From: a virus
Lineage: Duplodnaviria > Caudoviricetes
Length of the DNA stretch: 64,000 nt
Virus record (IMG/VR): IMGVR_UViG_3300016371_000007
Coordinates: 1 to 64,000 of that record
Reading direction: 5' to 3' (one strand)
Part shown: positions 1-64,000 of the stretch, piece after piece
How positions within the stretch are numbered: position 1 is the first letter of the stretch
How the letters are laid out: every line of letters starts with the position of its first letter
The notes under the pieces: model-generated
Told to the model about the DNA's origin: nothing
Seen by the model: only the letters and a program-made list of their open reading frames with translations
The model's database searches: none
Translations under genes and position numbers: made by a program

Positions 1-1
1 A

Positions 2-2149
2 GTGGACGCTGTCCACTCCATGAAATTTCTGACTGCCGCCGAGCTGCCGGACGCCTACACTGACGCCACCAATAAGACCGACAAGTTCAGGACCAGGACC
101 ACCGAGCTGCTCCGCTCCTGGGTCGGCTGGATCGATCACGTTGAACAGGTGGCCTGCGAGAACGTGCTCTATGGCTATACCGCCACCGTGCAAATGGACG
201 AGTACGAGTGGAGACCCGTCACGTTCCGCCAGGAGGATGTGCTCTTCGACGAACAGACCCCCCAGCTGGCGACTAAGGTAGCGGTCTTTGTTGTGAAGGC
301 GAACTACTATATCCATGAGGCCGTAGACATCATCCAGGACGAGGACGCCGCCGCCGAGGCCGGGTATAACGTGGCCAACCTGATGAACGCTATCGAACAG
401 GCCGCGCCTCCGTATGATAGCTTTGTATACAATCCGCGTCAGCTTTCGGATATGGTTCGAGAGGGCAATTTATATTACTCCTTTCATAGAAGTTCTAAAA
501 TGATCGAGACGGCCCATGTCTTCTGCAAATGTTACGACGGAACCGTGGATCATTGGTGGGTCAATCGGAACGGAGCCAAGCGATCTAATCGGCCTACCAA
601 GGGCCGGGATGCACCGCCCAGGCCCGAGCCCGAGGGCGACGAGCCACGGCCACCCGAACAGGATCCATATGAACTGGGGTACTTTGAGGCCTGTGCTGAG
701 AGCATGGACGATGTGATCACCCTCTTCAGCTTTCAAGCTGGCAACAATAGATTGTTCGGCTCCAAGGGAATCGGGCGGCTGCTCTACAACATATGTCTCT
801 CAATAGAGAAGACCCGGATGGCGTTCATCGATGCCATGTGGATGTCGGGGATGTTGGTGGGCCAAGCCGAGGAGGCTATGATCGGACGGCTTCAGCCACA
901 TGTACGTTCACCGTTCCTTATGGTACCCGAAGGCTTTTCACTCCTGCACCAGCCACAGTTCAGGGTGGATTTCCAGGCATGGCTGGCCCTCGACCAGCGC
1001 CAGACCTCGACAGCCGAGCTGATCGCCGGGGCTTTCCTGCCGACCCCAGCGCCGATAAACAACAATGGTCAGCAGGTCCAGACTGCCACCAAGTCATCAA
1101 TCGATGCTGTCAAAGAGGAAGAAGTGAAGGAAGGGATGATGGCTCGCTGGTGGTGCCAGTTCACCAGGGGCATCTCCTCTATTCAGAGGCGTATCTATAG
1201 TAAGACTAACCTTCGGGCCGCCATGCGCCAGCGTAAGGCACGGCTGAAGGCCTCCGACCTGGGCCTAAGCATGATCAATTCGGATCTGTACGATGCCATG
1301 ATGGAGGTAGACTCCGATACCAAGGCCCAGTTTACGCCAGCGCCGGACCTGGGGCAGGCCGATGCCGATGCTGTCCAAGTTATTCTGGACCTGATGGACG
1401 ATGGGTTAAGCATTCAAGAGATCATTATCTTAGCGAATAAACCTGCGACCGAATTCTCGGAGCACACAGGTAGAGATGATGACATGATGTTCCTCCAGTT
1501 TTATCAGCTGGCTAAGGGGAACCAGAACTACGATCAGTCTAAGCTCGACGAGATGTGCGGGAACCGCATGGTCGGCTTCAAAACTACCAAAGAGATCTTC
1601 ATCCCGCAGCCGAGCCAGACCAGTGATATCGAGGCCCAACGCGCCCAACAAATGGAGTGGGCGACTATGTTAGGCAGTGGAATCGGAGTACAAGTCAGCG
1701 CACGCGACCCACACATGACCCACTTCCAAACTATCGTGCCTGCGGTGGCGGATCACATACGAATTGCTTCTCAAATGCCTCCCACCCAGGTACCAAAGGA
1801 TCTGTTAAACGCTTGTAAGCTGGGCGTTACCCACGGGGAAGCCCATCTCCAGGCGATGATGCAGCAGGGCGCGAACAAGCGCCAGCTCCGGCCTCAGATT
1901 TTACAGATGAAAGATTTGGAAAAAATGTACGGCAAGTTAAACGAGAACGTGACCATGGCCGAGATGCAGGCGGCCCAGATGCAGCAAGCAGGCCAACAAG
2001 GCTTGGGCCTGGGCGCATTGGCTGGGCCTGGAGGCGGCCAAGCCCCTGGGCAGGTCGGCCCAATGGGGATCCCAATGGGTGGCAATGGTAGTCTCCCCGG
2101 CCTGGGCGGCAATGGTCAGAACGGCTTCGCCTCGGGAGGTTCAATGTGA
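2..2149 (+). CDS. probable portal (head-tail connector) protein, possibly 5'-truncated by the window edge
   Basis: 715 aa; first gene of the head module, upstream of scaffold and capsid; helical body with the Q/G/P-rich C-terminal tail typical of podovirus portals. Assignment is by synteny and size. Confidence 0.55.
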   Translation: MDAVHSMKFLTAAELPDAYTDATNKTDKFRTRTTELLRSWVGWIDHVEQVACENVLYGYTATVQMDEYEWRPVTFRQEDVLFDEQTPQLATKVAVFVVKANYYIHEAVDIIQDEDAAAEAGYNVANLMNAIEQAAPPYDSFVYNPRQLSDMVREGNLYYSFHRSSKMIETAHVFCKCYDGTVDHWWVNRNGAKRSNRPTKGRDAPPRPEPEGDEPRPPEQDPYELGYFEACAESMDDVITLFSFQAGNNRLFGSKGIGRLLYNICLSIEKTRMAFIDAMWMSGMLVGQAEEAMIGRLQPHVRSPFLMVPEGFSLLHQPQFRVDFQAWLALDQRQTSTAELIAGAFLPTPAPINNNGQQVQTATKSSIDAVKEEEVKEGMMARWWCQFTRGISSIQRRIYSKTNLRAAMRQRKARLKASDLGLSMINSDLYDAMMEVDSDTKAQFTPAPDLGQADADAVQVILDLMDDGLSIQEIIILANKPATEFSEHTGRDDDMMFLQFYQLAKGNQNYDQSKLDEMCGNRMVGFKTTKEIFIPQPSQTSDIEAQRAQQMEWATMLGSGIGVQVSARDPHMTHFQTIVPAVADHIRIASQMPPTQVPKDLLNACKLGVTHGEAHLQAMMQQGANKRQLRPQILQMKDLEKMYGKLNENVTMAEMQAAQMQQAGQQGLGLGALAGPGGGQAPGQVGPMGIPMGGNGSLPGLGGNGQNGFASGGSM

Positions 2150-2412
2150 ATGGCGAGTGGACCCCGAGCGATGCCGCAGGCCTTAACGAGTTCCTCAATA
2201 CACAACTGGGCCGCAAATGGCTGGGAGTAATGCTGGCGCATAAGCCTCGGCTCGACCTGTCTAGCACTGAGAAAGCCGCGTTGACCGGAGCCTTTGTCGC
2301 CGGGTACGAGCACCTGCTGTTTGCTGAGATGTCCATGAATCGCAACGCTGGCGTAGTGCCTGGAGGTAAAGAAGCAGCGTCCAAGAAAGGGATCGACCCC
2401 GAGAAAGATTAA
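2146..2412 (+). CDS. small head-module protein of unknown function
   Basis: 88 aa; start overlaps the portal stop (GTGA); position between portal and scaffold. Confidence 0.55.
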   Translation: MNGEWTPSDAAGLNEFLNTQLGRKWLGVMLAHKPRLDLSSTEKAALTGAFVAGYEHLLFAEMSMNRNAGVVPGGKEAASKKGIDPEKD

Positions 2413-2415
2413 CCT

Positions 2416-3744
2416 ATGGCTGACGACGCACCCGTACCAATCAGTACCAGTGTGCCAGAGACCGTGACGATTGACACGGGCGCTGACGCTAAGACCCTGG
2501 GCGATCTTAATAAGGAGTTCGCGGATTTCTGGAGCGAGCAGGATTCTGGAGCGCCAGACACCACGGCCCCGGCAGCGCCGGACACTGGTGCTGGCCAGGA
2601 GACCAAGGAGACCAAGGTTGAACCGCCGCCCAAACCAAAGCCCGAGCCGCCTAAGGAGAAAGCGCCCAGCCCGCCGCCTAAAGCTGACAAACAATTCAGT
2701 GACGACGAGGTCGATAAGATGGCGCTGCCCACCAGGGCGGGGCAGCCGCCGGAGATGCAGGCTGACTTCAAGCAGCTCAAGGACTTTTGGAAGGCAGACC
2801 GGGCACGGCTCAAACAGATCGAGCAGCAGAACACTCAGCTCCAGGCCGAGTTGCAGCAGGCTAAAGCCAACTCTTTCACCCCGGAACAGAAAGCAGACTA
2901 TGAGAACGCCACCGCCGTGCGGCGGAAGTTTGAGTTCGTCAGCGACCCGGAGTTCTTGCAGCGCTATCAAGCGCCAGTCCAGGAACGGTTCCAGGCTGTC
3001 CTTCAGGAGGCCGTAGGCGTACTGCCCGAGCGCCAATCAGCCCAGGCCTGGGCCGAGCATATCATCCAGAACTATAGCCCCGACCAGCTCTCTAAACAGT
3101 GGTGGCTCCAGAGCGTAATCTCCAAGGTACCGGATGAACTGAACCGGCAGGCTCTCCTGAATAGCGTCACTGATCTCTTGAAGGCCCAGCGTGACCGTGA
3201 CATGGAGGTCACCCGGCGCACCAATGACAAGAGCGCCTACGAGAACTGGATGGTAGAAAAGACCAACGTCCAGGCCGAGCGCATCAAGGCTGATATCATG
3301 GCCGAGATCGGGGAACAGGAGAAACAGATCCAGGAAGTGCTGCCACGGGATGCCGAAGCTGCCAAGACGCCGGAAGAGCGGGCCGCCATCGATGCCCACA
3401 ACGAACGCTTCCAGCGGCTCAATGGCCACTTCGTAGAGACCATGCAGGATATATCCAAGAACGGCCCCAAGGCCTGGGTCCGGGCTGCCGTCCAGGCGAC
3501 CAGAGCCATGTGGATCGAGGAGCAGTACAAGACCGTACACGAGGAACTGGAGGCAGTTAAGGACGAGCGGGACCAGCTCCGGCGTGAGCTGGACAAGATC
3601 GCCGGAGTCCGGCGCAAGATCTCCAATACCACCGGCACCCCGCCGACCAGTGGAACAAAAAAGGATGGCCAAGGTTTGTCGATCAAGAACCTGGATGTGC
3701 GCAAAAGCTTTCAGAACTTCTGGGAGGAACAAGATAGACAATGA
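2416..3744 (+). CDS. probable capsid scaffolding protein
   Basis: 442 aa; acidic/Pro-rich disordered N-terminus, long Q/E/K/A coiled coils, short C-terminal helix (DVRKSFQNFWEEQ); position in the head module. Confidence 0.55.
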   Translation: MADDAPVPISTSVPETVTIDTGADAKTLGDLNKEFADFWSEQDSGAPDTTAPAAPDTGAGQETKETKVEPPPKPKPEPPKEKAPSPPPKADKQFSDDEVDKMALPTRAGQPPEMQADFKQLKDFWKADRARLKQIEQQNTQLQAELQQAKANSFTPEQKADYENATAVRRKFEFVSDPEFLQRYQAPVQERFQAVLQEAVGVLPERQSAQAWAEHIIQNYSPDQLSKQWWLQSVISKVPDELNRQALLNSVTDLLKAQRDRDMEVTRRTNDKSAYENWMVEKTNVQAERIKADIMAEIGEQEKQIQEVLPRDAEAAKTPEERAAIDAHNERFQRLNGHFVETMQDISKNGPKAWVRAAVQATRAMWIEEQYKTVHEELEAVKDERDQLRRELDKIAGVRRKISNTTGTPPTSGTKKDGQGLSIKNLDVRKSFQNFWEEQDRQ

Positions 3745-5126
3745 GTATTACCGTAGACGCCCGCAGCCTCGAGGCCCGGTACGGCAAGCAAGTCAGCGTG
3801 GAACCGGCCACGCCCGAGCAAGACCTTTACTATCCTGGCAGTGGGCAGGCCCCGCCTAAGACCGGCCAGGGTCAGATCCCGCAAGGCAGGCCGGTGCCGG
3901 AAGGAACCGTTGTCTCCCAGATAGTAGGCCGGGGCCAGCCCGCGCCTCAGATCCAGGTAGTGCCGCCACAGAAGGAAGGAGGGCCACCAGCTCCGCAGCT
4001 CCAGGTGGTGCCACCGACCGGCGCTAGCCGCACCACCATCGGCACCTTCGTAGAGAGTAAGACCAACCCGCTCAAGGATCAGAAACCAATAGACGAAAAT
4101 CCGGCGCCGCCCCCAGGGGAATGCTTGCAGGAGCCGCCGCCGAAGCCCAAGAAGAAACTGGATCTGGTCATCGAGGTACTCAACTACATCACTGAGCTGG
4201 GCGGCGAGAAGTCAGAGGATGCTCAAAAATTCTTCGACAGAACTGAACAGACGTTGCATCAGTGGTTTATCCAACCCAACAGGATCCCGTTAGAAGCCCT
4301 CACCAAGCTTCTAAACCGAAAGCCGGGGGTCCAAGTCGAGCTGGCCGAGCAACTGGAACCACATCTTAAACACAACGACGGCGGTTTACAGAGCCTCCCC
4401 AATAGGGGCAAGACCAATGCGATTGTCTGCGCACCGATCCTGGGCCAGCCGACACTCCCCTTCCTCTGGGTCTGCCTTTATCTAGCCAAGAAATATGAAC
4501 TGGGATTCGACATCCAATCCGATACCGTCATACATCGTTCTCGCAACATGCTCGCCCAGCGATTCCTACGGAGCAATGCCACTTGGAGTCTCTGGCTGGA
4601 TAGTGATATCGCTGCCCCAGTGGCCAATCCCGAATGGTTTTCTTGGTTAACCGGCGCTCAGAACTTGCCACAAGAGGCCGGTTCGTACGATGTTCTACAG
4701 CGACTACTTGCCGGAGGCAAAGCGGTCATTGGGGGAGTATACGCTTCGCGGCGGTATCTCGGTCAACTGGTTATCCAGCCCGAGATCCGCCCGCGAAGCC
4801 ATGAAGACAAGCTCTTATGCAATGATATCAGAAAAGGCACTGCCAGGGGACTTGTGGATGTTGATTGGCTGGGCTTCGGCTGTGCTCTTGTTCACCGGGA
4901 TGTGTTCCTGGAGGTCCAGCGACGGTTCCCACAGCTGGCACCACAGGCCGAGAACGCGCCCTGGCGTTTCTTCCAACCCGAAGCCGACGAAGGGGAAGAC
5001 GAAGCCTTTTGTAAGCGAGTGAAAGCTTGCTCGATCCCGATCTGGTTAGACACTCAATTGGTCTGTGGCCATATCGGAAACATGTGCTACCTCCCTGAAC
5101 ACACCCGAGCGATCCATGGCATATGA
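3741..5126 (+). CDS. GT-A (GT2-like) glycosyltransferase with Pro-rich and HTH-like N-terminal extension
   Basis: Motifs HRSRNMLAQRFL, WLDSDI (DxD), IGGVY, WLGFGCALVHRDVF, GEDEAFC and LVCGHIG match the common phage GT2-like glycosyltransferases. Confidence 0.75.
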   Translation: MSITVDARSLEARYGKQVSVEPATPEQDLYYPGSGQAPPKTGQGQIPQGRPVPEGTVVSQIVGRGQPAPQIQVVPPQKEGGPPAPQLQVVPPTGASRTTIGTFVESKTNPLKDQKPIDENPAPPPGECLQEPPPKPKKKLDLVIEVLNYITELGGEKSEDAQKFFDRTEQTLHQWFIQPNRIPLEALTKLLNRKPGVQVELAEQLEPHLKHNDGGLQSLPNRGKTNAIVCAPILGQPTLPFLWVCLYLAKKYELGFDIQSDTVIHRSRNMLAQRFLRSNATWSLWLDSDIAAPVANPEWFSWLTGAQNLPQEAGSYDVLQRLLAGGKAVIGGVYASRRYLGQLVIQPEIRPRSHEDKLLCNDIRKGTARGLVDVDWLGFGCALVHRDVFLEVQRRFPQLAPQAENAPWRFFQPEADEGEDEAFCKRVKACSIPIWLDTQLVCGHIGNMCYLPEHTRAIHGI

Positions 5127-5196
5127 CAGACCTTGGGATCTTTATTCTATTGCTGGTTTGGATGTTCCTGGACCGATGTAACATTTATTTCAAGCG

Positions 5197-6663
5197 ATGA
5201 GGACGGACGTTGTCGTTAAGACTTGGTGGGGTGACCTCTGCTGGCTCAGTTACGCGCTCAAGTTCCTATACAAAAACTGGAAAGAACCTAACTCCAACTT
5301 CATCGTCTTGGCCGACGAGAACTGCAAGTCGGTGCTCAAGACCTGGGGCTTCCCGTCGAGTGTACGTTACTTCTACTTCAAGCCCTGGCCGGACGGGAAC
5401 GGCTTCCAACAATACCTGACGCTCTTGTGCGATAACGTTTCTGACGCTGATCTCTTCGCCATCTGGGACAGTGACATCATGCTCACCGAACCCATGCAGG
5501 CTAGCGATCATATGATCGATGGGAAACCGATTATCTGGTTTGATCCTAATTATACTGCTGGAAAGCAGAAGTGGGGGCCAATCATGCGCCATTGGCTGGG
5601 AGCTACGCCGGAGGCTGACTACATGCAGCGGTTCCCTTTCCTTTATCGGGCGAGCACGTTAGCAAATGTGCGTAGGATGATCACGCATTGGACCGGACAG
5701 GGCTTAGAGGAAAGTCTCTACAGCGATACGCCTTATTCACCAGCCACCTTTGGCACTCATCCCTTCAAGTTCTGTGAACATAATGTGATCGGTTTCTACG
5801 CTTGGTTATTTGAGTCCGATCAATACGCCTTTTGCAATGTCCATGAACATACTTGGCACCAACGGTATCGCCATTACCATAGTTGGTCCCAGTGGAGCGC
5901 GGAGCGGATGAAGGAGCTGGACAATTTGTATCTTACGGGCATGGATAACCCGACCCTGGAAGATCAAATTATGCAGACCGCTCAAGGCTGGTGGGTCCTG
6001 AGGCGCGACACCCACATCAGCAGATGGGTCGAACAAACTCAGCGCCTGGATCATGATCAGACCGTCCTCCAGCAGCTTTGGCAGTACATCCGTCCAGGGT
6101 CGACAGTGATTGACGCAGGAGCCGCCATTGGCGACCACACTATCTTTTACTTAGGTGCTGTGGGGCCAACAGGTACTGTCTATGCTTTCGAGCCTCACCC
6201 GATCCAATACGCATGCCTAACCCGGAACTGTCCCAAGGCTCGTTGTTACCCACAGGCCCTGGGCGACACGTCCGGCACGGTACATCTTTTCCATGAGCCG
6301 GATATAGTAGCCGGGTCGCGGCTGATAGATCCCCAGCTGCAATGGCCGATGAGCAGCTGTGAACGGGTGACTCTGGACAGTGTGGTAGAAGACAAAGGCA
6401 ATGTGTCGCTACTGAAGATTGACGTGGAAGGCTGTGAGCCGGAGGTCTTGCGCGGGGCACGAGAGATCATTAAAGAGAGCCAGCCCGTGATCTGGTTTGA
6501 GCAGAACCCAGAAGCCTTGCAGCGCCAAGGTCATTCAATTGATGAGGTCCGGGATCTGATCGCTGAACTAGGCTATCACGTAGTCCGGTTCTACCCAGAC
6601 GGCTCAAGCTGGAACGGGAGTCCCGATCAAAAATCCCAGTGCGACATCCTTTGTTCGCCATGA
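5197..6663 (+). CDS. glycosyltransferase-like (DUF6492-like) domain fused to an FkbM-family SAM methyltransferase
   Basis: N-half has WDSDIML (DxD); C-half has VIDAGAAIGDHT, VYAFEP, LLKIDVEGCEPEVLRGA and PVIWFE, which are FkbM signatures. Confidence 0.8.
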   Translation: MRTDVVVKTWWGDLCWLSYALKFLYKNWKEPNSNFIVLADENCKSVLKTWGFPSSVRYFYFKPWPDGNGFQQYLTLLCDNVSDADLFAIWDSDIMLTEPMQASDHMIDGKPIIWFDPNYTAGKQKWGPIMRHWLGATPEADYMQRFPFLYRASTLANVRRMITHWTGQGLEESLYSDTPYSPATFGTHPFKFCEHNVIGFYAWLFESDQYAFCNVHEHTWHQRYRHYHSWSQWSAERMKELDNLYLTGMDNPTLEDQIMQTAQGWWVLRRDTHISRWVEQTQRLDHDQTVLQQLWQYIRPGSTVIDAGAAIGDHTIFYLGAVGPTGTVYAFEPHPIQYACLTRNCPKARCYPQALGDTSGTVHLFHEPDIVAGSRLIDPQLQWPMSSCERVTLDSVVEDKGNVSLLKIDVEGCEPEVLRGAREIIKESQPVIWFEQNPEALQRQGHSIDEVRDLIAELGYHVVRFYPDGSSWNGSPDQKSQCDILCSP

Positions 6664-7376
6664 TCTCGCTCATGCTCCAGTGTTCGCCGATGGACCTGGG
6701 GCCAGCCTTCGAGCTGACCCAGCTAATCTGCGACATTGAGCATAAGAAGAAAGAGGGCTGCGAATTCTATCTGGTCTACCGCAAGGACTGTCCGGCCTGG
6801 GTAGTCAAGGAGTTCGAGAAGCTGGCACGCCCTAAGTTCCAGCGGGCCGCCGCCCGGATGGCTCGCAACCATGACACTGGCTGGCCCGGTGGCTGCAACA
6901 TGCTGGCTGCCAGTGCCTTTATCGAGATGAGTCTCTTGCGCCGGGAAGGTGCTTGTAATAGCGGCTTTCTCTTGTTCGAACCGGACTGTGTTCCCATGGC
7001 CAAGGACTGGATCGACCGGCTCAGTGCCGAATGGGACCGAGCCCAGGGCCTGGGCAAGGAGATCGTAGGCCATTGGCATCAAGCTGACCCCGGCCCGGAG
7101 CTGCACATCAACGGCAATGCTATCTGGCGCACCAGCTTCTTCGACGAGCACCCTACCTGGATCGTGGGGGCTGGAACCCAGGGCTGGGACTACTTCTTCC
7201 GGGACAAGTTTATCCCCATCTCCATGGACACTAACCTCATGCACCAGCATTGGGGCCGGTACGGTATGAGCGAGGACGAGTTCAAATCAATCGAGAAGAA
7301 CGGCGAACACCCCGTCTTTTTCCACGGCTTAAAGACGCCGGATGGCCGCCAGCATGCCAGAAAACTGCTTGTGTAA
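6660..7376 (+). CDS. putative glycosyltransferase-like protein
   Basis: ATGA overlap with the previous stop; LLFEPDCVP (DxD-like) and HINGNAIW motifs; clustered with two other GT genes. Confidence 0.5.
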   Translation: MISLMLQCSPMDLGPAFELTQLICDIEHKKKEGCEFYLVYRKDCPAWVVKEFEKLARPKFQRAAARMARNHDTGWPGGCNMLAASAFIEMSLLRREGACNSGFLLFEPDCVPMAKDWIDRLSAEWDRAQGLGKEIVGHWHQADPGPELHINGNAIWRTSFFDEHPTWIVGAGTQGWDYFFRDKFIPISMDTNLMHQHWGRYGMSEDEFKSIEKNGEHPVFFHGLKTPDGRQHARKLLV

Positions 7377-7442
7377 CTCCTTGAAAATCAACGAAAATCC
7401 TACCATTACGGAGGATCCGCAACGTTTTCCTCCTGATCAGGA

Positions 7443-7587
7443 GTGCTGACAATCTAGCTTGCTTTCGGCCAGGATGAGGCCTAGAAGTCAAGCGCTGCGG
7501 TTCCGGCTCCCCCCGTCCCATTGCGGGAGCTAAGGCCTGTCACCGAGGCTGTTCAAATCGGGTGCCTGTCAGTCAATGTTAGCACCC
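7443..7587 (+). ncRNA. candidate structured 5' leader of the capsid mRNA
   Basis: Nested stems found by eye: 7443-7451/7577-7585, 7457-7461/7489-7493, 7506-7511/7525-7530 and 7534-7538/7546-7550. Confidence 0.35.
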
Positions 7588-7598
7588 ATTTCGTCTCC

Positions 7599-8840
7599 AT
7601 GGCAGACTGTATCGTAACCCCTATCCAGGCAGTAGACTTTGCCAACAGGGATAATAATAGACTGGTCGGTCAAATTACGACCTTGATCATGCGTCGAGCC
7701 CCGTTTAATGACGTACTCGACGGCGGCGTATTCGAAAACGCCATATCGGATCAGCAACGCAATGTCGTTGTTGAGCGCCCCATCCTCGGACAGAGCCTCG
7801 TCCTTCCCGAATACATAAATGATACCGACAGTTGCGGAACCTTCGGGCAAATTTCGCAAGTTGGTACCACGGAATACATCACCCGGCTTGGAACCCTGAG
7901 AGGTCGCGGCCCAAAAGTTTGCGTAAAGCAAATGCGGTCGGCCTTCCAAAACTCCTATGTAGCAGTACAAGACTCGCTCCAGAAACAGTTGCTCTATCTA
8001 GCCAACTGTGACGTGAGATCGCAGCTCTTCCTACATAGCGGCGTGAAGGTGAAAATCAACCAGGGCAGGACCTTCGAACAGATGATCAACGGCGATGTCC
8101 AGATGATTGACGTGCCAATGAATGACAGCACGCCGCCGGACGCCAATCTGACGTTCTCTTTCCTCCAGTACCTGCTCGTGTTCGCGCATGAGACGTTACT
8201 CTGCGAGAGCTTCGAGTCGGAGAAGGGCGCTATCGCCAAGTTCATCGGCTCTCAGAACCAGCTCAACGTTTTCCGCGACGAGTTGAACGTCCACCAGGAT
8301 CTGCAATACCTGACGACAGGCCGGTATGAAATTGGTAACGAAACTTTAACTGGTTATACATGGGAAGGCCCGTACCGAGGAATTTCTTTCGGAATTGACC
8401 AGCAACCGCTTCGTTTTAACCAGTTTACCGTGTTGAATGGTCAACTGATTCCCCAATTTATCGAGCCAGAAATTGCGGTGCCGGTAACGACTGGCTTCGG
8501 CGCACGCACGAATCCCGCTTGGTTGTACGCACAATATGAGGTGGGCTTCCTGGTCTTCGCCAACAGCTTCCGGCGGCTCGTCCCCGAGCAGTACCTCGGT
8601 GTCGGTGATTGGAAATTCCCGGCACAGTTCGCACAAGGGGAACTCGAGTTCACCGTCATCAGAGACAACGATTGTAATACTTATGGTGATTATGGTTATC
8701 ATATATACCAAATGATCCGTGCCTATCGCCCCGAGCGGCCTCACGCGATCATTCCAATCGCCTATAAGCGTTGCAACCCGACGTTTAATTTCTTGACCTG
8801 CCCAAGCTATCCTGGGTCTGCGTCTGGATATTCCATGTAG
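7599..8840 (+). CDS. major capsid protein
   Basis: 413 aa from ATG 7599 (MADCIVTP...), preferred over the track's TTG 7521; follows scaffold and a long leader; size and position fit an HK97-fold MCP. Confidence 0.7.
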   Translation: MADCIVTPIQAVDFANRDNNRLVGQITTLIMRRAPFNDVLDGGVFENAISDQQRNVVVERPILGQSLVLPEYINDTDSCGTFGQISQVGTTEYITRLGTLRGRGPKVCVKQMRSAFQNSYVAVQDSLQKQLLYLANCDVRSQLFLHSGVKVKINQGRTFEQMINGDVQMIDVPMNDSTPPDANLTFSFLQYLLVFAHETLLCESFESEKGAIAKFIGSQNQLNVFRDELNVHQDLQYLTTGRYEIGNETLTGYTWEGPYRGISFGIDQQPLRFNQFTVLNGQLIPQFIEPEIAVPVTTGFGARTNPAWLYAQYEVGFLVFANSFRRLVPEQYLGVGDWKFPAQFAQGELEFTVIRDNDCNTYGDYGYHIYQMIRAYRPERPHAIIPIAYKRCNPTFNFLTCPSYPGSASGYSM

Positions 8841-8936
8841 GTCTTCGCACCGGAGGGGGCCGATTCGTTCAAAGTTGTCTGGCTAAACAAAAGGAGAACG
8901 CTCAAAAGACGCTTAAGGATCGGCCCCTTCACCTTT

Positions 8937-9263
8937 ATGAGTCACACCAAACCAATCAAACTGGGCCATGAACTGCATGCCGAGATCATTGGCCCCGCCA
9001 GCATTCCGGACGTTCTCTATCCAGAGCTGCACATCGGAGACAGCGAAGATGAGCGGCTCCTGGATCTGCCGGATGAGGGCACCGCTGAGATCAAGTTCAG
9101 GGTCAAACGCCGGACCCATCGAGAGGAGGCCCAGGGAGACTCGAAAAAGAAAAGGCGTTGCTGCTCCATTACGCTCGAGGTCATCTCCTTGGAACCGGGG
9201 CATGACCCGAAGTTCAACGGCAAGAAGAAGACTCACTGGGAAATGTTCAACGGAGGGCGCTGA
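8937..9263 (+). CDS. small virion-associated protein, unknown
   Basis: 108-aa ORF directly after the MCP, coupled to the next gene (TGATG). Confidence 0.55.
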   Translation: MSHTKPIKLGHELHAEIIGPASIPDVLYPELHIGDSEDERLLDLPDEGTAEIKFRVKRRTHREEAQGDSKKKRRCCSITLEVISLEPGHDPKFNGKKKTHWEMFNGGR

Positions 9264-9481
9264 TGCCAGCTATCCTTCAATATATCCAGCAGCTCCTGGC
9301 GGCCTCACCCTTTGTTCCTTTCTTTATCCAGCTGACCAGCGGTGAGAACATCGCCGTTGTCACTAAGACTGGCGTCACTTTCCCTGTCACTAACCAGGGC
9401 GTCTTCGTGATCTTGAGTCAGGGCGCTTTTCGGGCCTACACCGACCAAGCCATTCAGTTCGTCGAGCTTACAACCCAATGA
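9263..9481 (+). CDS. small hypothetical protein
   Basis: 72 aa; overlaps both neighbours by 1-4 nt. Confidence 0.55.
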   Translation: MPAILQYIQQLLAASPFVPFFIQLTSGENIAVVTKTGVTFPVTNQGVFVILSQGAFRAYTDQAIQFVELTTQ

Positions 9482-11367
9482 TTATCGTCAGCGATGTGAT
9501 CGATCAGGTAGGCCGGGTCCTGGGGACCTGCGACCCAACCTACACTTACGATGTCCTGACCAGGGCCGTCGAGTTGCTCGCCAACAAACCCACGAAAACG
9601 GGCGTGTGCTGGGATCCCCTCATGGTCTACGTCGATCTGCCGATAGTGAACGGCTACTACATCGCTCTGCCGCCGCACATTGAGAAGCCAATCAAGATCA
9701 ACCTCAACAAGCAGCCGAGCTTTACCCGCAACCAATTTTACGAGTTCAGCCTAAACGGCCCAGGCTCCAACGATCCTGAGGCTGGCTGGTCCTGGCAAGA
9801 TCGGGGCTGGAAGGCCTTACAGAAACCCTGGCCGCCGGGAGGCGCTCCACTTCTGATCACTTCAGATAACCCCAGTGACGATGAGGTCCAGATCCTGGTC
9901 AATGCCGTCAACCAGGACCAGAGCACCAGCTGGATCACCGCCTTTGTCGGGGATGTCTATCCCACAGAAAGTCAGGCCCCCGTGTGGATCTACGGGATCC
10001 TGGAGGTTTCCAAACCAACTACCCTGGGGACCTTGAGCGTCTATTCCTCCAATGCACCTACGCCAGATGCTTTGGTGGCCACCTGGGCATCAGATGTCCA
10101 CTACCCTCAATTCGAATGGATCAAGCTCTCCCAGAACGGAGTCGCGGCCAAGATCCTGGCCCGCCGCCGGACCCACAAATTAACCCAGCCCACAGATGTC
10201 ATCCCGCTCTCGAACAGACAAGCCATCATCACGGCCTGCATCGCGATCAAAGCCTTCGACACCCTTAACTGGGACGACGGAGCCACCGCAGAACAGAACG
10301 CCCTCCGATTCCTCGAAGAGGATCAAGCCGCCCGCAACCTCTTCCAACGCATTTCACAGGCTGCCGAAACCTCTCCGACCCTTAATCTCACGATCAATAC
10401 CCGAGATGCCATCATAGTGGCCGACATCTATGACGCGGCTTGCGATATCTTCGGCCCCATCGGTCAGCCCAAGATCTTCGATAGGATCACCGAGGCTATC
10501 GAGCTTGGGAATAACCTCTCCCAGTGGGACCCGTTAATCGGCTACGTGGACATCACTACCTGGGACAGCTTCTACGTAACTCTTCCCTATTATGTGGATC
10601 AGGTTTTGGCGATAAATGTCAACAAGACCACCGGCCTCTACCATGACCAATGGTACGAATTCAACATGAATGGCTTCGGCCAGGACAATGACAACGCTGA
10701 CGTTGTCGGCTCGAATAGATTGTGCGGAGGCTGGGAAGAGGTAGGTGAGATGCCATGCGCCTTCCCGCTGGCAGGCCCCTACTATCTGGTCGCCGCCCCG
10801 GTCGATGCCGGAGACAACGGGATCCAGATCCGGGCTTGGGGAATCGATGTGAACGATCTCCCGGTGTACGGCAGCGATGGTAATCCCGGCGCACCAATAA
10901 CTTGTGAACAGAACTCCTTCGATATTTCGGGCCAACCGGGAGCGCCCTGGAAGGTCATCGAACGGATCCTGATCCAGGGGACAGCCCAGGGATTTATCCA
11001 GCTCTATGCCACGGACGGCACCCAGTACCTCCAAAACTTGGGGATCTTCTGGCCCGGTGTGTGCGAGCCTCGGTTCCGCATCATCAAGATCGGACAGAAA
11101 GCTGTCACTGTCCGGCTACGCTACCGCAAACGCTGGCTGAAGATTACCGGCCTCACTGACCCCATCCACTTGCGGAGCCGGAGCGCAATGCTCAACCTAA
11201 TGCGAGCCATCCAGACTGGCATGAGTGACCCGGCTGGAGCCAACGCCCTGCAAATGGCAGCCAAACAGCTACTCAACCAGGAGTGGCGCTCAGTCCATCC
11301 TCACGCTGAGCTGGGATTGCAGGTCGATTCTTCTATCTGGGGCTCAAGCTTTATCTACATGCCGTGA
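9478..11367 (+). CDS. probable head-tail adaptor (tail tubular A-like) with internally duplicated domain
   Basis: Two homologous halves beginning IIVSDVIDQ...WDPLMVYVDL...QFYEFSLNG and IIVADIYDA...WDPLIGYVDI...QWYEFNMNG; position after the MCP. Confidence 0.55.
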   Translation: MIIVSDVIDQVGRVLGTCDPTYTYDVLTRAVELLANKPTKTGVCWDPLMVYVDLPIVNGYYIALPPHIEKPIKINLNKQPSFTRNQFYEFSLNGPGSNDPEAGWSWQDRGWKALQKPWPPGGAPLLITSDNPSDDEVQILVNAVNQDQSTSWITAFVGDVYPTESQAPVWIYGILEVSKPTTLGTLSVYSSNAPTPDALVATWASDVHYPQFEWIKLSQNGVAAKILARRRTHKLTQPTDVIPLSNRQAIITACIAIKAFDTLNWDDGATAEQNALRFLEEDQAARNLFQRISQAAETSPTLNLTINTRDAIIVADIYDAACDIFGPIGQPKIFDRITEAIELGNNLSQWDPLIGYVDITTWDSFYVTLPYYVDQVLAINVNKTTGLYHDQWYEFNMNGFGQDNDNADVVGSNRLCGGWEEVGEMPCAFPLAGPYYLVAAPVDAGDNGIQIRAWGIDVNDLPVYGSDGNPGAPITCEQNSFDISGQPGAPWKVIERILIQGTAQGFIQLYATDGTQYLQNLGIFWPGVCEPRFRIIKIGQKAVTVRLRYRKRWLKITGLTDPIHLRSRSAMLNLMRAIQTGMSDPAGANALQMAAKQLLNQEWRSVHPHAELGLQVDSSIWGSSFIYMP

Positions 11368-11371
11368 TTCC

Positions 11372-13228
11372 ATGGGAGCACAGAACCTACAGATCATTAT
11401 GGATGGCCAGTGGTCTGGCGGTGTCGATAGCTTTCTCTATCCAACTGACATAGTCCAAGGCTCCTACGCCTGGGGTGTCAATGTCGTTAACCGTGGCGGC
11501 GTAGTTCAAACCCGGCCCGGAAAACGCCGAGTCAAAAGCTTCTGTGGCCACCGTGGCCAGGGCGTCTATTGGGTTAGAACCCTGGATGACCGCAACTATC
11601 TGATGGTGGCCATCGATGGACAGGTCTATACCGCACCTTTCCCGTTTAAGAACTGGACGCACCTCAGTGGAGTCAACTTCCGGCCTGATGCCGAGCGGAT
11701 CTATTTCTGTAATACCGAACAGGCGATCACCTACAACACCGACAACACCATCGCTCTGTTGCCCTACCCAAAGAACATAGTCTTTATGCAGGACGGCACC
11801 TCCACGCCCTGCTATTGGGACCTGGGCTCTGGAATACAGCCAGCCAGTACTGATTTCAGTTCCGGTATCGTCAATGACAACTATGTGACTGGCACGCCAA
11901 GAGCCCCGCTGATGATTGGCACGGCCATGATCTGGAAGGATAATCGGCTTTGGATCGCCGTGGACAATATAGTCTATGCCAGCGACCTGCTTTATGCCGC
12001 TTCCTTCCAGGAGAATACCTACCTAGCCGAGCAGACTGGCTTCCGCTTTCCCCGAACTGTCATCAACTTCTGGCCCATGCCGGTCATGGGCCTCATGGTC
12101 CTGACTGAGTCCAGCATGCACGCCCTGCAAAGCTATATCCAGGACCGGACTACTTGGCAGCAGCAGACGAGCCCCCCCTTCCAGTCCGATATCAACCTGG
12201 AGATCGGGCTGATCGCACCCTGGGGCATCGTCAATCTGCATGGAATGCCTTGGCTCTTAACCGCAAGAGGAATCATCTCGTTTGACCGGGCAATGACTAC
12301 CAATCTGACCACGGTCATCCTCACCGCAGACGGCGAGATGATGCGCTCTAAGACCCTGCTGGCACCCAACGTTAGCCGCGCCTGCCTGGGAGTTTGGGAG
12401 AACGTTCTCATGTGCGGCATGCCGAATACCTGCACCAAGAACAGGCACACCTGGATCATGGACGCAGGGATCGCGGAAAAATTGAACAACACCCAAGGCA
12501 TGTGCTGGACCGGCGTCTGGACCGGCACGTTCCCGATCCAATTTGCCAGCCCAATTGTTAACGGGACCCAATACAACTATGAGCTTTCTTACTCTGGCGG
12601 CTTTCTGGCCGTTAACCAGGGGGATAGCCCCTCGCCCCAGCCTGAGACTAATATGCCGTCCCAGGCGTACATCCATCTCTGGGAGAATTTCATACCCAAC
12701 CAGATCGATGCTTGTGAGACCTCCATTAATTGCTCCGTCGAGACCAAGATCTTCACACTGACGACAGACGACTACTACAGGTTTGTCTTCGCTGAGTTCA
12801 TGTTAATCAACCTGAAGGGGACGGTGCCGGTACAGGTTTATGTGACTGGGATCGCTGGAAATTATCAGCCCCTCTTCTCAACCACGCTGCGGGCCGATGT
12901 CGGCCCCTGGGGCAACCCTAGCGGCACTTCCCTCCTTTACTATGTGAGCGCTGGACGCACTACCCAGTTCGAGAACTATCGGCGGCAGGTTAGGCACATG
13001 AGGACCCAGGAGTTTATCGTCCACGAAAGTGCGGACGAAGCAGCCTGCCTGGAGATTGGACGGCAGGACGGTATTGATAAGGGCTTTCAGCTGATGATTC
13101 AATGGCAGGGCCGCTTGGGGCTGCGGGCGCTGAAGTTCTTCTATGATCGGCAATTGCAATCGCCCCAGGGCCTCTGCCCCGTCGATGAGAGCCAGACCCC
13201 ACATATCGTTTTGGAGGCCACAGCATGA
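11372..13228 (+). CDS. probable tail nozzle / tubular protein B (P22 gp10 / T7 gp12-like)
   Basis: About 618 aa from ATG 11372; N-terminal W.GGVD...NVVNRGGVVQTRPG motif and beta-propeller-like composition; follows the adaptor. Confidence 0.6.
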   Translation: MGAQNLQIIMDGQWSGGVDSFLYPTDIVQGSYAWGVNVVNRGGVVQTRPGKRRVKSFCGHRGQGVYWVRTLDDRNYLMVAIDGQVYTAPFPFKNWTHLSGVNFRPDAERIYFCNTEQAITYNTDNTIALLPYPKNIVFMQDGTSTPCYWDLGSGIQPASTDFSSGIVNDNYVTGTPRAPLMIGTAMIWKDNRLWIAVDNIVYASDLLYAASFQENTYLAEQTGFRFPRTVINFWPMPVMGLMVLTESSMHALQSYIQDRTTWQQQTSPPFQSDINLEIGLIAPWGIVNLHGMPWLLTARGIISFDRAMTTNLTTVILTADGEMMRSKTLLAPNVSRACLGVWENVLMCGMPNTCTKNRHTWIMDAGIAEKLNNTQGMCWTGVWTGTFPIQFASPIVNGTQYNYELSYSGGFLAVNQGDSPSPQPETNMPSQAYIHLWENFIPNQIDACETSINCSVETKIFTLTTDDYYRFVFAEFMLINLKGTVPVQVYVTGIAGNYQPLFSTTLRADVGPWGNPSGTSLLYYVSAGRTTQFENYRRQVRHMRTQEFIVHESADEAACLEIGRQDGIDKGFQLMIQWQGRLGLRALKFFYDRQLQSPQGLCPVDESQTPHIVLEATA

Positions 13229-13434
13229 GACCAAGCCAGCACCAGGGAATCTTTGACCCAACCACTGACACCCTGACTGTCGTGGGCCTGATCCCGCAGA
13301 CCGGCATGCCGCCGATCTATTTCAGCCGGAGCCGGGAAGTTCTCTATGATGCGCTCCAGAATGAGAAAACCTTCATCTTCAATAAATTCGGGCCACAGCG
13401 CTTAGATCTCTGCCGCCCTAACATGCACTGGTAA
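13225..13434 (+). CDS. small hypothetical protein
   Basis: 69 aa; ATGA-coupled to the nozzle gene. Confidence 0.5.
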   Translation: MRPSQHQGIFDPTTDTLTVVGLIPQTGMPPIYFSRSREVLYDALQNEKTFIFNKFGPQRLDLCRPNMHW

Positions 13435-13437
13435 TCT

Positions 13438-14727
13438 ATGGCCGCCGCGACTACTCAGCTACCGCTCTCGATCTCCATCGCCCCGTTCCCCGAAGGTTTC
13501 CATGGGGACATGGACGAAACATTTCAACAAGCGTGTTTGCTGATGGAGGCCTATATCGAGGGCAGCTTCCTCACCGGCTTGGTACTGCCTCCGGGATCAA
13601 CCCTTCCTACCAATGACCAGGGTCCCATAGCTATGGGCGGCGTCTGGTACTTCTGGGATCCCGGCAGCCAGAGCTACCAGCCCCAGACCGTGCCGGTCAA
13701 GATGGCGAAGAACTACGCCAAGAATCCCAGCTATCAGGTTCAGCAAACTATAGGTCCCTTTACCCTGGGTGTCGGAGTTACCAACACCTTCGACATGACG
13801 GTCGCCAGGGCGACCCAGGCAAACCTAGTTCAGGTTAAACCTGTCGCCGGGCCACCCTCTACTCCTGACAACGATACCATCTGGCAGGCTGTCCAATCCA
13901 CGGTGCTGACCGCATACGCGACTTTGGCGGCAGGCGATATCTTTGGGCACGAGCACATATTCGAGGGGATCGATATCCTCCCACTGCAAGGCCAGACCTT
14001 GAGCTTGGGCCTCTCGGTCTATGCCAGTGCGTCCGGCACTTACTCTGTCTATCTGATTAATAGCGGGGGCGATCAATCCTACGTACAAAACTTCACTGTG
14101 CCTACGCCGAACGTATGGCAACGGGTAAAGATCCAGGGGATCCCGGCCTTCCCTACCACCGGCACTTGGCAGTGGGGAGAGGGGCAGACCGGTCTCCGAG
14201 TCGGCGTTGCCCTGGCTGTCGGTACCCAGTGGCAGACGACTAAACCCGGCACTTGGCAACCGGCCCAGGCTTTCGGCACCAGCAGCAATATCAATATGCT
14301 GGCAGTCGGCGCTCAGTTCATATCTATCACCGGCATCAAGTTAGAAGTTGGCGCGGCCTGCACTCCCATTACGGTCAATTCTTTTGCTGCCGATTACCAG
14401 GACTGCATCCGCTACTACTGGTCCGGGTTCGTCTATCAGACCCTGAACTCAGTGGGCGCAGCATTGAACGCCACGGCCTACATTGCTAATACCGCACTCT
14501 TTGAATTCGCTTTCCCGATTCGCCTGTGCCGGACACCGACCATTACCCCTTACGCTTGGCAAGGATTCACCTCTGGTCAGATAACCAATATTAGCACCGG
14601 CACCAATTACGCCGTCACTGGTTTCGGCGGTTCACAAAAAGGTGTCAACTGTAATCCCACTGGGCTAACTGCCGCCAAGGGCGATGTCCTCACCTGTATT
14701 ATCGTTGCCGATGCCCGCCTTAAGTAA
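13438..14727 (+). CDS. tail-associated protein with carbohydrate-binding-like tip domain
   Basis: NP.Y/F.V.Q ... KLEVG..CTP ... DCIRYY domain homologous to the C-termini of 42437-45169 and 45226-46290. Confidence 0.6.
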   Translation: MAAATTQLPLSISIAPFPEGFHGDMDETFQQACLLMEAYIEGSFLTGLVLPPGSTLPTNDQGPIAMGGVWYFWDPGSQSYQPQTVPVKMAKNYAKNPSYQVQQTIGPFTLGVGVTNTFDMTVARATQANLVQVKPVAGPPSTPDNDTIWQAVQSTVLTAYATLAAGDIFGHEHIFEGIDILPLQGQTLSLGLSVYASASGTYSVYLINSGGDQSYVQNFTVPTPNVWQRVKIQGIPAFPTTGTWQWGEGQTGLRVGVALAVGTQWQTTKPGTWQPAQAFGTSSNINMLAVGAQFISITGIKLEVGAACTPITVNSFAADYQDCIRYYWSGFVYQTLNSVGAALNATAYIANTALFEFAFPIRLCRTPTITPYAWQGFTSGQITNISTGTNYAVTGFGGSQKGVNCNPTGLTAAKGDVLTCIIVADARLK

Positions 14728-15121
14728 ACATCCCGATAAGTCTGCCATCTCAGTCATCTGCTGTGAGAGTGAGAAGGACCTACGTCGCTACCCTATCGAT
14801 GAGCTGGCCCAGGACATCATTGGCGAGGATGTACCTCGCACCTTCCCGGTGTACCTCTTCTTCTACAACGGCACGCTTCGCGGCTGGGCTAATGTGAGGC
14901 TCCAGCACATCGTCTATCCCTGTATCCATCCCGATAAGATCCCACCACGGGAGTTCGTGAAGCTGACTAGGTCATTGGTGACTGAATTCAAACGGCACAC
15001 CGGAGACCCGATCTTTATGTTGTGCGATTACGCTAGGCGGCTTGGTCCCAAACATATGCGCCGACTCCGGCTAAAGCCAGCCGAGGAGCAGGCCTATATC
15101 TACACCGAGGAGGAAGAATGA
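14711..15121 (+). CDS. small protein preceding the ejection genes; possible GNAT-like fold
   Basis: About 136 aa; occupies the position where podoviruses often carry an acetyltransferase-like gene; motif support is weak. Confidence 0.35.
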   Translation: MPALSKHPDKSAISVICCESEKDLRRYPIDELAQDIIGEDVPRTFPVYLFFYNGTLRGWANVRLQHIVYPCIHPDKIPPREFVKLTRSLVTEFKRHTGDPIFMLCDYARRLGPKHMRRLRLKPAEEQAYIYTEEEE

Positions 15122-16731
15122 GATTTCCCCCCGAAGAGCATGATTGGTTAGATAATAACTTCTTCTTTGGCGGGGGTGGCGGCGGTGGTTCCACTCAGTT
15201 CCACGCCCAGGGTTCACCTCCTAGCTTCCAGTATCTGTCGCCATCAGCACTCAATCAGATGGCCGTAGGCGCTGATGCACAGAGCTATGCCATGAGCGAT
15301 CAGGCTTTCGCCAACCAATACCCCGCGCTCCAGCAGGCCTACAACCAGTACCAATCCAACTTGGGCAAGCAGGTAGGCCTTGTCGGCCAGGGCCAAGCCG
15401 GGCAAAGCCAGCTCATGGGTGGCCTCGCCAACACCATCGCTGGGCGCATGCAGACACCCACCACACAGAACATCCAGAACATGCAGAATGCCGCCGCTAC
15501 GATGGGGTCGGCGGTTAATCCGATCTACGGGATGGGTGCGCAACAAGCATCCTATGCCCAGCCCATCACTAATCTCGGCATGAGCCAAGCCGGACTCGCT
15601 CAGCCATTGGTTGGCATGGGGATGAATGTCGCCGGACAGATGGGCGGGATTGGGAACCAGATCAATCAGCAGGCCGGAAACCTGTATGGCGCGGCCCAGA
15701 TCCCCTACCAGCTGGGGCAGCAACTCCTTCAAGAACCCATCGACCCCCAAACCCAACAGCAGATGATGCACGCGGGCCTGGGCCAAGCTGCCGGGGCATT
15801 AGGCGCTGCATCCCTGGGGCAGGGCATGGCGGGCCAGTCCGCTGCCGCGAGACAACTTGGCCTCAATACCCTCCAATATGGCCAAGCGATGAGAGGCGAG
15901 GCCATGGGTGACATCGGCCAGTACTCATCCATGCTGGGTGCAGCGGGCCAGATGCAAGGCTTAGGGGCTGGCATCATCGGTCAAGGCGGCCAGATCGGAG
16001 GTCAACTGATGGGCCTGGGCGGCCAGCAACTAGCCCAGGGAGCACAGACCATGGGACTTGGCAGCCAGCAGCTGGGTCAAGCAGCCCAGACTTACGGCCT
16101 GGGAGCCAATGTAGCCGGGGCAGCCGGAGGCATGTATGGACAGGCACAGCAAGCCCAGGAAACCTACGGCATGGACACGGCCCAGATGGCTTCTATCTAC
16201 GGCGGCATGCAGAACCAGCAGGCCACCAATCTTTTGGGCAACATCGCCAATGCTGGGCAGATGTTCGCTAAAAGGCCCTATGGCCTGGGCGGCACCAACA
16301 TGGCCCAGGTCGATCTCTCGCAAGCCGGTGCCTACAACAGTTTTCAACAAGCCAATTACGCCACGATGAATGGGATTGCATTTAATCAAGCCCAATTGAA
16401 TGCACAACAGCAGCAGTTGCAGGCCCAGCAAAACGCTTCCATGACCGGCGCTCTACTCTCTACCGGCACAACCGCTGCCACTACCGCCGCCATGGTCTCG
16501 GCCATGGCCTGCTGGGTCGCACGCGCTGTCTATGGCACCAGGGATAATCGCTGGAAGACTTTCAGGCATTGGCTCCTGCACAAGGCACCTAGTTCCGTCC
16601 GGTCAGCATACTTGCGTCACGGCCAGTCCGTCGCTTCGATGGTGAGGCGCAGCTCTCTGCTGCGCTTCTGCCTGCGTCTAGCTATGGACTCAATCATTAA
16701 GAGGACTGTCTATGTACAATGCGGAGCGTGA
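15118..16731 (+). CDS. DNA-ejection/pilot-like protein with C-terminal CWVAR..YG domain
   Basis: Leader followed by G7; long G/Q/A/M amphipathic repeats; C-terminal CWVARAVYG...WKTFRHWL...AP...Y..HG domain resembling CFI-box-CTERM. Confidence 0.6.
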   Translation: MRFPPEEHDWLDNNFFFGGGGGGGSTQFHAQGSPPSFQYLSPSALNQMAVGADAQSYAMSDQAFANQYPALQQAYNQYQSNLGKQVGLVGQGQAGQSQLMGGLANTIAGRMQTPTTQNIQNMQNAAATMGSAVNPIYGMGAQQASYAQPITNLGMSQAGLAQPLVGMGMNVAGQMGGIGNQINQQAGNLYGAAQIPYQLGQQLLQEPIDPQTQQQMMHAGLGQAAGALGAASLGQGMAGQSAAARQLGLNTLQYGQAMRGEAMGDIGQYSSMLGAAGQMQGLGAGIIGQGGQIGGQLMGLGGQQLAQGAQTMGLGSQQLGQAAQTYGLGANVAGAAGGMYGQAQQAQETYGMDTAQMASIYGGMQNQQATNLLGNIANAGQMFAKRPYGLGGTNMAQVDLSQAGAYNSFQQANYATMNGIAFNQAQLNAQQQQLQAQQNASMTGALLSTGTTAATTAAMVSAMACWVARAVYGTRDNRWKTFRHWLLHKAPSSVRSAYLRHGQSVASMVRRSSLLRFCLRLAMDSIIKRTVYVQCGA

Positions 16732-17986
16732 GCTAGTCCGAGCAGCGGCAGCCGAGTCACTAAACAAGCTCACCCGAGCCGAGCTATTACGGCACTTCTT
16801 AATCTCCCGAGTCGGGGATATCACGGGGATGGACACCATCGGCGTCCCGATCTTTACTGCGATCAGGGCATTGTCCAAGACCATTGCGATCCACGCCGGG
16901 AAAGGCATGAATCCCAGACTGAGCCGAGCGGGAGCGATTGCGGAGGCTATCGAATTCGAGGCCGCTGAACATCCACATGGCAAAGCCGTCGTTGCCCAGG
17001 CGATCCAGATTCCAGCAGAAGAGCGCCTGGACATCATAGACTGTTTTCCAGCCCGCTCCAGCGTAGTGAGTGATTTCACGCCGTTGGCCTGGGAAGAAGC
17101 CACCAACATTCAGAATGGCTCAGTCAAGCTCATCCCTTCGGATCTCATCTGGATGGTCAACCGAATCGAGCAGCAGCCCTTGCTCTACTTGCAGACTGGA
17201 TCTAATGGCCTAGCCACCGGAGGCACCCTGGAAGACGCTATCCTCTCCGGCCTGTACGAGATTCTGGAACGCGATGCTTGGACCCTGCACCAGTTCTTGG
17301 TCGATAACTATGGCTACATTTCCCAGCGCATCCCGCTGGTATCACTGCCGGAACCAATCGAGGGGCTGGTGCGCAAGATCGAGGCTACGGGGTCGAGGCT
17401 GCATCTATTTGACTGCACCAATGACTACCGAATCCCGGTTATCAACGCGACGATCCTGGATCTGAGCGGCAATTGTGCCGGGATGTTTGCTGGTTATGGC
17501 TGCCATCTTAATGCCGAAGTCGCCGCTATCCGGGCGATCACCGAGGCAATCCAATCCCGAGCAGGCTATATCTCCGGGGCTAGGGATGACCTATTCCGGC
17601 GGCAGTTCTTGCTTATGAAACGCCTGGATCACGGGAAGCTGGATCAGATGTTCAGTGAGTTACCCGTAGGAGGGCTGTTATCTGAATACCGGACTGTACG
17701 CTTCGATACCATCAAAGCTGAGTTGCGCTATCTCTTACGCCTGATCAAAGCCGCCGGGGTCTCAGAGGTCTATGTGAGAGAGATCGGGGCCTACGTGGAT
17801 AACATCTATGTGGTCCGGGTATTCAGCCCTCAATGCGAGCCGTTCAGGTTCGACTTCTGGCAGCCGAGCTTGCGCTGCCTCTCCTATGCTAAGCGCAAGA
17901 TGGCCGAGCTGGCCAAGCAAGGTAAGGAGAAAGTCACTGAGCCGGAGGAAGAAGACGAGGAAGGAGAAGAATGGAAAAAGTCTTAG
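16712..17986 (+). CDS. ycaO: YcaO-family ATP-dependent peptide-backbone-activating enzyme (TfuA-associated, thioamide-forming type)
   Basis: ISRVGDITGMDTIGVP, HAGKG, AIAEAIE, SNGLATGGTLEDAILSGLYEILERDA, GYGCHL, AITEAIQSRAGYISGARDDL; no C-terminal PxP. Confidence 0.93.
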   Translation: MYNAERELVRAAAAESLNKLTRAELLRHFLISRVGDITGMDTIGVPIFTAIRALSKTIAIHAGKGMNPRLSRAGAIAEAIEFEAAEHPHGKAVVAQAIQIPAEERLDIIDCFPARSSVVSDFTPLAWEEATNIQNGSVKLIPSDLIWMVNRIEQQPLLYLQTGSNGLATGGTLEDAILSGLYEILERDAWTLHQFLVDNYGYISQRIPLVSLPEPIEGLVRKIEATGSRLHLFDCTNDYRIPVINATILDLSGNCAGMFAGYGCHLNAEVAAIRAITEAIQSRAGYISGARDDLFRRQFLLMKRLDHGKLDQMFSELPVGGLLSEYRTVRFDTIKAELRYLLRLIKAAGVSEVYVREIGAYVDNIYVVRVFSPQCEPFRFDFWQPSLRCLSYAKRKMAELAKQGKEKVTEPEEEDEEGEEWKKS

Positions 17987-19266
17987 TTTACCTGGGGCCA
18001 AGCCTTCCGATTGGGATAGCCAAAGAAATTCTCCCCGATGCGGTTTATCGCCCACCGGCCCGACAGGCTGACATCGTCAGTGATCTGGCCAGGGTCAAGC
18101 CCACGCACCTCATCCTGATCGACGGCACCTTCAGGGAGAATCTCTCGGTCTGGCATAAGGAGCTAGTGTATGCCCTCCAGTTCCCTGGAGTCCAGGCCGT
18201 CTACGGGGCTGCCAGCATAGGCGCACTCCGGGCCGCCGAGCTGGATTACCTGGGCATGATCGGCCTGGGTAAGATCTACGAATGGTACCGGGATGGAGTG
18301 ACCGAGGACGATGCCGAGGTGGCTGTTAGCTATGCCGAGCACAAAGGCCAGTATCATCTTAACAGTGTGCCGCTAGCCGATATCCGGGCTGGAGTCGAGG
18401 AGCGCGGCGACGATGCCTATTGGTTCCTGGATCGGATGCGTAGCGTGCCATATGCCGAACGCACTCACGATCTATGCGAGCGAGAATGGCAAGTAGAAGC
18501 GCTCCAGCCGAACTATCCTTGTCGGCCCCAGAAACAATTGGACGCCGAGCTGGCTCTCCGGGAGTTCCGGGATCATAAGCCGGAGCCGGTCCATAAGCCA
18601 CAACCCGATGACCTCTCAATGACTTTCGGCGCTCTCTATGAACGGGACCGGCGCATCAATATCAAGGGCGTCCCTATCCCGCAGCAACACCTGGATGCCT
18701 TCGTCCTATTACATAACCCGGAATGGGAAAGGATAACCTGGGATGCTAGCAACCAGGAGCTGGCATTAATGCTCTGCAATTTATTGCACGTTATGGTCAG
18801 CCTGGAAGAGATCGGACGGGAAAGCGCCCGGTTCCAGCAGCGGGCCGGGATCACCACCCAGGAAGAGTTCCACAGCTTCCTAGAGAACAACGGCTGGAAC
18901 ACCCACGAGTTCGACCGGCTGATGATCCGCAATGCCAGGATCCGCAAGCTCCAGCATCACCTAACGGTTTCCAAAGTCTTCAAGCGTAACACCCAGTCGG
19001 TCCTGGATTACTTGCGCACCCACCAGGGATTTGATTTCTGGGCCATCCAGGCGGCCCAGCAAGAGGCGCGACTGGATAATGATGAATGGCTCTCCATCGA
19101 CCTGGAGACTCCCGTGCTCCAGCGGCTCAAGGAGCACCTGGAGAAAGAAGGGATGGAATTCAATATGACCCCTGAAGAGTACCTCCTGGAAACCGGCTTT
19201 AGCAATTTGAATGAGCTGTCCGTAGCTCTCCAACGCACGGCAGCTGGAAAGGAACACAATGTCTAG
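17971..19266 (+). CDS. tfuA: TfuA-like protein (YcaO partner) with C-terminal helical extension
   Basis: VYLGPSL, YRPPARQADI, LIDGTF...SVWHKEL, GAASIGALRAAEL..LGMIGLGKIYEWYRDG..EDDAEVAV, LNSVPLADIR are TfuA core signatures; overlaps ycaO. Confidence 0.92.
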   Translation: MEKVLVYLGPSLPIGIAKEILPDAVYRPPARQADIVSDLARVKPTHLILIDGTFRENLSVWHKELVYALQFPGVQAVYGAASIGALRAAELDYLGMIGLGKIYEWYRDGVTEDDAEVAVSYAEHKGQYHLNSVPLADIRAGVEERGDDAYWFLDRMRSVPYAERTHDLCEREWQVEALQPNYPCRPQKQLDAELALREFRDHKPEPVHKPQPDDLSMTFGALYERDRRINIKGVPIPQQHLDAFVLLHNPEWERITWDASNQELALMLCNLLHVMVSLEEIGRESARFQQRAGITTQEEFHSFLENNGWNTHEFDRLMIRNARIRKLQHHLTVSKVFKRNTQSVLDYLRTHQGFDFWAIQAAQQEARLDNDEWLSIDLETPVLQRLKEHLEKEGMEFNMTPEEYLLETGFSNLNELSVALQRTAAGKEHNV

Positions 19267-21748
19267 CGGTGTAGGTGGCAGTCAACTCACTGGGAATTCC
19301 GGTCAACTCACTACCATCCCTAACCCTGGCGCTGGCAGTACTATTGGCTCGAACGGCCAAGTTTTCTTGTCTGATGGGTCGCCTTTTCTCTTTAATGGAC
19401 AACAAGTATTTGCAGGCGCGAATGGGACATTCACGACGACGGCTCCTAGCAGCACATCCGCTGCGACGACTCAAAGTCAGGGGATGCAGCCGAACTTCCA
19501 GGTAAGTAACGCCTACGTTGGTAATCCACTCTATTCCCCCTCGCAGACTGGTGCCGCGTTAATGGGCCAGCAGATGATGGTTAATCCCAATCCATCACAG
19601 CAACCGATCTCTAGCCAAAGCGGCATCTATTCTGGCCCGCAAACCCCGACGCTCTCGAGCGGGGTCCCGGCTATACCACAAGGGCCATGGAGCCATGTGC
19701 CCGGACTGATAGGAGGCATGGCTCCCCAAGGCCAAGTAGGTCCTGCCTCGCTTGCCGCCAATCCTCAAAACGTCTGGAATGTTCCTAAGCCTAGCACCAC
19801 CACCATCACGCCGACCGCACCTTATGGCGGCGTCTCCAGTGCCACTTCTTCTCCCAGCCCCTTTGCTACTCCACCAGCAGCGCCATCCATCAATTACTCG
19901 TCCACAGGACTACCGCCGCCAACAGCTCCGACACCAAATATGCAGCCGCAATCACGGGCATTGGGTCTCACGCCATTGAATGCAGCCAGTAATTATGTCA
20001 CTAACGCGACCACCCCAGGAACCAGCGCCGGATTCCTTGCCTTAGGAGCGGCGACCAAACACATGGCCGCCGGTGGCCGGGTGAGACGAGATCAGCAAAA
20101 CCAACCGCCCCCGCCCATACAGGTTGGACCGCAGCCAGGGCCGATCAATATGCCAGCTGCCGGACCACCGCCGAATATCCCGGTGGGAACGCCGATTAAC
20201 CCTGCCGCTTTTGCACCTGGAGGGCAGTACGGAGCACCGCTAGCACCGGGCATGGCCCCTCCCCCTGTCGCACCTCCGGTTAATAATCCCAACTTCCAGA
20301 TGCCGCCTGGGTTCGCGCCAGGACAAAACTTACTGGGAGCGCTTCCTGGAGGTAATGTGCCACCGCCGAACCCCATGGGACCGGGACCCCAATTCATGGG
20401 TCAGCTGCCAGGAGGGATGATAGGACCCCAAGCCACTCCAGGAATCAAGCTGCGGCAATCCGGCGGCCCGATCCAGAAGGACGATGACGAGACTTACTTC
20501 GGAGGTCAACCCTCGCCAGCAGCTAGCCCAACCCCGACTCCGAAAACTAGCCCAACTCCCAAACCGACTCCGGTCCCGCCTGCGAAATGGCAAACCACCA
20601 TCGCGGGCCAGCCGGTAGAAGATCAGCCATACCAGCAGAAGGCAGCCGGTGGCAAGGTTGACACTGACACAGTGCCTGCCATGCTCACCCCCGGCGAATA
20701 TGTAATCAATAAAGATGCAGCTGAGAACATCGGTAAAGAGAAGCTGGATGAACTTAACCAGAAAGGTAAGTCCAAGAAGTTAGGTGATGGGCTGTACCCT
20801 CAACACCTACAAGCTGGCGGGGACGTTCAAGATTTAGACAACTTGTCTACCAACTATGCGATGAATCAGTTCAACGCCGCACAGCAGACCATGCTGCAAG
20901 CTATGCTGCGTCAGAACCCGCAAACCCAATACAGCCAAAATGCACCTTCGAGTTCCAGTAATCCGTTATTTCAGCGGTTCCTTACGCTGAAGCAGCAATT
21001 CGTCGCTAATCGTCTAGGCACTCAGTACGGTCCAGGGCAACAAGCGGCAGCTCAGAAAAAAGCTCAATCTTCTGTCCCTCAGACAATTGGAGCACAGACG
21101 ACAGCCACCCAGCGTCCATCGACTCCACAGCAAGGGACTCCACAGCAAGGTTTCCCAGGCGTTGGCGGCAATATGTATGGCGGCGGCGGCGGCGGGATGC
21201 CGCCCGGAACGCTTCCCGGCCAGGGAACTTACCTGCCAGCGGCCCAGCAAACACCAAACTATCCCGGCAATATGACTCAATGGCTGGCCCAGTTTGGCCA
21301 TACTCCACAGGGACAAACATGGCTGGCCAACAATCAGAATAATCCCGCTGCACAGGCTTATATAAGATCGCTCTCAAGTGCTACTGGGCCGGGGAGCCCT
21401 TTGTACGGGAACCCGCAAGGCATGCAGGTAGGACCAGCTAATCCAGGGATCGCTAGCCCAACTGCAACGGCGCAGACCGCTGGTGATTATGCGGCAGGAG
21501 CTGCGAATCCGGCAAGCGGAACAATGAATTTAGGCCAAGCACCAGCGGCTCCAAACTTTAATGTAGCAGCCACCATTGCAGGCGCAGGCCAGAATGTCGC
21601 CCAAGCCTGGAGCAATTACGGGAAATCGGTCGGCAGCTGGAATCCGATCCCAGCCGGAAGCTGGGCAAACGCAATGTATTACGAAAACCCGGAGATAGCT
21701 CATTACTATCAGTATATGCAGCCCTTCCAGGAGTATCAGATCGTTTAA
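19259..21748 (+). CDS. low-complexity internal virion / ejection protein
   Basis: 829 aa, P/G/Q/A-rich; contains AGGKV.TDTVPAMLTPGEYVINKDAAENIG, a motif common in virion proteins; four xxGGx[VI] repeats. Confidence 0.6.
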   Translation: MSSGVGGSQLTGNSGQLTTIPNPGAGSTIGSNGQVFLSDGSPFLFNGQQVFAGANGTFTTTAPSSTSAATTQSQGMQPNFQVSNAYVGNPLYSPSQTGAALMGQQMMVNPNPSQQPISSQSGIYSGPQTPTLSSGVPAIPQGPWSHVPGLIGGMAPQGQVGPASLAANPQNVWNVPKPSTTTITPTAPYGGVSSATSSPSPFATPPAAPSINYSSTGLPPPTAPTPNMQPQSRALGLTPLNAASNYVTNATTPGTSAGFLALGAATKHMAAGGRVRRDQQNQPPPPIQVGPQPGPINMPAAGPPPNIPVGTPINPAAFAPGGQYGAPLAPGMAPPPVAPPVNNPNFQMPPGFAPGQNLLGALPGGNVPPPNPMGPGPQFMGQLPGGMIGPQATPGIKLRQSGGPIQKDDDETYFGGQPSPAASPTPTPKTSPTPKPTPVPPAKWQTTIAGQPVEDQPYQQKAAGGKVDTDTVPAMLTPGEYVINKDAAENIGKEKLDELNQKGKSKKLGDGLYPQHLQAGGDVQDLDNLSTNYAMNQFNAAQQTMLQAMLRQNPQTQYSQNAPSSSSNPLFQRFLTLKQQFVANRLGTQYGPGQQAAAQKKAQSSVPQTIGAQTTATQRPSTPQQGTPQQGFPGVGGNMYGGGGGGMPPGTLPGQGTYLPAAQQTPNYPGNMTQWLAQFGHTPQGQTWLANNQNNPAAQAYIRSLSSATGPGSPLYGNPQGMQVGPANPGIASPTATAQTAGDYAAGAANPASGTMNLGQAPAAPNFNVAATIAGAGQNVAQAWSNYGKSVGSWNPIPAGSWANAMYYENPEIAHYYQYMQPFQEYQIV

Positions 21749-21762
21749 GAGAAAGGTAATTT

Positions 21763-24399
21763 ATGGCAGGCGGTGTAGGTGATACTAGCAGTGTACCTGA
21801 GCATGGCCCGATCCAGGCGCAATACTGGCCGCAGACACATGTTACCCAGCTTGGCCCGATCAACAGACTGGAGCCGGTTAACTGGATGGATAGCTTGGGC
21901 CTAGCGGCCCGCGAGGCTGGCAAGCAGCTGATGACGAGCATGGCAAATCCCGCCGTCAGAGAGGCGGCTCGTGCGGAGGCGATGCGTGCTCAAGCCGAGC
22001 AAAAACTCGCGCAATACTACCGGGATAATCCCATGATGCTTCGCCGGTACGGTTCAATGGGAAGCGGCGGCCTTACCACCCTAGCGAAAGCTCAATCCGG
22101 TGTCCTTGGTTACGTGGGTGACACGGATATCATGCCGACTCAGACGAATGACGCCCCGGCAGCCCCGAGTCAGACTGGAGGAGACGGAAGCGCAGAGGCC
22201 GAAAAGACCACTAAGGCATTGAAACCGGGACCAAGGCCCGGAACGGAAGAGACCCCAGCAGATGGCGACCAGAGTGACCAGAACAAGGATACCAGCAAGC
22301 CATTTGGAAGCACTACGAATTTTGGCGGCGTTTCCAATGTGCCAGCTGCACCTCAGACCATGGATGATCTGGACAGCCGGATCCGGGTGGCTGTGGCGGA
22401 TGTGATGAACAATCCCACGGCCTATCTCAATCCGGGTGGGGCGGCTCAGTATCCGAGCCAGCCTTGGTATGGAAGCCAGGGAGGACAGGTACCACAGAGA
22501 CTGGCTGATGGCGGCCAAGTGCAGCAAGCACCACAGCAGGACCAAGATAATCAGAACTTTCAGCCATCACCTTTTGTGTCCCCCGCACTCCAACAAGCAG
22601 CCGGTGGCGATCCGCAAAAAGAGCTGGCACTCCTCCGGCAATGGCAAGGCACCCAGCAGGCTAATTTGCACCCCGTCATTCCGGCTAGCGCTGTTAAAGC
22701 GGCACTGAAAGAAGGAGTACACACCGGAGTCACGGATGTGGTTTACAATCAGGGCGCTGGCCCAGGCGCACAGCCTAGTTACACCGTATACACCAAGAAC
22801 CCACAAGGACAGGGGACTACTGCGCAGACTCTGCCGCTCACCCAGGTAGCGAAATTCTTCCCGCATCTGGCTTCGGGCAGCAATATGAGTCTGGCCATGA
22901 GCGGGGCAGATATGCAACAAGGGACGCCACCGGGCATGGGAACTCCTCCGGCACCCGTTGCGCCGACAGGAGGTGCCGGAGCTGCACCAGGAGCTACAGC
23001 CGGGTTTAACGCGGGCGCTCCTTCTGCCCCAGGTGCTTTAACAGGCGGGATTCAAGGAGCTGGCCAGAATCCGAATGACGTGGTTAATCAACAGATTCAC
23101 CAGATGGTGGCCGACAGGATCCTGCATCCCGAAAATCTCCTGGTTGATAACACACCAGCCGGGAACCCGAATAATGCGACCACTAACACCTCTAATGTAG
23201 TTAAAACCAACCCAAGCAATTTCCTCGACAGCTGGCGATCTAAGGATTCAACCACTGATCCCAATCCGCCGCCGATAATGAATCCGCAAGGGATTGCAGA
23301 CGTGCAGCGGCAGAATGCAGCTCACCAGAAAGAAGGCTGGGATAAGGCCCAGGACGCAAATGACGGAAGTGGGGTCAATAAGATTGCAGCGGTACAATAT
23401 GACGGAGCTGGAGGGCAACATTTCTGGTTCCACGATACCCGTTCTAACATCAGCAGCGTGCCATTCCTGGTCTATAGCGATACCGGGTATAGCCAGATCA
23501 GGATGCCGCTCGATGGCCAGGGCCACACTATGGAGGTGATGCTGCCGGACTGGCAGATCAAAGAGAATCTTTCAAAGATGGGGATCAATCCTGAGGGCTG
23601 GTCACACAATCAGATGGTGGCCGCAGTCCAACAAGAGATCTATAACAACACCCACGGCGATTTCCCTCTGGCTACCCGGAATAAACTCGAGACCGAGTTA
23701 AATCAAACCCTCCAATCTCAGCGAGGTATTGATGCCATCACCGAACTGAACAAGCATAACCAGCCTGGAGATCCAGCCGGAAGTGGCTGGAGTATCATCC
23801 AGCGGGCTCGAGCGTACATCGATCAGAACTCGAATCTGATGGCTGGCTGGCCCCAAGCCCAACAATGGGTGACAGCCATCCAGCACGCCCTGGGCAATGC
23901 CCCTGCGCCTGCGGCATTGGTGGCGCTCCAGGATGCAATGACCCAGTTAACTGATGAAAGTCGGTTGGGTCCTGAGGAAAAGGAGGGACTACCTCCTCTG
24001 AGCTTCGACAATTACCTATTGCCTCGCCTAATCCAGTATAACCATACGATGGCGGCACGTCTTAGTCGGCAGATCTCAAGCTCTCTCAATAACAACGAAA
24101 AGATCGATGCTTCCTATCTGAAGGTAGGCAGAGGATTACGTGAGAATGGACGTGTCCCCGACACGGGACTTAGCATGGAAGCTCTCGATAAAATAACCCG
24201 GTCCAAACCGGGGACAGCTATGCCGAGCCCAACTGCGAGCCCCACTCCAGAACCAGTCTTGCAGGCGCAGCCTAACGCTACCCCGCTGGATACCCGCAAC
24301 ATGACCCAGGAGGAGATGAATAAGGCGCTTAGGAAACAGCCTTTGGGCAGCAAGTTCATCGACGGTCAAGGTCTAAAGATCCTCAGAAAATACCCGTAA
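21763..24399 (+). CDS. internal virion / ejection protein
   Basis: 878 aa, low complexity, contains LADGGQV; TAATG coupling to the giant gene. Confidence 0.6.
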   Translation: MAGGVGDTSSVPEHGPIQAQYWPQTHVTQLGPINRLEPVNWMDSLGLAAREAGKQLMTSMANPAVREAARAEAMRAQAEQKLAQYYRDNPMMLRRYGSMGSGGLTTLAKAQSGVLGYVGDTDIMPTQTNDAPAAPSQTGGDGSAEAEKTTKALKPGPRPGTEETPADGDQSDQNKDTSKPFGSTTNFGGVSNVPAAPQTMDDLDSRIRVAVADVMNNPTAYLNPGGAAQYPSQPWYGSQGGQVPQRLADGGQVQQAPQQDQDNQNFQPSPFVSPALQQAAGGDPQKELALLRQWQGTQQANLHPVIPASAVKAALKEGVHTGVTDVVYNQGAGPGAQPSYTVYTKNPQGQGTTAQTLPLTQVAKFFPHLASGSNMSLAMSGADMQQGTPPGMGTPPAPVAPTGGAGAAPGATAGFNAGAPSAPGALTGGIQGAGQNPNDVVNQQIHQMVADRILHPENLLVDNTPAGNPNNATTNTSNVVKTNPSNFLDSWRSKDSTTDPNPPPIMNPQGIADVQRQNAAHQKEGWDKAQDANDGSGVNKIAAVQYDGAGGQHFWFHDTRSNISSVPFLVYSDTGYSQIRMPLDGQGHTMEVMLPDWQIKENLSKMGINPEGWSHNQMVAAVQQEIYNNTHGDFPLATRNKLETELNQTLQSQRGIDAITELNKHNQPGDPAGSGWSIIQRARAYIDQNSNLMAGWPQAQQWVTAIQHALGNAPAPAALVALQDAMTQLTDESRLGPEEKEGLPPLSFDNYLLPRLIQYNHTMAARLSRQISSSLNNNEKIDASYLKVGRGLRENGRVPDTGLSMEALDKITRSKPGTAMPSPTASPTPEPVLQAQPNATPLDTRNMTQEEMNKALRKQPLGSKFIDGQGLKILRKYP

Positions 24400-27300
24400 T
24401 GGATCGGCCATTCCAGACTGGCGGCCCGGTGGCCAAGGATCCGCCCCCAGCTCCGACCCCGGACCTCGACCAACATTGGATGGATATGGCGAGAGTGGCT
24501 GGCTGGCCGGAAAATGAAATTCAGATAGCTACTCAGCGAGGACTTTTGAAAAGCCCAGATTTCCAGCAAGAAGTACTAAGGCATTACAACTGGAAACAGC
24601 TCCACGAAATGACTCCATCGCCTGGAATGATGGAGCATGCACCAGCACCGCCGCCAGCACCAGTACCGACTGCAACTCCAACACCGAGTGATGATGAATC
24701 TTCTGGCATTGTAATGATGTCAGACACTGGGACCGGAAAGACGATGATATCGAATGAGGACGATATTAATCGTGGAGCGATTGAGCAGACGAAAGGTTAT
24801 GGCAATCCTTCCTTGAAAGAGTCAATCCACAGCGGCAAAGGCGGCTGGCTCCCGGAGGCAATCCGGCACCCGGAACGCTACGGCTACGCGGAAGGCGGCC
24901 CAGTCAATGCGCCCGCAACTGCTTCCGGGGAATACGCTGGCTCCGATACTCCGCAGCCAGCTTCTACTCCCACTACTCCGTCTCCCCAGACAATCCAGGC
25001 TGCCCAGCAGACTCCGGCCCAGCCGGTAGCTCAGCCCACTCCGACCCAGCCGATAGCGTCAGCCGATGTAGGCGAGATAGTTCCACAGAATCAGCAGAAT
25101 GCTCCGGTCGCAGCCCCGGATGTGGGCTCAAACGAAGAAGAGACCGTCAATGACATCGTCAAAGAGTACGGGACTAAGGCCCACATCAACGAAGGCTATT
25201 CCCATGGCCAGCTGACTAAGCCCATAGCCGTAGCCGCCATGGCAAAGATCGACGCCAACTATCAGGCAGCCGATGACGCGACAAAAAAGGCCATGGCGCA
25301 AGCCGAGCATGATGCCGAGACAGGGCAGAACAGTAAAGCGCCTGTCGCGGGCAGTGATATCGGAGAGAAGGTAATACCAGACACGGTGCCGGTGATCTCC
25401 CAGGAAAGTGGTGGGCAACGCTTTGGCCAAACCATGGCCCAGGAGTTCCTGGGGCAGCAGACACCAATAGGAGACGCTGCCCGCGCTTACCTGCAAGAGC
25501 AGCATACTCCTGATGAGATCCAGGCGGCCATGGGCAAGTTCCAGGAGGCCCAAAATCTCCTCTTACGCCAGTACAGAATTTCAGATCCTAAGACTCAGAT
25601 CGATCTCCAGCGCCAAATCAGATCCCTTCTAACTGATCTCGTACCGGACTACATGGCGCTCCGATCTGGACAAGCTGGGTGGGAAGCTGAATACGGCGGC
25701 CAGAAGATCCTCAAAAATATAGGGGCCGTGGGAACCGACATGTTTGGCTCCGGCAAGGTTAAGCCATTTGATCCCAACGGCGATCAGGTCAGTGCTTTCG
25801 AGCGCACTCCAGAGCAAGATGCTAACCGGCTGGATGCAGGAAAGAAAGCCTATGACGACTACATAGCTTCGACCACGATTGTCCCTAAGAACGTGGCCGA
25901 GGAGCGCCAGCTGGCTGTCCTCCAAAAGCATGGGATGGCACCCAGCCCGGAAGCTATCGCGGGGGCACCGGAATGGGCTACGGATGCAGGTCTAGCCTTA
26001 GTCGGCTCAGGCCTAGTTCCTGTCTTGGGCATTAACGAATTGGCATTAGAGGGAGTGCCAGAGCTAGAAGCCGCAGGCATGACTGCACGCGGCACCACCT
26101 TGCAAGCTGCCGTCAAAGGTGCGGTCTCGCGAACCGGCGGTGCGTTCAGCCGTGCTGGCGAATGGGCGCAACCTGTGGGGGCGAAATTGGCCGGTAAGAG
26201 CTTCGGCAAGCTTCTGGCGCGAACCGCCGTGGGAGGCACTCTTGGCACTGGCTGGTACATATTTGATCCCTTCACCACCAATAAGCTGGCTCTGCTTGAT
26301 CCATCCAACCCGAAGCATTGGCAAGCACTCATGGAGTATGCGCGAGACGCAGGCATCCCGAGCCTAATCGGCGGCGTGGGTGGCCTCACCCTGAACCGGG
26401 TAGGCTGGGCTAGCAGAATACTTGGCGACACCATGCGTGCGGCTGATGAACAGGCTTTCGTGCCATCGATTCAGGGCCAGTCAATCCGCACGGGGGCATC
26501 GTTCATGCCCCGTGAAGGTATCATGGGAGACATCTTCGGCCCGGAACGGACTGGTCCGGTAAATATCCCTTTCATGGAAGCAGCGCCACGGGGGATCATT
26601 CGCACACCGGCCATACAACTTGGTGGGCGCACACTCCGAAGCGCTATCGAGGCCGCCACTTCTGGCGTCCCTTATTCAGCTCTCACCTCCAAGGATACCG
26701 ATCAATTCTTACAGAACGTAGAAAACTTCGGTTACCTGGGAGCCATCGTCCACGCTCCAGTCAACTTCTGGAACGCGATCAAAGGCACATTCTTTAACCC
26801 TGCCTTTGTAGGCAGAGGCCAGGATCCGAACCGGCCACCGCCCTGGGGTCTGAGTAGCTATGGCGATAGGTACGACAACGTCTCGCGGATGGAGTTCGAC
26901 CGCATGGATAAGAGCCGTCAGAACGCCTTCCTCTATCAACAGGGCTTCGGAGACGCTAACGGGATTAAGACCCATCTTCTGCCTCCCGAGGTGGTAACTG
27001 AGGTTGCCAGGAACCTGGGCCAGGAGACTACACCCAGAGGCTTTACGATTCACAACCCGATCAGCGGGGAGACGCATACCTTCATTTCCAGCGAGCATTA
27101 CGATCCGGCAAGCGGCCATGAGTTTGGCCACAACATCCTGGATACGATGCATCCTACGGATCAGGCCCGGATGATGTTCCTGGCTAGCCGGATCCCGGAT
27201 AGCGAGATGAATGACTTCGTTACCCGGTATGCGAACGAGGCGGATCCAAGTGTTGGTCCGATTACTTTTAGCCAATTGCCAACCGAGTCAGAGATCAAGC

Positions 27301-30300
27301 CGGGTAGTCCCGATTACGATAAGGAGAAAGCCGACTTCGCCGCCAGGACCGGCAACCTGACTCAGGAACAGGCAAAGCGAGAACTCGCTGCCGATACCAT
27401 CGGCCAATGGTTTGGCGGCCAGACGGCAGAGAAATGGCTCTCAAAGAACCCAGCTTTGATGCGTGAAGCTTCGATGCTGATTGGTAGTGGCCTGGAGGGC
27501 ATGGGGATCCGCTCCACGACTGCCGATATTAATGGCCCGGTCGGTGCGCCGAAGTACATGCTCTTCGGCAAGACCATCAACAAATACGTCAAGGGCTGGG
27601 TCCGAGGCCTCTACTCTGGAGCAAACCCGATCCTCAAGCTGCCGGGGGGATTAGAGAAAGAGTTTCAGGCCCAGGAGGCAGAAGCCCGCGAAGGTAGACA
27701 GCCGCTGCCGGAACCCACCGAGGAGCAAATCGCGAAACGGGCTTACGGGATTAGCCAGAAACGACCAGCGGGCGGGGCGCAGACTGCTGAAGAGGCTAGA
27801 GAGGATTGGTTACAAGCACAGAAAGAGCTGAGAGCACAGATAGCCGCAGCTCCCCGAGTCAGGGTGCGCCAACCGCCCGGACCACCGGCAGCTCCATCCG
27901 GCCCGCAACCAGGGCCAGGAGTCTTGAAAGGCCTGATTGGAGCCTTTCACCATGCTCACGATTCGAAGGAGGCGCACGACACCCAATGGGAGCTGAAAAA
28001 GAAAGGACTCTCACCAGGAGAAGCCCAGGCAATCAGCGAAGGTAGGACCCCAACTCCAGGCCCAGCAAATCCTAGTCTGATGCCAGGAGGAAACGCGGGC
28101 GTAAAGGCCACACCCGAGGCCGTGGTCAAGCCAGCGATCCCGACCCAGCATCCGGCCCGCGAACGGCGACAGAACGAAGCCAAGGTCGCCAAAGGCAATG
28201 AGCCCCAAGATTATACCAGCAAGGTCACTAACCATAAGCTGATCGGCGTGACCGGCAGCGAGTTTGGTGAGGTCGATAATCCCAAGCGGGGCGGTTATAC
28301 CGAGCCAGGGTGGAACATTGGAGCCTGGGGCGACCGGCTGGACGGGGAGAATAACCACGGGTTTGCGCTGCCGCCATCCATCCTGCGGCATCTTGGTTGG
28401 ACCGGCCAGCACAACTACGGTCAGCTCTTTAACTCCCAGTACACAATCAGGGTTCACAACCCCAGGACTGGAGCCACTACTGAGGGACCACTCAAAGATA
28501 TCGGTCCAGGCGCAAAGACCGGCGCACTGATCGATATGCTCTGGGGGTCCCGGCATGACCTGGGCTATGGCACCAATTTCAAGGGCGGCGTTAATTTTGA
28601 GATCGTCGATAAGAAGGGCAATGTCGTCTACGCGCCGACCGGCCATGAAGTAGAGGAGGGTGGTGGCGGCGGCGGCGGCGGGGGCGGTGGACGAACAGGC
28701 GTGGTGCAGGCCGGTGGCGGGGCAGGCGGCGTAGGCAGCGCTCCGATAGCACCAGGAGCACCCGGCACCCCAGAATTCGAGGCCCAGCAACGACCAACCG
28801 TAATCCCCGGCACTCAGATGCCGGAACCGGAACAACCGGCTGCGAGACCTGCCGCCTATACGGAAGGGCCATCCTGGACTCCAGCGCCAGAACAAAGCGG
28901 CATGATGCCCATGGGGGGGTACATGGGTCCTGGCGCACAGATGACCCCTTATGGGTTCATGCCACCACCGGCAGCGCCAAGTGGTCAGGTTTCCATGATG
29001 CCTGCGCGTGGGCCGAAGCAGCTGGGTGGCAAGTACGGAGAGACTGAGGAAGAGCCCAGCACAGCCAATAATGGGCCGGTGGCTAACGCGGCAGTTGCCC
29101 CGCACCTAGCTAAAGGCACTCTGAAAGGCCTTGAAGACGCACAGATAGCTCACGCCGCAGAGCTATCAGACGATGATCTCCGGGTCCAGAAACAGCCAGA
29201 CGGCTTTTTCAAAGGTGAATACTTCCAGCGGGGAGACGCCTTGCATAGCGCTGTACTCAAGAATGTGCCGGACAAGGAAAAGGAGGTAATGGCAAAAGCT
29301 GAAGAGGCAATTGCTAACCGGCAGCCGCTCAATACCACCTATGCCAGTGCGCCACGCAAAGGCTTGGAAGCAGAAGCGCCTACAACCCGGAGCCGCCAGA
29401 TCGAATACGAGATGTCTAGCCCACAGGCGCGGCTCCTCAAGCAGACTACGGCCCAGCTGGCGGGACATACCATGATCCCCACCGCCGTGGGCGTGAAACT
29501 AGCCGCGAAGAAGGGCGCACCGCATGAAGGCTATGTCCAGGGAATTAGCACCAATGCGGTGGCGAATAACCACTGGCATATCAACCAAGCCCTAACCGAA
29601 GCCGGACATGCCAGCCCTTATCCCACGCTGGACAAGAAGTTTATGAACGATCTGGAGGGCTACATCTCCAACCTGAACGCCGGATACAGAGGCACAGGCA
29701 CTTCTCTTCAGCCCTCCACTAAAGCTTACCAAGTCAAAGTTGATCCCCGTCATGTGGCTTACCGGATTAAGCCGGAAGAAGCCGAATACATGAACATGCT
29801 GATCAACAATCAGGCGGCCAGAGCTAAGAAAGCGGGACCGCTGCGGGAGCTGGCCCGAGCCGGTGGCACGCTTTATACCGAAGAAGGCGAGACTAATCCG
29901 CTCCGGCTGGCATTAGACATGCGCGAAGCCAAGCTCCGGCATGAGGCGGCGGCGGCAAACCCAGAGAACCCAGAGCTAAAGAAACGCCTGGAGAAGCGCT
30001 GGAGCGAGGACACCCTGGAGCCAACCATTCGTACCTTTAAGGCGGGATTGGTTCACGAGACCCATGGCAGCCAAGAGGCAATGCCCGAAGCCATACGGCC
30101 TGGGGAAGAGTTCAAGGACCTAACCACGGCCATGCAGCGGCATCTGCCACGGGGACGGCCTGATGTGCCAGTGAGCGTGAACTTCATGCCAGGACGTGGT
30201 CACGCCCCAGAGTTTAAATCGGTCAGCCCAGAGGAATTCATTACCCAGCGCAATAAGTCGAAGCGACCTCAGTATTTGTCCGAACTAAGCCCACACGAGA

Positions 30301-33194
30301 TTCGCGAGCACCAGCTTTATACGAGCCATGACGGCACTTCTGGAGTAGCCATCGATCCGCATGGCGATATCCAGAATGTGTTTAACAACGGCGGCCCACA
30401 GGGTGCCGGAGCCCATGCCGTTGTCCACGCTATCGCTAATGGAGGACGGACCCTAGATGCCTACGATCCGTACTTGCCCGAGTACTACCGGCAATTCGGA
30501 TTTAACGAGACGGGTCGCATGAAATTCAATCCAACCTATGCAAAACCTGAGTGGGATTTCAAAAAGGATGATGAACCTGATGTTGTATTTATGGGCTGGA
30601 AAGGTTATCCTAATGGAGATCGTGATGCCGCTATAGCCCGAGCGACCCGGCAAGCCGAGAAGCTTCCCAATGAGCCATCAGCCCAATACTACCCAGAGAC
30701 AGACTGGGACCGAGCCAAGGACGAGAGCCGAGCTTACGCCCGAGGAGCTGAAGCTTATCGAATGGGTCGAGAAGGGCCGGAAGAAGAAGCTTACCGATCA
30801 GGAAATCCACCTAGCTTTGGAGCAGGCCCGACATCTAGGCGAGATCTAGCAGAGTCACCGGCACCGGCTTTCATGCCGATGGCCGGACGAGCGGCCAAAG
30901 GATTTAGAGGTGCGCTAAAGGCAGGCAAACTCTTTGAGACACCGATCCAGGCACGCCCAGGAACTTGGAGCGAAGCAGATCCAGACCTTGAATTTATTAG
31001 GCAAACACTTGGCTTCCCTCCTCCAGAGGGTCGCCCTGGGCCTTGGAGCCAGCAACGATTCGAGATCTCCGACCGGGACATGAAGCTGAAGCCTTCCCCG
31101 GCAAAATCTCCTTTCCCCAGCTTGTTAGAGCACCAGTCCCACCTGGGCGCTAAGGATCAACGGCTGGGAGATGTGCTCGACCATCCAGAACTTTTCAAGA
31201 ATTACCCGCAGCTAGCCAACACCAAGATTGAACTAGCTCCCAATATAAAGGGCGAGGGCTATTACTCACATCCCTGGACTGACCCGGATACCGGAGAACA
31301 TAAGGGCGATAGGCTAGTTCTGAAAGATGCTAGCGACCGCAATACGCTAGCCCATGAAATACAACATGCGGTCCAGAATATAGAGGGCCATCCTCCTGGG
31401 GCTAGCTTTGAGGCGATACACCAAAGCCTTCTCGGATCGCTGCCGATAATAAATGAGGTAGGCAAGGAGGCCATGGCTGAGTACCCGGACATGAGCCGGG
31501 AAGCCTTTATCCGCAATACGGGAGGCGGTAGCATTGGGCTTTCAAAGAAGGATCTGGATCAGCAATACACTGATTACCAGGATACCATGAGCATCCACCG
31601 CAGGGATTGGATACTCCGGCGTATGCGGGACATAGCCTTCGCGCTCTACCAGCGAACCCCCGGCGAGATGGAAGCCCGCGCTGCTGGGTATCGTGCTGCC
31701 ACACCGGAATCAAAACGGTCTCCGGCAAGACAACTGGAATGGGAGAAGGAAGCTACCAATCTGCACTATCCTATCCCGCCGGAACTGGAACGTAGCGGTA
31801 CGGTCCCACCTTGGGCGCAAATCTCCTTCATGGCCGCCAGGAAAAAGAAAGGCGAGCCGGAGCCACCGCGTGAACTATCGGAAGCCACTAAGGCCAAGCT
31901 GGGGCCGGTGCCGACAGATCCGCATCAGGCTATGATCTATCAACGGGTCGGTGAACGCCTGGACACCCAGATCCCAGGAGCTATCCCGCTGGAACCTGCC
32001 TACACAGCGGAAGGCAAGTTCCGCTGGGACGCCACAAAGAAAGCGCCGGTTTATAAGACCACCCGCTATGACATCGCCAATGCCCCTATGCTCCAGCAAC
32101 AAGGCAAAGCCATGGGTACGGTCACGGATTCCAAGGGCAAGGTCGGTCCAGCTAAAGCACCGCCAGAAACCAGGGATGAACTGGAAAGCCTGGACCCGGA
32201 AAAGCGCCTGACACCTTTCTTGAACCCGACCGACCGGAAGCGCGTAGTTCACCTCAATAAGATTAGCGCCGTCAACGCCTACGCCGACAAGCTCTACGAC
32301 TTCTACAAGTCAATCGAACATCTGCCTGAGGTCATGGGTGGCAAAGAATGGTACGACGAAGCCAAGGGCCTACTGGATAAGAACTTCGGTTCCCATGCTA
32401 GTCTCATGGCCAATCTCCTGGGGGCAACCAGCGCCGGGAACAAGGTCAAGATCAACTACAACATGGCCATCAATGCCTATCACAACTTCCTCATGGGCAG
32501 GTATGACCGGGCCATTGATCTTTACCGGCAGGCCTACGGCATCAAGCAGAGCGGCAAAGGGAACCTCATCAAGCACATCATCGAGAACAAGATCCATGAG
32601 AAGCTGAAAGACAAAGAGGGCAATCCAGAGGAAGCACCGGACAGCGACGAGGCCGCCATGGATCAGTGGATCAGGCATCACGATATAACCCCGCGCAATG
32701 AGTACGGGAAACTCTTCGGCCACAACTCAATCGCTGTCCTGAAAGTCCTGGCTCATACCTGGGAGAAAGAAGCCGGTGGTCCCAAGACCCCGAACTTCGC
32801 CGCTAATCTCGATGGCCGCTCGATTCAAGCCACGATAGACATGTGGGCCGCCCGGACCATGCGACGGCTGGGCTACGAAGGTTACACCGACAAACCCTGG
32901 CTCATCCAGCCTGCTGGTGAGACCGGAGTCAGCGATGTGGACTTCGGCCTCTCACAGCTCGCCTTCCGCAAGGCCGCCGAACGGATCGGGATCAAGCCCT
33001 CCTCGCTCCAGGCCATCCTCTGGTTTGCCGAACAGAAGCATTGGCAGGCCAACAAATGGGAGCGTGCACAGGACGCTGAAGACCGTGATTACCGGCCTAT
33101 GCTCAAGGCCTACAAACACCCAGAAGGAGTGCCGCACCGCTCCACCAAGAAATGGCTGGGAGAGAAAGAAGAAGCACCGGCAGCACCGGGCTAA
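24399..33194 (+). CDS. giant (2931 aa) polyvalent internal virion protein
   Basis: By motif: HEFGH zincin (27117), DUF2934-like segment (about 27720-27830), RlpA-like DPBB (about 28300-28620), GNAT-like (about 30300-30620), LPD23-like HEIQH (31353), HhH-glycosylase-like C-terminus (about 32330-33100). Confidence 0.7.
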   Translation: MDRPFQTGGPVAKDPPPAPTPDLDQHWMDMARVAGWPENEIQIATQRGLLKSPDFQQEVLRHYNWKQLHEMTPSPGMMEHAPAPPPAPVPTATPTPSDDESSGIVMMSDTGTGKTMISNEDDINRGAIEQTKGYGNPSLKESIHSGKGGWLPEAIRHPERYGYAEGGPVNAPATASGEYAGSDTPQPASTPTTPSPQTIQAAQQTPAQPVAQPTPTQPIASADVGEIVPQNQQNAPVAAPDVGSNEEETVNDIVKEYGTKAHINEGYSHGQLTKPIAVAAMAKIDANYQAADDATKKAMAQAEHDAETGQNSKAPVAGSDIGEKVIPDTVPVISQESGGQRFGQTMAQEFLGQQTPIGDAARAYLQEQHTPDEIQAAMGKFQEAQNLLLRQYRISDPKTQIDLQRQIRSLLTDLVPDYMALRSGQAGWEAEYGGQKILKNIGAVGTDMFGSGKVKPFDPNGDQVSAFERTPEQDANRLDAGKKAYDDYIASTTIVPKNVAEERQLAVLQKHGMAPSPEAIAGAPEWATDAGLALVGSGLVPVLGINELALEGVPELEAAGMTARGTTLQAAVKGAVSRTGGAFSRAGEWAQPVGAKLAGKSFGKLLARTAVGGTLGTGWYIFDPFTTNKLALLDPSNPKHWQALMEYARDAGIPSLIGGVGGLTLNRVGWASRILGDTMRAADEQAFVPSIQGQSIRTGASFMPREGIMGDIFGPERTGPVNIPFMEAAPRGIIRTPAIQLGGRTLRSAIEAATSGVPYSALTSKDTDQFLQNVENFGYLGAIVHAPVNFWNAIKGTFFNPAFVGRGQDPNRPPPWGLSSYGDRYDNVSRMEFDRMDKSRQNAFLYQQGFGDANGIKTHLLPPEVVTEVARNLGQETTPRGFTIHNPISGETHTFISSEHYDPASGHEFGHNILDTMHPTDQARMMFLASRIPDSEMNDFVTRYANEADPSVGPITFSQLPTESEIKPGSPDYDKEKADFAARTGNLTQEQAKRELAADTIGQWFGGQTAEKWLSKNPALMREASMLIGSGLEGMGIRSTTADINGPVGAPKYMLFGKTINKYVKGWVRGLYSGANPILKLPGGLEKEFQAQEAEAREGRQPLPEPTEEQIAKRAYGISQKRPAGGAQTAEEAREDWLQAQKELRAQIAAAPRVRVRQPPGPPAAPSGPQPGPGVLKGLIGAFHHAHDSKEAHDTQWELKKKGLSPGEAQAISEGRTPTPGPANPSLMPGGNAGVKATPEAVVKPAIPTQHPARERRQNEAKVAKGNEPQDYTSKVTNHKLIGVTGSEFGEVDNPKRGGYTEPGWNIGAWGDRLDGENNHGFALPPSILRHLGWTGQHNYGQLFNSQYTIRVHNPRTGATTEGPLKDIGPGAKTGALIDMLWGSRHDLGYGTNFKGGVNFEIVDKKGNVVYAPTGHEVEEGGGGGGGGGGGRTGVVQAGGGAGGVGSAPIAPGAPGTPEFEAQQRPTVIPGTQMPEPEQPAARPAAYTEGPSWTPAPEQSGMMPMGGYMGPGAQMTPYGFMPPPAAPSGQVSMMPARGPKQLGGKYGETEEEPSTANNGPVANAAVAPHLAKGTLKGLEDAQIAHAAELSDDDLRVQKQPDGFFKGEYFQRGDALHSAVLKNVPDKEKEVMAKAEEAIANRQPLNTTYASAPRKGLEAEAPTTRSRQIEYEMSSPQARLLKQTTAQLAGHTMIPTAVGVKLAAKKGAPHEGYVQGISTNAVANNHWHINQALTEAGHASPYPTLDKKFMNDLEGYISNLNAGYRGTGTSLQPSTKAYQVKVDPRHVAYRIKPEEAEYMNMLINNQAARAKKAGPLRELARAGGTLYTEEGETNPLRLALDMREAKLRHEAAAANPENPELKKRLEKRWSEDTLEPTIRTFKAGLVHETHGSQEAMPEAIRPGEEFKDLTTAMQRHLPRGRPDVPVSVNFMPGRGHAPEFKSVSPEEFITQRNKSKRPQYLSELSPHEIREHQLYTSHDGTSGVAIDPHGDIQNVFNNGGPQGAGAHAVVHAIANGGRTLDAYDPYLPEYYRQFGFNETGRMKFNPTYAKPEWDFKKDDEPDVVFMGWKGYPNGDRDAAIARATRQAEKLPNEPSAQYYPETDWDRAKDESRAYARGAEAYRMGREGPEEEAYRSGNPPSFGAGPTSRRDLAESPAPAFMPMAGRAAKGFRGALKAGKLFETPIQARPGTWSEADPDLEFIRQTLGFPPPEGRPGPWSQQRFEISDRDMKLKPSPAKSPFPSLLEHQSHLGAKDQRLGDVLDHPELFKNYPQLANTKIELAPNIKGEGYYSHPWTDPDTGEHKGDRLVLKDASDRNTLAHEIQHAVQNIEGHPPGASFEAIHQSLLGSLPIINEVGKEAMAEYPDMSREAFIRNTGGGSIGLSKKDLDQQYTDYQDTMSIHRRDWILRRMRDIAFALYQRTPGEMEARAAGYRAATPESKRSPARQLEWEKEATNLHYPIPPELERSGTVPPWAQISFMAARKKKGEPEPPRELSEATKAKLGPVPTDPHQAMIYQRVGERLDTQIPGAIPLEPAYTAEGKFRWDATKKAPVYKTTRYDIANAPMLQQQGKAMGTVTDSKGKVGPAKAPPETRDELESLDPEKRLTPFLNPTDRKRVVHLNKISAVNAYADKLYDFYKSIEHLPEVMGGKEWYDEAKGLLDKNFGSHASLMANLLGATSAGNKVKINYNMAINAYHNFLMGRYDRAIDLYRQAYGIKQSGKGNLIKHIIENKIHEKLKDKEGNPEEAPDSDEAAMDQWIRHHDITPRNEYGKLFGHNSIAVLKVLAHTWEKEAGGPKTPNFAANLDGRSIQATIDMWAARTMRRLGYEGYTDKPWLIQPAGETGVSDVDFGLSQLAFRKAAERIGIKPSSLQAILWFAEQKHWQANKWERAQDAEDRDYRPMLKAYKHPEGVPHRSTKKWLGEKEEAPAAPG

Positions 33195-33220
33195 ACGTTG
33201 CGCATCTTCCGTTACGGAAC

Positions 33221-33264
33221 AAAAAAGTGCCGCCGGAGGCTCAACTAAGAAGACCCCCGGCGGC
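33221..33264 (-). terminator. intrinsic terminator of the inverted cassette
   Basis: GCCGCCGG/CCGGCGGC stem (extendable to 11 bp with G-U) followed by T6 on the minus strand, just downstream of ORF 33291-33629. Confidence 0.7.
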
Positions 33265-33290
33265 TTCGTATGCAAGCCAAGCCACTGGCT

Positions 33291-33629
33291 TTACGAAATT
33301 CTTCGAGCTGGCATGAAGCGCACGCTCATCGGATCGATCTGTGGCACCGGCCCACTCATCCGCATATGCTTCTCGGCCACGAATTGACCGTTGGCCACAT
33401 TCATCGTCTCAACCACCTCAAGCTTTACCTGGGGATTGCGCATGGCATAGCCGACCCAATCGTTCACTTGGTTAATCTGCCGTGGAGCTGGCGGCTGATA
33501 AGGTTGTGGCGGCACATAGACATTCACATTGGTTCGTTTCTCGTTATTCGGGTTAATCGCACCCCAGATACCACCAATGATGACGAACAGGATAAACAGC
33601 CCGAAGATCACAATGCTCAAAAAGTGCAT
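33291..33629 (-). CDS. small protein with N-terminal transmembrane segment
   Basis: MHFLSIVIFGLFILFVIIGGIWG hydrophobic helix. Confidence 0.6.
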   Translation of the reverse strand: MHFLSIVIFGLFILFVIIGGIWGAINPNNEKRTNVNVYVPPQPYQPPAPRQINQVNDWVGYAMRNPQVKLEVVETMNVANGQFVAEKHMRMSGPVPQIDPMSVRFMPARRIS

Positions 33630-34111
33630 TATTTCTCCTCCTCTTCCGGGGCTGCTTGTGCCGGGTAGGGTTGAGTGACACCTTGTGGGCCTGAAGGCGC
33701 TGGCGGTGGCGTAGGCGAAGTCTGCTGGCCTTGAGCCTGGGTCGCCATCTGCTGCTGCTGGGCCGCCGTCTGCTGTGCTAAAGTCGCCTGCTGTTTCTGG
33801 AGTGCCGCTTCAGCTTCAGTCGGGCCTAACCCAGGACCTGCCCCGCCAGTCTGGGCCTGCTTCATCTTGCCGTACAACCGTTCGTGAGAGAACTCTTTCT
33901 CGTAGTCGGTGGCATCGTGTTCAGCCTGATGCCGCTTGTCATGTAGCGCCTGAACCCGCTGATCGAACTCGTCCATATGCGGCCCCATCATCTGGCCCAG
34001 CTGCACGAGCATCGCCTTCTGCCGGTCAGTCAGGTTCGCACCGGCAACATCATCTGAGCCAGGAGGAGGTCCAGCATCAGGAGCGGCCTGTGGCTCTTGG
34101 TTATCTTGCAT
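33629..34111 (-). CDS. Q/A/P-rich hypothetical protein
   Basis: 160 aa; 1-nt overlap with the next gene. Confidence 0.6.
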   Translation of the reverse strand: MQDNQEPQAAPDAGPPPGSDDVAGANLTDRQKAMLVQLGQMMGPHMDEFDQRVQALHDKRHQAEHDATDYEKEFSHERLYGKMKQAQTGGAGPGLGPTEAEAALQKQQATLAQQTAAQQQQMATQAQGQQTSPTPPPAPSGPQGVTQPYPAQAAPEEEEK

Positions 34112-34155
34112 ATGTTAATATCGTATGAAATCCGATAAAGTCAAATTCACCTCCT

Positions 34156-34329
34156 TCAGTGCATCTTCTTCAAGGTTTTCGCAAGCCTCGCCCGCTGGCC
34201 GAGTTTGCCGCCAGCTTTGGCCGCTTTGTCCAACTTCTTAGCGGGGATCTTTTTTCCTGCTGGCACCCCCATCTCTTTGTGCAATGCGCCAGGGTGCTTA
34301 ATCGCACCCGCAATCCACTTTTTAGCCAT
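34156..34329 (-). CDS. 57-aa highly basic phage protein (not in the ORF track)
   Basis: Translated by hand: MAKKWIAGAIKHPGALHKEMGVPAGKKIPAKKLDKAAKAGGKLGQRARLAKTLKKMH; TAATG-coupled; matches a recurrent small phage-protein pattern. Confidence 0.75.
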   Translation of the reverse strand: MAKKWIAGAIKHPGALHKEMGVPAGKKIPAKKLDKAAKAGGKLGQRARLAKTLKKMH

Positions 34330-34574
34330 TAGGGTATCATTCCTTGTGCGCCGGTACCGCCCATGCCACCCAGGCCGCCCCCGAAGGTGGGCACCTTACC
34401 CCGGCTCTTTGATTTGGATTTGCTCTTCGATTTGGCCGCTTTACGAGCCGGAGGTTTCGGTGCGGCTCTGCGGGCCGCCGGTGCCGGTGGTGGAGGAGCC
34501 ATTATGGGGATCCCGCCGCCGCCCTGCCGTTTGACAGCCCCACCTTTTTTGTACGCTGCTTTCTTCGTTGCCAT
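34329..34574 (-). CDS. histone-H1-like K/A/S-rich basic protein
   Basis: MATKKAAYKKGGAV...RKAAKSKSKSKSKSRGK. Confidence 0.7.
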   Translation of the reverse strand: MATKKAAYKKGGAVKRQGGGGIPIMAPPPPAPAARRAAPKPPARKAAKSKSKSKSKSRGKVPTFGGGLGGMGGTGAQGMIP

Positions 34575-34787
34575 CTATTTCTTACCTTTGGTTCTAAAGC
34601 CTCCTTTGGGTTTGGAGGCTATTTTATGCAGGTCTTTTGGACCTATGTCTTTGGCGATCTTGGTCGCCTGGGATGAGTACTTGGGCGAAGTGGTTCCTTC
34701 CTGGACACCCCGCGCAATCCCGAAAAGTTTCTGCTGTGACTTGGTTGTTTTGTGTCCCTTGATTGTCCCGATGGGTTTGTTGGGCAT
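34575..34787 (-). CDS. small basic protein, DUF3008-like
   Basis: TKSQQKLFGIARGVQEG...ATKIAKDIGPKDLHKIASKPKGG resembles the DUF3008 pattern; start ATG 34787. Confidence 0.55.
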   Translation of the reverse strand: MPNKPIGTIKGHKTTKSQQKLFGIARGVQEGTTSPKYSSQATKIAKDIGPKDLHKIASKPKGGFRTKGKK

Positions 34788-34791
34788 AGCG

Positions 34792-35115
34792 TTACATGCT
34801 GAAGATGTAAGCGGGCTTCGGAGTGTGACTGAAATCAACCCGGCCTTGCACATCATCGAGGAAGATAGCGTCCTGGCCTACGCCCAGACTTCCGATCCAA
34901 GCCGGACTTAAAAGTATATTCGGCGCTTCAGCCCGATTGGTAAAATTGCCTAGTGGGCTTCCAAGCAATGTGTAGTAATCAAATTGGTTCTTGAGAGCGA
35001 CCACGGTATCAAGAGCGTTAGGAGCCGCCCCACCCGTGCCGACCGGAGTCAGATAACCTGCAACGAGCTTCTGCGTCCGGCCTAGAGTCTGCAAAAGATT
35101 CTCTAGGTTTGCCAT
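34792..35115 (-). CDS. hypothetical protein, first gene of the inverted cassette
   Basis: 107-aa ATG-started ORF, divergent from the fibre genes. Confidence 0.55.
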   Translation of the reverse strand: MANLENLLQTLGRTQKLVAGYLTPVGTGGAAPNALDTVVALKNQFDYYTLLGSPLGNFTNRAEAPNILLSPAWIGSLGVGQDAIFLDDVQGRVDFSHTPKPAYIFSM

Positions 35116-35211
35116 TTTCTATATTGGAACGCTCAAGCTATTCATTAACTCCTTTGCGTTTTTTGGCAAGCCCGCTATGATCACCTCCGAGCGTTTCTCT
35201 TCCAAAAAGGT

Positions 35212-36786
35212 TTGAGCAACTTCTTAGGCGGCTTCGAGAACAGCTCACTTTTGCCACCCATCGACGGAGTCAACGTCTTCATTGGCGACATGGCCTACAC
35301 CGTTGACGACGGTGGATTCTGGAATGCAGTTCAGCCGACATCCCCTTCCGGTGCGAGCCCAACCTGGGCCTGGATAGATCGATTGCGCGGCGGCCCCGGC
35401 CCACAAGGCCCTCCAGGAGTCGGTCTACCAGGACCAGCTGGTCAGATCGGCGTTGCTGGCAGAATGGGTCCTCCCGGACCACAAGGTACTGCTGGCAAGA
35501 ATGACTTCTCTTTCCTGAACAAGATGTTCGTGGTGCCAGCGTACAACGCGGCTCCGGTCACAGCTACAGTCACTGACTCTTCCTGGATGGCTGGCGGCAC
35601 ATTGGTCTACATACCCGGTGCTGGCACCTTTACTTGCGTAGGCGATCCGCCTAGTCCCAACACTGTTCTCTTAGTCAATTCCGGCGACCCCAATAACGCG
35701 GCAGCTGGGACCATGATCAGTTCCGGGACCCAGATCTCACCGGCACAATTGCGTGGCCCAATGGGTCCTCAAGGAACTCCAGGTCCTCCTGGTCCCCCCG
35801 GCCCACAAGGAGTCAGCGGAGCCAGCGTCTACACCACTTTAGCCCAGACATTCTCCGTCCCTGTCACTACTGGCACGGCCTTCGTTACCAGTGCGGATCC
35901 ATTCGGCATCGGCATGATTATCTACATTGCCAATGCCGGTTATTTCGCCGTCACCGCTGTCAACCTGACCGCAAATTCTCTCGACGTAACCAACCAAAAT
36001 TATCCCGGTGACCAACCTCCAGGAACTGTGGTGCCTGCCGGAACTACCGTCTCAGCCACTGGCCCGCAAGGGCCTCAGGGAGTTCAAGGGCCTGCCGGTC
36101 CTTCTGGCGGCCAAGGTCCAATCGGAGTCGCGCCCAGCGGCACCATTGCCATGTTTGGGTCTAAGGATGCGCCGGGAGGCTGGCTCCTCTGTAATGGTAC
36201 CCTGTACGCCACCAATGCGTATCCGGCTCTTTTTGCTGTCATCGGATATAACTACAATGTCGCGGGCGATAACCCGGCCAATTTCCGGGTACCGAACCTC
36301 GTAGGTCGCTTTGCGCTTGGCGCTTCTCCGACTTATCCCATCACACCCACAGCTGCTTCCGGCGGTGAGGTCAACCATGCTTTAACCTGGGCCGAGAACG
36401 GACCTCACTACCACAATATAAGTGTCGTCCTGGCTGACAACCAGCATGTGCATCTGAACCCGATTCACGGGCATGGACTGAACTGGACTGACCCAGGACA
36501 CGGCCACCAAAACTATTATTACCAGAGCATGAACGCCGGTGGGAATATTACGGTGTGGCAAGTAAGCGGTACACAAGAGGGTACTACCGGGACAATAAGT
36601 GACTGCATTATCGCCGCTAAAACCGGTATCCAAGCTTCTGTCCAAAATGCTGCGGCCTTCTGGACCGGGGTCAACAACACAATCGGCGTGTACGTCAAAT
36701 CTGCCTCTTCCGATACTCAGGGCTCCGGCACTCCCCATAACAACATGCCGCCGTACGTAGTCGTCGAATACATCATCAAAACATGA
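35212..36786 (+). CDS. collagen-like tail fibre with tail-collar domain
   Basis: Gly-X-Y runs; PSGTIAMFG...GGWLLCNG...YPALFAVIG...FRVPNLVGRF and HNNMPPY tail-collar motifs; TTG start uncertain. Confidence 0.8.
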   Translation: MSNFLGGFENSSLLPPIDGVNVFIGDMAYTVDDGGFWNAVQPTSPSGASPTWAWIDRLRGGPGPQGPPGVGLPGPAGQIGVAGRMGPPGPQGTAGKNDFSFLNKMFVVPAYNAAPVTATVTDSSWMAGGTLVYIPGAGTFTCVGDPPSPNTVLLVNSGDPNNAAAGTMISSGTQISPAQLRGPMGPQGTPGPPGPPGPQGVSGASVYTTLAQTFSVPVTTGTAFVTSADPFGIGMIIYIANAGYFAVTAVNLTANSLDVTNQNYPGDQPPGTVVPAGTTVSATGPQGPQGVQGPAGPSGGQGPIGVAPSGTIAMFGSKDAPGGWLLCNGTLYATNAYPALFAVIGYNYNVAGDNPANFRVPNLVGRFALGASPTYPITPTAASGGEVNHALTWAENGPHYHNISVVLADNQHVHLNPIHGHGLNWTDPGHGHQNYYYQSMNAGGNITVWQVSGTQEGTTGTISDCIIAAKTGIQASVQNAAAFWTGVNNTIGVYVKSASSDTQGSGTPHNNMPPYVVVEYIIKT

Positions 36787-38519
36787 GCAGCGCCCCTCAA
36801 TTTACCGTCACGCCCATGGAGCCAGGAGTCCGGCCCCAGACGCCGCCCAATTACGACGGCTATGTTTACGTTTACGTCTTTACCCAGATATTGACCCCGT
36901 GGACTCAGCCTCCGGTTAACGGACAGGTCACACTGGTGGTCGCCAATTCCCAAGGCTTTGTCGGCGGGATGAGTGTCGCCATCGACGATGGCGCAGGTAA
37001 CCTTGCAGGCTATTACACTGTGGTCTCGACCACGGCTCTGGACCGAATGACCGTAAGTAGCCTGGGTGGTCAGCCGCCTGGGACCGGGTTCAGCCCCGGT
37101 AAAATCACGACCACTTCCTTGCCGGGACCGATAGGTCCTGTAGGACCCCAAGGCAGTCCGGGAGCATCTGGAGCCCAAGGTAATCCAGGACCTCCGTTGA
37201 CTCCGAAAGGTAGCGTTGCCACTCAGTCGTCCTTGCCCTCTATCGGTGTCGTTGGTGACATGTGGGTGGCACAGGATACAGGGCATGCCTGGGGCTGGAA
37301 TGGGAACCAATGGGTGGATCTTGGCGCATACCAAGGCCCAGTCGGCCCGCAAGGACCCCAAGGACCCAATGGCCCGCAAGGGATCCAAGGCGTTCCAGGG
37401 CCTGTAGGACCTCAAGGAATTCAAGGGACACAAGGGTTCCTTGGTAATCCAGGTGAAAATGCTTTCTCGACTACAACGGCAGTATTCACCGTCCCGCCAA
37501 TTGGTGGAAACGTAGTCGTCACGGTGGCTGATCCCGATTTTATGACCATAGGCGAGTATGTCTATGTAGCAGGCTCGAACGGGTCAGGACAGGCCGGAGC
37601 CCTACAGATAACAGCTATCGCGGGAAATCAGGTCACCTTATTTAATCCGCCTAGTTCCGCAGGAGCTGGAATAGGAGAGGCACCGACAGATGGGAATCTC
37701 TACGGACGACAGAATGCTTCCTGGTCTATTGTACCGACTCCAGGACCAGCAGCGCCTTTTGATCCACAGACCGGACTCTATATCTACGACCCGTTCATGT
37801 ACGGGTTCTATACGGCAGCCACTGTGCCGCCGAACTTCGTAGTGGGATCTTACGGTTCAGGGAGTGTGACTTTTGGAGCGGGTGGTGGATGGGGATTTAG
37901 CGGAACCCAGAATGGCCAGGGAATGGCCGCAGTGTTTATAAGCACGGTTGTCAATACCAGCGCCTCTTTCGGCTATGGGTGTATCGGAGCTAGTTTCAAT
38001 TCAATATTCTGGAACAAACAGGCACCATTAACACTCAAATTTCGAGCCGGAATGAACTTGGCTGCCGCACCGGCTACCGGGAACGGATTCTTGTGGAGAG
38101 TCGGCTTTTGGAACCAAGCGCAAGCTATGGGTACACAAGATCCGTTTGTCTCGACTCCTTATTGGGCGTGTTTCCTCGAGTATTCGCCTGATCAAAATGG
38201 AGGCGTTTTTCGGCTAGGCTACAGTTTTGGCGCTAACCCTGCATCGCCTGCAAACACGGCGGTGACCTATGTCAATTGCACTAGCGGAACACCGACTTGG
38301 AACAACCTTGACTGGTACGAGATTGATATCGCGGTCAACGGCACCATTACCTGCAAGCTCAATGGAACAACCATTCTCTCGAGCGCCACGCTAAATCCTG
38401 CTGGCTCCTACGGTGCAATGCTCAATCCCTACGTTGGCCTGCATAAGACGGCGGCGGCTTCGCCCAGCGTCTACGCTTACGTAGACGATCTCTATCTTTA
38501 TTTACCATACAGCAGATAA
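36783..38519 (+). CDS. collagen-like fibre with foldon-like trimerisation motif and beta-sandwich tip
   Basis: Gly-X-Y runs; IGEAPTDGNLYGRQNASW resembles the T4 fibritin foldon (EAPRDGQAYVRKDGEW). Confidence 0.75.
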   Translation: MSSAPQFTVTPMEPGVRPQTPPNYDGYVYVYVFTQILTPWTQPPVNGQVTLVVANSQGFVGGMSVAIDDGAGNLAGYYTVVSTTALDRMTVSSLGGQPPGTGFSPGKITTTSLPGPIGPVGPQGSPGASGAQGNPGPPLTPKGSVATQSSLPSIGVVGDMWVAQDTGHAWGWNGNQWVDLGAYQGPVGPQGPQGPNGPQGIQGVPGPVGPQGIQGTQGFLGNPGENAFSTTTAVFTVPPIGGNVVVTVADPDFMTIGEYVYVAGSNGSGQAGALQITAIAGNQVTLFNPPSSAGAGIGEAPTDGNLYGRQNASWSIVPTPGPAAPFDPQTGLYIYDPFMYGFYTAATVPPNFVVGSYGSGSVTFGAGGGWGFSGTQNGQGMAAVFISTVVNTSASFGYGCIGASFNSIFWNKQAPLTLKFRAGMNLAAAPATGNGFLWRVGFWNQAQAMGTQDPFVSTPYWACFLEYSPDQNGGVFRLGYSFGANPASPANTAVTYVNCTSGTPTWNNLDWYEIDIAVNGTITCKLNGTTILSSATLNPAGSYGAMLNPYVGLHKTAAASPSVYAYVDDLYLYLPYSR

Positions 38520-38522
38520 CCT

Positions 38523-40064
38523 ATGGCTAACGGACCAGAACTCTTACAAGCTACTCCCGGTGTCGTAGTCAATCCGGGAGCACTTATCACTCCTGGTGGC
38601 CAGCAAGGGCCGCCCGGTAGCCAGGGTGCAGCCGGAGCGACCGGACTTCCGGGTCCTCCTAGCGGAACTGTAGTCGCCACCACTACTGCTGCCACTTTTA
38701 ATCAGCCTGCTGTTGGCTCTACTGTCCCGGTCACACTTACTGCTGCCTCCGGTATCGCAGCCGGAATGGTTCTCTACGTTCAGGGGGGCGGCTATTATTC
38801 GGTCAATGGCATCGCAGGAAGTGTCGCTACTCTTCAGAACCTCGGTTATGCAGTCAATGCTTCCCCCGCCACACCAATCAATTCTGGAGCAGTAGTCGGC
38901 GGCTGCGGTCCTCAAGGCCCAACCGGAGCTACCGGCCCTCAAGGAATTCCCGGAGTAGCCGGAACTAACGGAACTAACGGAACCGCCGCCAGCGTCGCGG
39001 TTGGGACCACCACTACCTTAAGTCCGGGAAACAGCGCAACGGTCACCAATAGTGGCTCCGCAACAGCAGCTGTCTTAAATTTTGGTGTACCGGCGGGGAT
39101 CGCTGGAACGCCGGGCGCTGCTGGCGCTCAAGGGCCTACCGGCGCAACTGGAGCAACTGGAGCAACTGGCGCTGCCGGGCCTCAAGGGGCTATTGGACCT
39201 ACCGGACCTATCGGACCCATCGGACCTATGGGTCAAACCGGCCCGCAAGGTCCCCAAGGAGTCGCTGGCGCACCCAGCGTCCCGTCCGGCAGTGTGGTCA
39301 TGTTTGGAGCTGCCAATGCACCTGTTGGCTGGCTCATATGCGATGGCACCTCTTACTCAACCAGCGCTTATCCTGACCTCTTCAACGCTATTGCCACCAA
39401 CTACAATCTTTCCGGTGATGCTGCCGGAACCTTCCGGGTCCCGAATCTCGCGGCCCGGGTCCCTCTTGGTATCGGATCAGGGACAGATCCAATTACAGGC
39501 AAAGGATTCACTCTTGGCGCAACCAGCGGTGAAATCAGCCACGCTCTGCAACCAGCCGAGAACGCAATCCATACCCATACCCTCACAGCCAGCCAAGCTG
39601 CTCATAGCCACACCGATAATGGTCACTCTCATCAGGTCGGCCCGCACGGCCACGCCTGGAATGACTCGGGCCATGCCCAATACATCCAGGCCCATGGTCA
39701 CGGCTGGACCGACAACAATCATCAGCACGTCATAGCCGGGTATTCGATGCAGTTTCAGGGACTGCTGGTTTCTCAAGGCGGCAATCAGGGCTACTCAATT
39801 AATGGCGGCAGCAACCTATGCTGGACCGGCGGTGAGAATCAGGTGGTCGGATCCGTTCAGAATGCAGCAGCCTTCTGGTCAGGCGGCCCGAACCAAGCCG
39901 TGGGTTCAGTCGCTAACGCGGCAGCATTCGCAAGTGCTAACGGATTTGCCAGTCTGACTACCTCTCAACCGGCTATCACGGCAACTGCCGCTAACCAGGG
40001 CTCAGGCACTGGGCACAACAACCTGCCGCCTTATCTGGTTATGCAATATATAATCAAAACATGA
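38523..40064 (+). CDS. collagen-like tail fibre with tail-collar domain
   Basis: Gly-X-Y runs; PSGSVVMFG..NAPVGWLICDG...FRVPNL and HNNLPPY; paralog of 35212-36786. Confidence 0.8.
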   Translation: MANGPELLQATPGVVVNPGALITPGGQQGPPGSQGAAGATGLPGPPSGTVVATTTAATFNQPAVGSTVPVTLTAASGIAAGMVLYVQGGGYYSVNGIAGSVATLQNLGYAVNASPATPINSGAVVGGCGPQGPTGATGPQGIPGVAGTNGTNGTAASVAVGTTTTLSPGNSATVTNSGSATAAVLNFGVPAGIAGTPGAAGAQGPTGATGATGATGAAGPQGAIGPTGPIGPIGPMGQTGPQGPQGVAGAPSVPSGSVVMFGAANAPVGWLICDGTSYSTSAYPDLFNAIATNYNLSGDAAGTFRVPNLAARVPLGIGSGTDPITGKGFTLGATSGEISHALQPAENAIHTHTLTASQAAHSHTDNGHSHQVGPHGHAWNDSGHAQYIQAHGHGWTDNNHQHVIAGYSMQFQGLLVSQGGNQGYSINGGSNLCWTGGENQVVGSVQNAAAFWSGGPNQAVGSVANAAAFASANGFASLTTSQPAITATAANQGSGTGHNNLPPYLVMQYIIKT

Positions 40065-42153
40065 AGACTGAACAGATCAGGCAATGGACACCCGGCACCA
40101 TCTTTAAATTCTCGGTCGGCGACAGGACGACCAATCTTGTCGTTGAGGCCAATGATGGCGAGAACCTAACGGCCATCGTTGGAGGTGCTCAGGGCTTACA
40201 GGAAGCAAAAGACGGCAATTACACTGGCAAACGCATGACCTTCCACTTAGTCGGCTTAGATGACCATCCACAAATCTCACAATGAATAACGATCCAGAAG
40301 TTGAGGCGGCAACATTTGTCCCGCCACCGTTTCCGACTTGGCCGCCACCCAGTGGAGGCGCACCGTTTCCGGGTAACGAGCTGGGGCCAATCACCAACCC
40401 CTATCCGTACGGCACCACCCAGCCCGCAAATATCAATACCGGCAACCCGGTTCCCCCGTTCCTTGCGATGAAGTATCCGCAGTCGGGTGGCGTAGGGAAC
40501 AACGGGCAAAACCAGGGCGGCTCCTATCAGCTGCCGAAACCGACAAAACCATGGGAAGTCGGCCCGATAGCCTCTGATCCCACGATCTCAGCCATTAAGC
40601 CTACTCCGATCATGGGTCCTGGGCCGCAAGGAACTTCACCTTACTAAATATGGATACACCCGTCGCTCAGAACTACGTGCCTCCGGCCTACCAGCAGTTG
40701 CCGCAAAGCACCAAGCCATGGGAAGTCGGTCCAATCGCTGGCAGTCCCTTCCCGCCAAAGATCTTCCCGGCTGGCAGCTATATCGATGGGATGGGCAGTG
40801 TCATCACACCAACCTCTGTAAGATCAGGATGGGGGAACTAGCATGGCTAAAAAACCTTTACCCTCGACCATGGAACCGGCCAATGCTGGTAAACAGCCGC
40901 CGTTCGTGCCGGTAACTTTCAAGACAACGGTGGGACCGCCCTTAGCCAAAGGCACTTACCAGGAAGTAGGGCTTTACTTGAAGCTCTATGATTATGCTTA
41001 TAACGGACAGAGCCAGACGGCAGTCATCAACTTCAAATGGCCTAAACCAGTATAACTTTATGGCTAACGTACCAACCAACATGGGGCCGCCCATGGAGCT
41101 GGGCTGCGGGCCAGCGGATCCGGCTCTAAGCGCCACCATAGCGGGCAACTATGCCGGGACTGGCTACAATCCAGTCAGAGGCGGCACTGGCGAAGTCGGC
41201 ACGATAAATCCGGGAGCTAATACTCCAGTTGCATCCCAAGGCCAGCCAGCTCAGTTGCGCGGCTACGTTCTGGGCGGCCAGCTCTATCTGGTCGATAGCG
41301 TGACCGGCACGGCCTATACCGTTGGCCCAGCTCTGCAAGTGCCGCAGCCACCCATCTATTCACCAACCAAATGAATATCCCGGCACCGGCAGCCAACGCG
41401 ATCGTCGCGATGAAGGAGTTCTTTGTCTATATGGGCTCAGACGGGAATCTCTGGGCCGTCTCGGCAGACAAGCTCCAGGCCGGTCAGCTGGGTGGGCCTG
41501 CTGGTCAGCCCCCGGTGATCGATGCCGTAGAAGAGGCACCGGCGGATGGGAACCCGTATGTCCGGCAGGATCTGGCCTGGATCATCATGCCTAAGAAGCC
41601 GCCCAATATAACTTTAAGCGACGGCATTAACGAGATCACCCTCACGATTGGACCGGCGGGCGATCTCTGGGTCAGTCAGACGGCTGGCCCCAACGCCGGT
41701 AAGACCTGTGACTTAACCTATGGCAAATGGCAATAACTGGGAAACAGGTCCCATATTAAACGCACCGTACTGCGGTCAGAATCAGACCTCCCAGATCCAG
41801 GTCCCAGCACCCATTGCCTATAAGGCATACCAGTACAGCCCAGAGGAGGGTCCCTGGGCCATGATACCGTACTCGGTACTTTATCCTCCGCCGACCCAGG
41901 GACCGGGTGAAGCTTGGGTGCCCCCGCCGGTTAAGCAAACCGATATTTTCATGGCTCAACAAACTTTTCCGCTATGAGAGTCTCCCTGGTGGATGAGACC
42001 ACCGGCCAGGAACGTGGCTGGTTAGAGTGCAACAATGAGGGGCGAGTCTGGATGTGCATCTCGGTCCTGGATCTGATGCATGTGCAGACTTTGCCGACCT
42101 TTCTCGGGATCCCCATGGACTTTCCGCCCACCACCTCCATCGAGTTCCAGTAA
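40061..42153 (+). other. run of eight tightly coupled micro-ORFs (40061-40285, 40282-40647, 40650-40841, 40843-41055, 41060-41374, 41371-41736, 41720-41977, 41974-42153)
   Basis: Abutting or overlapping start/stop codons; Pro/Gly-rich; three share WE[VT]GPI; 41371-41736 carries a foldon-like EAPADGNPYVRQDLAW. Confidence 0.65.
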
Positions 42154-42434
42154 TGGCCTTCGATACCATACCCTTCGTCCAGAGTGTCCTCTATAAGTCA
42201 CCCTACAGTGGGTGCTGCAATTTCTCTGGCTTCGCGAAGCCTGCGGCTGCTGCCCCGCCTGTCATTATTCAGGGACCGCCTGGGCCTATGGGTCCTCCGG
42301 GGCCTCAAGGTCCTCCTGGAGTCCGAGGTAGCCTCTGGTGGGTCGGCACCGGACCTCCTGGAACTATCGCCGGAGCGCTGCCCAACGACATGTACCTGGA
42401 TGACGCAACCGGAGATACCTATCAACTCTCATAG
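42153..42434 (+). CDS. short collagen-repeat protein
   Basis: 93 aa from ATG 42153; [16 protein letters not shown] followed by GS.WWVG.G.P...NDMYLD..TGD.Y motif. Confidence 0.65.
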
Positions 42435-42436
42435 CC

Positions 42437-45169
42437 ATGGGCTGGGCCAAGACAGGCAATATCCAAGGACCAACCGGACCACCTGGACCGTCCGGCGGCC
42501 CGGAGGGTCCTCCAGGTCCTCCCGGACCTCAGGGTCCTCCCGGCGCTAATTCTACTGTTCCCGGCCCGCAGGGTCCTATCGGGCCTGTCGGCCAAACCGG
42601 AGCTGCCGGGCCTCAAGGACCTTCTGGGCCTCAGGGATCCCAAGGCGTTCCTGGGGCAGCTGGCAGCCAAGGACCTATCGGCGCAACTGGGCCTCAAGGA
42701 CCGGCTGGAGCCGACTCAACCGTTCCCGGCCCGCAAGGACCTGCCGGGGCAACCGGGCCTGCTGGCGCAACTGGGGCTACTGGCGCAAGTGGCCCTCAAG
42801 GTCCTGCCGGGCCAACTGGCCCTGAAGGCCCAGCGGGGATCGGCCTCAACATGAAGGGCACGGTGCCGACATCGGCCAGTCTGCCGACTACAGGCAACCA
42901 GCCCAATGACACCTACACGGCCTTGGACACGGGCCACGCTTGGACCTGGAATGGTACAACCTGGATCGATATTGGCCCGATCCAGGGGCCTGAGGGACCT
43001 ACCGGGGCAACCGGCGCAACCGGCGCAACCGGGCCTGCGGGGCCTAGCGGCCCTGCGGGAGCAACTGGGGCAACTGGCAGCCAGGGGCCGACCGGGGCAA
43101 CTGGGGCGCAAGGACAAGGCTATCACTGGCGAGGAACATGGTTCGCTTCAACGACCTATAATTCATACGACTCTGTCGCCGCTAGCGATGGATCAAGCTA
43201 CGTCGCTGTTACTACCACAACCGGGAATGATCCTACCACTGATGGCGGGGCTCATTGGGGTGTATTAGCCCATACCGGAGCAACCGGTGCGACGGGTCCC
43301 ACAGGTCCCGCAGGAGCCGCTTCCACCGTTCCTGGACCTCAAGGGCCTGCTGGCGCTACGGGCGCAACCGGACCCCAGGGACCGACTGGACCGGCTTCCA
43401 CTGTTCCCGGCCCGACCGGCCCTGCCGGTGCAACCGGCGCGACTGGGCCAACTGGTCCTCAGGGGGCTACAGGTATAGCTGGTCCACCAGGAGCGGGTGC
43501 AGGTGATTCGCCTTATAAATGGTCAACCGGAACTGCTGCGGCTGATCCGGGTACAGGTAAAGTTGGAGGCAACAACGCAACCCCAGCTTTATTTACTCAC
43601 ATCTATGCTGATAGTTTTGACCAGAATGGATCAGGCGTTTTTGGATTACAACAGCTGGTCAACGGAAGTGACCTCTATTTGTATGAAACCGGCCAGGTCG
43701 GAACTTCTATTCATTTTACATGTGTTGGTACTCCGGTAAACCATGGCCCCAATCAGTGGTTCGATATTACCGTTAGTCTGGTTAACAATGTCGGGTTTAC
43801 TCCTTCCAACAACCAAGCGGTTCAACTATATTTACCGGTTGAAGGTGCTACTGGTCCACAAGGCCCCACCGGACCGCCCGGAGCTACGGGACCACAGGGA
43901 CCGACCGGACCACAAGGGCAAACTGGAGCGACCGGGCCACAAGGGCCCATTGGTTTAACCGGGGCAACAGGTCCACCCGGACCCCAGTCAGTCAGCGCCG
44001 ATACCGGTAACCTGCTCACCCTCGGCAGCGATAATCTGGTTAGCCTACCTTCCAGCGTAATCTGGAATCAGCGTCTTAGATCATACAACGCTATCGGCAA
44101 TCCGAATTTCGAGGTTACGCAGCGCAATATTGGTACGGTGATTACGCCAGTATCAGGTGGTGGTACTTTTATTGAAGATAGATGGTTTATAAACAAATCA
44201 GCCGCTGTGACGGGTGTGGTGACCGCCCAGAAACAAGGTCCTGCTGCTAGTGCAGCAGGATGTACTCCTGTTCCAGGGACCAACTATTTGATCTCTAATG
44301 GCTTTTTGCGGATCACATTAACTACGGCCCAGGCAACGCTCGCGGCAGGTGATAATGTGATTCTAGGCCAATTCGTTGAAGGTCCCTGCTTACGAGAATT
44401 ATGGGGTGATGTCCATTCAGTATCGATTTTATGCCGATCCAGCGTAGCCAATTTGAGTTTAGGATTGAACTTGCGAGATCCTGTCACTACTACTCATTCA
44501 CTTTCTAAGTTATGTACTTTGGGAGCGGCTAATAGTTGGACCTTGATTACTCTGCCTAACTTGCCAGTTTGGCCGACAGGCAATTTCGTTATCACACCCG
44601 GTGCGCAAGGATATATTTTTGGCATCACATTAGCTTGTGGATCTACATATATCCCTCCAGCCAATGATGTTTGGCAATCAGGCCTTTATGTTGGGGCAGT
44701 TGGCCAGAGCAATTTTTTTGCTCAAGCTGTTAATTCCACGTTCGACGTTGCCTTTGTTCAGCACGAGCCAGGAGCGGTTTGCAGCCAACTGATGGACCTT
44801 CCGTTTACCGGGCCAAACGGAAGTCTGGAAGCTTGTCAGCGCTATTTTCAGAAGAGTTACAATTACGGTGATAAACCTGGAACCGTTACAAATCCTACTG
44901 CCCTACGATTCGCCGTTCCCGCTGGGCTGGTTAACCCGGTAGGTCAAGTACGTTTCCCAAAAATTATGTCTAAGACACCAACCATCACTGGCTATAGCAC
45001 AAATACTGGTGCGATTAATAATGTTTATGATGCAACAAACGGAGCCGATCGAGCAATTACGTCCGCCATTGGTATTTCCGATAATAGCTTTGGCGGATTT
45101 AATGTAACTGGCGGTCTTAGTACGATCTGGCAGGTTTTGTTCCACTATACCGCCGATACCGGGTGGTAA
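42437..45169 (+). CDS. long collagen-like tail fibre with receptor-binding tip
   Basis: Extensive Gly-X-Y repeats; C-terminal NPNFEVTQR...DRW...FVQHEPG..C...CQRYFQKS domain. Confidence 0.8.
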
Positions 45170-45225
45170 AAAAACAATTCTTATGAGCGAGAACGGTAAA
45201 GCTAAGAGTCTCCCTGCCAGGGAGC

Positions 45226-46290
45226 GTGCTCTGGTATCAGCGCCTTCGCTCGTACAATAGTGTGGTCAATCCGAACTTCGAGGTAAACCAGCTCAGTTCC
45301 AATGCCGTAAGGTTGGTTGATCGCTGGAACCTCTGGAAAACGGCTGGGATTACGGCGGCAGTGAGTTCTGGGCCAGTTGCAACCAGTGCAGGCTGCCTCC
45401 TGCCGGGGACCAGCTATCGTGTTACCTCGCAAATCCTTACTTTCCAGGTTACAACCGCCCAAGCAGCAGCGCCGGGCGGGAGCGACGGGTTTGGTTTCTA
45501 CCAGTATCCCGAAGGCATTGCCGCTCGCGAATTGGTTAATGACGTGACCTCCTTGAGCCTGATGGTCTTTTGTAATGTTGCGGGCCTGAAGTTCACTGTA
45601 GCGCTGAGGGATGGCTCTGGGGTCTACAGTATCGTTTATCTCTGCACGATTCAGACTGCGAGCCAATGGACGGTTATCCCGCTGCCCAATATTCCTGCAT
45701 TCCCTAGTGGATCGACCGTTGGGCTAACCCCAGGATCTAACGGTTATAATATCTTTATCGTTCTGGCTTGTGGCCCGACCTTAACCGCGCCCAATACCGG
45801 CATCTGGAACACGACTGGTGGCTATGTCGGTGCGCCGGGGATGAGTAATTTTCTTTCGACGGTTGGCAATATCTTCTACTGTGCCTTCGTTCAGCATGAA
45901 CCGGGCAGCGTCTGTACCGCCCTGATCGACAAACCTTTCCTCCAGAACTACCAGGAATGCCTCCGCTACTATCAAAAAAATACTCATTACGCTAATACCC
46001 CATGCACTGGAAACTGGAAACTGGTTGGCACTTTAGCCGCAACGAACAGTACACAAATCCGTTGCCTTATCCGATTTACCCCGGAAATGGCAAAGACTCC
46101 GACAGTGCGTTGGACCGGGAATAGTACTGCATTAGGAAACGTCTTCCTTGAGAGTGTCGGCCTTGTCGCAGTCGGTAGCACCGGAGTTGGAACCTCAGGA
46201 GTACAATCAATTACCTTATCGGCTGCCCCTACGTGTGCAGCTTATGCCGATGTGCTCGCAGACTGGGACGCCGATACCTTGATCCCCTGA
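45226..46290 (+). CDS. stand-alone paralog of the fibre tip (receptor-binding) domain; start uncertain
   Basis: QRLRSYN..NPNFEV, FVQHEPG.VC and ECLRYYQK shared with the C-terminus of 42437-45169; homology extends upstream of the GTG. Confidence 0.7.
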   Translation: MLWYQRLRSYNSVVNPNFEVNQLSSNAVRLVDRWNLWKTAGITAAVSSGPVATSAGCLLPGTSYRVTSQILTFQVTTAQAAAPGGSDGFGFYQYPEGIAARELVNDVTSLSLMVFCNVAGLKFTVALRDGSGVYSIVYLCTIQTASQWTVIPLPNIPAFPSGSTVGLTPGSNGYNIFIVLACGPTLTAPNTGIWNTTGGYVGAPGMSNFLSTVGNIFYCAFVQHEPGSVCTALIDKPFLQNYQECLRYYQKNTHYANTPCTGNWKLVGTLAATNSTQIRCLIRFTPEMAKTPTVRWTGNSTALGNVFLESVGLVAVGSTGVGTSGVQSITLSAAPTCAAYADVLADWDADTLIP

Positions 46291-46292
46291 GT

Positions 46293-46568
46293 ATGTGCTT
46301 ATCCCCCTACAACGCCCCAGGAGCCATCCTCTGCGTAGACCGCTATCATAAGAGTCCCAAGGCACCAGGAACGCCAATCCGGCCCATGGCGCTGCCCCCT
46401 AGCCCCATTAGCTACGGCCCACCTACCCAGGCAGGCCGGTTCGTCTGCGGAGGTCCAAGCTCGACAGGTCCGTTCCTCTTCGGTTATATGGAAGGTATCA
46501 CCTGGAGTGCCCAGGTCTTCGGACGCATCTCCTCCGGTGGCACCGGGCAGAATCTGGGATTATCGTGA
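46293..46568 (+). CDS. small Pro/Gly-rich hypothetical protein
   Basis: 91 aa from ATG 46293; GTGA overlap with the next gene. Confidence 0.5.
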   Translation: MCLSPYNAPGAILCVDRYHKSPKAPGTPIRPMALPPSPISYGPPTQAGRFVCGGPSSTGPFLFGYMEGITWSAQVFGRISSGGTGQNLGLS

Positions 46569-47677
46569 AATGGATAGCAGTACTTTTGTTTCTTTTTCTG
46601 GCCTTGCTTGCTTATAGCCAGCATCCACCCCATCCGCCGCATCCACCGCATCCTCCACACCCACCACATCCTACTCCGACTCCTCCACATTCTACTCCGA
46701 GTCCTACGCATCCAGGCCAGCCGCATACAACTCCTCCGATTCCTGGCAAGCTGATCACCTTACAGCCGGGTCAAGATCCTAAGTCATTCATCCCGGCACT
46801 AGCACGGAACGCGAGGCGGCTTTCCCTGTCTTCTGAGCTTAATCTTGGACAACTAGAGACGCTCAGGAATATCCTGCTTTCTGAAGTTGGCTACGGAGGA
46901 CGCGAAATCGGGCTCTGGGCCGCGTCTCACGGCGATTTCGAGAAAGAGGAGGGTAGTTCACAGGTCGCGACAGAAGGCATCATCGTCGCAGCCGACAAAC
47001 GCTTATTCGATCACTTGGTAGTTGGGATTGCAGGCGGTTATAGTCACTCAGGCAGTAGCGATCTTGACCTCAACTCCGGCTGGGGAGGTGGATACCTTAT
47101 CATTTTTGGTAGCGGCTTTTACCTGAACCAGACGGCAATCGCAGGCGGCGACTACTTCTCAACCACGAGATCTGGATTGCTTGGCACGGCGAGAGCCAAT
47201 TCTAGCGGTTGGTTCTTCTCTGAAGTCGCTCAAGGAGGCTACAACGCGAAATGGAACAACCTCTCAATCGGTCCCTATGCGATGCTCCAGTACGCAATCG
47301 TCGGTAATGGAGCCTTCTCTGAAACTGGCTCAGATGCGCCGGTTACTGTTCATTCTGGAACACAGGGTTCCACCGTATCGGATCTTGGCACCGAGGCCTC
47401 TTACAACTGGAACAAGTTGACCTTCAAGCTCAGTCTAGCCTGGGAGCATGAGTACACCGATACGACTAGCTTCACTGAAGTGAACGTTGTCGGTATTCCC
47501 TCCAGCCTTACTACCGTCGCCGGGACCAGCCTCGGACATGACTCCATGATCGTCAACGCAGGCTTTTCTTATCAAGTAACGGAGCGTGCTTCCATTGGCC
47601 TTGGATACGCAGGGCAGATAGGCCGCAAGAACGAGGAGTCTAACAGTATAATAGGAAATATCCGACTTGGATTCTAG
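46565..47677 (+). CDS. autotransporter-type outer-membrane beta-barrel with signal peptide and His/Pro-repeat mini-passenger
   Basis: Signal peptide MKWIAVLLFLFLALLAYS, (HPP)5, then IGLWA...ADKR...GIAGGYS...GPYA.LQY...FSETG...AWEHEY...NAGFSY..., terminal Phe. Confidence 0.85.
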   Translation: MKWIAVLLFLFLALLAYSQHPPHPPHPPHPPHPPHPTPTPPHSTPSPTHPGQPHTTPPIPGKLITLQPGQDPKSFIPALARNARRLSLSSELNLGQLETLRNILLSEVGYGGREIGLWAASHGDFEKEEGSSQVATEGIIVAADKRLFDHLVVGIAGGYSHSGSSDLDLNSGWGGGYLIIFGSGFYLNQTAIAGGDYFSTTRSGLLGTARANSSGWFFSEVAQGGYNAKWNNLSIGPYAMLQYAIVGNGAFSETGSDAPVTVHSGTQGSTVSDLGTEASYNWNKLTFKLSLAWEHEYTDTTSFTEVNVVGIPSSLTTVAGTSLGHDSMIVNAGFSYQVTERASIGLGYAGQIGRKNEESNSIIGNIRLGF

Positions 47678-47700
47678 CCCAATAGTGTTAAAAGCTTCCC

Positions 47701-47997
47701 ATGAGCACGCGCAGCTCACGGAGGGAAGCCTACCTCGCAAACATGCGACAGTACCGGGTGAAATGGCTCCTGGAAGAGGTCACCGGCCTATTTCGCTTTA
47801 TCGAACAGTTCCCCTGCGAGGGGAAAGAACCTCACCAGATCGTAGACCAGTACCTGAGCTACCTGGATACGCTGGATAAGCTGGAAGCGGAGGGATGCCG
47901 CCGTCACGTTAACGGCGGCTCCGAGGCCGGTGAATTGGTGGCGTCTCGTCAGACGAGCCCCCGACCTCTGTGCGGTCCCTCGCCGCGACATCTTTAA
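47701..47997 (+). CDS. small hypothetical protein, last rightward late gene
   Basis: 98-aa ORF converging with 47994-48764. Confidence 0.4.
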   Translation: MSTRSSRREAYLANMRQYRVKWLLEEVTGLFRFIEQFPCEGKEPHQIVDQYLSYLDTLDKLEAEGCRRHVNGGSEAGELVASRQTSPRPLCGPSPRHL

Positions 47998-48764
47998 TTG
48001 GGATATGGGATCCCATACTCCTGGCAAAAGCGTTTCACGTCCTCCTGCTGCACATCCGGGTACTCAGTTGAGATCCGGGCCACCATCTCAAAGGCCTGCT
48101 GCCAGAGCACCATGTAGTCCGGTTCCTGTTTGATGTGCTCCTTGATCAGCTTGCGCCACGCTCTGCCGAAGGCCTTCTGGAATGGGGTATAGATCTTCCC
48201 CGCCTTTAGCTCCAGCTTATCGTTGGCCTTGAGGTCCGACATTATCTGCCGGTGAATCATGGTGTCTTCTGCCCCAGGGAAAGCGATGGTCTTCTTATCC
48301 TGGGGCTGCTGCCTCGATTTAGGCTGCCTGAGTAACATCTGCGGCTGTGTCTCCGGTGCGCTGTGGGCAATCATTTCTGCGGTCGAGATACTGACCTTGC
48401 CCTCGTTCAGGGCTTCGATCACCGGCTGGGTTGCGTTCTTAGCGATGTAGGCGAGCCGTGCCCGGTTGCGTACACTCTTGGCTTCAATACTCATGTAGTC
48501 TTCGGTCTGAGCCAGGGCCTCCGCGAGTGCCAAATCGGACCTCATGTCCAGTTTGGCACGATTCTTATAGAGCCGGAGGTAACGTCTGGCATGTCTGTCG
48601 GTAAAAATTAGGTTCTCTTTGATCCACGGCATCCATTGGCCATGCGCCAACTTTTTCCTGCGCTTGGCCAGTAGCTCTCCGATCCGAATCGCCTTCTGCA
48701 AGATCGTCTCGGTAGCCTTGGCTACCTCGGTATGCAGCTGGTTGATCTCTTCGGCATCACTCAT
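47994..48764 (-). CDS. DUF3102-like domain protein
   Basis: KAIRIGELLAKRRKKLAHGQWMPWIKENLIFTDRHARRYLRLY matches the DUF3102 pattern. Confidence 0.7.
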   Translation of the reverse strand: MSDAEEINQLHTEVAKATETILQKAIRIGELLAKRRKKLAHGQWMPWIKENLIFTDRHARRYLRLYKNRAKLDMRSDLALAEALAQTEDYMSIEAKSVRNRARLAYIAKNATQPVIEALNEGKVSISTAEMIAHSAPETQPQMLLRQPKSRQQPQDKKTIAFPGAEDTMIHRQIMSDLKANDKLELKAGKIYTPFQKAFGRAWRKLIKEHIKQEPDYMVLWQQAFEMVARISTEYPDVQQEDVKRFCQEYGIPYPN

Positions 48765-49387
48765 TATTCACCTTCGGCTTCTTTCTTGCGCCGAGCCTGC
48801 CGTTCCCGAGTCAGCTCCCGAGCCCGCACCTTGGCTTTCTTGGTCTCGATGATCTGGTCATAAGCCTGATGCCAAGTCACTTTGTACTCATCAAACCACT
48901 CCTGGATGGTCTCCATGGTGATCAGGTCCCAGTAGTCCTTGGCTAACTTCCCTAAGAAACTGAACGCCTCGTTGTAGGCCCGCTCCCGCAGTTCCGCTAT
49001 TGCGCTCTTCGGCTTCTCCTGGGCGAGCAACTTGTCCACCTTCAAGGCCCGGTCCACCCGGCGCTTACCCACCGCCTTGTCGTTACGCAGCGCCCGGTGG
49101 TAGAGATTCCCCCGTGGCCCCTGTTCGTCCTTCTTGATGATTCCGGCGACACTGAAGGCACGCTGGATATCTCCATAGACGTGCTGGTTAAACGGCTGCC
49201 GGGAGTTGCGCCACCGAGCGATAAACTCTTCCTGGTCACCATCGGTCAGATCCCATTCCCGAATCGTGGTGACGATGTCCTGCCACGAGGTCTCTACATT
49301 GTGGGTGGCTAAGGTCTGTGCGCCAACGTACTGATAGTACTGCTGGAACTTTACGATGAGCTTATCGCTCTGAGTGGGGGTGATCAT
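48764..49387 (-). CDS. hypothetical protein
   Basis: 207 aa; coupled to 47994-48764; promoter-like TTGCGC-N16-TATACT upstream on the minus strand. Confidence 0.6.
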   Translation of the reverse strand: MITPTQSDKLIVKFQQYYQYVGAQTLATHNVETSWQDIVTTIREWDLTDGDQEEFIARWRNSRQPFNQHVYGDIQRAFSVAGIIKKDEQGPRGNLYHRALRNDKAVGKRRVDRALKVDKLLAQEKPKSAIAELRERAYNEAFSFLGKLAKDYWDLITMETIQEWFDEYKVTWHQAYDQIIETKKAKVRARELTRERQARRKKEAEGE

Positions 49388-49439
49388 ATCATTGCCATCC
49401 AGTATAACTTAAATATAACGATGCGCAACGTTTTTCTTT

Positions 49440-50576
49440 TCAGGGCTTTATGTCCGGGTCCTGGTCATCAGGACCAAGCGTTGTGTAAGGCTCGATCCAA
49501 ATCAGCTTTCGCTCCCCTCTCTTCATGCCGTACACCTGACGCTTCCAGTGGCCCGCCACCCAGTGCTTCGGAAGTTTGCGCCCGGTGAAGGTGGCCTCGT
49601 GATAGTGCGTTGTTTTCGAGCTGGGCCGGTACTGGCTTTTGCCCACAAACTTCGCGGGCCACAGGCCTGGGATAATCCGGTCATTGATCTGCCGGACCTT
49701 CCGTAAAGGGTCTGCCTCCTTCACCTCGTACTCCAGGGGAACACTCCCCATGAACAAGAGCACCATCACCGCTAAGTGCTCCATCCGCGCTAAGAGCTGG
49801 TCATCGGTCGAGTCACAGGTCGAGCCGGTAGTAAAATGACCGCCAACCTGGATGTCCTTTATCTTCCGTCCCTCGAATGGCCGCACCACACCATAGTTGA
49901 GACCTGGATCCATGTTGATGTCGCCACTGAGCTGCGAGCACACCACCATCCCGTCTTTCTCGAAGACGGGGGTCGGGATATCCCGCATCTTCAGCCGCCC
50001 ATACATCAGAGCGAAGTTCGACAGCTCATGGGTCATCTCCGGGGAGAGCTGACTTAGCTCGCCCGCCTTGGCCTTGGCGATATCTAAGAACATCGCATCC
50101 CGCTCCTCCTGGCCGTCACGCTGGATCGTGATCAGCCCCTTGGGCAGCATGATCCGCATGCTCGCTCTCCTCCAGTGGATGTCGTCCGTCTCCAGATCCC
50201 CCGGCATCTTGGTGCACATCAACTTCTGGCCCAGCTCCCGCTCTAAAAAGTATATTGGGCGCTGATCCTTCATGGCCAGGATCGAGGTCAGATACATCAG
50301 CCGGATGATGTGATCCGGGCTAGCGCCGTAGTCCCCGGCCACGTAAGTGCTCAGGAAAAAGCCGAAGATGTGATCCAGGCTTTCCTGGTTGTAATAATCA
50401 ACCTGCCGGAAGTTGGGCAGGATGTAGCGCTTGCCAGTGATCGCCATCCAGGTGATCGGGCAGGCCTGGGCGATCCGGGCCGCAAGACCCTTGAAATCCT
50501 TCTCCGTGATCGCCTTGTGGCTTCTAACGTTCGACCGGGCCTGTCCGTGGCCAGGGCTAATTGATTCAATGCTCAT
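49440..50576 (-). CDS. hypothetical phage protein with C-terminal HWVAGHWKRQ...KLIWIEPY motif
   Basis: 378 aa; the C-terminal H..RGHW-type motif is widespread in phage proteins of unknown function. Confidence 0.65.
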   Translation of the reverse strand: MSIESISPGHGQARSNVRSHKAITEKDFKGLAARIAQACPITWMAITGKRYILPNFRQVDYYNQESLDHIFGFFLSTYVAGDYGASPDHIIRLMYLTSILAMKDQRPIYFLERELGQKLMCTKMPGDLETDDIHWRRASMRIMLPKGLITIQRDGQEERDAMFLDIAKAKAGELSQLSPEMTHELSNFALMYGRLKMRDIPTPVFEKDGMVVCSQLSGDINMDPGLNYGVVRPFEGRKIKDIQVGGHFTTGSTCDSTDDQLLARMEHLAVMVLLFMGSVPLEYEVKEADPLRKVRQINDRIIPGLWPAKFVGKSQYRPSSKTTHYHEATFTGRKLPKHWVAGHWKRQVYGMKRGERKLIWIEPYTTLGPDDQDPDIKP

Positions 50577-50581
50577 GCCGA

Positions 50582-50764
50582 TTATTTTACTTTATCGGCA
50601 GAGAGAGTACAAGCAGTATTTATCCTATGACGTTTTCGCTTCAGGTAGCTCCGGGCCAGGATCGCTTTCCAGCGTTCTGGGTTGGCTAATCGCCAGCGCT
50701 TCCGTGCCTCGGCGCGGGCCGCCTCGCGTTCCTCTTGGGTGTGGTATTTGCGAGGACGGCCCAT
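50582..50764 (-). CDS. AT-hook (GRPRK) small basic DNA-binding protein
   Basis: MGRPRKY...RKRWRLANPERWKAI. Confidence 0.65.
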   Translation of the reverse strand: MGRPRKYHTQEEREAARAEARKRWRLANPERWKAILARSYLKRKRHRINTACTLSADKVK

Positions 50765-50767
50765 AGG

Positions 50768-50983
50768 CTAAACCACCTTAAGGACCGGGGTCTCTCCCAG
50801 GTCTAGCGGTGGGAACGACAAAATTGACCTTCTTCCTCGGCGCTTCTTATCCGCTCGCTTCTGGATAGCACGCCACCTTTCCGGGTTCTTATCTCTCCAC
50901 TTCTTTGCCCAACGTCGCCGTGCTGCAAGGAGCTGATCCTTGGTCCGATACTTCCTCGGTCGGCCTCGGCTTCGTTTAATCAT
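50768..50983 (-). CDS. AT-hook small basic DNA-binding protein, paralog
   Basis: RGRPRKY...KKWRDKNPERWRAI. Confidence 0.65.
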   Translation of the reverse strand: MIKRSRGRPRKYRTKDQLLAARRRWAKKWRDKNPERWRAIQKRADKKRRGRRSILSFPPLDLGETPVLKVV

Positions 50984-51223
50984 AGCTTACTATTAAACTG
51001 TATTGGCCTGAAGCACAAGCGGGCCGGATACTGAATCGTACCCGACCCGACATGCACATGAATCAATACCCCGCGAAGAAGGTCGCAACGCTAGGCAACT
51101 CTCATCCTTGCCCATATAGTAAAAATTGTCAACTCGGATCCACGCGCCCCCGAGAGCAAATGGTTTGTCTCTGAGGATTATGGACAATGTTAAAGAACAG
51201 ATCCCTCGGAGACGCGCAAAACT

Positions 51224-53121
51224 TCATAGTGAACTCTTCCCAGTCCCAGGCGGGATGTAGTTCTCTAACCACCGGAAATAGATCGCCTCGGCCTGGGCCG
51301 GTGTAACATTAAGACCAAAGCTCTCCCGGATAAACTTGGCTAACGCTACCGGCCCGCTCATCTTCTTGCCGTCGATCCGAAAGGTCTGGTTCTCCTCGTC
51401 CAGTTCCCAGTTGTGGCCGTCATCAGTTATGATCTTTTCCCAGCTCATCTTTCTTCTTCTTCTTGTCGCGAGAACGTTTCTGGATCTCTAGCCAGCGCTC
51501 CCGGTGCGCCCGTCGCCACTTGGTCGCCCGTCTGGCCTCGCGAGCTTTACGCTCCTCTTTAGTTAGCGCCCGAGGCCTGCCTGCTTTAGCCATCTGGATA
51601 GAGGCTCCGGCCCTCCTTATCTTTGATCTCACCCCGGTCATAGCGGCACTGCAAGTGCTGGATCTCAGTCGCGTCCTGGACCGTCAGCTCAATCGCTTGA
51701 TCTATGGCTAAGAGTTCCTCGTAGGTCACCGGCCCTTTGTTGTGGTACACCGCCAAGAGCGGTTCACACTCCGGCCAGTACACCAAGAGGTAAGCACAGT
51801 AGGCATCCAGGGTGATATCTTTAACCATAAACATCTTGTGGCTCACCCCCAGGGCCTTTAGCCGGTCATACTCCGTCCATCCGTATAACCAGCTCCCGGG
51901 CATCCCCCTGGCCTCAATGATCACCGGCGTCCCCGCTCTCCCAGCCCCAGGCTCGATGTTCATCAGTTGTCCCCTAGCCCCGGAGGACACGCTAGCGCCT
52001 CCGGCTGCTTCTTAGGCTTTAACATCGTCGCCTCCCCTACCTCTAACCAGATCGACCCGTTGTCCCAGGCATCGATAATCTCCCAGGTGATCTCCTCATT
52101 CTCCTCGGCCTCCTTTAAGGCCTCCGGCCTCACGATCACGCTCAAGAGCCCCGTTTGAGCCAGCCGCTCGATCAAGGGCAGATACTTCTCAATCACCGGC
52201 CCCTTCAATGCCACGTACTCGTCAAACACATGCCCCGGCGTCATCTCCCCCAAGTGCTGGATCACGGCGTTTAATTCCACTAGCCGCCATAGCCGCTCCT
52301 CTTCACTCATCGTTTCTTTCACCACCTCCTGCATCGCTTCCCTCACCGGATCATTCATAGCGCCCCCTTCCCACTCCCAGGCTTAATCGTGTCTAACGCT
52401 TCTCTAATCGCCTTATCCACCTTCTCCTTCTCAATCTCCCCTAGAGGATTGCACTGCTTCTTAAACGCCTCGATATCCTCAGGGTTATTCCTGTCCACTA
52501 ACCCCTGAGCAAATACCGCCCGCATGTGCGCCACTATTGAGTCCCAGTCCCGCTGCGCCTGCCACAACGCCCGCAAATATTCCCGGCGACTCGCCGCCTC
52601 TTCCCGGATCGCCTTCGCTAGCTTCTTATTCATCCTTCTTCTCCTTCCCCCCTTCCAATACCGTCCGTATCAGGCATAGCTCATCACAGATACTCTTTAA
52701 GGCCTCTATCAATTCCCCATGCCTCACCTCACGCTTCGAGCGCTTCACCTTCTTTACTTCTTTTATCGCCTCACTCATTTCTTTCCCCCCATCCTCTCGT
52801 AACTCCTCCTCCAATGCCCAGCTACCCACTTCCCATCCTTACGCTTCCTCGGTGTCACCCACACCGCCTTCCCCTCCGGCTTCCGCTCTTTAGTCGCCTT
52901 CTTCAGCTCTTCATTCATATATCCCTATTTCTATCCTATTAGGCTTTATCGGTCAAGCACGTTATATCTAGCCCCACCTCCACCCCCCGCTTCCTAGCAC
53001 GATACTCCCGCTGCTCCTTCGCCCATATCATCTGCTGCAACCGCTTCGACCGCCCAGCCCTCAGTCTCCTCATCCGCTCCCTCTGCTTCGCTAATTCTTT
53101 CTTCGTCCTACGCACAGACAT
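51224..53121 (-). other. small leftward hypothetical ORFs (51224-51448, 51586-51963, 51963-52358, 52355-52633, 52626-52778, 52939-53121)
   Basis: Overlapping start/stop chain; no family recognised. Confidence 0.55.
51423..51593 (-). CDS. AT-hook small basic DNA-binding protein, paralog
   Basis: MAKAGRPRA...TKWRRAHRERWLEI; start ATG 51593. Confidence 0.6.
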   Translation of the reverse strand: MAKAGRPRALTKEERKAREARRATKWRRAHRERWLEIQKRSRDKKKKKDELGKDHN

Positions 53122-53230
53122 GGTAATACCACCTCCTCCTAGAGGACTTGCTTTTTCTTACTACGCACAGACAGTACTACCACCTCCAAGGCCATGACCA
53201 CCCTTTTTATAAAATGTAGAGCCACCACTT

Positions 53231-53407
53231 CGGAGGGTGGGCAATGCGCTTGGCGCTTCACCGCAGCGGGCAATGCCCCCCGGCAAATGCCGCGTAATGC
53301 GGGGAGGGCCACCCTCCGGCCCGCCGCCAGCGGACGGAGCCCATGTGGGGAACCTGCCCCGCTGGCTGATGACATGACAGCACGCTGTCAAGTACCTAGC
53401 ACTGCTA
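53231..53407. other. non-coding hairpin/repeat cluster; candidate replication origin or genome-end region
   Basis: 10-bp inverted repeat 53231-53240/53309-53318, several mini-hairpins, four AATGC repeats, palindromes TGACAG-N4-CTGTCA (53375-53390) and TAGCACTGCTA (53397-53407). Confidence 0.4.
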
Positions 53408-53637
53408 TTTTTGTTTACTGGCAGCGGCTATTTTATATTACACCCATTGTATGATGTTATGACTCCACGACTGTGGCAAGGTCCTCAGCACCAACGACTT
53501 ATGTGGCTCGCACAGATCGACGGCCTGCTGGCTGTCGCCAGGGCTCGCGAGCGCGGCGAACCGTGGTGGATGCTCGATGTGCGCAGGGCGCAGGCGCGGA
53601 TCGCCGCGTTGCGCCGGGGCGCGGCCCGGTCTCGCGA

Positions 53638-54931
53638 TCAGGCTGGCGGAGCTTGAGAAGGAGCAGCGCAACCATTGGATCTGTTAGCCCGAATGAACGA
53701 GCGCAGGCTGGCCCCGTAACACTCACGGGTGCAGTAGAATCCGCGTGTTTGGTTGCCACCTTTGGTCCAACTGGGTTTGGCTCTGAAGGGTTTGCCACAG
53801 TGCTGGCATTTGACGATCATGGTCTGAACTCCTTGAGCATCTTGAGGATATCGCGTTTGATCTTTTGAGCTTCCTGGGCACCGAGGCCTTCGTAGTCTGC
53901 TATGAGGTTGATGAGTTGGTCAGCGAACTGCTCGTCTGAGATACGTTGTTGGCTCATGTGAGTGGTGAGATGCGGCCTGAGTTATTCAGAGGTGTAGTGA
54001 AGCCTGGGTGCTGGATGAACTCTTCGAGCGCTGCGTCGATCAACTTGTCATTATTCCGAGGTGGCCGCCAGTAGAAGTGCGGGGATACGCCGCCCATGAG
54101 ATGTTTAAAATCTTGAGGGCTGAGGTCCTCTTTGGGATCAAGCTCGTAGACCTTGCGCCAGGAGACTTTGCCGCTGCCTGGGGGGATAGATGGGTTCATG
54201 TGAGTTTGAATTCTTTGCGGATATGGTCTGGTTGCTTGTCTAGGGTTGCCCAGGGAGGCGTGTGTTCGCCAACTATGACTTCAATTCCTGGTTCGACCAT
54301 AGAATAGACCAACCCGCATTTGGGGCAGGTTGGATAGTCTGATTCGTAAGCCACATCGGTGTGGCAGCGGACGCATTTGAAAGTCATGTGAGTTTGAGTC
54401 TACCCAGGATCAGATCGTCATCGGCTTCGTCGATGTTATCGATCAGCTCTGTGATATCGAGCCAGTCATGTTCGAAGAAATTCATTGCGCCGCTCAAGAG
54501 GTGCATGACGACGGTCATCGTTCCGGGCTGGTCCTTTTCCGATACATCGATGATAGCGAAGTCGCGTACCAGCGTGTAGGGATCGCCTTTCTGGTCTAGC
54601 ATGGCGATTAGTCCGTCCTCGAGCGAGCCGAAGTGCCTGATCAGGTCCTGATGCAGCTGATGGGTTTGATAGCGGCTGATCAGATTTTCGCTTTTGCCGG
54701 TGCCTGGGGTGAGGTTCATGCCGCGTCTTCCTCCTGGACTGGCGCTAAGCCCGCTTGTGCTCGCCGCTCGTTGGCGTAGTTAGTCATGGCTGTGTAGAAC
54801 ACATCGGCGGCCTCACAGCACTTGATTGCTAACTTCTCCATGTCTTTGCGCTTCATGCCGGGTTCGATGTGTTTGTGGTAAAGGTCTTCTGCCATTTCAT
54901 TTGCGGTCATTTGCGTTTGAACTTGTTGCAC
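53638..54931 (-). other. small leftward ORFs (53638-53820 Cys4 zinc finger; 53954-54199; 54196-54387 zinc ribbon; 54384-54719; 54716-54931)
   Basis: CQHC...YCTREC and CVRC...CPKC motifs; 4-nt overlaps between most neighbours. Confidence 0.6.
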
Positions 54932-55083
54932 CAGCCCTCTGCTCGTATTTCGCCTCGGACGATCTCGCAGGCGCTAGGCTTAACGAAGTGAGTGCACTTG
55001 CCGCACTGTTGGGCTTTCATGTGCGCTTCGGGCGTGTACTCAGTTTCCTTCTTTGAGAGGCGTGTCATGCCGGTAAAGAGTAA

Positions 55084-55668
55084 TCACTCCTTGGGCAAGT
55101 CGTCAACCAAGCGATTGATCCCAGGTAAAACGTTCACAATCCACGCTTGCACGCTGTCGATGTGAGCGGCTCTGGTTGGTTCTGGGCTGGGCTCAGCTCC
55201 GGTGAGCTTGGCCCGGTGCTGGAGGGCTTTAAGTACCACTGTCGCCGCTTTGTCGTCGCCAGCCCGAGCTGCCGGTAGGTAACTGGCGATGAGCTGGTCG
55301 ATCCGGTTGAGATCCAGATTACGGTTGAGGTCCAAGTTGGCGCGTAGGTCTTCATGGATAGCCGCATGTACCTCCGCTATCAGCTGCTTGGCAAGCTCGA
55401 TTGAACAACCCATTTGATGGGCGACATCGATTATCGGCGTGCCGTTGACCCGTGCGTCCCAGGCCGCTAGCGCCTCCCTGGTGGGCTCGATGCCTTGGAC
55501 CTCGATAAGTGCCTGGGTATGTGGCGCTGGCGCGTCTACAGGCAATTGTGTGCGTTCCTTGAGGCGTTTAGAGACTGGGCCGTCCGGCCAGCGGCCTTTA
55601 CGCTTCTTATCCTGGGCAGCCAGATCGCCCAAAAGCTTTTGCAGTGCGGGATCAGGTTGTTCACTCAT
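55084..55668 (-). CDS. HTH protein resembling putative terminase small subunits
   Basis: A..ARV.G..I.DVA.QMG.S...RIDQL...ARAGD.KA..VVLK..QHRAKLTG pattern seen in TerS-like phage proteins. Confidence 0.5.
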   Translation of the reverse strand: MSEQPDPALQKLLGDLAAQDKKRKGRWPDGPVSKRLKERTQLPVDAPAPHTQALIEVQGIEPTREALAAWDARVNGTPIIDVAHQMGCSIELAKQLIAEVHAAIHEDLRANLDLNRNLDLNRIDQLIASYLPAARAGDDKAATVVLKALQHRAKLTGAEPSPEPTRAAHIDSVQAWIVNVLPGINRLVDDLPKE

Positions 55669-55778
55669 ATTTGAAAACGTTGCGCATATTCCGTTATGGT
55701 TTAGATTGCGTTGATAATGAACGACTTACGGTTACGAAATTGTAACATTGGCGTAAGAATAAAATTATATTGGGCGTT

Positions 55779-55829
55779 TGAAAATAGGTGTAGATTTTCA
55801 TTGTACTGGAAACGATTTTGCGTTATATC
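55779..55829 (+). promoter_or_regulatory. early promoter with TGAA-N14-TTCA operator
   Basis: TGAAAAT-N8-ATTTTCA (55779-55800), then TTGTAC-N17-TATATC. Confidence 0.55.
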
Positions 55830-55838
55830 TTGGTCACC

Positions 55839-56312
55839 ATGAACCAAGCCACTCTAGAACAAACCCACAGATTCACTTCTATCGAGGACGCTAAGGCGTT
55901 CGCATTAGCCGGTAACGCGCTTATCACGCTCGAGAGCTTACGCTCCGGCGCTCACTTCACCTACAAGATTCGTAAGCCGGACGCCGAAGAGCAGGCCGAG
56001 AAGCACATGCGCTCTGACGTGTGGTTTGTGAAACTCCTCACGTCCGGCTCAGCGGATGAGGGGGAATTCACGTACCTGGGCATGATCCGCGACGGTCAGT
56101 TCATTCTGACTCGCGCTTCCAAAGCCCTGCCGAGCAGCCCTAGCGTCAAGGCCCTCTGCTTCTTCTTTGATTCCACCACACTGCACCCGGAGCTGGTGGT
56201 GCGGCACGAAATGCACTGCGGTCGCTGTGGCCGCACGCTCACTGTCCCCGAAAGCATCGACCGGGGAATTGGTCCCGAATGCGCACGCATCATGGAAGGA
56301 GGGCTGAACTAA
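55839..56312 (+). CDS. DUF6011-like zinc-binding protein
   Basis: CGRCGRTLTVPESIDRGIGPEC C-terminal motif. Confidence 0.75.
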   Translation: MNQATLEQTHRFTSIEDAKAFALAGNALITLESLRSGAHFTYKIRKPDAEEQAEKHMRSDVWFVKLLTSGSADEGEFTYLGMIRDGQFILTRASKALPSSPSVKALCFFFDSTTLHPELVVRHEMHCGRCGRTLTVPESIDRGIGPECARIMEGGLN

Positions 56313-56512
56313 TGCAAACCCTACTCAACCGAATGACTGAATACGAATACGAAATAATGAGGGACGATATCCTGGGCAGGGATTACACCCGAGACCACAA
56401 GGACTGGTACATGTACCAGTGGCTCGCAGGGCGGCCCACTACCTTTTACCAGTGCACTGAGCGCTGGTATCGCAGCCCAAAGGGTCGGATCGAGTTCTAT
56501 TGGCCCATCTAA
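56312..56512 (+). CDS. small hypothetical protein
   Basis: TAATG-coupled, 66 aa. Confidence 0.5.
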   Translation: MQTLLNRMTEYEYEIMRDDILGRDYTRDHKDWYMYQWLAGRPTTFYQCTERWYRSPKGRIEFYWPI

Positions 56513-56589
56513 AGACTTTGGGCCTGCCCGGAATTCCACCTCCGAGCAGGCCCAACCGACAGATAAACGCAATCAACAGTTCGAAACAC

Positions 56590-57399
56590 ATGAATGCTAA
56601 ATCCCCCAAGGCCATTTGGAAAGGCACAATCTCCTTTTCATTGGTCACCGTCCCCGTGAAGCTCTACGCCGCCATTGAGGGCGAGGAGTTCGAATCTCAC
56701 ATGTTCTGGGAAAAGGACATGAGCCGAATCCGGTTCCAAAGGGTTGCGGAATCAACCGGCCAGGAAGTGCCGCCGGACCAAATCGTCAAGGGCTACGAAA
56801 CCGATTCAGGCGTAGTCGTCTTGAGCGATCAGGAGCGCGACGAGCTGATGCCCGAGCGTTCAAAATCAATCGAGGTCCTGGAGTTTGTGGACCTGGATGA
56901 TATTGATCCGATCTACTTTGATAGGCCCTATTTTCTCGCCCCTGACAAGGGCGGTGATCGCGGCTATGCGCTCTTGAGCAAGGCCCTGAACGCCACCGGC
57001 AAGGTAGGGCTGGCCCAGTTCGTATTGCGCGGGAAAGAGACGCTGTGCGCTCTGAGGCCCTACGGCGGCGGCCTCGTCCTGGCTGGCCTGCGGTTCGAGA
57101 GCAAGTTGCGCTCAATCGAGGATCTGGATCTGCCTGGAATTACCGCTGTCCGGGGCACCAAGGCCGAGCTGGATCTAGCCAAACAGCTGGTCAGCTCTAT
57201 GACCGGCGACTGGGTGCCGGAGAAATACAAGGATCGGTATTACGAGGACCTCAAGGATGTGGTCGAGCGCAAAGCCAAGGGACTCGCGCCAGCCGAACGC
57301 CCAGTCGTTACGCCCAAGCAAGTCTTACCCGATATCCTCGCGGCCCTGGAGGCCTCGATCAAAGCCAACGCCAAACAGAAAGCTAGCATCGCTAGATAA
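56590..57399 (+). CDS. ku: prokaryotic Ku DNA-end-binding protein
   Basis: AIWKGTISFSLVTVPVKLY, IVKGYE, IEVLEFV..DDIDPIYFDRPYFLAP, YALL..AL, KYKDRY...L..VVERKAKG are Ku signatures; core only, lacking the long basic tail. Confidence 0.93.
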   Translation: MNAKSPKAIWKGTISFSLVTVPVKLYAAIEGEEFESHMFWEKDMSRIRFQRVAESTGQEVPPDQIVKGYETDSGVVVLSDQERDELMPERSKSIEVLEFVDLDDIDPIYFDRPYFLAPDKGGDRGYALLSKALNATGKVGLAQFVLRGKETLCALRPYGGGLVLAGLRFESKLRSIEDLDLPGITAVRGTKAELDLAKQLVSSMTGDWVPEKYKDRYYEDLKDVVERKAKGLAPAERPVVTPKQVLPDILAALEASIKANAKQKASIAR

Positions 57400-57403
57400 T
57401 GCA

Positions 57404-57652
57404 ATGAACGACGAAACTGAAACCTACAGACGTGCTCGATTCCACGAGCTGAATGAGGAGGCGGCTGCCCGCCTGGAACTGGAAGAACGCCATGGACAGG
57501 TGTGGAGCACCGAAGAGTTGAGAGGCCAATTCGAGGTGCTCACCTTTGCGGCCCCGTTCGTAATCGTGCGGGATCGCAAGAGCACAAAGCGTGGAACGCT
57601 CGAGTTTCAGCACAGCCCGCGCTTCTATTTCAACTGGCAGGAGGATCGCTGA
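57404..57652 (+). CDS. conserved small phage protein
   Basis: GQVWSTEEL..QFEV..FAAPFVIVR...GTLEFQHSPRFYFNW pattern. Confidence 0.65.
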   Translation: MNDETETYRRARFHELNEEAAARLELEERHGQVWSTEELRGQFEVLTFAAPFVIVRDRKSTKRGTLEFQHSPRFYFNWQEDR

Positions 57653-58096
57653 TGCTCGACCCACTCTTTTGGGTCGGCCTCTTCATCGGCATTTTTCTCA
57701 TGTACCTTATCAAACGAGCCGACAAGGCTGACAAGTAAGCAACCCAACATTTGTAGCCAAACGCGCTGTGAGCCGATTACAGCGCGTTTGATTTTGTGAG
57801 GATACAATCTATCTGCCGGTACAGCATAATGCGCGTAGCAGCCTCCCACAACGTCCCAGGGCATTTACACGCAAATACGGTAATAATCCCTTTTATCGCT
57901 TTACCGGCACTCATTCTGTCCTGAATTAAACATATTGGGCGACCAATATACACAAATAGGACACTAGCATTGCTAATCACGGATGACATTTCACAAGGGG
58001 CTGATGACAGTCATCTAGACGACAGGCGTTGGGATGATGACAACAATCCTCAGATCAACGTACCAGAACTTGAGCACAAAGTATTTGATTAATATT

Positions 58097-58147
58097 TGAA
58101 TTGCGGAGCAGATTTTCATTGCAGTGAAAGGCCATATCCGGTAATGT
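58097..58147 (+). promoter_or_regulatory. sigma70-like promoter with operator, leaderless start
   Basis: TGAA-N14-TTCA (58097-58118), TTGCAG-N17-TAATGT, ATG 7 nt downstream of the -10. Confidence 0.6.
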
Positions 58148-58154
58148 TTTAACC

Positions 58155-58940
58155 ATGGCCAAGCCACTGACCAAAGAGCAAGTAGACCGAAAAATCAATT
58201 CCCTCATCGCGCAAGGCGCGTTGTTCGTTTCAAATCACTCCGGGGGCAAGGACTCGATGGCGCTGTTGATCACGCTCGCGAAGCGGATCCCGGCCCGCCA
58301 GCTGATCGTTGTCCATGCGTCCTTAGGCGAAGTCGAATGGGAAGGTGCACAGGAGAAAGCCCAGGAACACGCCGAGTCTCTCGGCCTGCCGTTCTTCGTG
58401 GCACGCGCCTCGAAGACTCTGTTCCAGAAGGTCACCGGACGCCGCCAGAACCGCCCAGGTGCGCCCAGCTGGCCGGACGCTCGCAATCGTTGGTGCACGT
58501 CTGATCTGAAGCGCGACCCAATCGCGAAAGTGGTCCGGGGCTACGCCAAGGAGCATGGGTTTACGACCGTGGTGAACTGCCTGGGCCTACGCGGCCAGGA
58601 GTCCACATCCCGCGCCAAGAAGCCACTCTTCCAGGTTGGCCGCGACACTTGCAAGAGCCGCCAGTGCTTCGACTGGCTCCCCATCCATCAGATGTTGGTC
58701 GAGGAAGTGTGGAACCTGATCGCCACCCAGGCGGTCAAGCGCCACCATGCGTATGACCTGGGGAACGAGCGCTTGAGCTGTGTGTTCTGCATCTTCGGCT
58801 CCAAGTGCGATCTGGCGAACGGCCATGAGCACAACCTGGACCTGTACGCCAAGTACGTGGCCCTGGAGAAGGAGACCGGCTACTCGATGCATGTCAGCAA
58901 GAAGTGGCTCCAGGAGCTAGTCCTGGGGCCGGAGGCTTGA
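58155..58940 (+). CDS. PAPS-reductase-family (PP-loop) protein
   Basis: SGGKDS, HASLGEVEW, RWCTSDLKRDPI, LGLRGQES, WLPI, RLSCVFCIF. Confidence 0.88.
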   Translation: MAKPLTKEQVDRKINSLIAQGALFVSNHSGGKDSMALLITLAKRIPARQLIVVHASLGEVEWEGAQEKAQEHAESLGLPFFVARASKTLFQKVTGRRQNRPGAPSWPDARNRWCTSDLKRDPIAKVVRGYAKEHGFTTVVNCLGLRGQESTSRAKKPLFQVGRDTCKSRQCFDWLPIHQMLVEEVWNLIATQAVKRHHAYDLGNERLSCVFCIFGSKCDLANGHEHNLDLYAKYVALEKETGYSMHVSKKWLQELVLGPEA

Positions 58941-58988
58941 AAATAGGCGCAAGTTTTCATTGACCTTTTCTGCAAAATCCGGTATAAC
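58938..58988 (+). promoter_or_regulatory. sigma70-like promoter with operator
   Basis: TGAAAAT-N8-GTTTTCA (58938-58959), TTGACC-N17-TATAAC. Confidence 0.65.
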
Positions 58989-58998
58989 TTTAATCACC

Positions 58999-61688
58999 AT
59001 GAGCAATAAATCTGACATCTACGGCCACTACTACGACAAAGCGCACGCCCACAACGAATCCGTGGGCGGCGAGCCCGAGTGCGAATCTTTCGTGAAATAC
59101 AGCAAGCGCTACAACGAGATCGAGGCGCTGCCGCAGTCGAACTCCTGGGGCCATCCTACAGGCCGCCGGGGCCATCTCTTGCCAGACGGTCGCGTGGCTG
59201 AGCTTCGCGGCGAGATCGGCAGCTGCTGGGCGCATGCGTTCATCTTCAAGAACGAGGCCCACCACAGCGGTTACCGCCAGATCCTGGGCATCGGCCAGTA
59301 CTTCGAGGACTAATTTTATGAACAAGCAACCCAAGCCACAATCCACGGAGCGCTACCGGCGCTCCGAGTTCTACATGAGCGACACCATCCACATCATCGA
59401 TGTGGACTACCGCTGGAGCGTACTGATCACGGGGCTCGCCTACGAGGGCGAGCGCTGGATCGGCAAGCCCATCAAAGACGAGGAGGCCGACAAGTGAAAC
59501 ACCTCTTGGAACTCCAAGCAATTTTACTGCTGCTCCAGGGCATCCTTTTGCTCTGGCTGTGGCTTCACCTCTTTCACATTTTATGACAACACAACCAACA
59601 ACCGAAATCGACTTGCTCCGGGTAACCGTGATCAAGAAAAAACATGCGACCCAGCTCCGCGAACGCTGGGGCAGTAACCCAGCCACCAAGTTCGAAGATG
59701 TGGACCTGCTCTATCACATCGACGAATGGGATGCCATTCTTTGCAGGCGCAAGAATAACCAGCATCTGGTCATCCTCCAGACCGGCTACTACTACCAAGT
59801 CAAAACCGTCCATGCGCCGGTAGGCAAATCGTCGCATGCGCTGGCCGAGGCCCGCGAGATTATCGAGAACCTCCCGCAGCTTTTATTAGATTGAAAATCT
59901 GCTTGCACATTCAAAGGATTTTTGCTTTACTGGTTTCACCATGAACAACACCCTGAAAAAATTCGGAAACTACAACGTCAGAATCGTGCGCAAAGGCGAC
60001 CGCTACGGCCTCAATGATTGCCTGACCCATGATGAGGACGATCTAATGGTCGAGTTCTACCTGGACTCGCATCATGATATTCACGGCCCACGCGGCTTCT
60101 TCGTCAGCCGCTACTACATCGGCACGCTGCTGAACCAGCCTGGGTTCTACGGCCATGAGCACAAGCCTGGAACTGGGCTCTGCCTGTACGGCGGCAACCA
60201 GTACGAGGATTCCATCAACGTCCCGGGCAAGGATTACGAGCAAGTCCTGGCCTACCTGGAGGAACTGCAATGAGCGAGCAAGAACTCCACCTGAAGACCC
60301 TGGAGGACTACCGGGAGATGGGCCGTCTCCAGGGCCGTGAGCAGATCCGCAAGATCCACGAGGAGACCGTGCTGGCGCACCTGAAACGAATGCAGACTGA
60401 GAAGCACTCCAGCCAGTACGCCCAAGGCTACATCGCTGGCTTGGAGTACTGCATCAGAACCCTTGAAATCAAGTCCTAGCCACCCTGCCGCTTCGAGGAG
60501 CGGCAGCAGGCTATGAATGAACCAACCAACTCACCCATCTTTAACTGGCGCGACCGGCCCCTGGATTATCCGCTCAAGGAGATCGAGGCCACACTGCGGA
60601 AGCGCCTAGCTGAAGGATACAGCTTTCACCAGAAATTTACCTGCGAGCACTGTGGGCAGCGGCTAACTGTCGAGGAGGAAAATGTCCTCCTGGAAGAAGG
60701 CGGCTGCGACCAGTGCGGCGGGATCACCAACATAAAAAAGAAAGGCTGCAATTACATGCTGCTTAAAACCATATGAGCACAGAACCAGAACCAACCAACC
60801 AACCCATATTCAACTGGGGCCACCCCGGCCACATCGTGGCTGAGTGGGAGCGCCGTGGCGACGAGGAGGGCATAGGCTTTGAGTGTCGGGCCTTTGACCA
60901 CCCGTTGCAGTATAAGATCGACATCTGGACATTGAAGGAACAGCGGGGCAACTACCGGATGCGCCTAGATGGCTTCGGCCACCTCAGGTGGTTTAACGAG
61001 GACAGCCTCCAGGAGCTGATCGCCCAGCTGATGAACATCAGCGTCACCGAGGTGATCGCGGCCAGCCGCCAGATGAGCGGCATGCACCGGAAGGCCTACA
61101 ACGCCTGGAAGGATAAACCCGAGGGCAACAACTGGCCCGAACCGCCGCCGGAAGTGCCGGAACTAGTGATCGCGGAATACTTCGAGGCGGCCCGCCAACG
61201 GACGCTCCAGGAGATGCATCCGCTGCTTCACTTCGGAGACAACTAACCCTAACCGTGGAACTCCACAGTTGTACATCAACATAGAAGACAAATTACCAAA
61301 GGACCTGCACCTGGAGGTGGCTTCTAGGCATGAGGATGTGACCGCGATGTACGAGGACGAAGGGCTTGGCGTCCTCGTACAGCCGTTCTATGAACGGGCC
61401 AAAAATGAGTTCACCAAGAACGAAGCAAGCTGGCACATGTGGGAGGGCTACTATGTAGAGCACGGTGACAGCAGCAACCTGTACGTGGTCGGCATACTGA
61501 TGCATCGGAACATCTTTTTCGTCCGGGCTATGCGCGTCAAAGGCGTCTCCACCGCCCAGCGCAAGGAAGTAGAGAAGAGCATCAGCGAAATGATGATCCA
61601 GTATCTAGAAGTGCTAATGCAAGAGATGGACCGCATCGTGCCACCCGGCATGGGCAAGAGCGGGGAACCGTGGAACTCCACACTTTGA
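58999..61688 (+). other. small early ORFs (58999-59313, 59318-59497, 59583-59894, 59941-60273, 60270-60479, 60513-60776 Cys4 zinc finger, 60773-61246, 61269-61688)
   Basis: Co-oriented, mostly ATG-started, tightly packed; CEHC...CDQC in 60513-60776. Confidence 0.65.
60485..60506 (+). other. intergenic GC-rich hairpin (no U-tract)
   Basis: CTGCCGCT-N6-AGCGGCAG, 8-bp perfect stem. Confidence 0.5.
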
Positions 61689-61725
61689 ATCCCTGATTGA
61701 CTTTTCAAGTCGAAACCGATACAGT
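61686..61725 (+). promoter_or_regulatory. sigma70-like promoter with overlapping operator, leaderless start
   Basis: TGAA-N14-TTCA (61686-61707) straddling TTGACT-N17-TACAGT; ATG 6 nt downstream of the -10. Confidence 0.7.
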
Positions 61726-61731
61726 AATAAT

Positions 61732-62529
61732 ATGCAATCAACCCTGACTAAACGAGAAATCCGAGAGCTAGCGCCCGCAGCGTTAGCCACCCACCCGGCC
61801 AAACGGGTCTCGGACAAGTATAAGTTCTACCCGACTAGCGCCATCATTGATGCGCTGGGCGGCGAAGGTTGGGCGGTGATCGAGGCCATAACGGCCCGGT
61901 CCCGCAGTAACAAGATCCCCGTTCAATACCGGCGGCACGAGCTGGCTTTCGCTCACCGCGATGTGCTGGCCAAGAAATCGAAGTTGGAGGAGATCCCCCG
62001 GATCATGCTGACCAATAGCCATGACGCGAACTGTGCGGCCCGGATGTATGCGGGCCTGTGGCGCTTCATCTGCTCCAACGGCATGCGGATCAGTGACGGC
62101 GTGGTGCAGTCGGTGCGGATCCCGCACACCCATCGCACCATCGAAGAGGTGGTGGCGACGGCCCAGGCGTTCCGCGCTAACACCCAAAGAATCGGGCAGC
62201 ATGTCGAGGCCTTCAAAGGCCGGATCCTGACAGACGCCGAAGTCCGGGAGTTTGCTAAGTGGGCCATCGTATTGCGCCAGCCGCAACAATCCGAGACGCT
62301 GATCGCCCCGGATGATATCCTGCGGATCGAGCGCACTCAGGATGTCGGCAATAGCCTCTGGACGGTCTTCAACCGAGTCCAGGAACACTTGCTGAAAGGT
62401 GGCTTTCCGATCTACCGGCACACTGAAGGTGGCTGGATTGAACGGACGGCGCGGCCCATCAAGGGCATCAGCCAAAATCTAGAGTTGAATGGGGAACTAT
62501 GGGATTTGGCCGAGCAGTTCCTCAACTAA
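61732..62529 (+). CDS. DUF932/DUF945-like protein
   Basis: LAPAALA.HP..RVSDKY.F.PT, PRIMLTNSHD, AGLWRFICSNG, WTVFNRVQEHL. Confidence 0.85.
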   Translation: MQSTLTKREIRELAPAALATHPAKRVSDKYKFYPTSAIIDALGGEGWAVIEAITARSRSNKIPVQYRRHELAFAHRDVLAKKSKLEEIPRIMLTNSHDANCAARMYAGLWRFICSNGMRISDGVVQSVRIPHTHRTIEEVVATAQAFRANTQRIGQHVEAFKGRILTDAEVREFAKWAIVLRQPQQSETLIAPDDILRIERTQDVGNSLWTVFNRVQEHLLKGGFPIYRHTEGGWIERTARPIKGISQNLELNGELWDLAEQFLN

Positions 62530-62549
62530 CTACAACCTTGACGAAGTGA

Positions 62550-62577
62550 ACCGGGCAAGCCCACGCTGCCCGGTTTC
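62550..62577 (+). terminator. possible terminator hairpin
   Basis: ACCGGGCA-N9-TGCCCGGT followed by a short T run, after the DUF932-like gene. Confidence 0.45.
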
Positions 62578-62662
62578 ACGTTGTTATGATAAGCTACAAA
62601 TTAAGATGGAAAGAAGGCGACATCACTGACCCAGTGGTGCAATTGAATTTCTACACGCGAAT

Positions 62663-63085
62663 ATGGAATCGAAGACTAAACAACACAATAGAGGAGGAGC
62701 CCGAGCCAATGCTGGGCGGCCCAAAAAAGACGAAGCGATTTGGGGCAAGATTAATTGCGTTCTACGAAAGGATACGATCCAGGCCCTCCGGGCAGGGTGC
62801 GGGGGCAAACACAAGCACTTCGGTGAGTTCTTGCAGGCCCACCTGGACGAGTACCCGCTACCGGATAGGGAAACCTACCTCTACAGGCAAAGGGTAAAAA
62901 AGCTGATGTCTAACGGCTGGCGGCCCAATCCTGAACGCGAGAAGATGGTCCGGGATCTCAAGCGCCAGGAGCGCGAACGATTGCGCCAGCTGGCCTGGGA
63001 GAAGAAACACCCCGAGCAGAAAGCTTTCCTGAAGACCTTGAACCAGCTGAAACGCAAGCAGGCCAAAGAGCAAGCCACTGCATGA
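62663..63085 (+). CDS. small DNA-binding protein with GGAR..AGRPKK (AT-hook-like) motif
   Basis: NRGGARANAGRPKK followed by a ribbon-helix-helix-like segment. Confidence 0.55.
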   Translation: MESKTKQHNRGGARANAGRPKKDEAIWGKINCVLRKDTIQALRAGCGGKHKHFGEFLQAHLDEYPLPDRETYLYRQRVKKLMSNGWRPNPEREKMVRDLKRQERERLRQLAWEKKHPEQKAFLKTLNQLKRKQAKEQATA

Positions 63086-63444
63086 CCTGCCTGGAGAAGC
63101 TTTCCAGGGCTAACCGCTGGCGCGTTCGCACGGGCCGGATGGCCAGCGATGAGACAGCCGGATGGAACGGTTGTTTCCTGATCCCTATCGATGGCCAGAT
63201 TTGGCAGATCCAGATAGCAGACGGCATGGGCTGGAAGCACTTGAGCGCCACCAACGCCCAGAAGCACCAGCTGCCGTCCTGGCAGATAATGGTCCGGCTC
63301 AAGAGTCTCTTTTTCTCAGACGAGGAGTGGGTTGTCATGTACATCCCGGCCCAGGAGGATTACGTAAACGATCACCCTTACGTACATCATCTATGGGCAC
63401 CCTTAGACGAAAAGCTTCCCATTCCCCCCATCGTTCTAGTCTAA
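63082..63444 (+). CDS. conserved phage protein (DUF7694-like)
   Basis: GWKHLS...PSW..M..LK.LFF..EE.V.MYIP....YVN.HPYVHHLW. Confidence 0.7.
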   Translation: MTCLEKLSRANRWRVRTGRMASDETAGWNGCFLIPIDGQIWQIQIADGMGWKHLSATNAQKHQLPSWQIMVRLKSLFFSDEEWVVMYIPAQEDYVNDHPYVHHLWAPLDEKLPIPPIVLV

Positions 63445-63707
63445 AGCGGAGGAAAGGCCTTCGCCACGCTTCCAGCCGCCGCGCCGTCCAGCTCAAGGAA
63501 TACGCACGGCTGAAGCGGGATTGGATCTTCTCACATCCAACCTGCGAGATCTGTAAAGCCAAGCCTGCGGCCCAGGTGCACCATCGGTGTGGCCGGATCG
63601 GTGACCGGCTGAACTCTACCGAGGATTGGCTGGCGGTTTGCGCCGATTGCCATTCCAAAATTCATAGCCACGGTAGCTGGGCGCGAGAACAAGGATTTCT
63701 AAAATAG
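63393..63707 (+). CDS. HNH endonuclease
   Basis: CEIC...AQVHHR...WLAVCADCHSKIH; start taken at ATG 63393. Confidence 0.8.
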   Translation: MGTLRRKASHSPHRSSLKRRKGLRHASSRRAVQLKEYARLKRDWIFSHPTCEICKAKPAAQVHHRCGRIGDRLNSTEDWLAVCADCHSKIHSHGSWAREQGFLK

Positions 63708-64000
63708 CGCTTGCATGCGCAACGTTTAGTCAGTAGTGCTTTAGCACTGAAGAGGTAGTACTTTAGTACTACTTGAAGGATTGATCCAGGGATCAAAATC
63801 GTGCAAACTACCCCCATCGAAGCAACGATTTACTACCGGCACTACTTGGGCGAAGTCGCCCGGTTAAAAGCGGCCATTATCCCCTTAACCGACCAGCTGG
63901 CGCGTTGTAGTCCAGGCGCTATAGCAGCGGTTAACCGGGTCCTGGACCGGCGGCATTTTCGCGTTCGCGATTCGGAGCTGATGTGTACCCTCTTGCTTAA

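Follow-up and report, generated by a model that had tools for sequence, protein, structure and literature searches.

Few protein modifications are as rare as backbone thioamides, and to our knowledge they are limited to McrA, the ribosomal protein uL16, and a few RiPP families; we likewise know of no characterized TfuA-linked YcaO that makes anything other than a thioamide. In the archaeal McrA system, ycaO and tfuA are adjacent genes, the substrate is a large protein rather than a short peptide, and sulfur follows a TfuA/ThiS route. Bacterial YcaO/long-TfuA pairs occur in RiPP-like clusters from Azospirillum, Acidimicrobiia, Actinomycetota, and Acidobacteriota, with thioamitide-type clusters in Streptosporangiales. 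These clusters contain short leader-core precursors, LanM-like enzymes, and exporters, and many of them have a long TfuA and an adjacent ThiS. The E. coli YcaO has no TfuA partner and thioamidates uL16, a folded housekeeping protein, by recognizing tertiary structure (Rice et al. 2026, PMC13063428). The ejection operons of podoviruses (T7 gp13-gp16; P22 gp14, gp7, gp20, and gp16) and gp25-gp22 of Puniceispirillum phage HMO-2011 have a common gene order, in which a small protein is followed by a pilot-position protein, and large low-complexity proteins then close the structural module. No ejection operon known to us contains protein-modifying enzymes of the YcaO-TfuA kind.

The same gene order was found, together with a ycaO-tfuA pair, in a window of 64,000 nucleotides (the whole stretch of DNA analyzed here) from the 75,872-bp record (~76 kb) of an uncultured phage (Table 1). 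Four consecutive plus-strand ORFs, running from the 537-aa protein gene through ycaO and tfuA (17971-19266) to the 829-aa protein gene, overlapped by 20, 16, and 8 nt; the ORF list reproduced exactly the coordinates and overlaps of the original prediction. The GC content was flat over the pair (0.568 versus 0.576 and 0.567), and no sigma-70-like site was detected from 11944 to 23147 on the plus strand. Terminator-like matches around the pair were no more frequent than in shuffled sequences. As had been proposed, the pair thus has no sigma-70-like promoter of its own in this interval and lies in a late/structural operon that shows no trace of recent insertion. Gene order and composition suggest that this operon is a DNA-ejection-protein module. 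Searches of Pfam and PHROG profiles gave no match for the 145-, 537-, 829-, and 878-aa flanking proteins, and no homology between proteins of the window and those of T7 or P22 was detectable with these profiles. The 145-aa protein was placed according to podovirus gene order (Hardies 2016, PMC4819975). It always came before the Gln/Gly-rich protein, and its family comprised 32 members (jackhmmer), distributed over YcaO+ loci and three YcaO- loci, with no acetyltransferase or other family signal detected. The DTVPAMLTPGEYV motif of the 829-aa protein was found again in relatives, in the protein that follows TfuA, and, in loci L002 and L005, N-terminally in the giant protein; weak orthologues of the 878-aa protein (30-33% identity) were present in the same two loci. 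The giant last gene, whose 2931-aa product carries DUF7178 at its C-terminus, was kept in both YcaO+ and YcaO- relatives.

Table 1. Positions of the ycaO-tfuA pair, its neighbors, and their subregions in the window.
Feature	Position	Strand	Remarks
Small protein, 145 aa	14684..15121	+	IVP-A position of podoviruses (T7 gp13-like slot); role from position only
Gln/Gly/Ala/Met-rich low-complexity protein, 537 aa	15118..16731	+	IVP-B/pilot position, directly upstream of ycaO
Ala/Thr/Gly/Ser-rich hydrophobic stretch, residues ~441-464 of the 537-aa protein	16438..16509	+	Candidate core-like substrate segment
CW[VIL]ARxx[FY]G....RW..FR domain (CW domain), ~66-73 aa, C-terminal	16510..16728	+	Alignment A2
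YcaO, 424 aa, ATP-dependent backbone-amide activating enzyme	16712..17986	+	Pfam, NCBIfam, and PDB matches
TfuA catalytic module, residues ~1-217	17971..18621	+	Pfam, NF033432, 6xp8
Helical C-terminal extension of TfuA, ~215 aa	18622..19266	+	Structure model
Pro/Gln/Gly-rich protein after tfuA, 829 aa	19259..21748	+	IVP position; carries the DTVPAMLTPGEYV motif
878-aa protein	21763..24399	+	IVP-C-like position; ORF list
Giant protein, 2931 aa, closes the module	24399..33194	+	IVP-D-like position; ORF list

The YcaO protein matched PF02624 end to end (profile positions 1-324 of 325; E 3.1e-56; 191.5 bits, cut-off 25.7), in agreement with its earlier description as a full-length enzyme. The top NCBIfam model was TIGR03266, the McrA-glycine thioamidation YcaO (E 4.5e-50), with a score far below the equivalog cut-off (170.7 bits versus 365), and the top PDB match was MJ1094 (6pe3, E 3.5e-30). 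Judged by these scores, TIGR03266 is the closest subfamily, but the phage protein is not a McrA equivalog member. Residues E78, E81, E183, E186, R187, R274, and E278 were invariant in an alignment of 16 sequences with ~34-73% identity (A1), and the ExxE, ExxER, and RxxxE motifs were retained. Equivalent residues, assigned by their offset within the HMMER-aligned block, are located at positions 199/202/203 and 286/290 of E. coli YcaO. These conserved Glu and Arg residues, which we take from Dunbar et al. 2014 to be ATP/Mg2+ ligands, showed no degeneration, and the predicted ATP-binding motifs are therefore intact. M1 was nearly invariant in A1, indicating that the start codon agrees with those of the orthologues. 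The C-terminus was acidic (EPEEEDEEGEEWKKS) and lacked a Pro-rich motif, and no match to a ThiF-family or E1-like azoline partner was found anywhere in the phage genome. An adjacent tfuA, no cyclodehydratase partner, and no Pro-rich C-terminus are together the features of a TfuA-dependent, thioamide-type YcaO.

The TfuA product was assigned by its matches to PF07812 (E 5e-29; 101 bits, cut-off 30) and NF033432 (E 1.6e-36; 125.7 bits, far under the equivalog cut-off of 235.2). By sequence it matched PDB 6xp8 (E 3.4e-23), and its AlphaFold2 model (pLDDT 84.8) spanned all 217 residues of that structure (Foldseek E 3.1e-13, TMt 0.79). The archaeal McrA system therefore provided the best models and structures for both phage proteins; in contrast to that system, the phage pair is viral rather than methanogen-derived, its substrate cannot be McrA, and its TfuA is twice as long. 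The S82-x-GALRA motif, W61, K63, E64, R164, Q187, K188, and D191 were invariant in alignment A3, whose conserved N-termini supported the start codon. A Ser-Lys catalytic pair for ThiS-COSH hydrolysis is quoted in PMC13185837; the candidates in the phage protein are the invariant S82 and the invariant lysines K63 and K188. The protein had been described as a TfuA core, and the core is present, but at 431 aa the product is about twice the canonical length and ends in a helical extension. The extension was modeled with a pLDDT of 82.6. Its top structural matches were chaperone domains of SurA, trigger factor, PrsA, PEB4, and PpiD (Z 6.9-4.3), and nearly all of the 13 best matches in this search belonged to the SurA/trigger-factor-like family. 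By Foldseek the E value was 0.33 or worse, and Pfam SurA_N_3 matched one of 18 members with an E value of 0.16. The model suggests that the extension is possibly a polypeptide-binding arm. Long TfuAs encoded in cellular RiPP-type clusters had the same extension (TfuA HMM positions 5-416).

Homologues of the phage YcaO formed 257 clusters in metagenomes, many of them on 74-79 kb contigs, and the best 120 were all at least 56% identical (56-73%). The pair was carried by 39 viral loci, with identity down to 26%, and occurred in further phage lineages with genomes of ~75 kb and ~40 kb, some of them complete (the complete genomes with the pair were G001, G002, G004, G006, G008, and G010). No YcaO was found among 50,697 GenBank phage records and no paper on a phage YcaO-TfuA in the literature searched, consistent with the earlier statement that no such phage system has been described; the pair is the mark of a large clade of uncultured, unstudied phages with no representative in isolate collections. 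A survey for the pair beside ejection-position genes had been suggested. In 64 of the 74 fetched loci, a CW-domain protein ended directly upstream of ycaO, and in 71 of the 74 the pair came immediately after one and the same phage gene, across very deep divergence. The further expectations that homologous phages would keep the pair, and never in unrelated positions, did not hold. YcaO-TfuA was missing from 57 of 73 unique CW-motif instances (~78% of the sampled CW-motif contigs) and from the cultured phage HMO-2011, and in the L030/L041 lineage it was located on the opposite strand among replication/DNA-metabolism genes, with ~16 kb separating it from the CW protein, indicating that operon membership is not required. 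The pair is therefore an accessory module that acts in trans, and this virion architecture does not require it. Of the predicted thioamidation of virion proteins, the genuine, intact enzymes and their late operon stand, whereas an obligatory role in that operon does not.

Orthologues of the 537-aa protein (55-61% identity) occupied the same place in the ~75-kb clade and began at MGGGGGGGGSTQF, indicating that the 17-residue N-terminal extension in the window is not conserved. Its C-terminal CW domain, in which C, W, A, R, W, R, Y, G, and A were invariant (A2), was detected by a DNA-pattern scan in at least 119 viral contigs. The domain ('CWVARxxYG') was also present in many YcaO- phages and at the C-terminus of HMO-2011 gp25, which was 63.9% identical to a YcaO- relative, so that the YcaO-TfuA clade is distantly linked to HMO-2011-type phages through it. 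Of the 20 residues before the CW motif, 43% were Ala and 81% were small in YcaO+ phages, versus 16% and 57% in YcaO- phages; the precursor cores beside homologous cellular enzyme pairs were 28% Ala and 75% small residues. In four further lineages (loci L019, L020, L021, and L033), the protein at the same position ended exactly at the Ala/Gly-rich stretch. The association of this stretch with YcaO amounts to one independent phylogenetic contrast and may simply reflect shared ancestry. The phage's own Gly-rich virion proteins had been named as targets in general, a claim weakened by the occurrence of 'GG-x-V' type motifs in YcaO- relatives as well.

The closest cellular sequences to the phage pair (28-39% identity) were those of the bacterial RiPP-like clusters, which interleaved with viral clades in the tree. 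At 15 such loci, 19 precursor-like ORFs were found with leaders ending in [VIL]AGG and cores rich in Ala, Gly, Ser, Thr, and Val, adjoining YcaO, long TfuA, LanM-like enzymes, and ABC transporters. In composition, the segment just before the CW motif of YcaO+ phages agreed with these cores, and this resemblance would favor thioamidation; unlike the short cellular precursors, the core-like segment of the phages is embedded in a structural-module protein of 300-900 aa. A ThiS-family gene was present between ycaO and tfuA in the related phage loci L126, L153, and L106. Its 88-aa product ends in AGG and matched PF02597 (34.6 bits, cut-off 22.5; E 2.8e-8), which, as judged from sequence, likewise favors thioamidation and supports the TfuA/ThiS sulfur route. 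ThiS was absent from five complete relatives, and neither ThiS nor ThiF was found in the window, as noted before, or elsewhere in the 75,872-bp record.

Taken at its broadest, the reading that the pair is a backbone thioamide synthase acting on a phage late protein, with the 537-aa product as the candidate, seems to us evenly balanced. YcaO and TfuA would be expressed alongside the late structural genes. The likeliest substrate is a phage late protein, and the prime candidate would be, by analogy, the Ala/Gly/Ser/Thr-rich stretch at residues ~441-464. As in characterized TfuA-dependent systems, YcaO would bind a peptide segment and use ATP to O-phosphorylate one backbone amide, while TfuA would hydrolyze thiocarboxylated ThiS to sulfide, the ThiS being supplied by the host for this phage and encoded by the phage in some relatives. 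Phosphate would then leave, converting C=O to C=S, with TfuA's helical C-terminal arm possibly serving to hold the disordered substrate. Any consequence for the ejection protein, be it rigidity, resistance to proteases, or insertion into a membrane, is a guess. We put forward more tentatively the narrower proposal that an entire podovirus-like clade matures its pilot-position ejection protein by RiPP-type chemistry, placing backbone thioamides in an Ala/Gly-rich, probably membrane-inserting segment, using a chaperone-armed TfuA and host or phage ThiS. If true, the proposal would describe the first thioamidation system of any virus as well as the first viral structural protein to carry thioamides. 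A conserved and widespread viral YcaO-TfuA would provide a fourth biological context for thioamides and show that phages use RiPP-type enzymes in the virion/ejection program, and the defined enzyme pair and candidate substrate could be tested in E. coli.

The pair might instead thioamidate a host protein during infection for takeover, counter-defense, or control of translation; in that case its late-operon position would reflect timing only, or the packaging of the enzymes as ejected cargo. Podovirus genes in this slot often encode internal or ejected proteins (PMC4819975), and cellular YcaOs do act on housekeeping proteins, namely McrA and, as described by Rice et al. 2026 (PMC13063428), uL16. 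Related virions built without the pair and its trans-acting place among replication genes in L030/L041 also point to a host target. In contrast, the position behind one phage gene was fixed in 71 of 74 loci over very deep divergence, and because the hosts are probably diverse, a phage-encoded substrate fits better than a host one. The resemblance to the uL16 type, which has no TfuA, was weak (35.8 bits against NF040716, cut-off 700). We consider a host target unlikely.

An alternative product, a small peptide encoded by the phage (for instance a thioamidated bacteriocin or a signaling peptide) rather than a structural protein, is suggested by the RiPP-like setting of the nearest cellular homologues, with their leader-core precursors, LanM-like enzymes, and ABC transporters, and by the long TfuA common to both. 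However, no small ORF was found in or beside the cassette of the window, where neighboring genes overlap at every junction, or in L041, whose cassette consists of the two genes. Near the phage pair there was no gene for a protease, an exporter, or a LanM-like enzyme, and a BLAST search of the cellular precursors against phage ORFs returned no precursor homologue, the ThiS-like ORF being the sole match. This makes a peptide product very unlikely. Scores below both equivalog cut-offs, the unexplained TfuA extension, and the unmapped lysine of the reported Ser-Lys pair could also mean that YcaO carries out a different ATP-dependent reaction on the backbone, yielding an azoline, an amidine, or another product, or that the pair has turned into a non-catalytic structural or assembly factor. 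This is highly improbable, since no cyclodehydratase partner was present, the catalytic Glu/Arg residues of YcaO and the core motif of TfuA were invariant, and relatives carried a ThiS gene within the cassette itself.

The original prediction placed a full-length YcaO with intact ATP-binding motifs beside a TfuA-type protein, and this observation was confirmed at a level that chance cannot explain. The 424-aa product matched Pfam YcaO along the whole profile (E 3.1e-56); its top NCBIfam model was TIGR03266, the McrA-glycine thioamidation YcaO (E 4.5e-50), and its nearest solved structure was MJ1094 (PDB 6pe3, E 3.5e-30). In an alignment of 16 sequences with 34-73% identity to the window YcaO, residues E78, E81, E183, E186, R187, R274, and E278 were invariant. 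These are the ExxE, ExxER, and RxxxE positions, which we take, following Dunbar et al. 2014, to be the ATP/Mg ligands. Their counterparts in E. coli YcaO, judged by offset within the HMMER block, are positions 199/202/203 and 286/290. The C-terminus was acidic and carried no Pro-rich motif of the azoline-forming enzymes.

The gene layout was also as predicted, with overlaps of exactly 20, 16, and 8 nt by the ORF coordinates (see table). GC content across the ycaO-tfuA region was flat, promoter- and terminator-like sites were no more frequent than in shuffled sequences, and none of those on the + strand splits the gene run, in agreement with the claim that the pair has no separate promoter. The parent IMG/VR record, of which the window is a part, has 75,872 bp and a CheckV completeness of 89%.

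Positions of the genes and sequence features discussed (window coordinates unless a locus of a related phage is named)
Feature	Position	Strand	Basis or location
Upstream protein gene	15118-16731	+	ORF list
YcaO, 424 aa	16712-17986	+	ORF list and Pfam
TfuA, 431 aa	17971-19266	+	ORF list and PF07812
Protein after TfuA	19259-21748	+	ORF list
Candidate substrate stretch	16438-16509		Upstream protein, residues ~441-464
'DTVPAMLTPGEYV[IL]'	Residue ~475 of 19259-21748 product		Protein after TfuA
'DTVPAMLTPGEYV[IL]'	L002:16858, L005:17435		N-termini, giant protein of relatives
PAPS-reductase-domain protein	58155-58940		PF01507, E 2.3e-11

TfuA was identified by PF07812 (E 5e-29), NF033432 (E 1.6e-36), and PDB 6xp8 (E 3.4e-23). 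Residues ~1-217 of its AlphaFold2 model (pLDDT 84.8) superposed on 6xp8 over its full length (TMt 0.79, E 3.1e-13), and an alignment of 18 sequences with 25-63% identity showed an invariant S-x-GALRA motif (S82) together with W61, K63, E64, R164, Q187, K188, and D191. TfuA is reported to hydrolyse ThiS-COSH by means of a Ser-Lys pair (quoted in PMC13185837). The other ~215 residues of the protein are modelled as a helical extension, with a pLDDT of 82.6 when modelled alone. The best structural matches to residues ~236-338 were the chaperone modules of SurA, trigger factor, PrsA, PEB4, and PpiD (Z 6.9-4.3). The same family headed the Foldseek results at a non-significant E of 0.33, Pfam SurA_N_3 appeared at E 0.16 in the window TfuA only, and an Atlas feature search with the extension returned nothing beyond TfuA clusters. 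These matches are a consistent yet weak lead to an extension that may bind extended polypeptide; since TfuA is reported to raise the affinity of YcaO for its substrate, such a role would fit. In one relative (L009:11284-12610), the catalytic part of TfuA (181 aa) and the extension (274 aa) were encoded separately, through a frameshift or as a genuine two-gene form, suggesting that the extension is a separable module.

No YcaO relative was detected by tblastn in the 50,697 GenBank phage records. In a collection of 5.8 billion proteins, by comparison, there were 257 YcaO homologue clusters, the best 120 of which all had 56-73% identity and 393-434 aa, many of them on 74-79 kb contigs. Clustering at 50% left only one or two representatives of this whole group; those ranking next (35-42% identity) were also phage-borne and had the same gene order. 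An alignment-based IMG/VR scan yielded 39 loci with identity down to 26%, including a second large group with ~40-47 kb contigs and ~330-aa TfuAs. The pair was present in complete genomes of 74-78 kb (G001, G002, and G004) and 41-42 kb (G006, G008, and G010), two of which have terminal repeats, and the best cellular homologues reached only 28-39% identity. No prophage copy that could point to a host was found in 185,579 species genomes, and a literature search found no description of a phage YcaO-TfuA. The enzymes are known and the biological setting is new; the interest lies in this unexpected setting, the large clade, and the simplicity of the test.

Gene order in the ~75-kb clade was fixed. 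Two proteins of ~620 aa and ~600 aa come first, then a fibre-like protein (~430 aa), one of ~140 aa, and a Gln/Gly/Ala-rich one of ~500 aa; YcaO and TfuA follow, and after them two or three large proteins of low complexity and a giant one. In podoviruses, tubular tail genes are followed by the internal virion proteins IVP-A, -B, -C, and -D (Hardies 2016, PMC4819975), and the clade mirrors the order of this ejection module. Profile searches gave no match of its flanking genes to podovirus IVPs, nor did they support an acetyltransferase-like IVP-A assignment for the 145-aa protein. In the giant protein of the window (24399-33194, 2931 aa), the only assigned family is a C-terminal DUF7178 (E 1.5e-10). 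The motif 'DTVPAMLTPGEYV[IL]' was conserved, mostly after GG-x-V. We rejected GG-x-V as a YcaO target signal, because it is unspecific and also occurs in N-terminal regions of the corresponding proteins of phages lacking the pair.

Of the upstream protein, only the C-terminus was conserved as far as the 40-kb group. Here an Ala/Gly-rich hydrophobic stretch precedes a domain of ~66 aa, 'CW[VIL]ARxx[FY]G....RW..FR' (CW domain). A degenerate DNA pattern of the motif matched at least 119 viral contigs. Where the contig ran on for 1.5 kb or more downstream, 16 of 73 unique instances (22%) were followed by YcaO; in the others, two or three proteins and then a giant one followed directly. The cultured Puniceispirillum phage HMO-2011 is of this YcaO-free kind, with the CW domain in gp25, followed by gp24, gp23, and gp22. 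In the window, 17 N-terminal residues of the upstream protein (MRFPPEEHDWLDNNFFF, 15118-15170) stand ahead of a poly-Gly run at which its orthologues begin; either the start codon is in doubt or this extension is lineage-specific. A 'leader-FFF-Gly7' N-terminus was discarded as a RiPP-like leader, being unconserved; the orthologues begin MGGGG.

That the pair sits in the putative ejection operon held for most loci: in 64 of 74 YcaO loci, a count in which some contigs appear twice, the CW domain ends within ~25 nt of ycaO, or within 486 nt where a homing endonuclease is inserted. Other loci departed from this arrangement in two ways. In L019, L020, L021, and L033/34/37, a Gln/Asn-rich protein in the same position stops exactly at the Ala/Gly-rich stretch, without the CW domain; in L030, L041, and L045, ycaO and tfuA form a two-gene cassette, surrounded by genes for DNA methyltransferase, helicase, and exonuclease in the opposite orientation, with the CW protein ~16 kb distant in the complete genome G010. 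These CW-less and replication-cassette exceptions, together with the YcaO-free CW phages, indicate that the pair is accessory and trans-acting and no compulsory operon member. The CW domain was likewise rejected as the specific YcaO substrate, since it is common in phages without the pair and missing from several with it. Insertions were also seen: a 183-aa HNH/His-Me homing-endonuclease gene overlapping both flanking genes between the CW-domain gene and ycaO in several close relatives (L005:9487-10038, likewise L006, L007, and L008; L014 has a 179-aa ORF), and a thymidylate synthase gene with two small ORFs between ycaO and tfuA in a 39%-identity relative (L010:11237-12698), showing that the two genes are separable.

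In a quick YcaO tree, cellular rows stood between two viral clades. Two independent acquisitions were nevertheless rejected, because an AU test does not reject a single viral clade (p 0.313) and YcaO presence takes only one change on the CW-domain tree. Together, the trees are in keeping with a single ancient acquisition and vertical inheritance since.

As predicted, neither ThiS nor ThiF was found across the 75,872-bp record, and ThiS was also absent from five complete relatives. Three phage loci (L126, L153, and L106) have an additional gene of 88 aa between ycaO and tfuA, whose product terminates in Ala-Gly-Gly and exceeds the Pfam ThiS threshold (E 2.8e-8, 34.6 bits vs 22.5); a ThiS neighbour also occurs beside Azospirillum and other cellular pairs. 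TfuA acts by releasing sulfide from ThiS-COSH. ThiS within the cassette fits this mechanism, making thioamidation the natural reading, and the window's phage and its five ThiS-less relatives would draw on host ThiS. The PAPS-reductase-domain protein was rejected as a sulfur-supply partner, with counterparts in one of five relatives of the 75-kb type and none of five of the 40-kb type.

On sequence evidence, a putative phage thioamidation system is well supported by enzyme identity, integrity, conservation, and the sulfur-carrier association, and some other chemistry is the least probable of the readings considered. A small RiPP product is improbable as well.

Cellular relatives bear on the substrate. 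The long TfuA form (phage TfuA HMM positions 5-416) occurs in many of them, next to LanM-like proteins (DUF4135 and LanC), MacB/FtsX transporters, and small ORFs. Nineteen of these small ORFs, from 15 cellular loci, encode a leader of ~65-75 residues with [VIL]AGG at its end and a core of 12-45 residues in which Ala, Gly, Ser, Thr, and Val abound. In an Ilumatobacteraceae MAG (L235:5879-13533), the YcaO and long-TfuA pair is flanked by GyrB-like and GyrA-like genes; this may be a RiPP cluster whose product targets gyrase, with genes for resistant gyrase providing immunity.

The leading hypothesis is that the pair may modify the phage's own putative ejection proteins, and the substrate class is probably new. 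We see about an even chance that the substrate is any phage late protein, and consider a host protein an unlikely target. Gene order (substrate gene, ycaO, tfuA) and composition make the Ala/Gly-rich stretch of the upstream protein the best candidate, although this narrower version is tentative. The 20 residues before the CW motif were 43% Ala and 81% small residues in pair-carrying phages, 16% and 57% in pair-free phages, and 28% and 75% in the cellular precursor cores; as in RiPP precursors, the stretch forms the very C-terminus in CW-less phages. A serious caveat is that all pair-carrying phages form one clade, so that the association amounts to one independent contrast and could be coincidental; despite an MWU p of ~1e-16, the link between YcaO presence and the Ala-rich stretch was rejected as evidence of co-evolution. 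Structure prediction of YcaO with the last 95 aa of the upstream protein gave a score of 0.00 with an uncertain partner fold, and so favours neither binding nor its absence.

Elsewhere in the window, an autotransporter beta-domain protein at the end of the tail-fibre cluster (46565-47677, PF03797, E 3e-34) implies a Gram-negative host. A phage Ku70/Ku80 beta-barrel protein is encoded at 56500-57399 (PF02735, E 9e-48), and a glycosyltransferase-like gene and an FkbM-type methyltransferase fusion (3741-6663) lie in the head module between the genes in the scaffold and capsid positions.

Follow-up and report, generated by a model that had tools for sequence, protein, structure and literature searches.

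A 2931-residue phage protein of the polyvalent class with a C-terminal DUF7178 module that looks like an HhH-GPD DNA glycosylase

An uncultured phage of 76 kb, known from an IMG/VR virus record (IMGVR_UViG_3300016371_000007), encodes a protein of 2931 aa that adds a new case to a known kind, the polyvalent proteins (Iyer, Burroughs, Anand, de Souza, Aravind 2017, J Bacteriol 199:e00245-17; PMC5512222). The class placement follows from the shuffling of its modules among giant phage ORFs and from the ART-PolyVal, LPD38, zeta-toxin and amidase domains of its relatives, and it agrees with the initial annotation of this DNA, which had called the protein polyvalent. Judging from gene position and analogy, on which packaging in the virion and injection are proposed, the protein is probably carried by the virion and passes with the DNA into the envelope and cytoplasm of the host. 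Its C-terminus is formed by DUF7178. This Pfam family, so far without an assigned function, appears to gain an assignable role, namely that of an HhH-GPD glycosylase/lyase with intact Lys/Asp. All positions below refer to the window, that is, the whole 64,000-nt stretch of the record that was analysed.

The giant gene and its place in the phage genome

The gene is a single unbroken open frame at 24399..33194 on the plus strand. Its ATG at 24399 overlaps the stop codon of the preceding 878-aa gene, and the N-terminal peptide MDRPFQTGGPV is kept in a 48%-identical homologue (L196), where it lies 5' of the public start call. The public call for the giant gene (P0002) begins only at aa 106. Because the peptide is conserved upstream of the public start of L196, the start given in the initial annotation is the better one, and the ORF described there is real.

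The giant gene closes a run of large genes that all point the same way, and beyond it lie genes for tail-collar and collagen-like fibre proteins. In six of the eight relatives whose DNA was examined, a gene of 810-880 aa stands immediately upstream; in three other relatives a different gene, or one of unstated size, occupies this place. Searches with the 829-aa and 878-aa proteins encoded upstream in this phage found nothing in the PDB or Pfam and nothing informative among the PHROGs, so the label 'ejection operon' stays positional, and none of the neighbouring large genes matched a known ejection protein in Pfam, PHROG or PDB sequence searches. A nucleotide search against cultured phages gave no match, and a protein search gave short domain matches only. 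For the whole giant protein, phmmer against the PDB found nothing, and a Pfam scan of the whole protein and of ten segments had DUF7178 at the C-terminus as its sole match. The domain calls proposed earlier are mostly backed by AlphaFold models and fold searches, while Pfam profiles find DUF7178 only.

The modules fold independently and are linked by disordered Pro/Gly-rich stretches. Could such a protein still be a lysin-bearing tape measure or tail hub, given that large phage proteins with an embedded lysin, encoded ahead of fibre genes, are often tape measures? The chance of this is very small. In the models the globular domains stand apart, with disordered linkers and no continuous helical ruler, and the tape-measure reading was rejected on this architecture. 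In addition, 2931 aa would need a tail several hundred nm long, searches of the phage genome detected no tail tube or sheath genes, and the relatives, found on contigs of 39-77 kb, have the domain content typical of polyvalent proteins.

Zincin-like, barrel and GNAT-like modules

The first 330 residues (24399..25388, plus strand) are a Pro/Ala/Gln/Thr-rich region of low complexity, for which phmmer finds no homologues. They contain two GGPV sites, aa 8-11 and aa 166-169, both conserved in L196. It had been suggested that the polyprotein is cut at xxGGxV sites, but the pattern is at chance level: xxxGGx[VI] is seen 3 times in the giant protein against 2.5 expected, with no enrichment. The sole strongly hydrophobic, TM-like segment is at aa 527-550 (25977..26048, plus strand; Kyte-Doolittle, 19-residue window, peak 1.73). 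Further on, aa 1420-1520 (28656..28958, plus strand) make a Gly/Pro/Met-rich disordered linker including a run of 11 Gly (pLDDT <35 and composition).

Two modules look like zinc metallopeptidases. Module A2 (aa 740-1080; 26616..27638, plus strand) is zincin metallopeptidase-like: an AlphaFold model and fold search match aa ~810-1040 with anthrax-LF/PPEP-like zincins. Its HEFGH motif is aa 907-911 (nt 27117-27131), with Glu995 downstream within RELAAD. Module E (aa 2213-2465; 31035..31793, plus strand) has a weaker zincin fold match, with invariant motif residues: HEIQH at aa 2319-2323, where HEIQHAVQ starts at nt 31353, and GEMEAR at aa 2422-2427 (nt 31662-31679). The fold in question has its HExxH helix after a 3-stranded sheet and its third ligand, a Glu, on a helix further along, and these elements are present. 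In homologue alignments HExxH+E is intact and invariant in both modules, and two HExxH motifs in the giant protein compare with 0.15 expected (P(>=2) ~0.01 by shuffling). Both HExxH segments of the initial annotation are upheld at fold level as zincin-like, and its HExxH positions, 27117 and 31353, are right and conserved in homologues. By profile, module A2 has no Pfam match, hence none to a curated peptidase profile; for module E the eCIS_core/DUF4157 Pfam match is only at E 0.058, below cut-off, and a profile search of the PDB gave no significant matches. As for the alignments, A7, A8 and A10 were discarded because MAFFT forced fragments of E onto F and smeared those of A2, and the collinear-row alignments A9 and A11 were used in their place. 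One or both zincins may cleave the polyprotein into separate units, or they may cleave host proteins.

Module B (aa 1280-1420; 28236..28658, plus strand) is a double-psi beta-barrel of the RlpA/expansin/barwin-like kind in the fold search and, on its model, a candidate peptidoglycan-cleaving domain. The RlpA-like segment reported earlier is present, is upheld at fold level and is conserved in relatives, with three Asp invariant in 15/15 homologues. The closest DPBBs are those of RlpA, MltA-3D and expansin type, such as PA4485 (4avr) and the DPBB of the cyanophage A-1(L) baseplate protein (8kea_A). Unlike these, module B has no match to the DPBB_1 or 3D Pfam profiles at E <= 5, and the giant protein has no SPOR or other glycan-binding partner domain. 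During ejection, the N-terminal half with the hydrophobic segment and the DPBB would help to breach the envelope and cut peptidoglycan locally. DPBB folds also include non-enzymatic proteins, e.g. expansins and protease inhibitors, and the structural neighbours of module B include non-catalytic expansins, kiwellin and the protease inhibitor SPI.

Module C (aa 1520-1934; 28956..30200, plus strand) is a strongly conserved alpha/beta module with a WYL/Sm-like small barrel. At 415 aa it is the largest conserved module, and it was missed in the initial annotation. It is followed by module D (aa 1934-2135; 30198..30803, plus strand), which matches phrog_2563 at E 3e-12 and occurs on at least 481 viral contigs, with 4993 cluster representatives. 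In the ESM Atlas, modules C and D fall in unannotated viral clusters only, with weak leads from module C to T7 gp15 and crAss cargo proteins. Is module D a GNAT, as had been proposed for this segment? It is present and conserved, and hhalign places it in register with E. coli RimI over motifs A and B, PQGAGA...YYRQFGF...PDVVFM aligning with RQGLGR...LYESLGF...EDAIIM; yet the alignment is weak (E 0.029, probability 1.7). Against the PDB, 7 of 11 weak matches of its profile are GNATs at E ~0.3, none significant, and neither the giant protein nor any of 10 solo relatives of module D matches a Pfam GNAT profile. From its sequence we regard module D as weakly supported GNAT-like; such a module might acylate a host or phage protein.

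The C-terminal DUF7178 module

The C-terminus has two parts. Module F1 (aa 2465-2620; 31791..32258, plus strand) is a helical/beta pre-domain kept only in closer relatives (phmmer matches in 8), with pLDDT >90 from aa ~2490. Module F2 (aa 2620-2905; 32256..33113, plus strand) is DUF7178 (PF23802; Pfam score 41.8-51.1 bits against a gathering cut-off of 27). The model of F2 has the two-lobed helical fold with helix-hairpin-helix of the HhH-GPD superfamily, to which its top 22 structural matches all belong. The comparators are endonuclease III, Ogg2/AGOG (Tm1821, MjOgg), hOGG1 and the queuine-salvage hydrolase QNG1/DUF2419. As in these glycosylases, a hairpin G-P-K-T-x-N-F is followed 18 residues on by I-D-x-W-x-x-R, and it aligns with GRKTAN...VDTH of E. 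coli Nth. Lys2796 (nt 32784-32786) and Asp2814 (nt 32838-32840), spaced as in endonuclease III, are invariant in 92/92 sequences and in register with K120/D138 of Nth in the sole hhalign alignment found, which is statistically weak. Enterobacterial Nth loci were left out of the profile as too alike for a useful one. The profile of F2 found no glycosylase in the PDB, and Pfam HhH-GPD (PF00730) has no match anywhere in the phage record at E <= 10. Unlike these glycosylases, the region has no Fe-S cysteines (no Cys in aa 2600-2931), and F2 has extra N-terminal helices and is attached C-terminally to a giant phage protein. The HhH-glycosylase-like C-terminus of the initial annotation, K..NFAANL..TIDMWA.R..LQAILW, is conserved and supported at fold level, and from the model DUF7178 looks like a catalytically intact DNA glycosylase/lyase.

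On at least 488 viral contigs, giant ORFs terminate in DUF7178. Among short proteins its profile has 76 matches, none functionally named and many on short contigs; many of these are probably fragments. No paper in the literature searched names DUF7178. Standalone DUF7178 proteins of cluster-A mycobacteriophages (e.g. MK4 gp76 and DroogsArmy gp83) are annotated 'glycosylase'. They belong to the same Pfam family (hhalign probability 97.6) and have the motifs PKTxxFAxN...T[VI]DVWAAR...LQAIxW in common with the giant protein. These solos are of ~190 aa and are encoded by early right-arm genes near a Cas4-type exonuclease, whereas in the giant protein DUF7178 spans ~290 aa, has an N-terminal extension and sits at the end of a chain of 2931 aa.

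Then do these folds act as enzymes at all? It could be that the giant protein is a virion-borne pilot protein whose enzyme-like folds are mainly structural or binding, with no counter-defence or effector role. The DPBB would then bind glycan like expansin, DUF7178 would clamp the leading DNA end via its HhH, and the zincins would serve maturation only. The non-catalytic neighbours of the DPBB fit this picture, as do the general DNA-binding nature of HhH motifs, the ejection-protein position of the gene just before the fibre genes, and the weak leads from module C. We consider it unlikely, because the catalytic-type residues are invariant in DUF7178, the DPBB and both zincins, relatives swap in unmistakable effector enzymes (ART-PolyVal, zeta toxin), and the standalone DUF7178 genes of mycobacteriophages lie among early DNA-metabolism genes outside the structural modules. 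On the favoured reading, that of a polyvalent protein delivered with the DNA, DUF7178 would bind DNA via its helix-hairpin-helix and, at the onset of infection, attack an abasic site or an N-glycosidic bond; the target might be the incoming phage DNA, with a host-imposed lesion repaired or removed, or the host DNA.

Relatives, delivery and significance

The same modules are reshuffled and recombined across hundreds of giant phage ORFs. We found 32 giant relatives, some of which carry ART-PolyVal, LPD38, LPD22, zeta toxin, Amidase_2 or phage lysozyme. Among cultured phages, related giant proteins are encoded for example by Xanthomonas phage DES1 (an ORF of 2156 aa) and Pseudomonas phage vB_PaeM_USP_25 (4899 aa). 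Module order varies, being D-E here and E-D in L002 and L003, with E duplicated in L198; module D adjoins an ART domain in P0017, and both are present in P0015. Structural neighbours in BFVD include 'large polyvalent protein associated domain' and ART-PolyVal proteins. Several features of the class are found: at least two disparate domain classes in one chain (two zincin, DPBB and HhH-GPD folds, and a GNAT-like module), recurrence of the domains in varied orders with ART-PolyVal, LPDs and MPTase, and a phage gene followed by tail-collar and collagen-like fibre genes. Polyvalent proteins carry MPTase, GNAT (beside ART) and peptidoglycan hydrolase domains, and the proposal for them is delivery together with the DNA, followed by cleavage through MPTases of their own (PMC5512222). 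The giant protein resembles them as a giant single chain of unrelated catalytic-type domains with interspersed zincin-like MPTase(s), a GNAT-like family neighbouring ART-PolyVal, a candidate peptidoglycan-attacking domain and a late-gene context. It differs in that its wall-attacking domain is a DPBB and not lysozyme, SpoIID or DD-peptidase, in the 415-aa conserved module C, in the absence of ART, helicase, methylase or RNAP, and in the glycosylase-like DUF7178, no glycosylase domain being mentioned in that text (PMC5512222).

A different scenario is that of an unpackaged cytoplasmic multi-enzyme polyprotein, cut by its own zincins and used for DNA metabolism or host takeover. DUF7178 and module D do also exist as small standalone proteins, and Pfam, PHROG and PDB searches gave no signal of or homology to known internal virion proteins. 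However, a domain of wall-degrading type would be pointless in the cytoplasm, and the same slot of relatives is occupied by Amidase_2 or lysozyme, as expected of a virion-borne entry enzyme. Ejected proteins and members of the polyvalent class typically have the extreme size and disordered linkers seen here (PMC5512222). With the co-directional block ending in tail fibre genes and the stop-start overlap with the upstream gene also against it, this scenario seems improbable.

Virion proteins released with DNA are exemplified by T7 gp16 and N4 vRNAP, and such proteins are believed to exit the capsid together with the DNA or before it. Like T7 gp16 and N4 gp50, the giant protein is very large and encoded just ahead of the tail fibre genes, and gp16 has a wall-cleaving domain; N4 vRNAP carries zincin MPTase domains (PMC5512222). 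The likeness is positional and conceptual only: Pfam, PHROG and PDB searches found no sequence or profile similarity, and the giant protein lacks both the N-terminal SLT lysozyme-like domain that, with such similarity, marks the gp16 type and an RNA polymerase module. An N4-type virion RNA polymerase, considered for a genome of ~76 kb, was rejected on this last ground and for want of a PDB or Pfam match.

Polyvalent proteins are a predicted, almost untested route by which ready-made enzymes are delivered with phage DNA. Module D (about 5000 cluster representatives) and the 415-aa module C, both without prior annotation, are now defined, and DUF7178 recurs at the C-terminus of 2-5-kaa proteins across hundreds of metagenomic phages. 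We put forward only tentatively that DUF7178 is an active, pre-made DNA glycosylase/AP-lyase entering the cell with the phage genome. If this is true, it would be an injected effector of a class not recognised before, with DNA bases as its target, and it might strip host-imposed base damage or modification off the incoming DNA as a counter-defence. Another possibility is that a Schiff base of Lys2796 links the pilot protein covalently to the end of the genome. Module C with its WYL-like barrel could then be a nucleic-acid or nucleotide sensor for DUF7178. Such DNA-base chemistry would extend the known repertoire of injected phage effectors.

Open frame, start and sequence motifs

The giant protein is encoded by a single uninterrupted frame of 2931 residues on the plus strand (24399-33194) of an IMG/VR virus record of 75,872 bp, whose completeness is estimated by CheckV as 89% and of which the window covers positions 1-64000. 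Where does the frame begin? The public gene call, P0002, starts at residue 106, while the initial annotation chose an ATG that overlaps by one base the stop codon of the 878-aa gene before it. The first eleven residues from this ATG, MDRPFQTGGPV, also head the homologous frame on the relative locus L196, where they lie 5' of the public start. Because this peptide recurs, the ATG is better supported than the P0002 start. Both P0002 (window 24399-24713) and its L196 homologue P0003 (L196 5725-6000) appear to be 5'-truncated, with the conserved peptide upstream of each start.

The motifs HEFGH (residues 907-911, nt 27117), HEIQH (residues 2319-2323, nt 31353) and GEMEAR (residues 2422-2427) were all found, the two HExxH motifs at the positions given in the initial annotation. 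Two HExxH motifs were observed against 0.15 expected by shuffling (P of two or more about 0.01). Cleavage at xxGGxV sites had also been proposed. The pattern xxxGGx[VI] is not enriched, with 3 observed and 2.5 expected, and therefore the protein lends these sites no statistical support. Two [FY]xxGGPV sites (window 24399-24431 and 24885-24905, residues 1-11 and 163-169) are both kept in the 48%-identical L196 homologue, though they are not statistically enriched. A YcaO-TfuA gene pair with overlapping ends (16712-19266; Pfam YcaO E 3e-56, TfuA-like E 5e-29) lies upstream, and such a pair is also found 5' of the homologous giant gene on L196. As speculation only, the Gly-Gly of the GGPV sites could be a target of thioamidation.

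Modules and their shuffling among relatives

A Pfam scan of the whole protein and of ten pieces (E <= 5) gave in either case a sole match, DUF7178 (PF23802) at residues 2787-2877. PHROGs gave three function-unknown families (1960-2066, 2254-2334 and 2785-2879), and a sequence search of PDB with the whole protein gave no match. Most domain names of the initial annotation would therefore fail on profile search alone. A search of 5.8 billion proteins found 32 giant relatives of 1.6-3.3 kaa, and module boundaries were drawn by BLAST and phmmer mapping onto relatives. A low-complexity module N0 (residues 1-330) is followed by A1 (330-740, with one hydrophobic segment at 527-550), A2 (740-1080, bearing HEFGH), the double-psi beta-barrel (DPBB) module B (1280-1420), a Gly/Pro/Met-rich linker (1420-1520), C (1520-1934), D (1934-2135), E (2213-2465, bearing HEIQH), F1 (2465-2620) and F2 (2620-2905, DUF7178).

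These modules are shuffled among relatives. The order is D-E in the giant protein and E-D in L002 and L003, and E is present in two copies in L198; among the domains found in some giant relatives are ART-PolyVal, LPD38, LPD22, zeta toxin/AAA_33, Amidase_2 and phage lysozyme. At least 488 IMG/VR contigs encode F2, in most cases at the C-terminal end of a frame of 2-5 kaa, and at least 481 contigs encode D, with 4993 cluster representatives in a library of 1.84 billion proteins. Modules B, C and E are rarer (9, 7 and 18 viral contigs, respectively). In three frames of 4404-5180 aa (L054, L057 and L069) DUF7178 is mid-protein, and in L069 an E-type zincin lies downstream of it. Module C (window 28956-30200, 415 aa) has more than 100 invariant positions across six relatives at 44-48% identity; no annotation was found for it, only a WYL-like barrel similarity.

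With collinear relatives as the input alignments, AlphaFold2 gave one model of residues 740-1934 (22 rows, mean pLDDT 71) and one of residues 2150-2931 (43 rows, mean pLDDT 85.7). Mixed-fragment alignments were misaligned and discarded. Module E in the model has weak matches only, each of them to a zincin (SPRTN 4.4, VgrG2b effector domain 4.3, abylysin 3.7, PprI 3.6). Overall, what the initial annotation observed stands, and its interpretation finds partial support: the predicted folds hold up, the GNAT call is weak and the proposed cleavage sites are unsupported.

Candidate GNAT and glycosylase-like domains

Is module D a GNAT? Its profile has 11 matches in PDB (E 0.3-1.4), of which seven are GNATs with collinear alignments, and hhalign places PQGAGA/YYRQFGF/PDVVFM on RQGLGR/LYESLGF/EDAIIM of E. 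coli RimI (E 0.029). Pfam makes no GNAT call in the giant protein or in ten solo relatives of the module. Among phage polyvalent proteins, Iyer et al. 2017 described a RimI-like GNAT family with ART as usual neighbour and solo members in Actinobacteria (PMC5512222). Module D adjoins an ART domain in the relative protein P0017 and occurs together with ART in P0015; its neighbours, and its Atlas neighbours, fit this family. The evidence, weak but coherent, suggests that module D may be a GNAT.

In F2, K2796, N2803, D2814, W2816 and R2819 are invariant in a 58-sequence alignment and kept in 92 of 92 sequences of a wider set. The sole hhalign alignment to E. coli endonuclease III, statistically weak, sets GPKTPNF...ATIDMW on GRKTANV...AVDTHI, putting K2796 on K120 and D2814, 18 residues further, on D138. 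In the model, the Lys starts the second hairpin helix and the Asp caps the following helix, a placement like that of the HhH-GPD superfamily. At the sequence level two points speak against membership: F2 is without Fe-S cysteines, and Pfam HhH-GPD had no match in the phage record. Among cultured phages F2 matches only ~190-aa proteins of cluster-A mycobacteriophages, some labelled 'glycosylase'. One of them, MK4 gp76, matches DUF7178 over its full length (E 1e-70; hhalign probability to F2 97.6). These proteins of cultured phages give independent support to a glycosylase reading of F2. DUF7178 is not named in any paper in the searched literature.

Gene neighbourhood, possible delivery and polyvalent proteins

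The giant gene ends a co-directional run of large genes (YcaO, TfuA, an 829-aa and the 878-aa gene) and tail-collar and collagen-like fibre genes come after it. A gene of 810-880 aa lies directly 5' in most relatives with DNA fetched; in three others a different gene stands there or the size of the preceding gene is not known. Four consecutive fibre genes with collagen repeats, two of them also with a phage tail-collar domain, occupy 35212-45169; one, of 910 aa, has five collagen stretches. The fibre cluster ends with an autotransporter beta-domain protein (46565-47677; PF03797, E 3e-34), which implies a Gram-negative host. Elsewhere there are a Ku-like DNA end-binding protein (56500-57399; phrog_4873, E 5e-64) and, at 3741-7376 within the presumed head module, an FkbM-type methyltransferase fused to DUF6492 with adjoining glycosyltransferase-like genes.

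In relatives an amidase or lysozyme takes the place of the putative wall-degrading DPBB. Since the neighbouring genes have no sequence match to known ejection proteins, we can only infer, from where the gene lies, how large the protein is, its putative wall-degrading domain and analogy, that the giant protein may be internal to the virion or ejected. In its testable features it conforms to the polyvalent proteins that Iyer et al. 2017 described, from which it differs by the DPBB as putative wall-attacking fold, the unannotated conserved 415-aa module and the glycosylase-like terminal domain; no glycosylase is mentioned in that text (PMC5512222). E-type HExxHxxQ zincins are also found in unannotated giant ORFs of Pseudomonas phage vB_PaeM_USP_25 (4899 aa, just before the lysis cassette) and Xanthomonas phage DES1 (2156 aa). 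Both phages are cultured and usable as experimental models.
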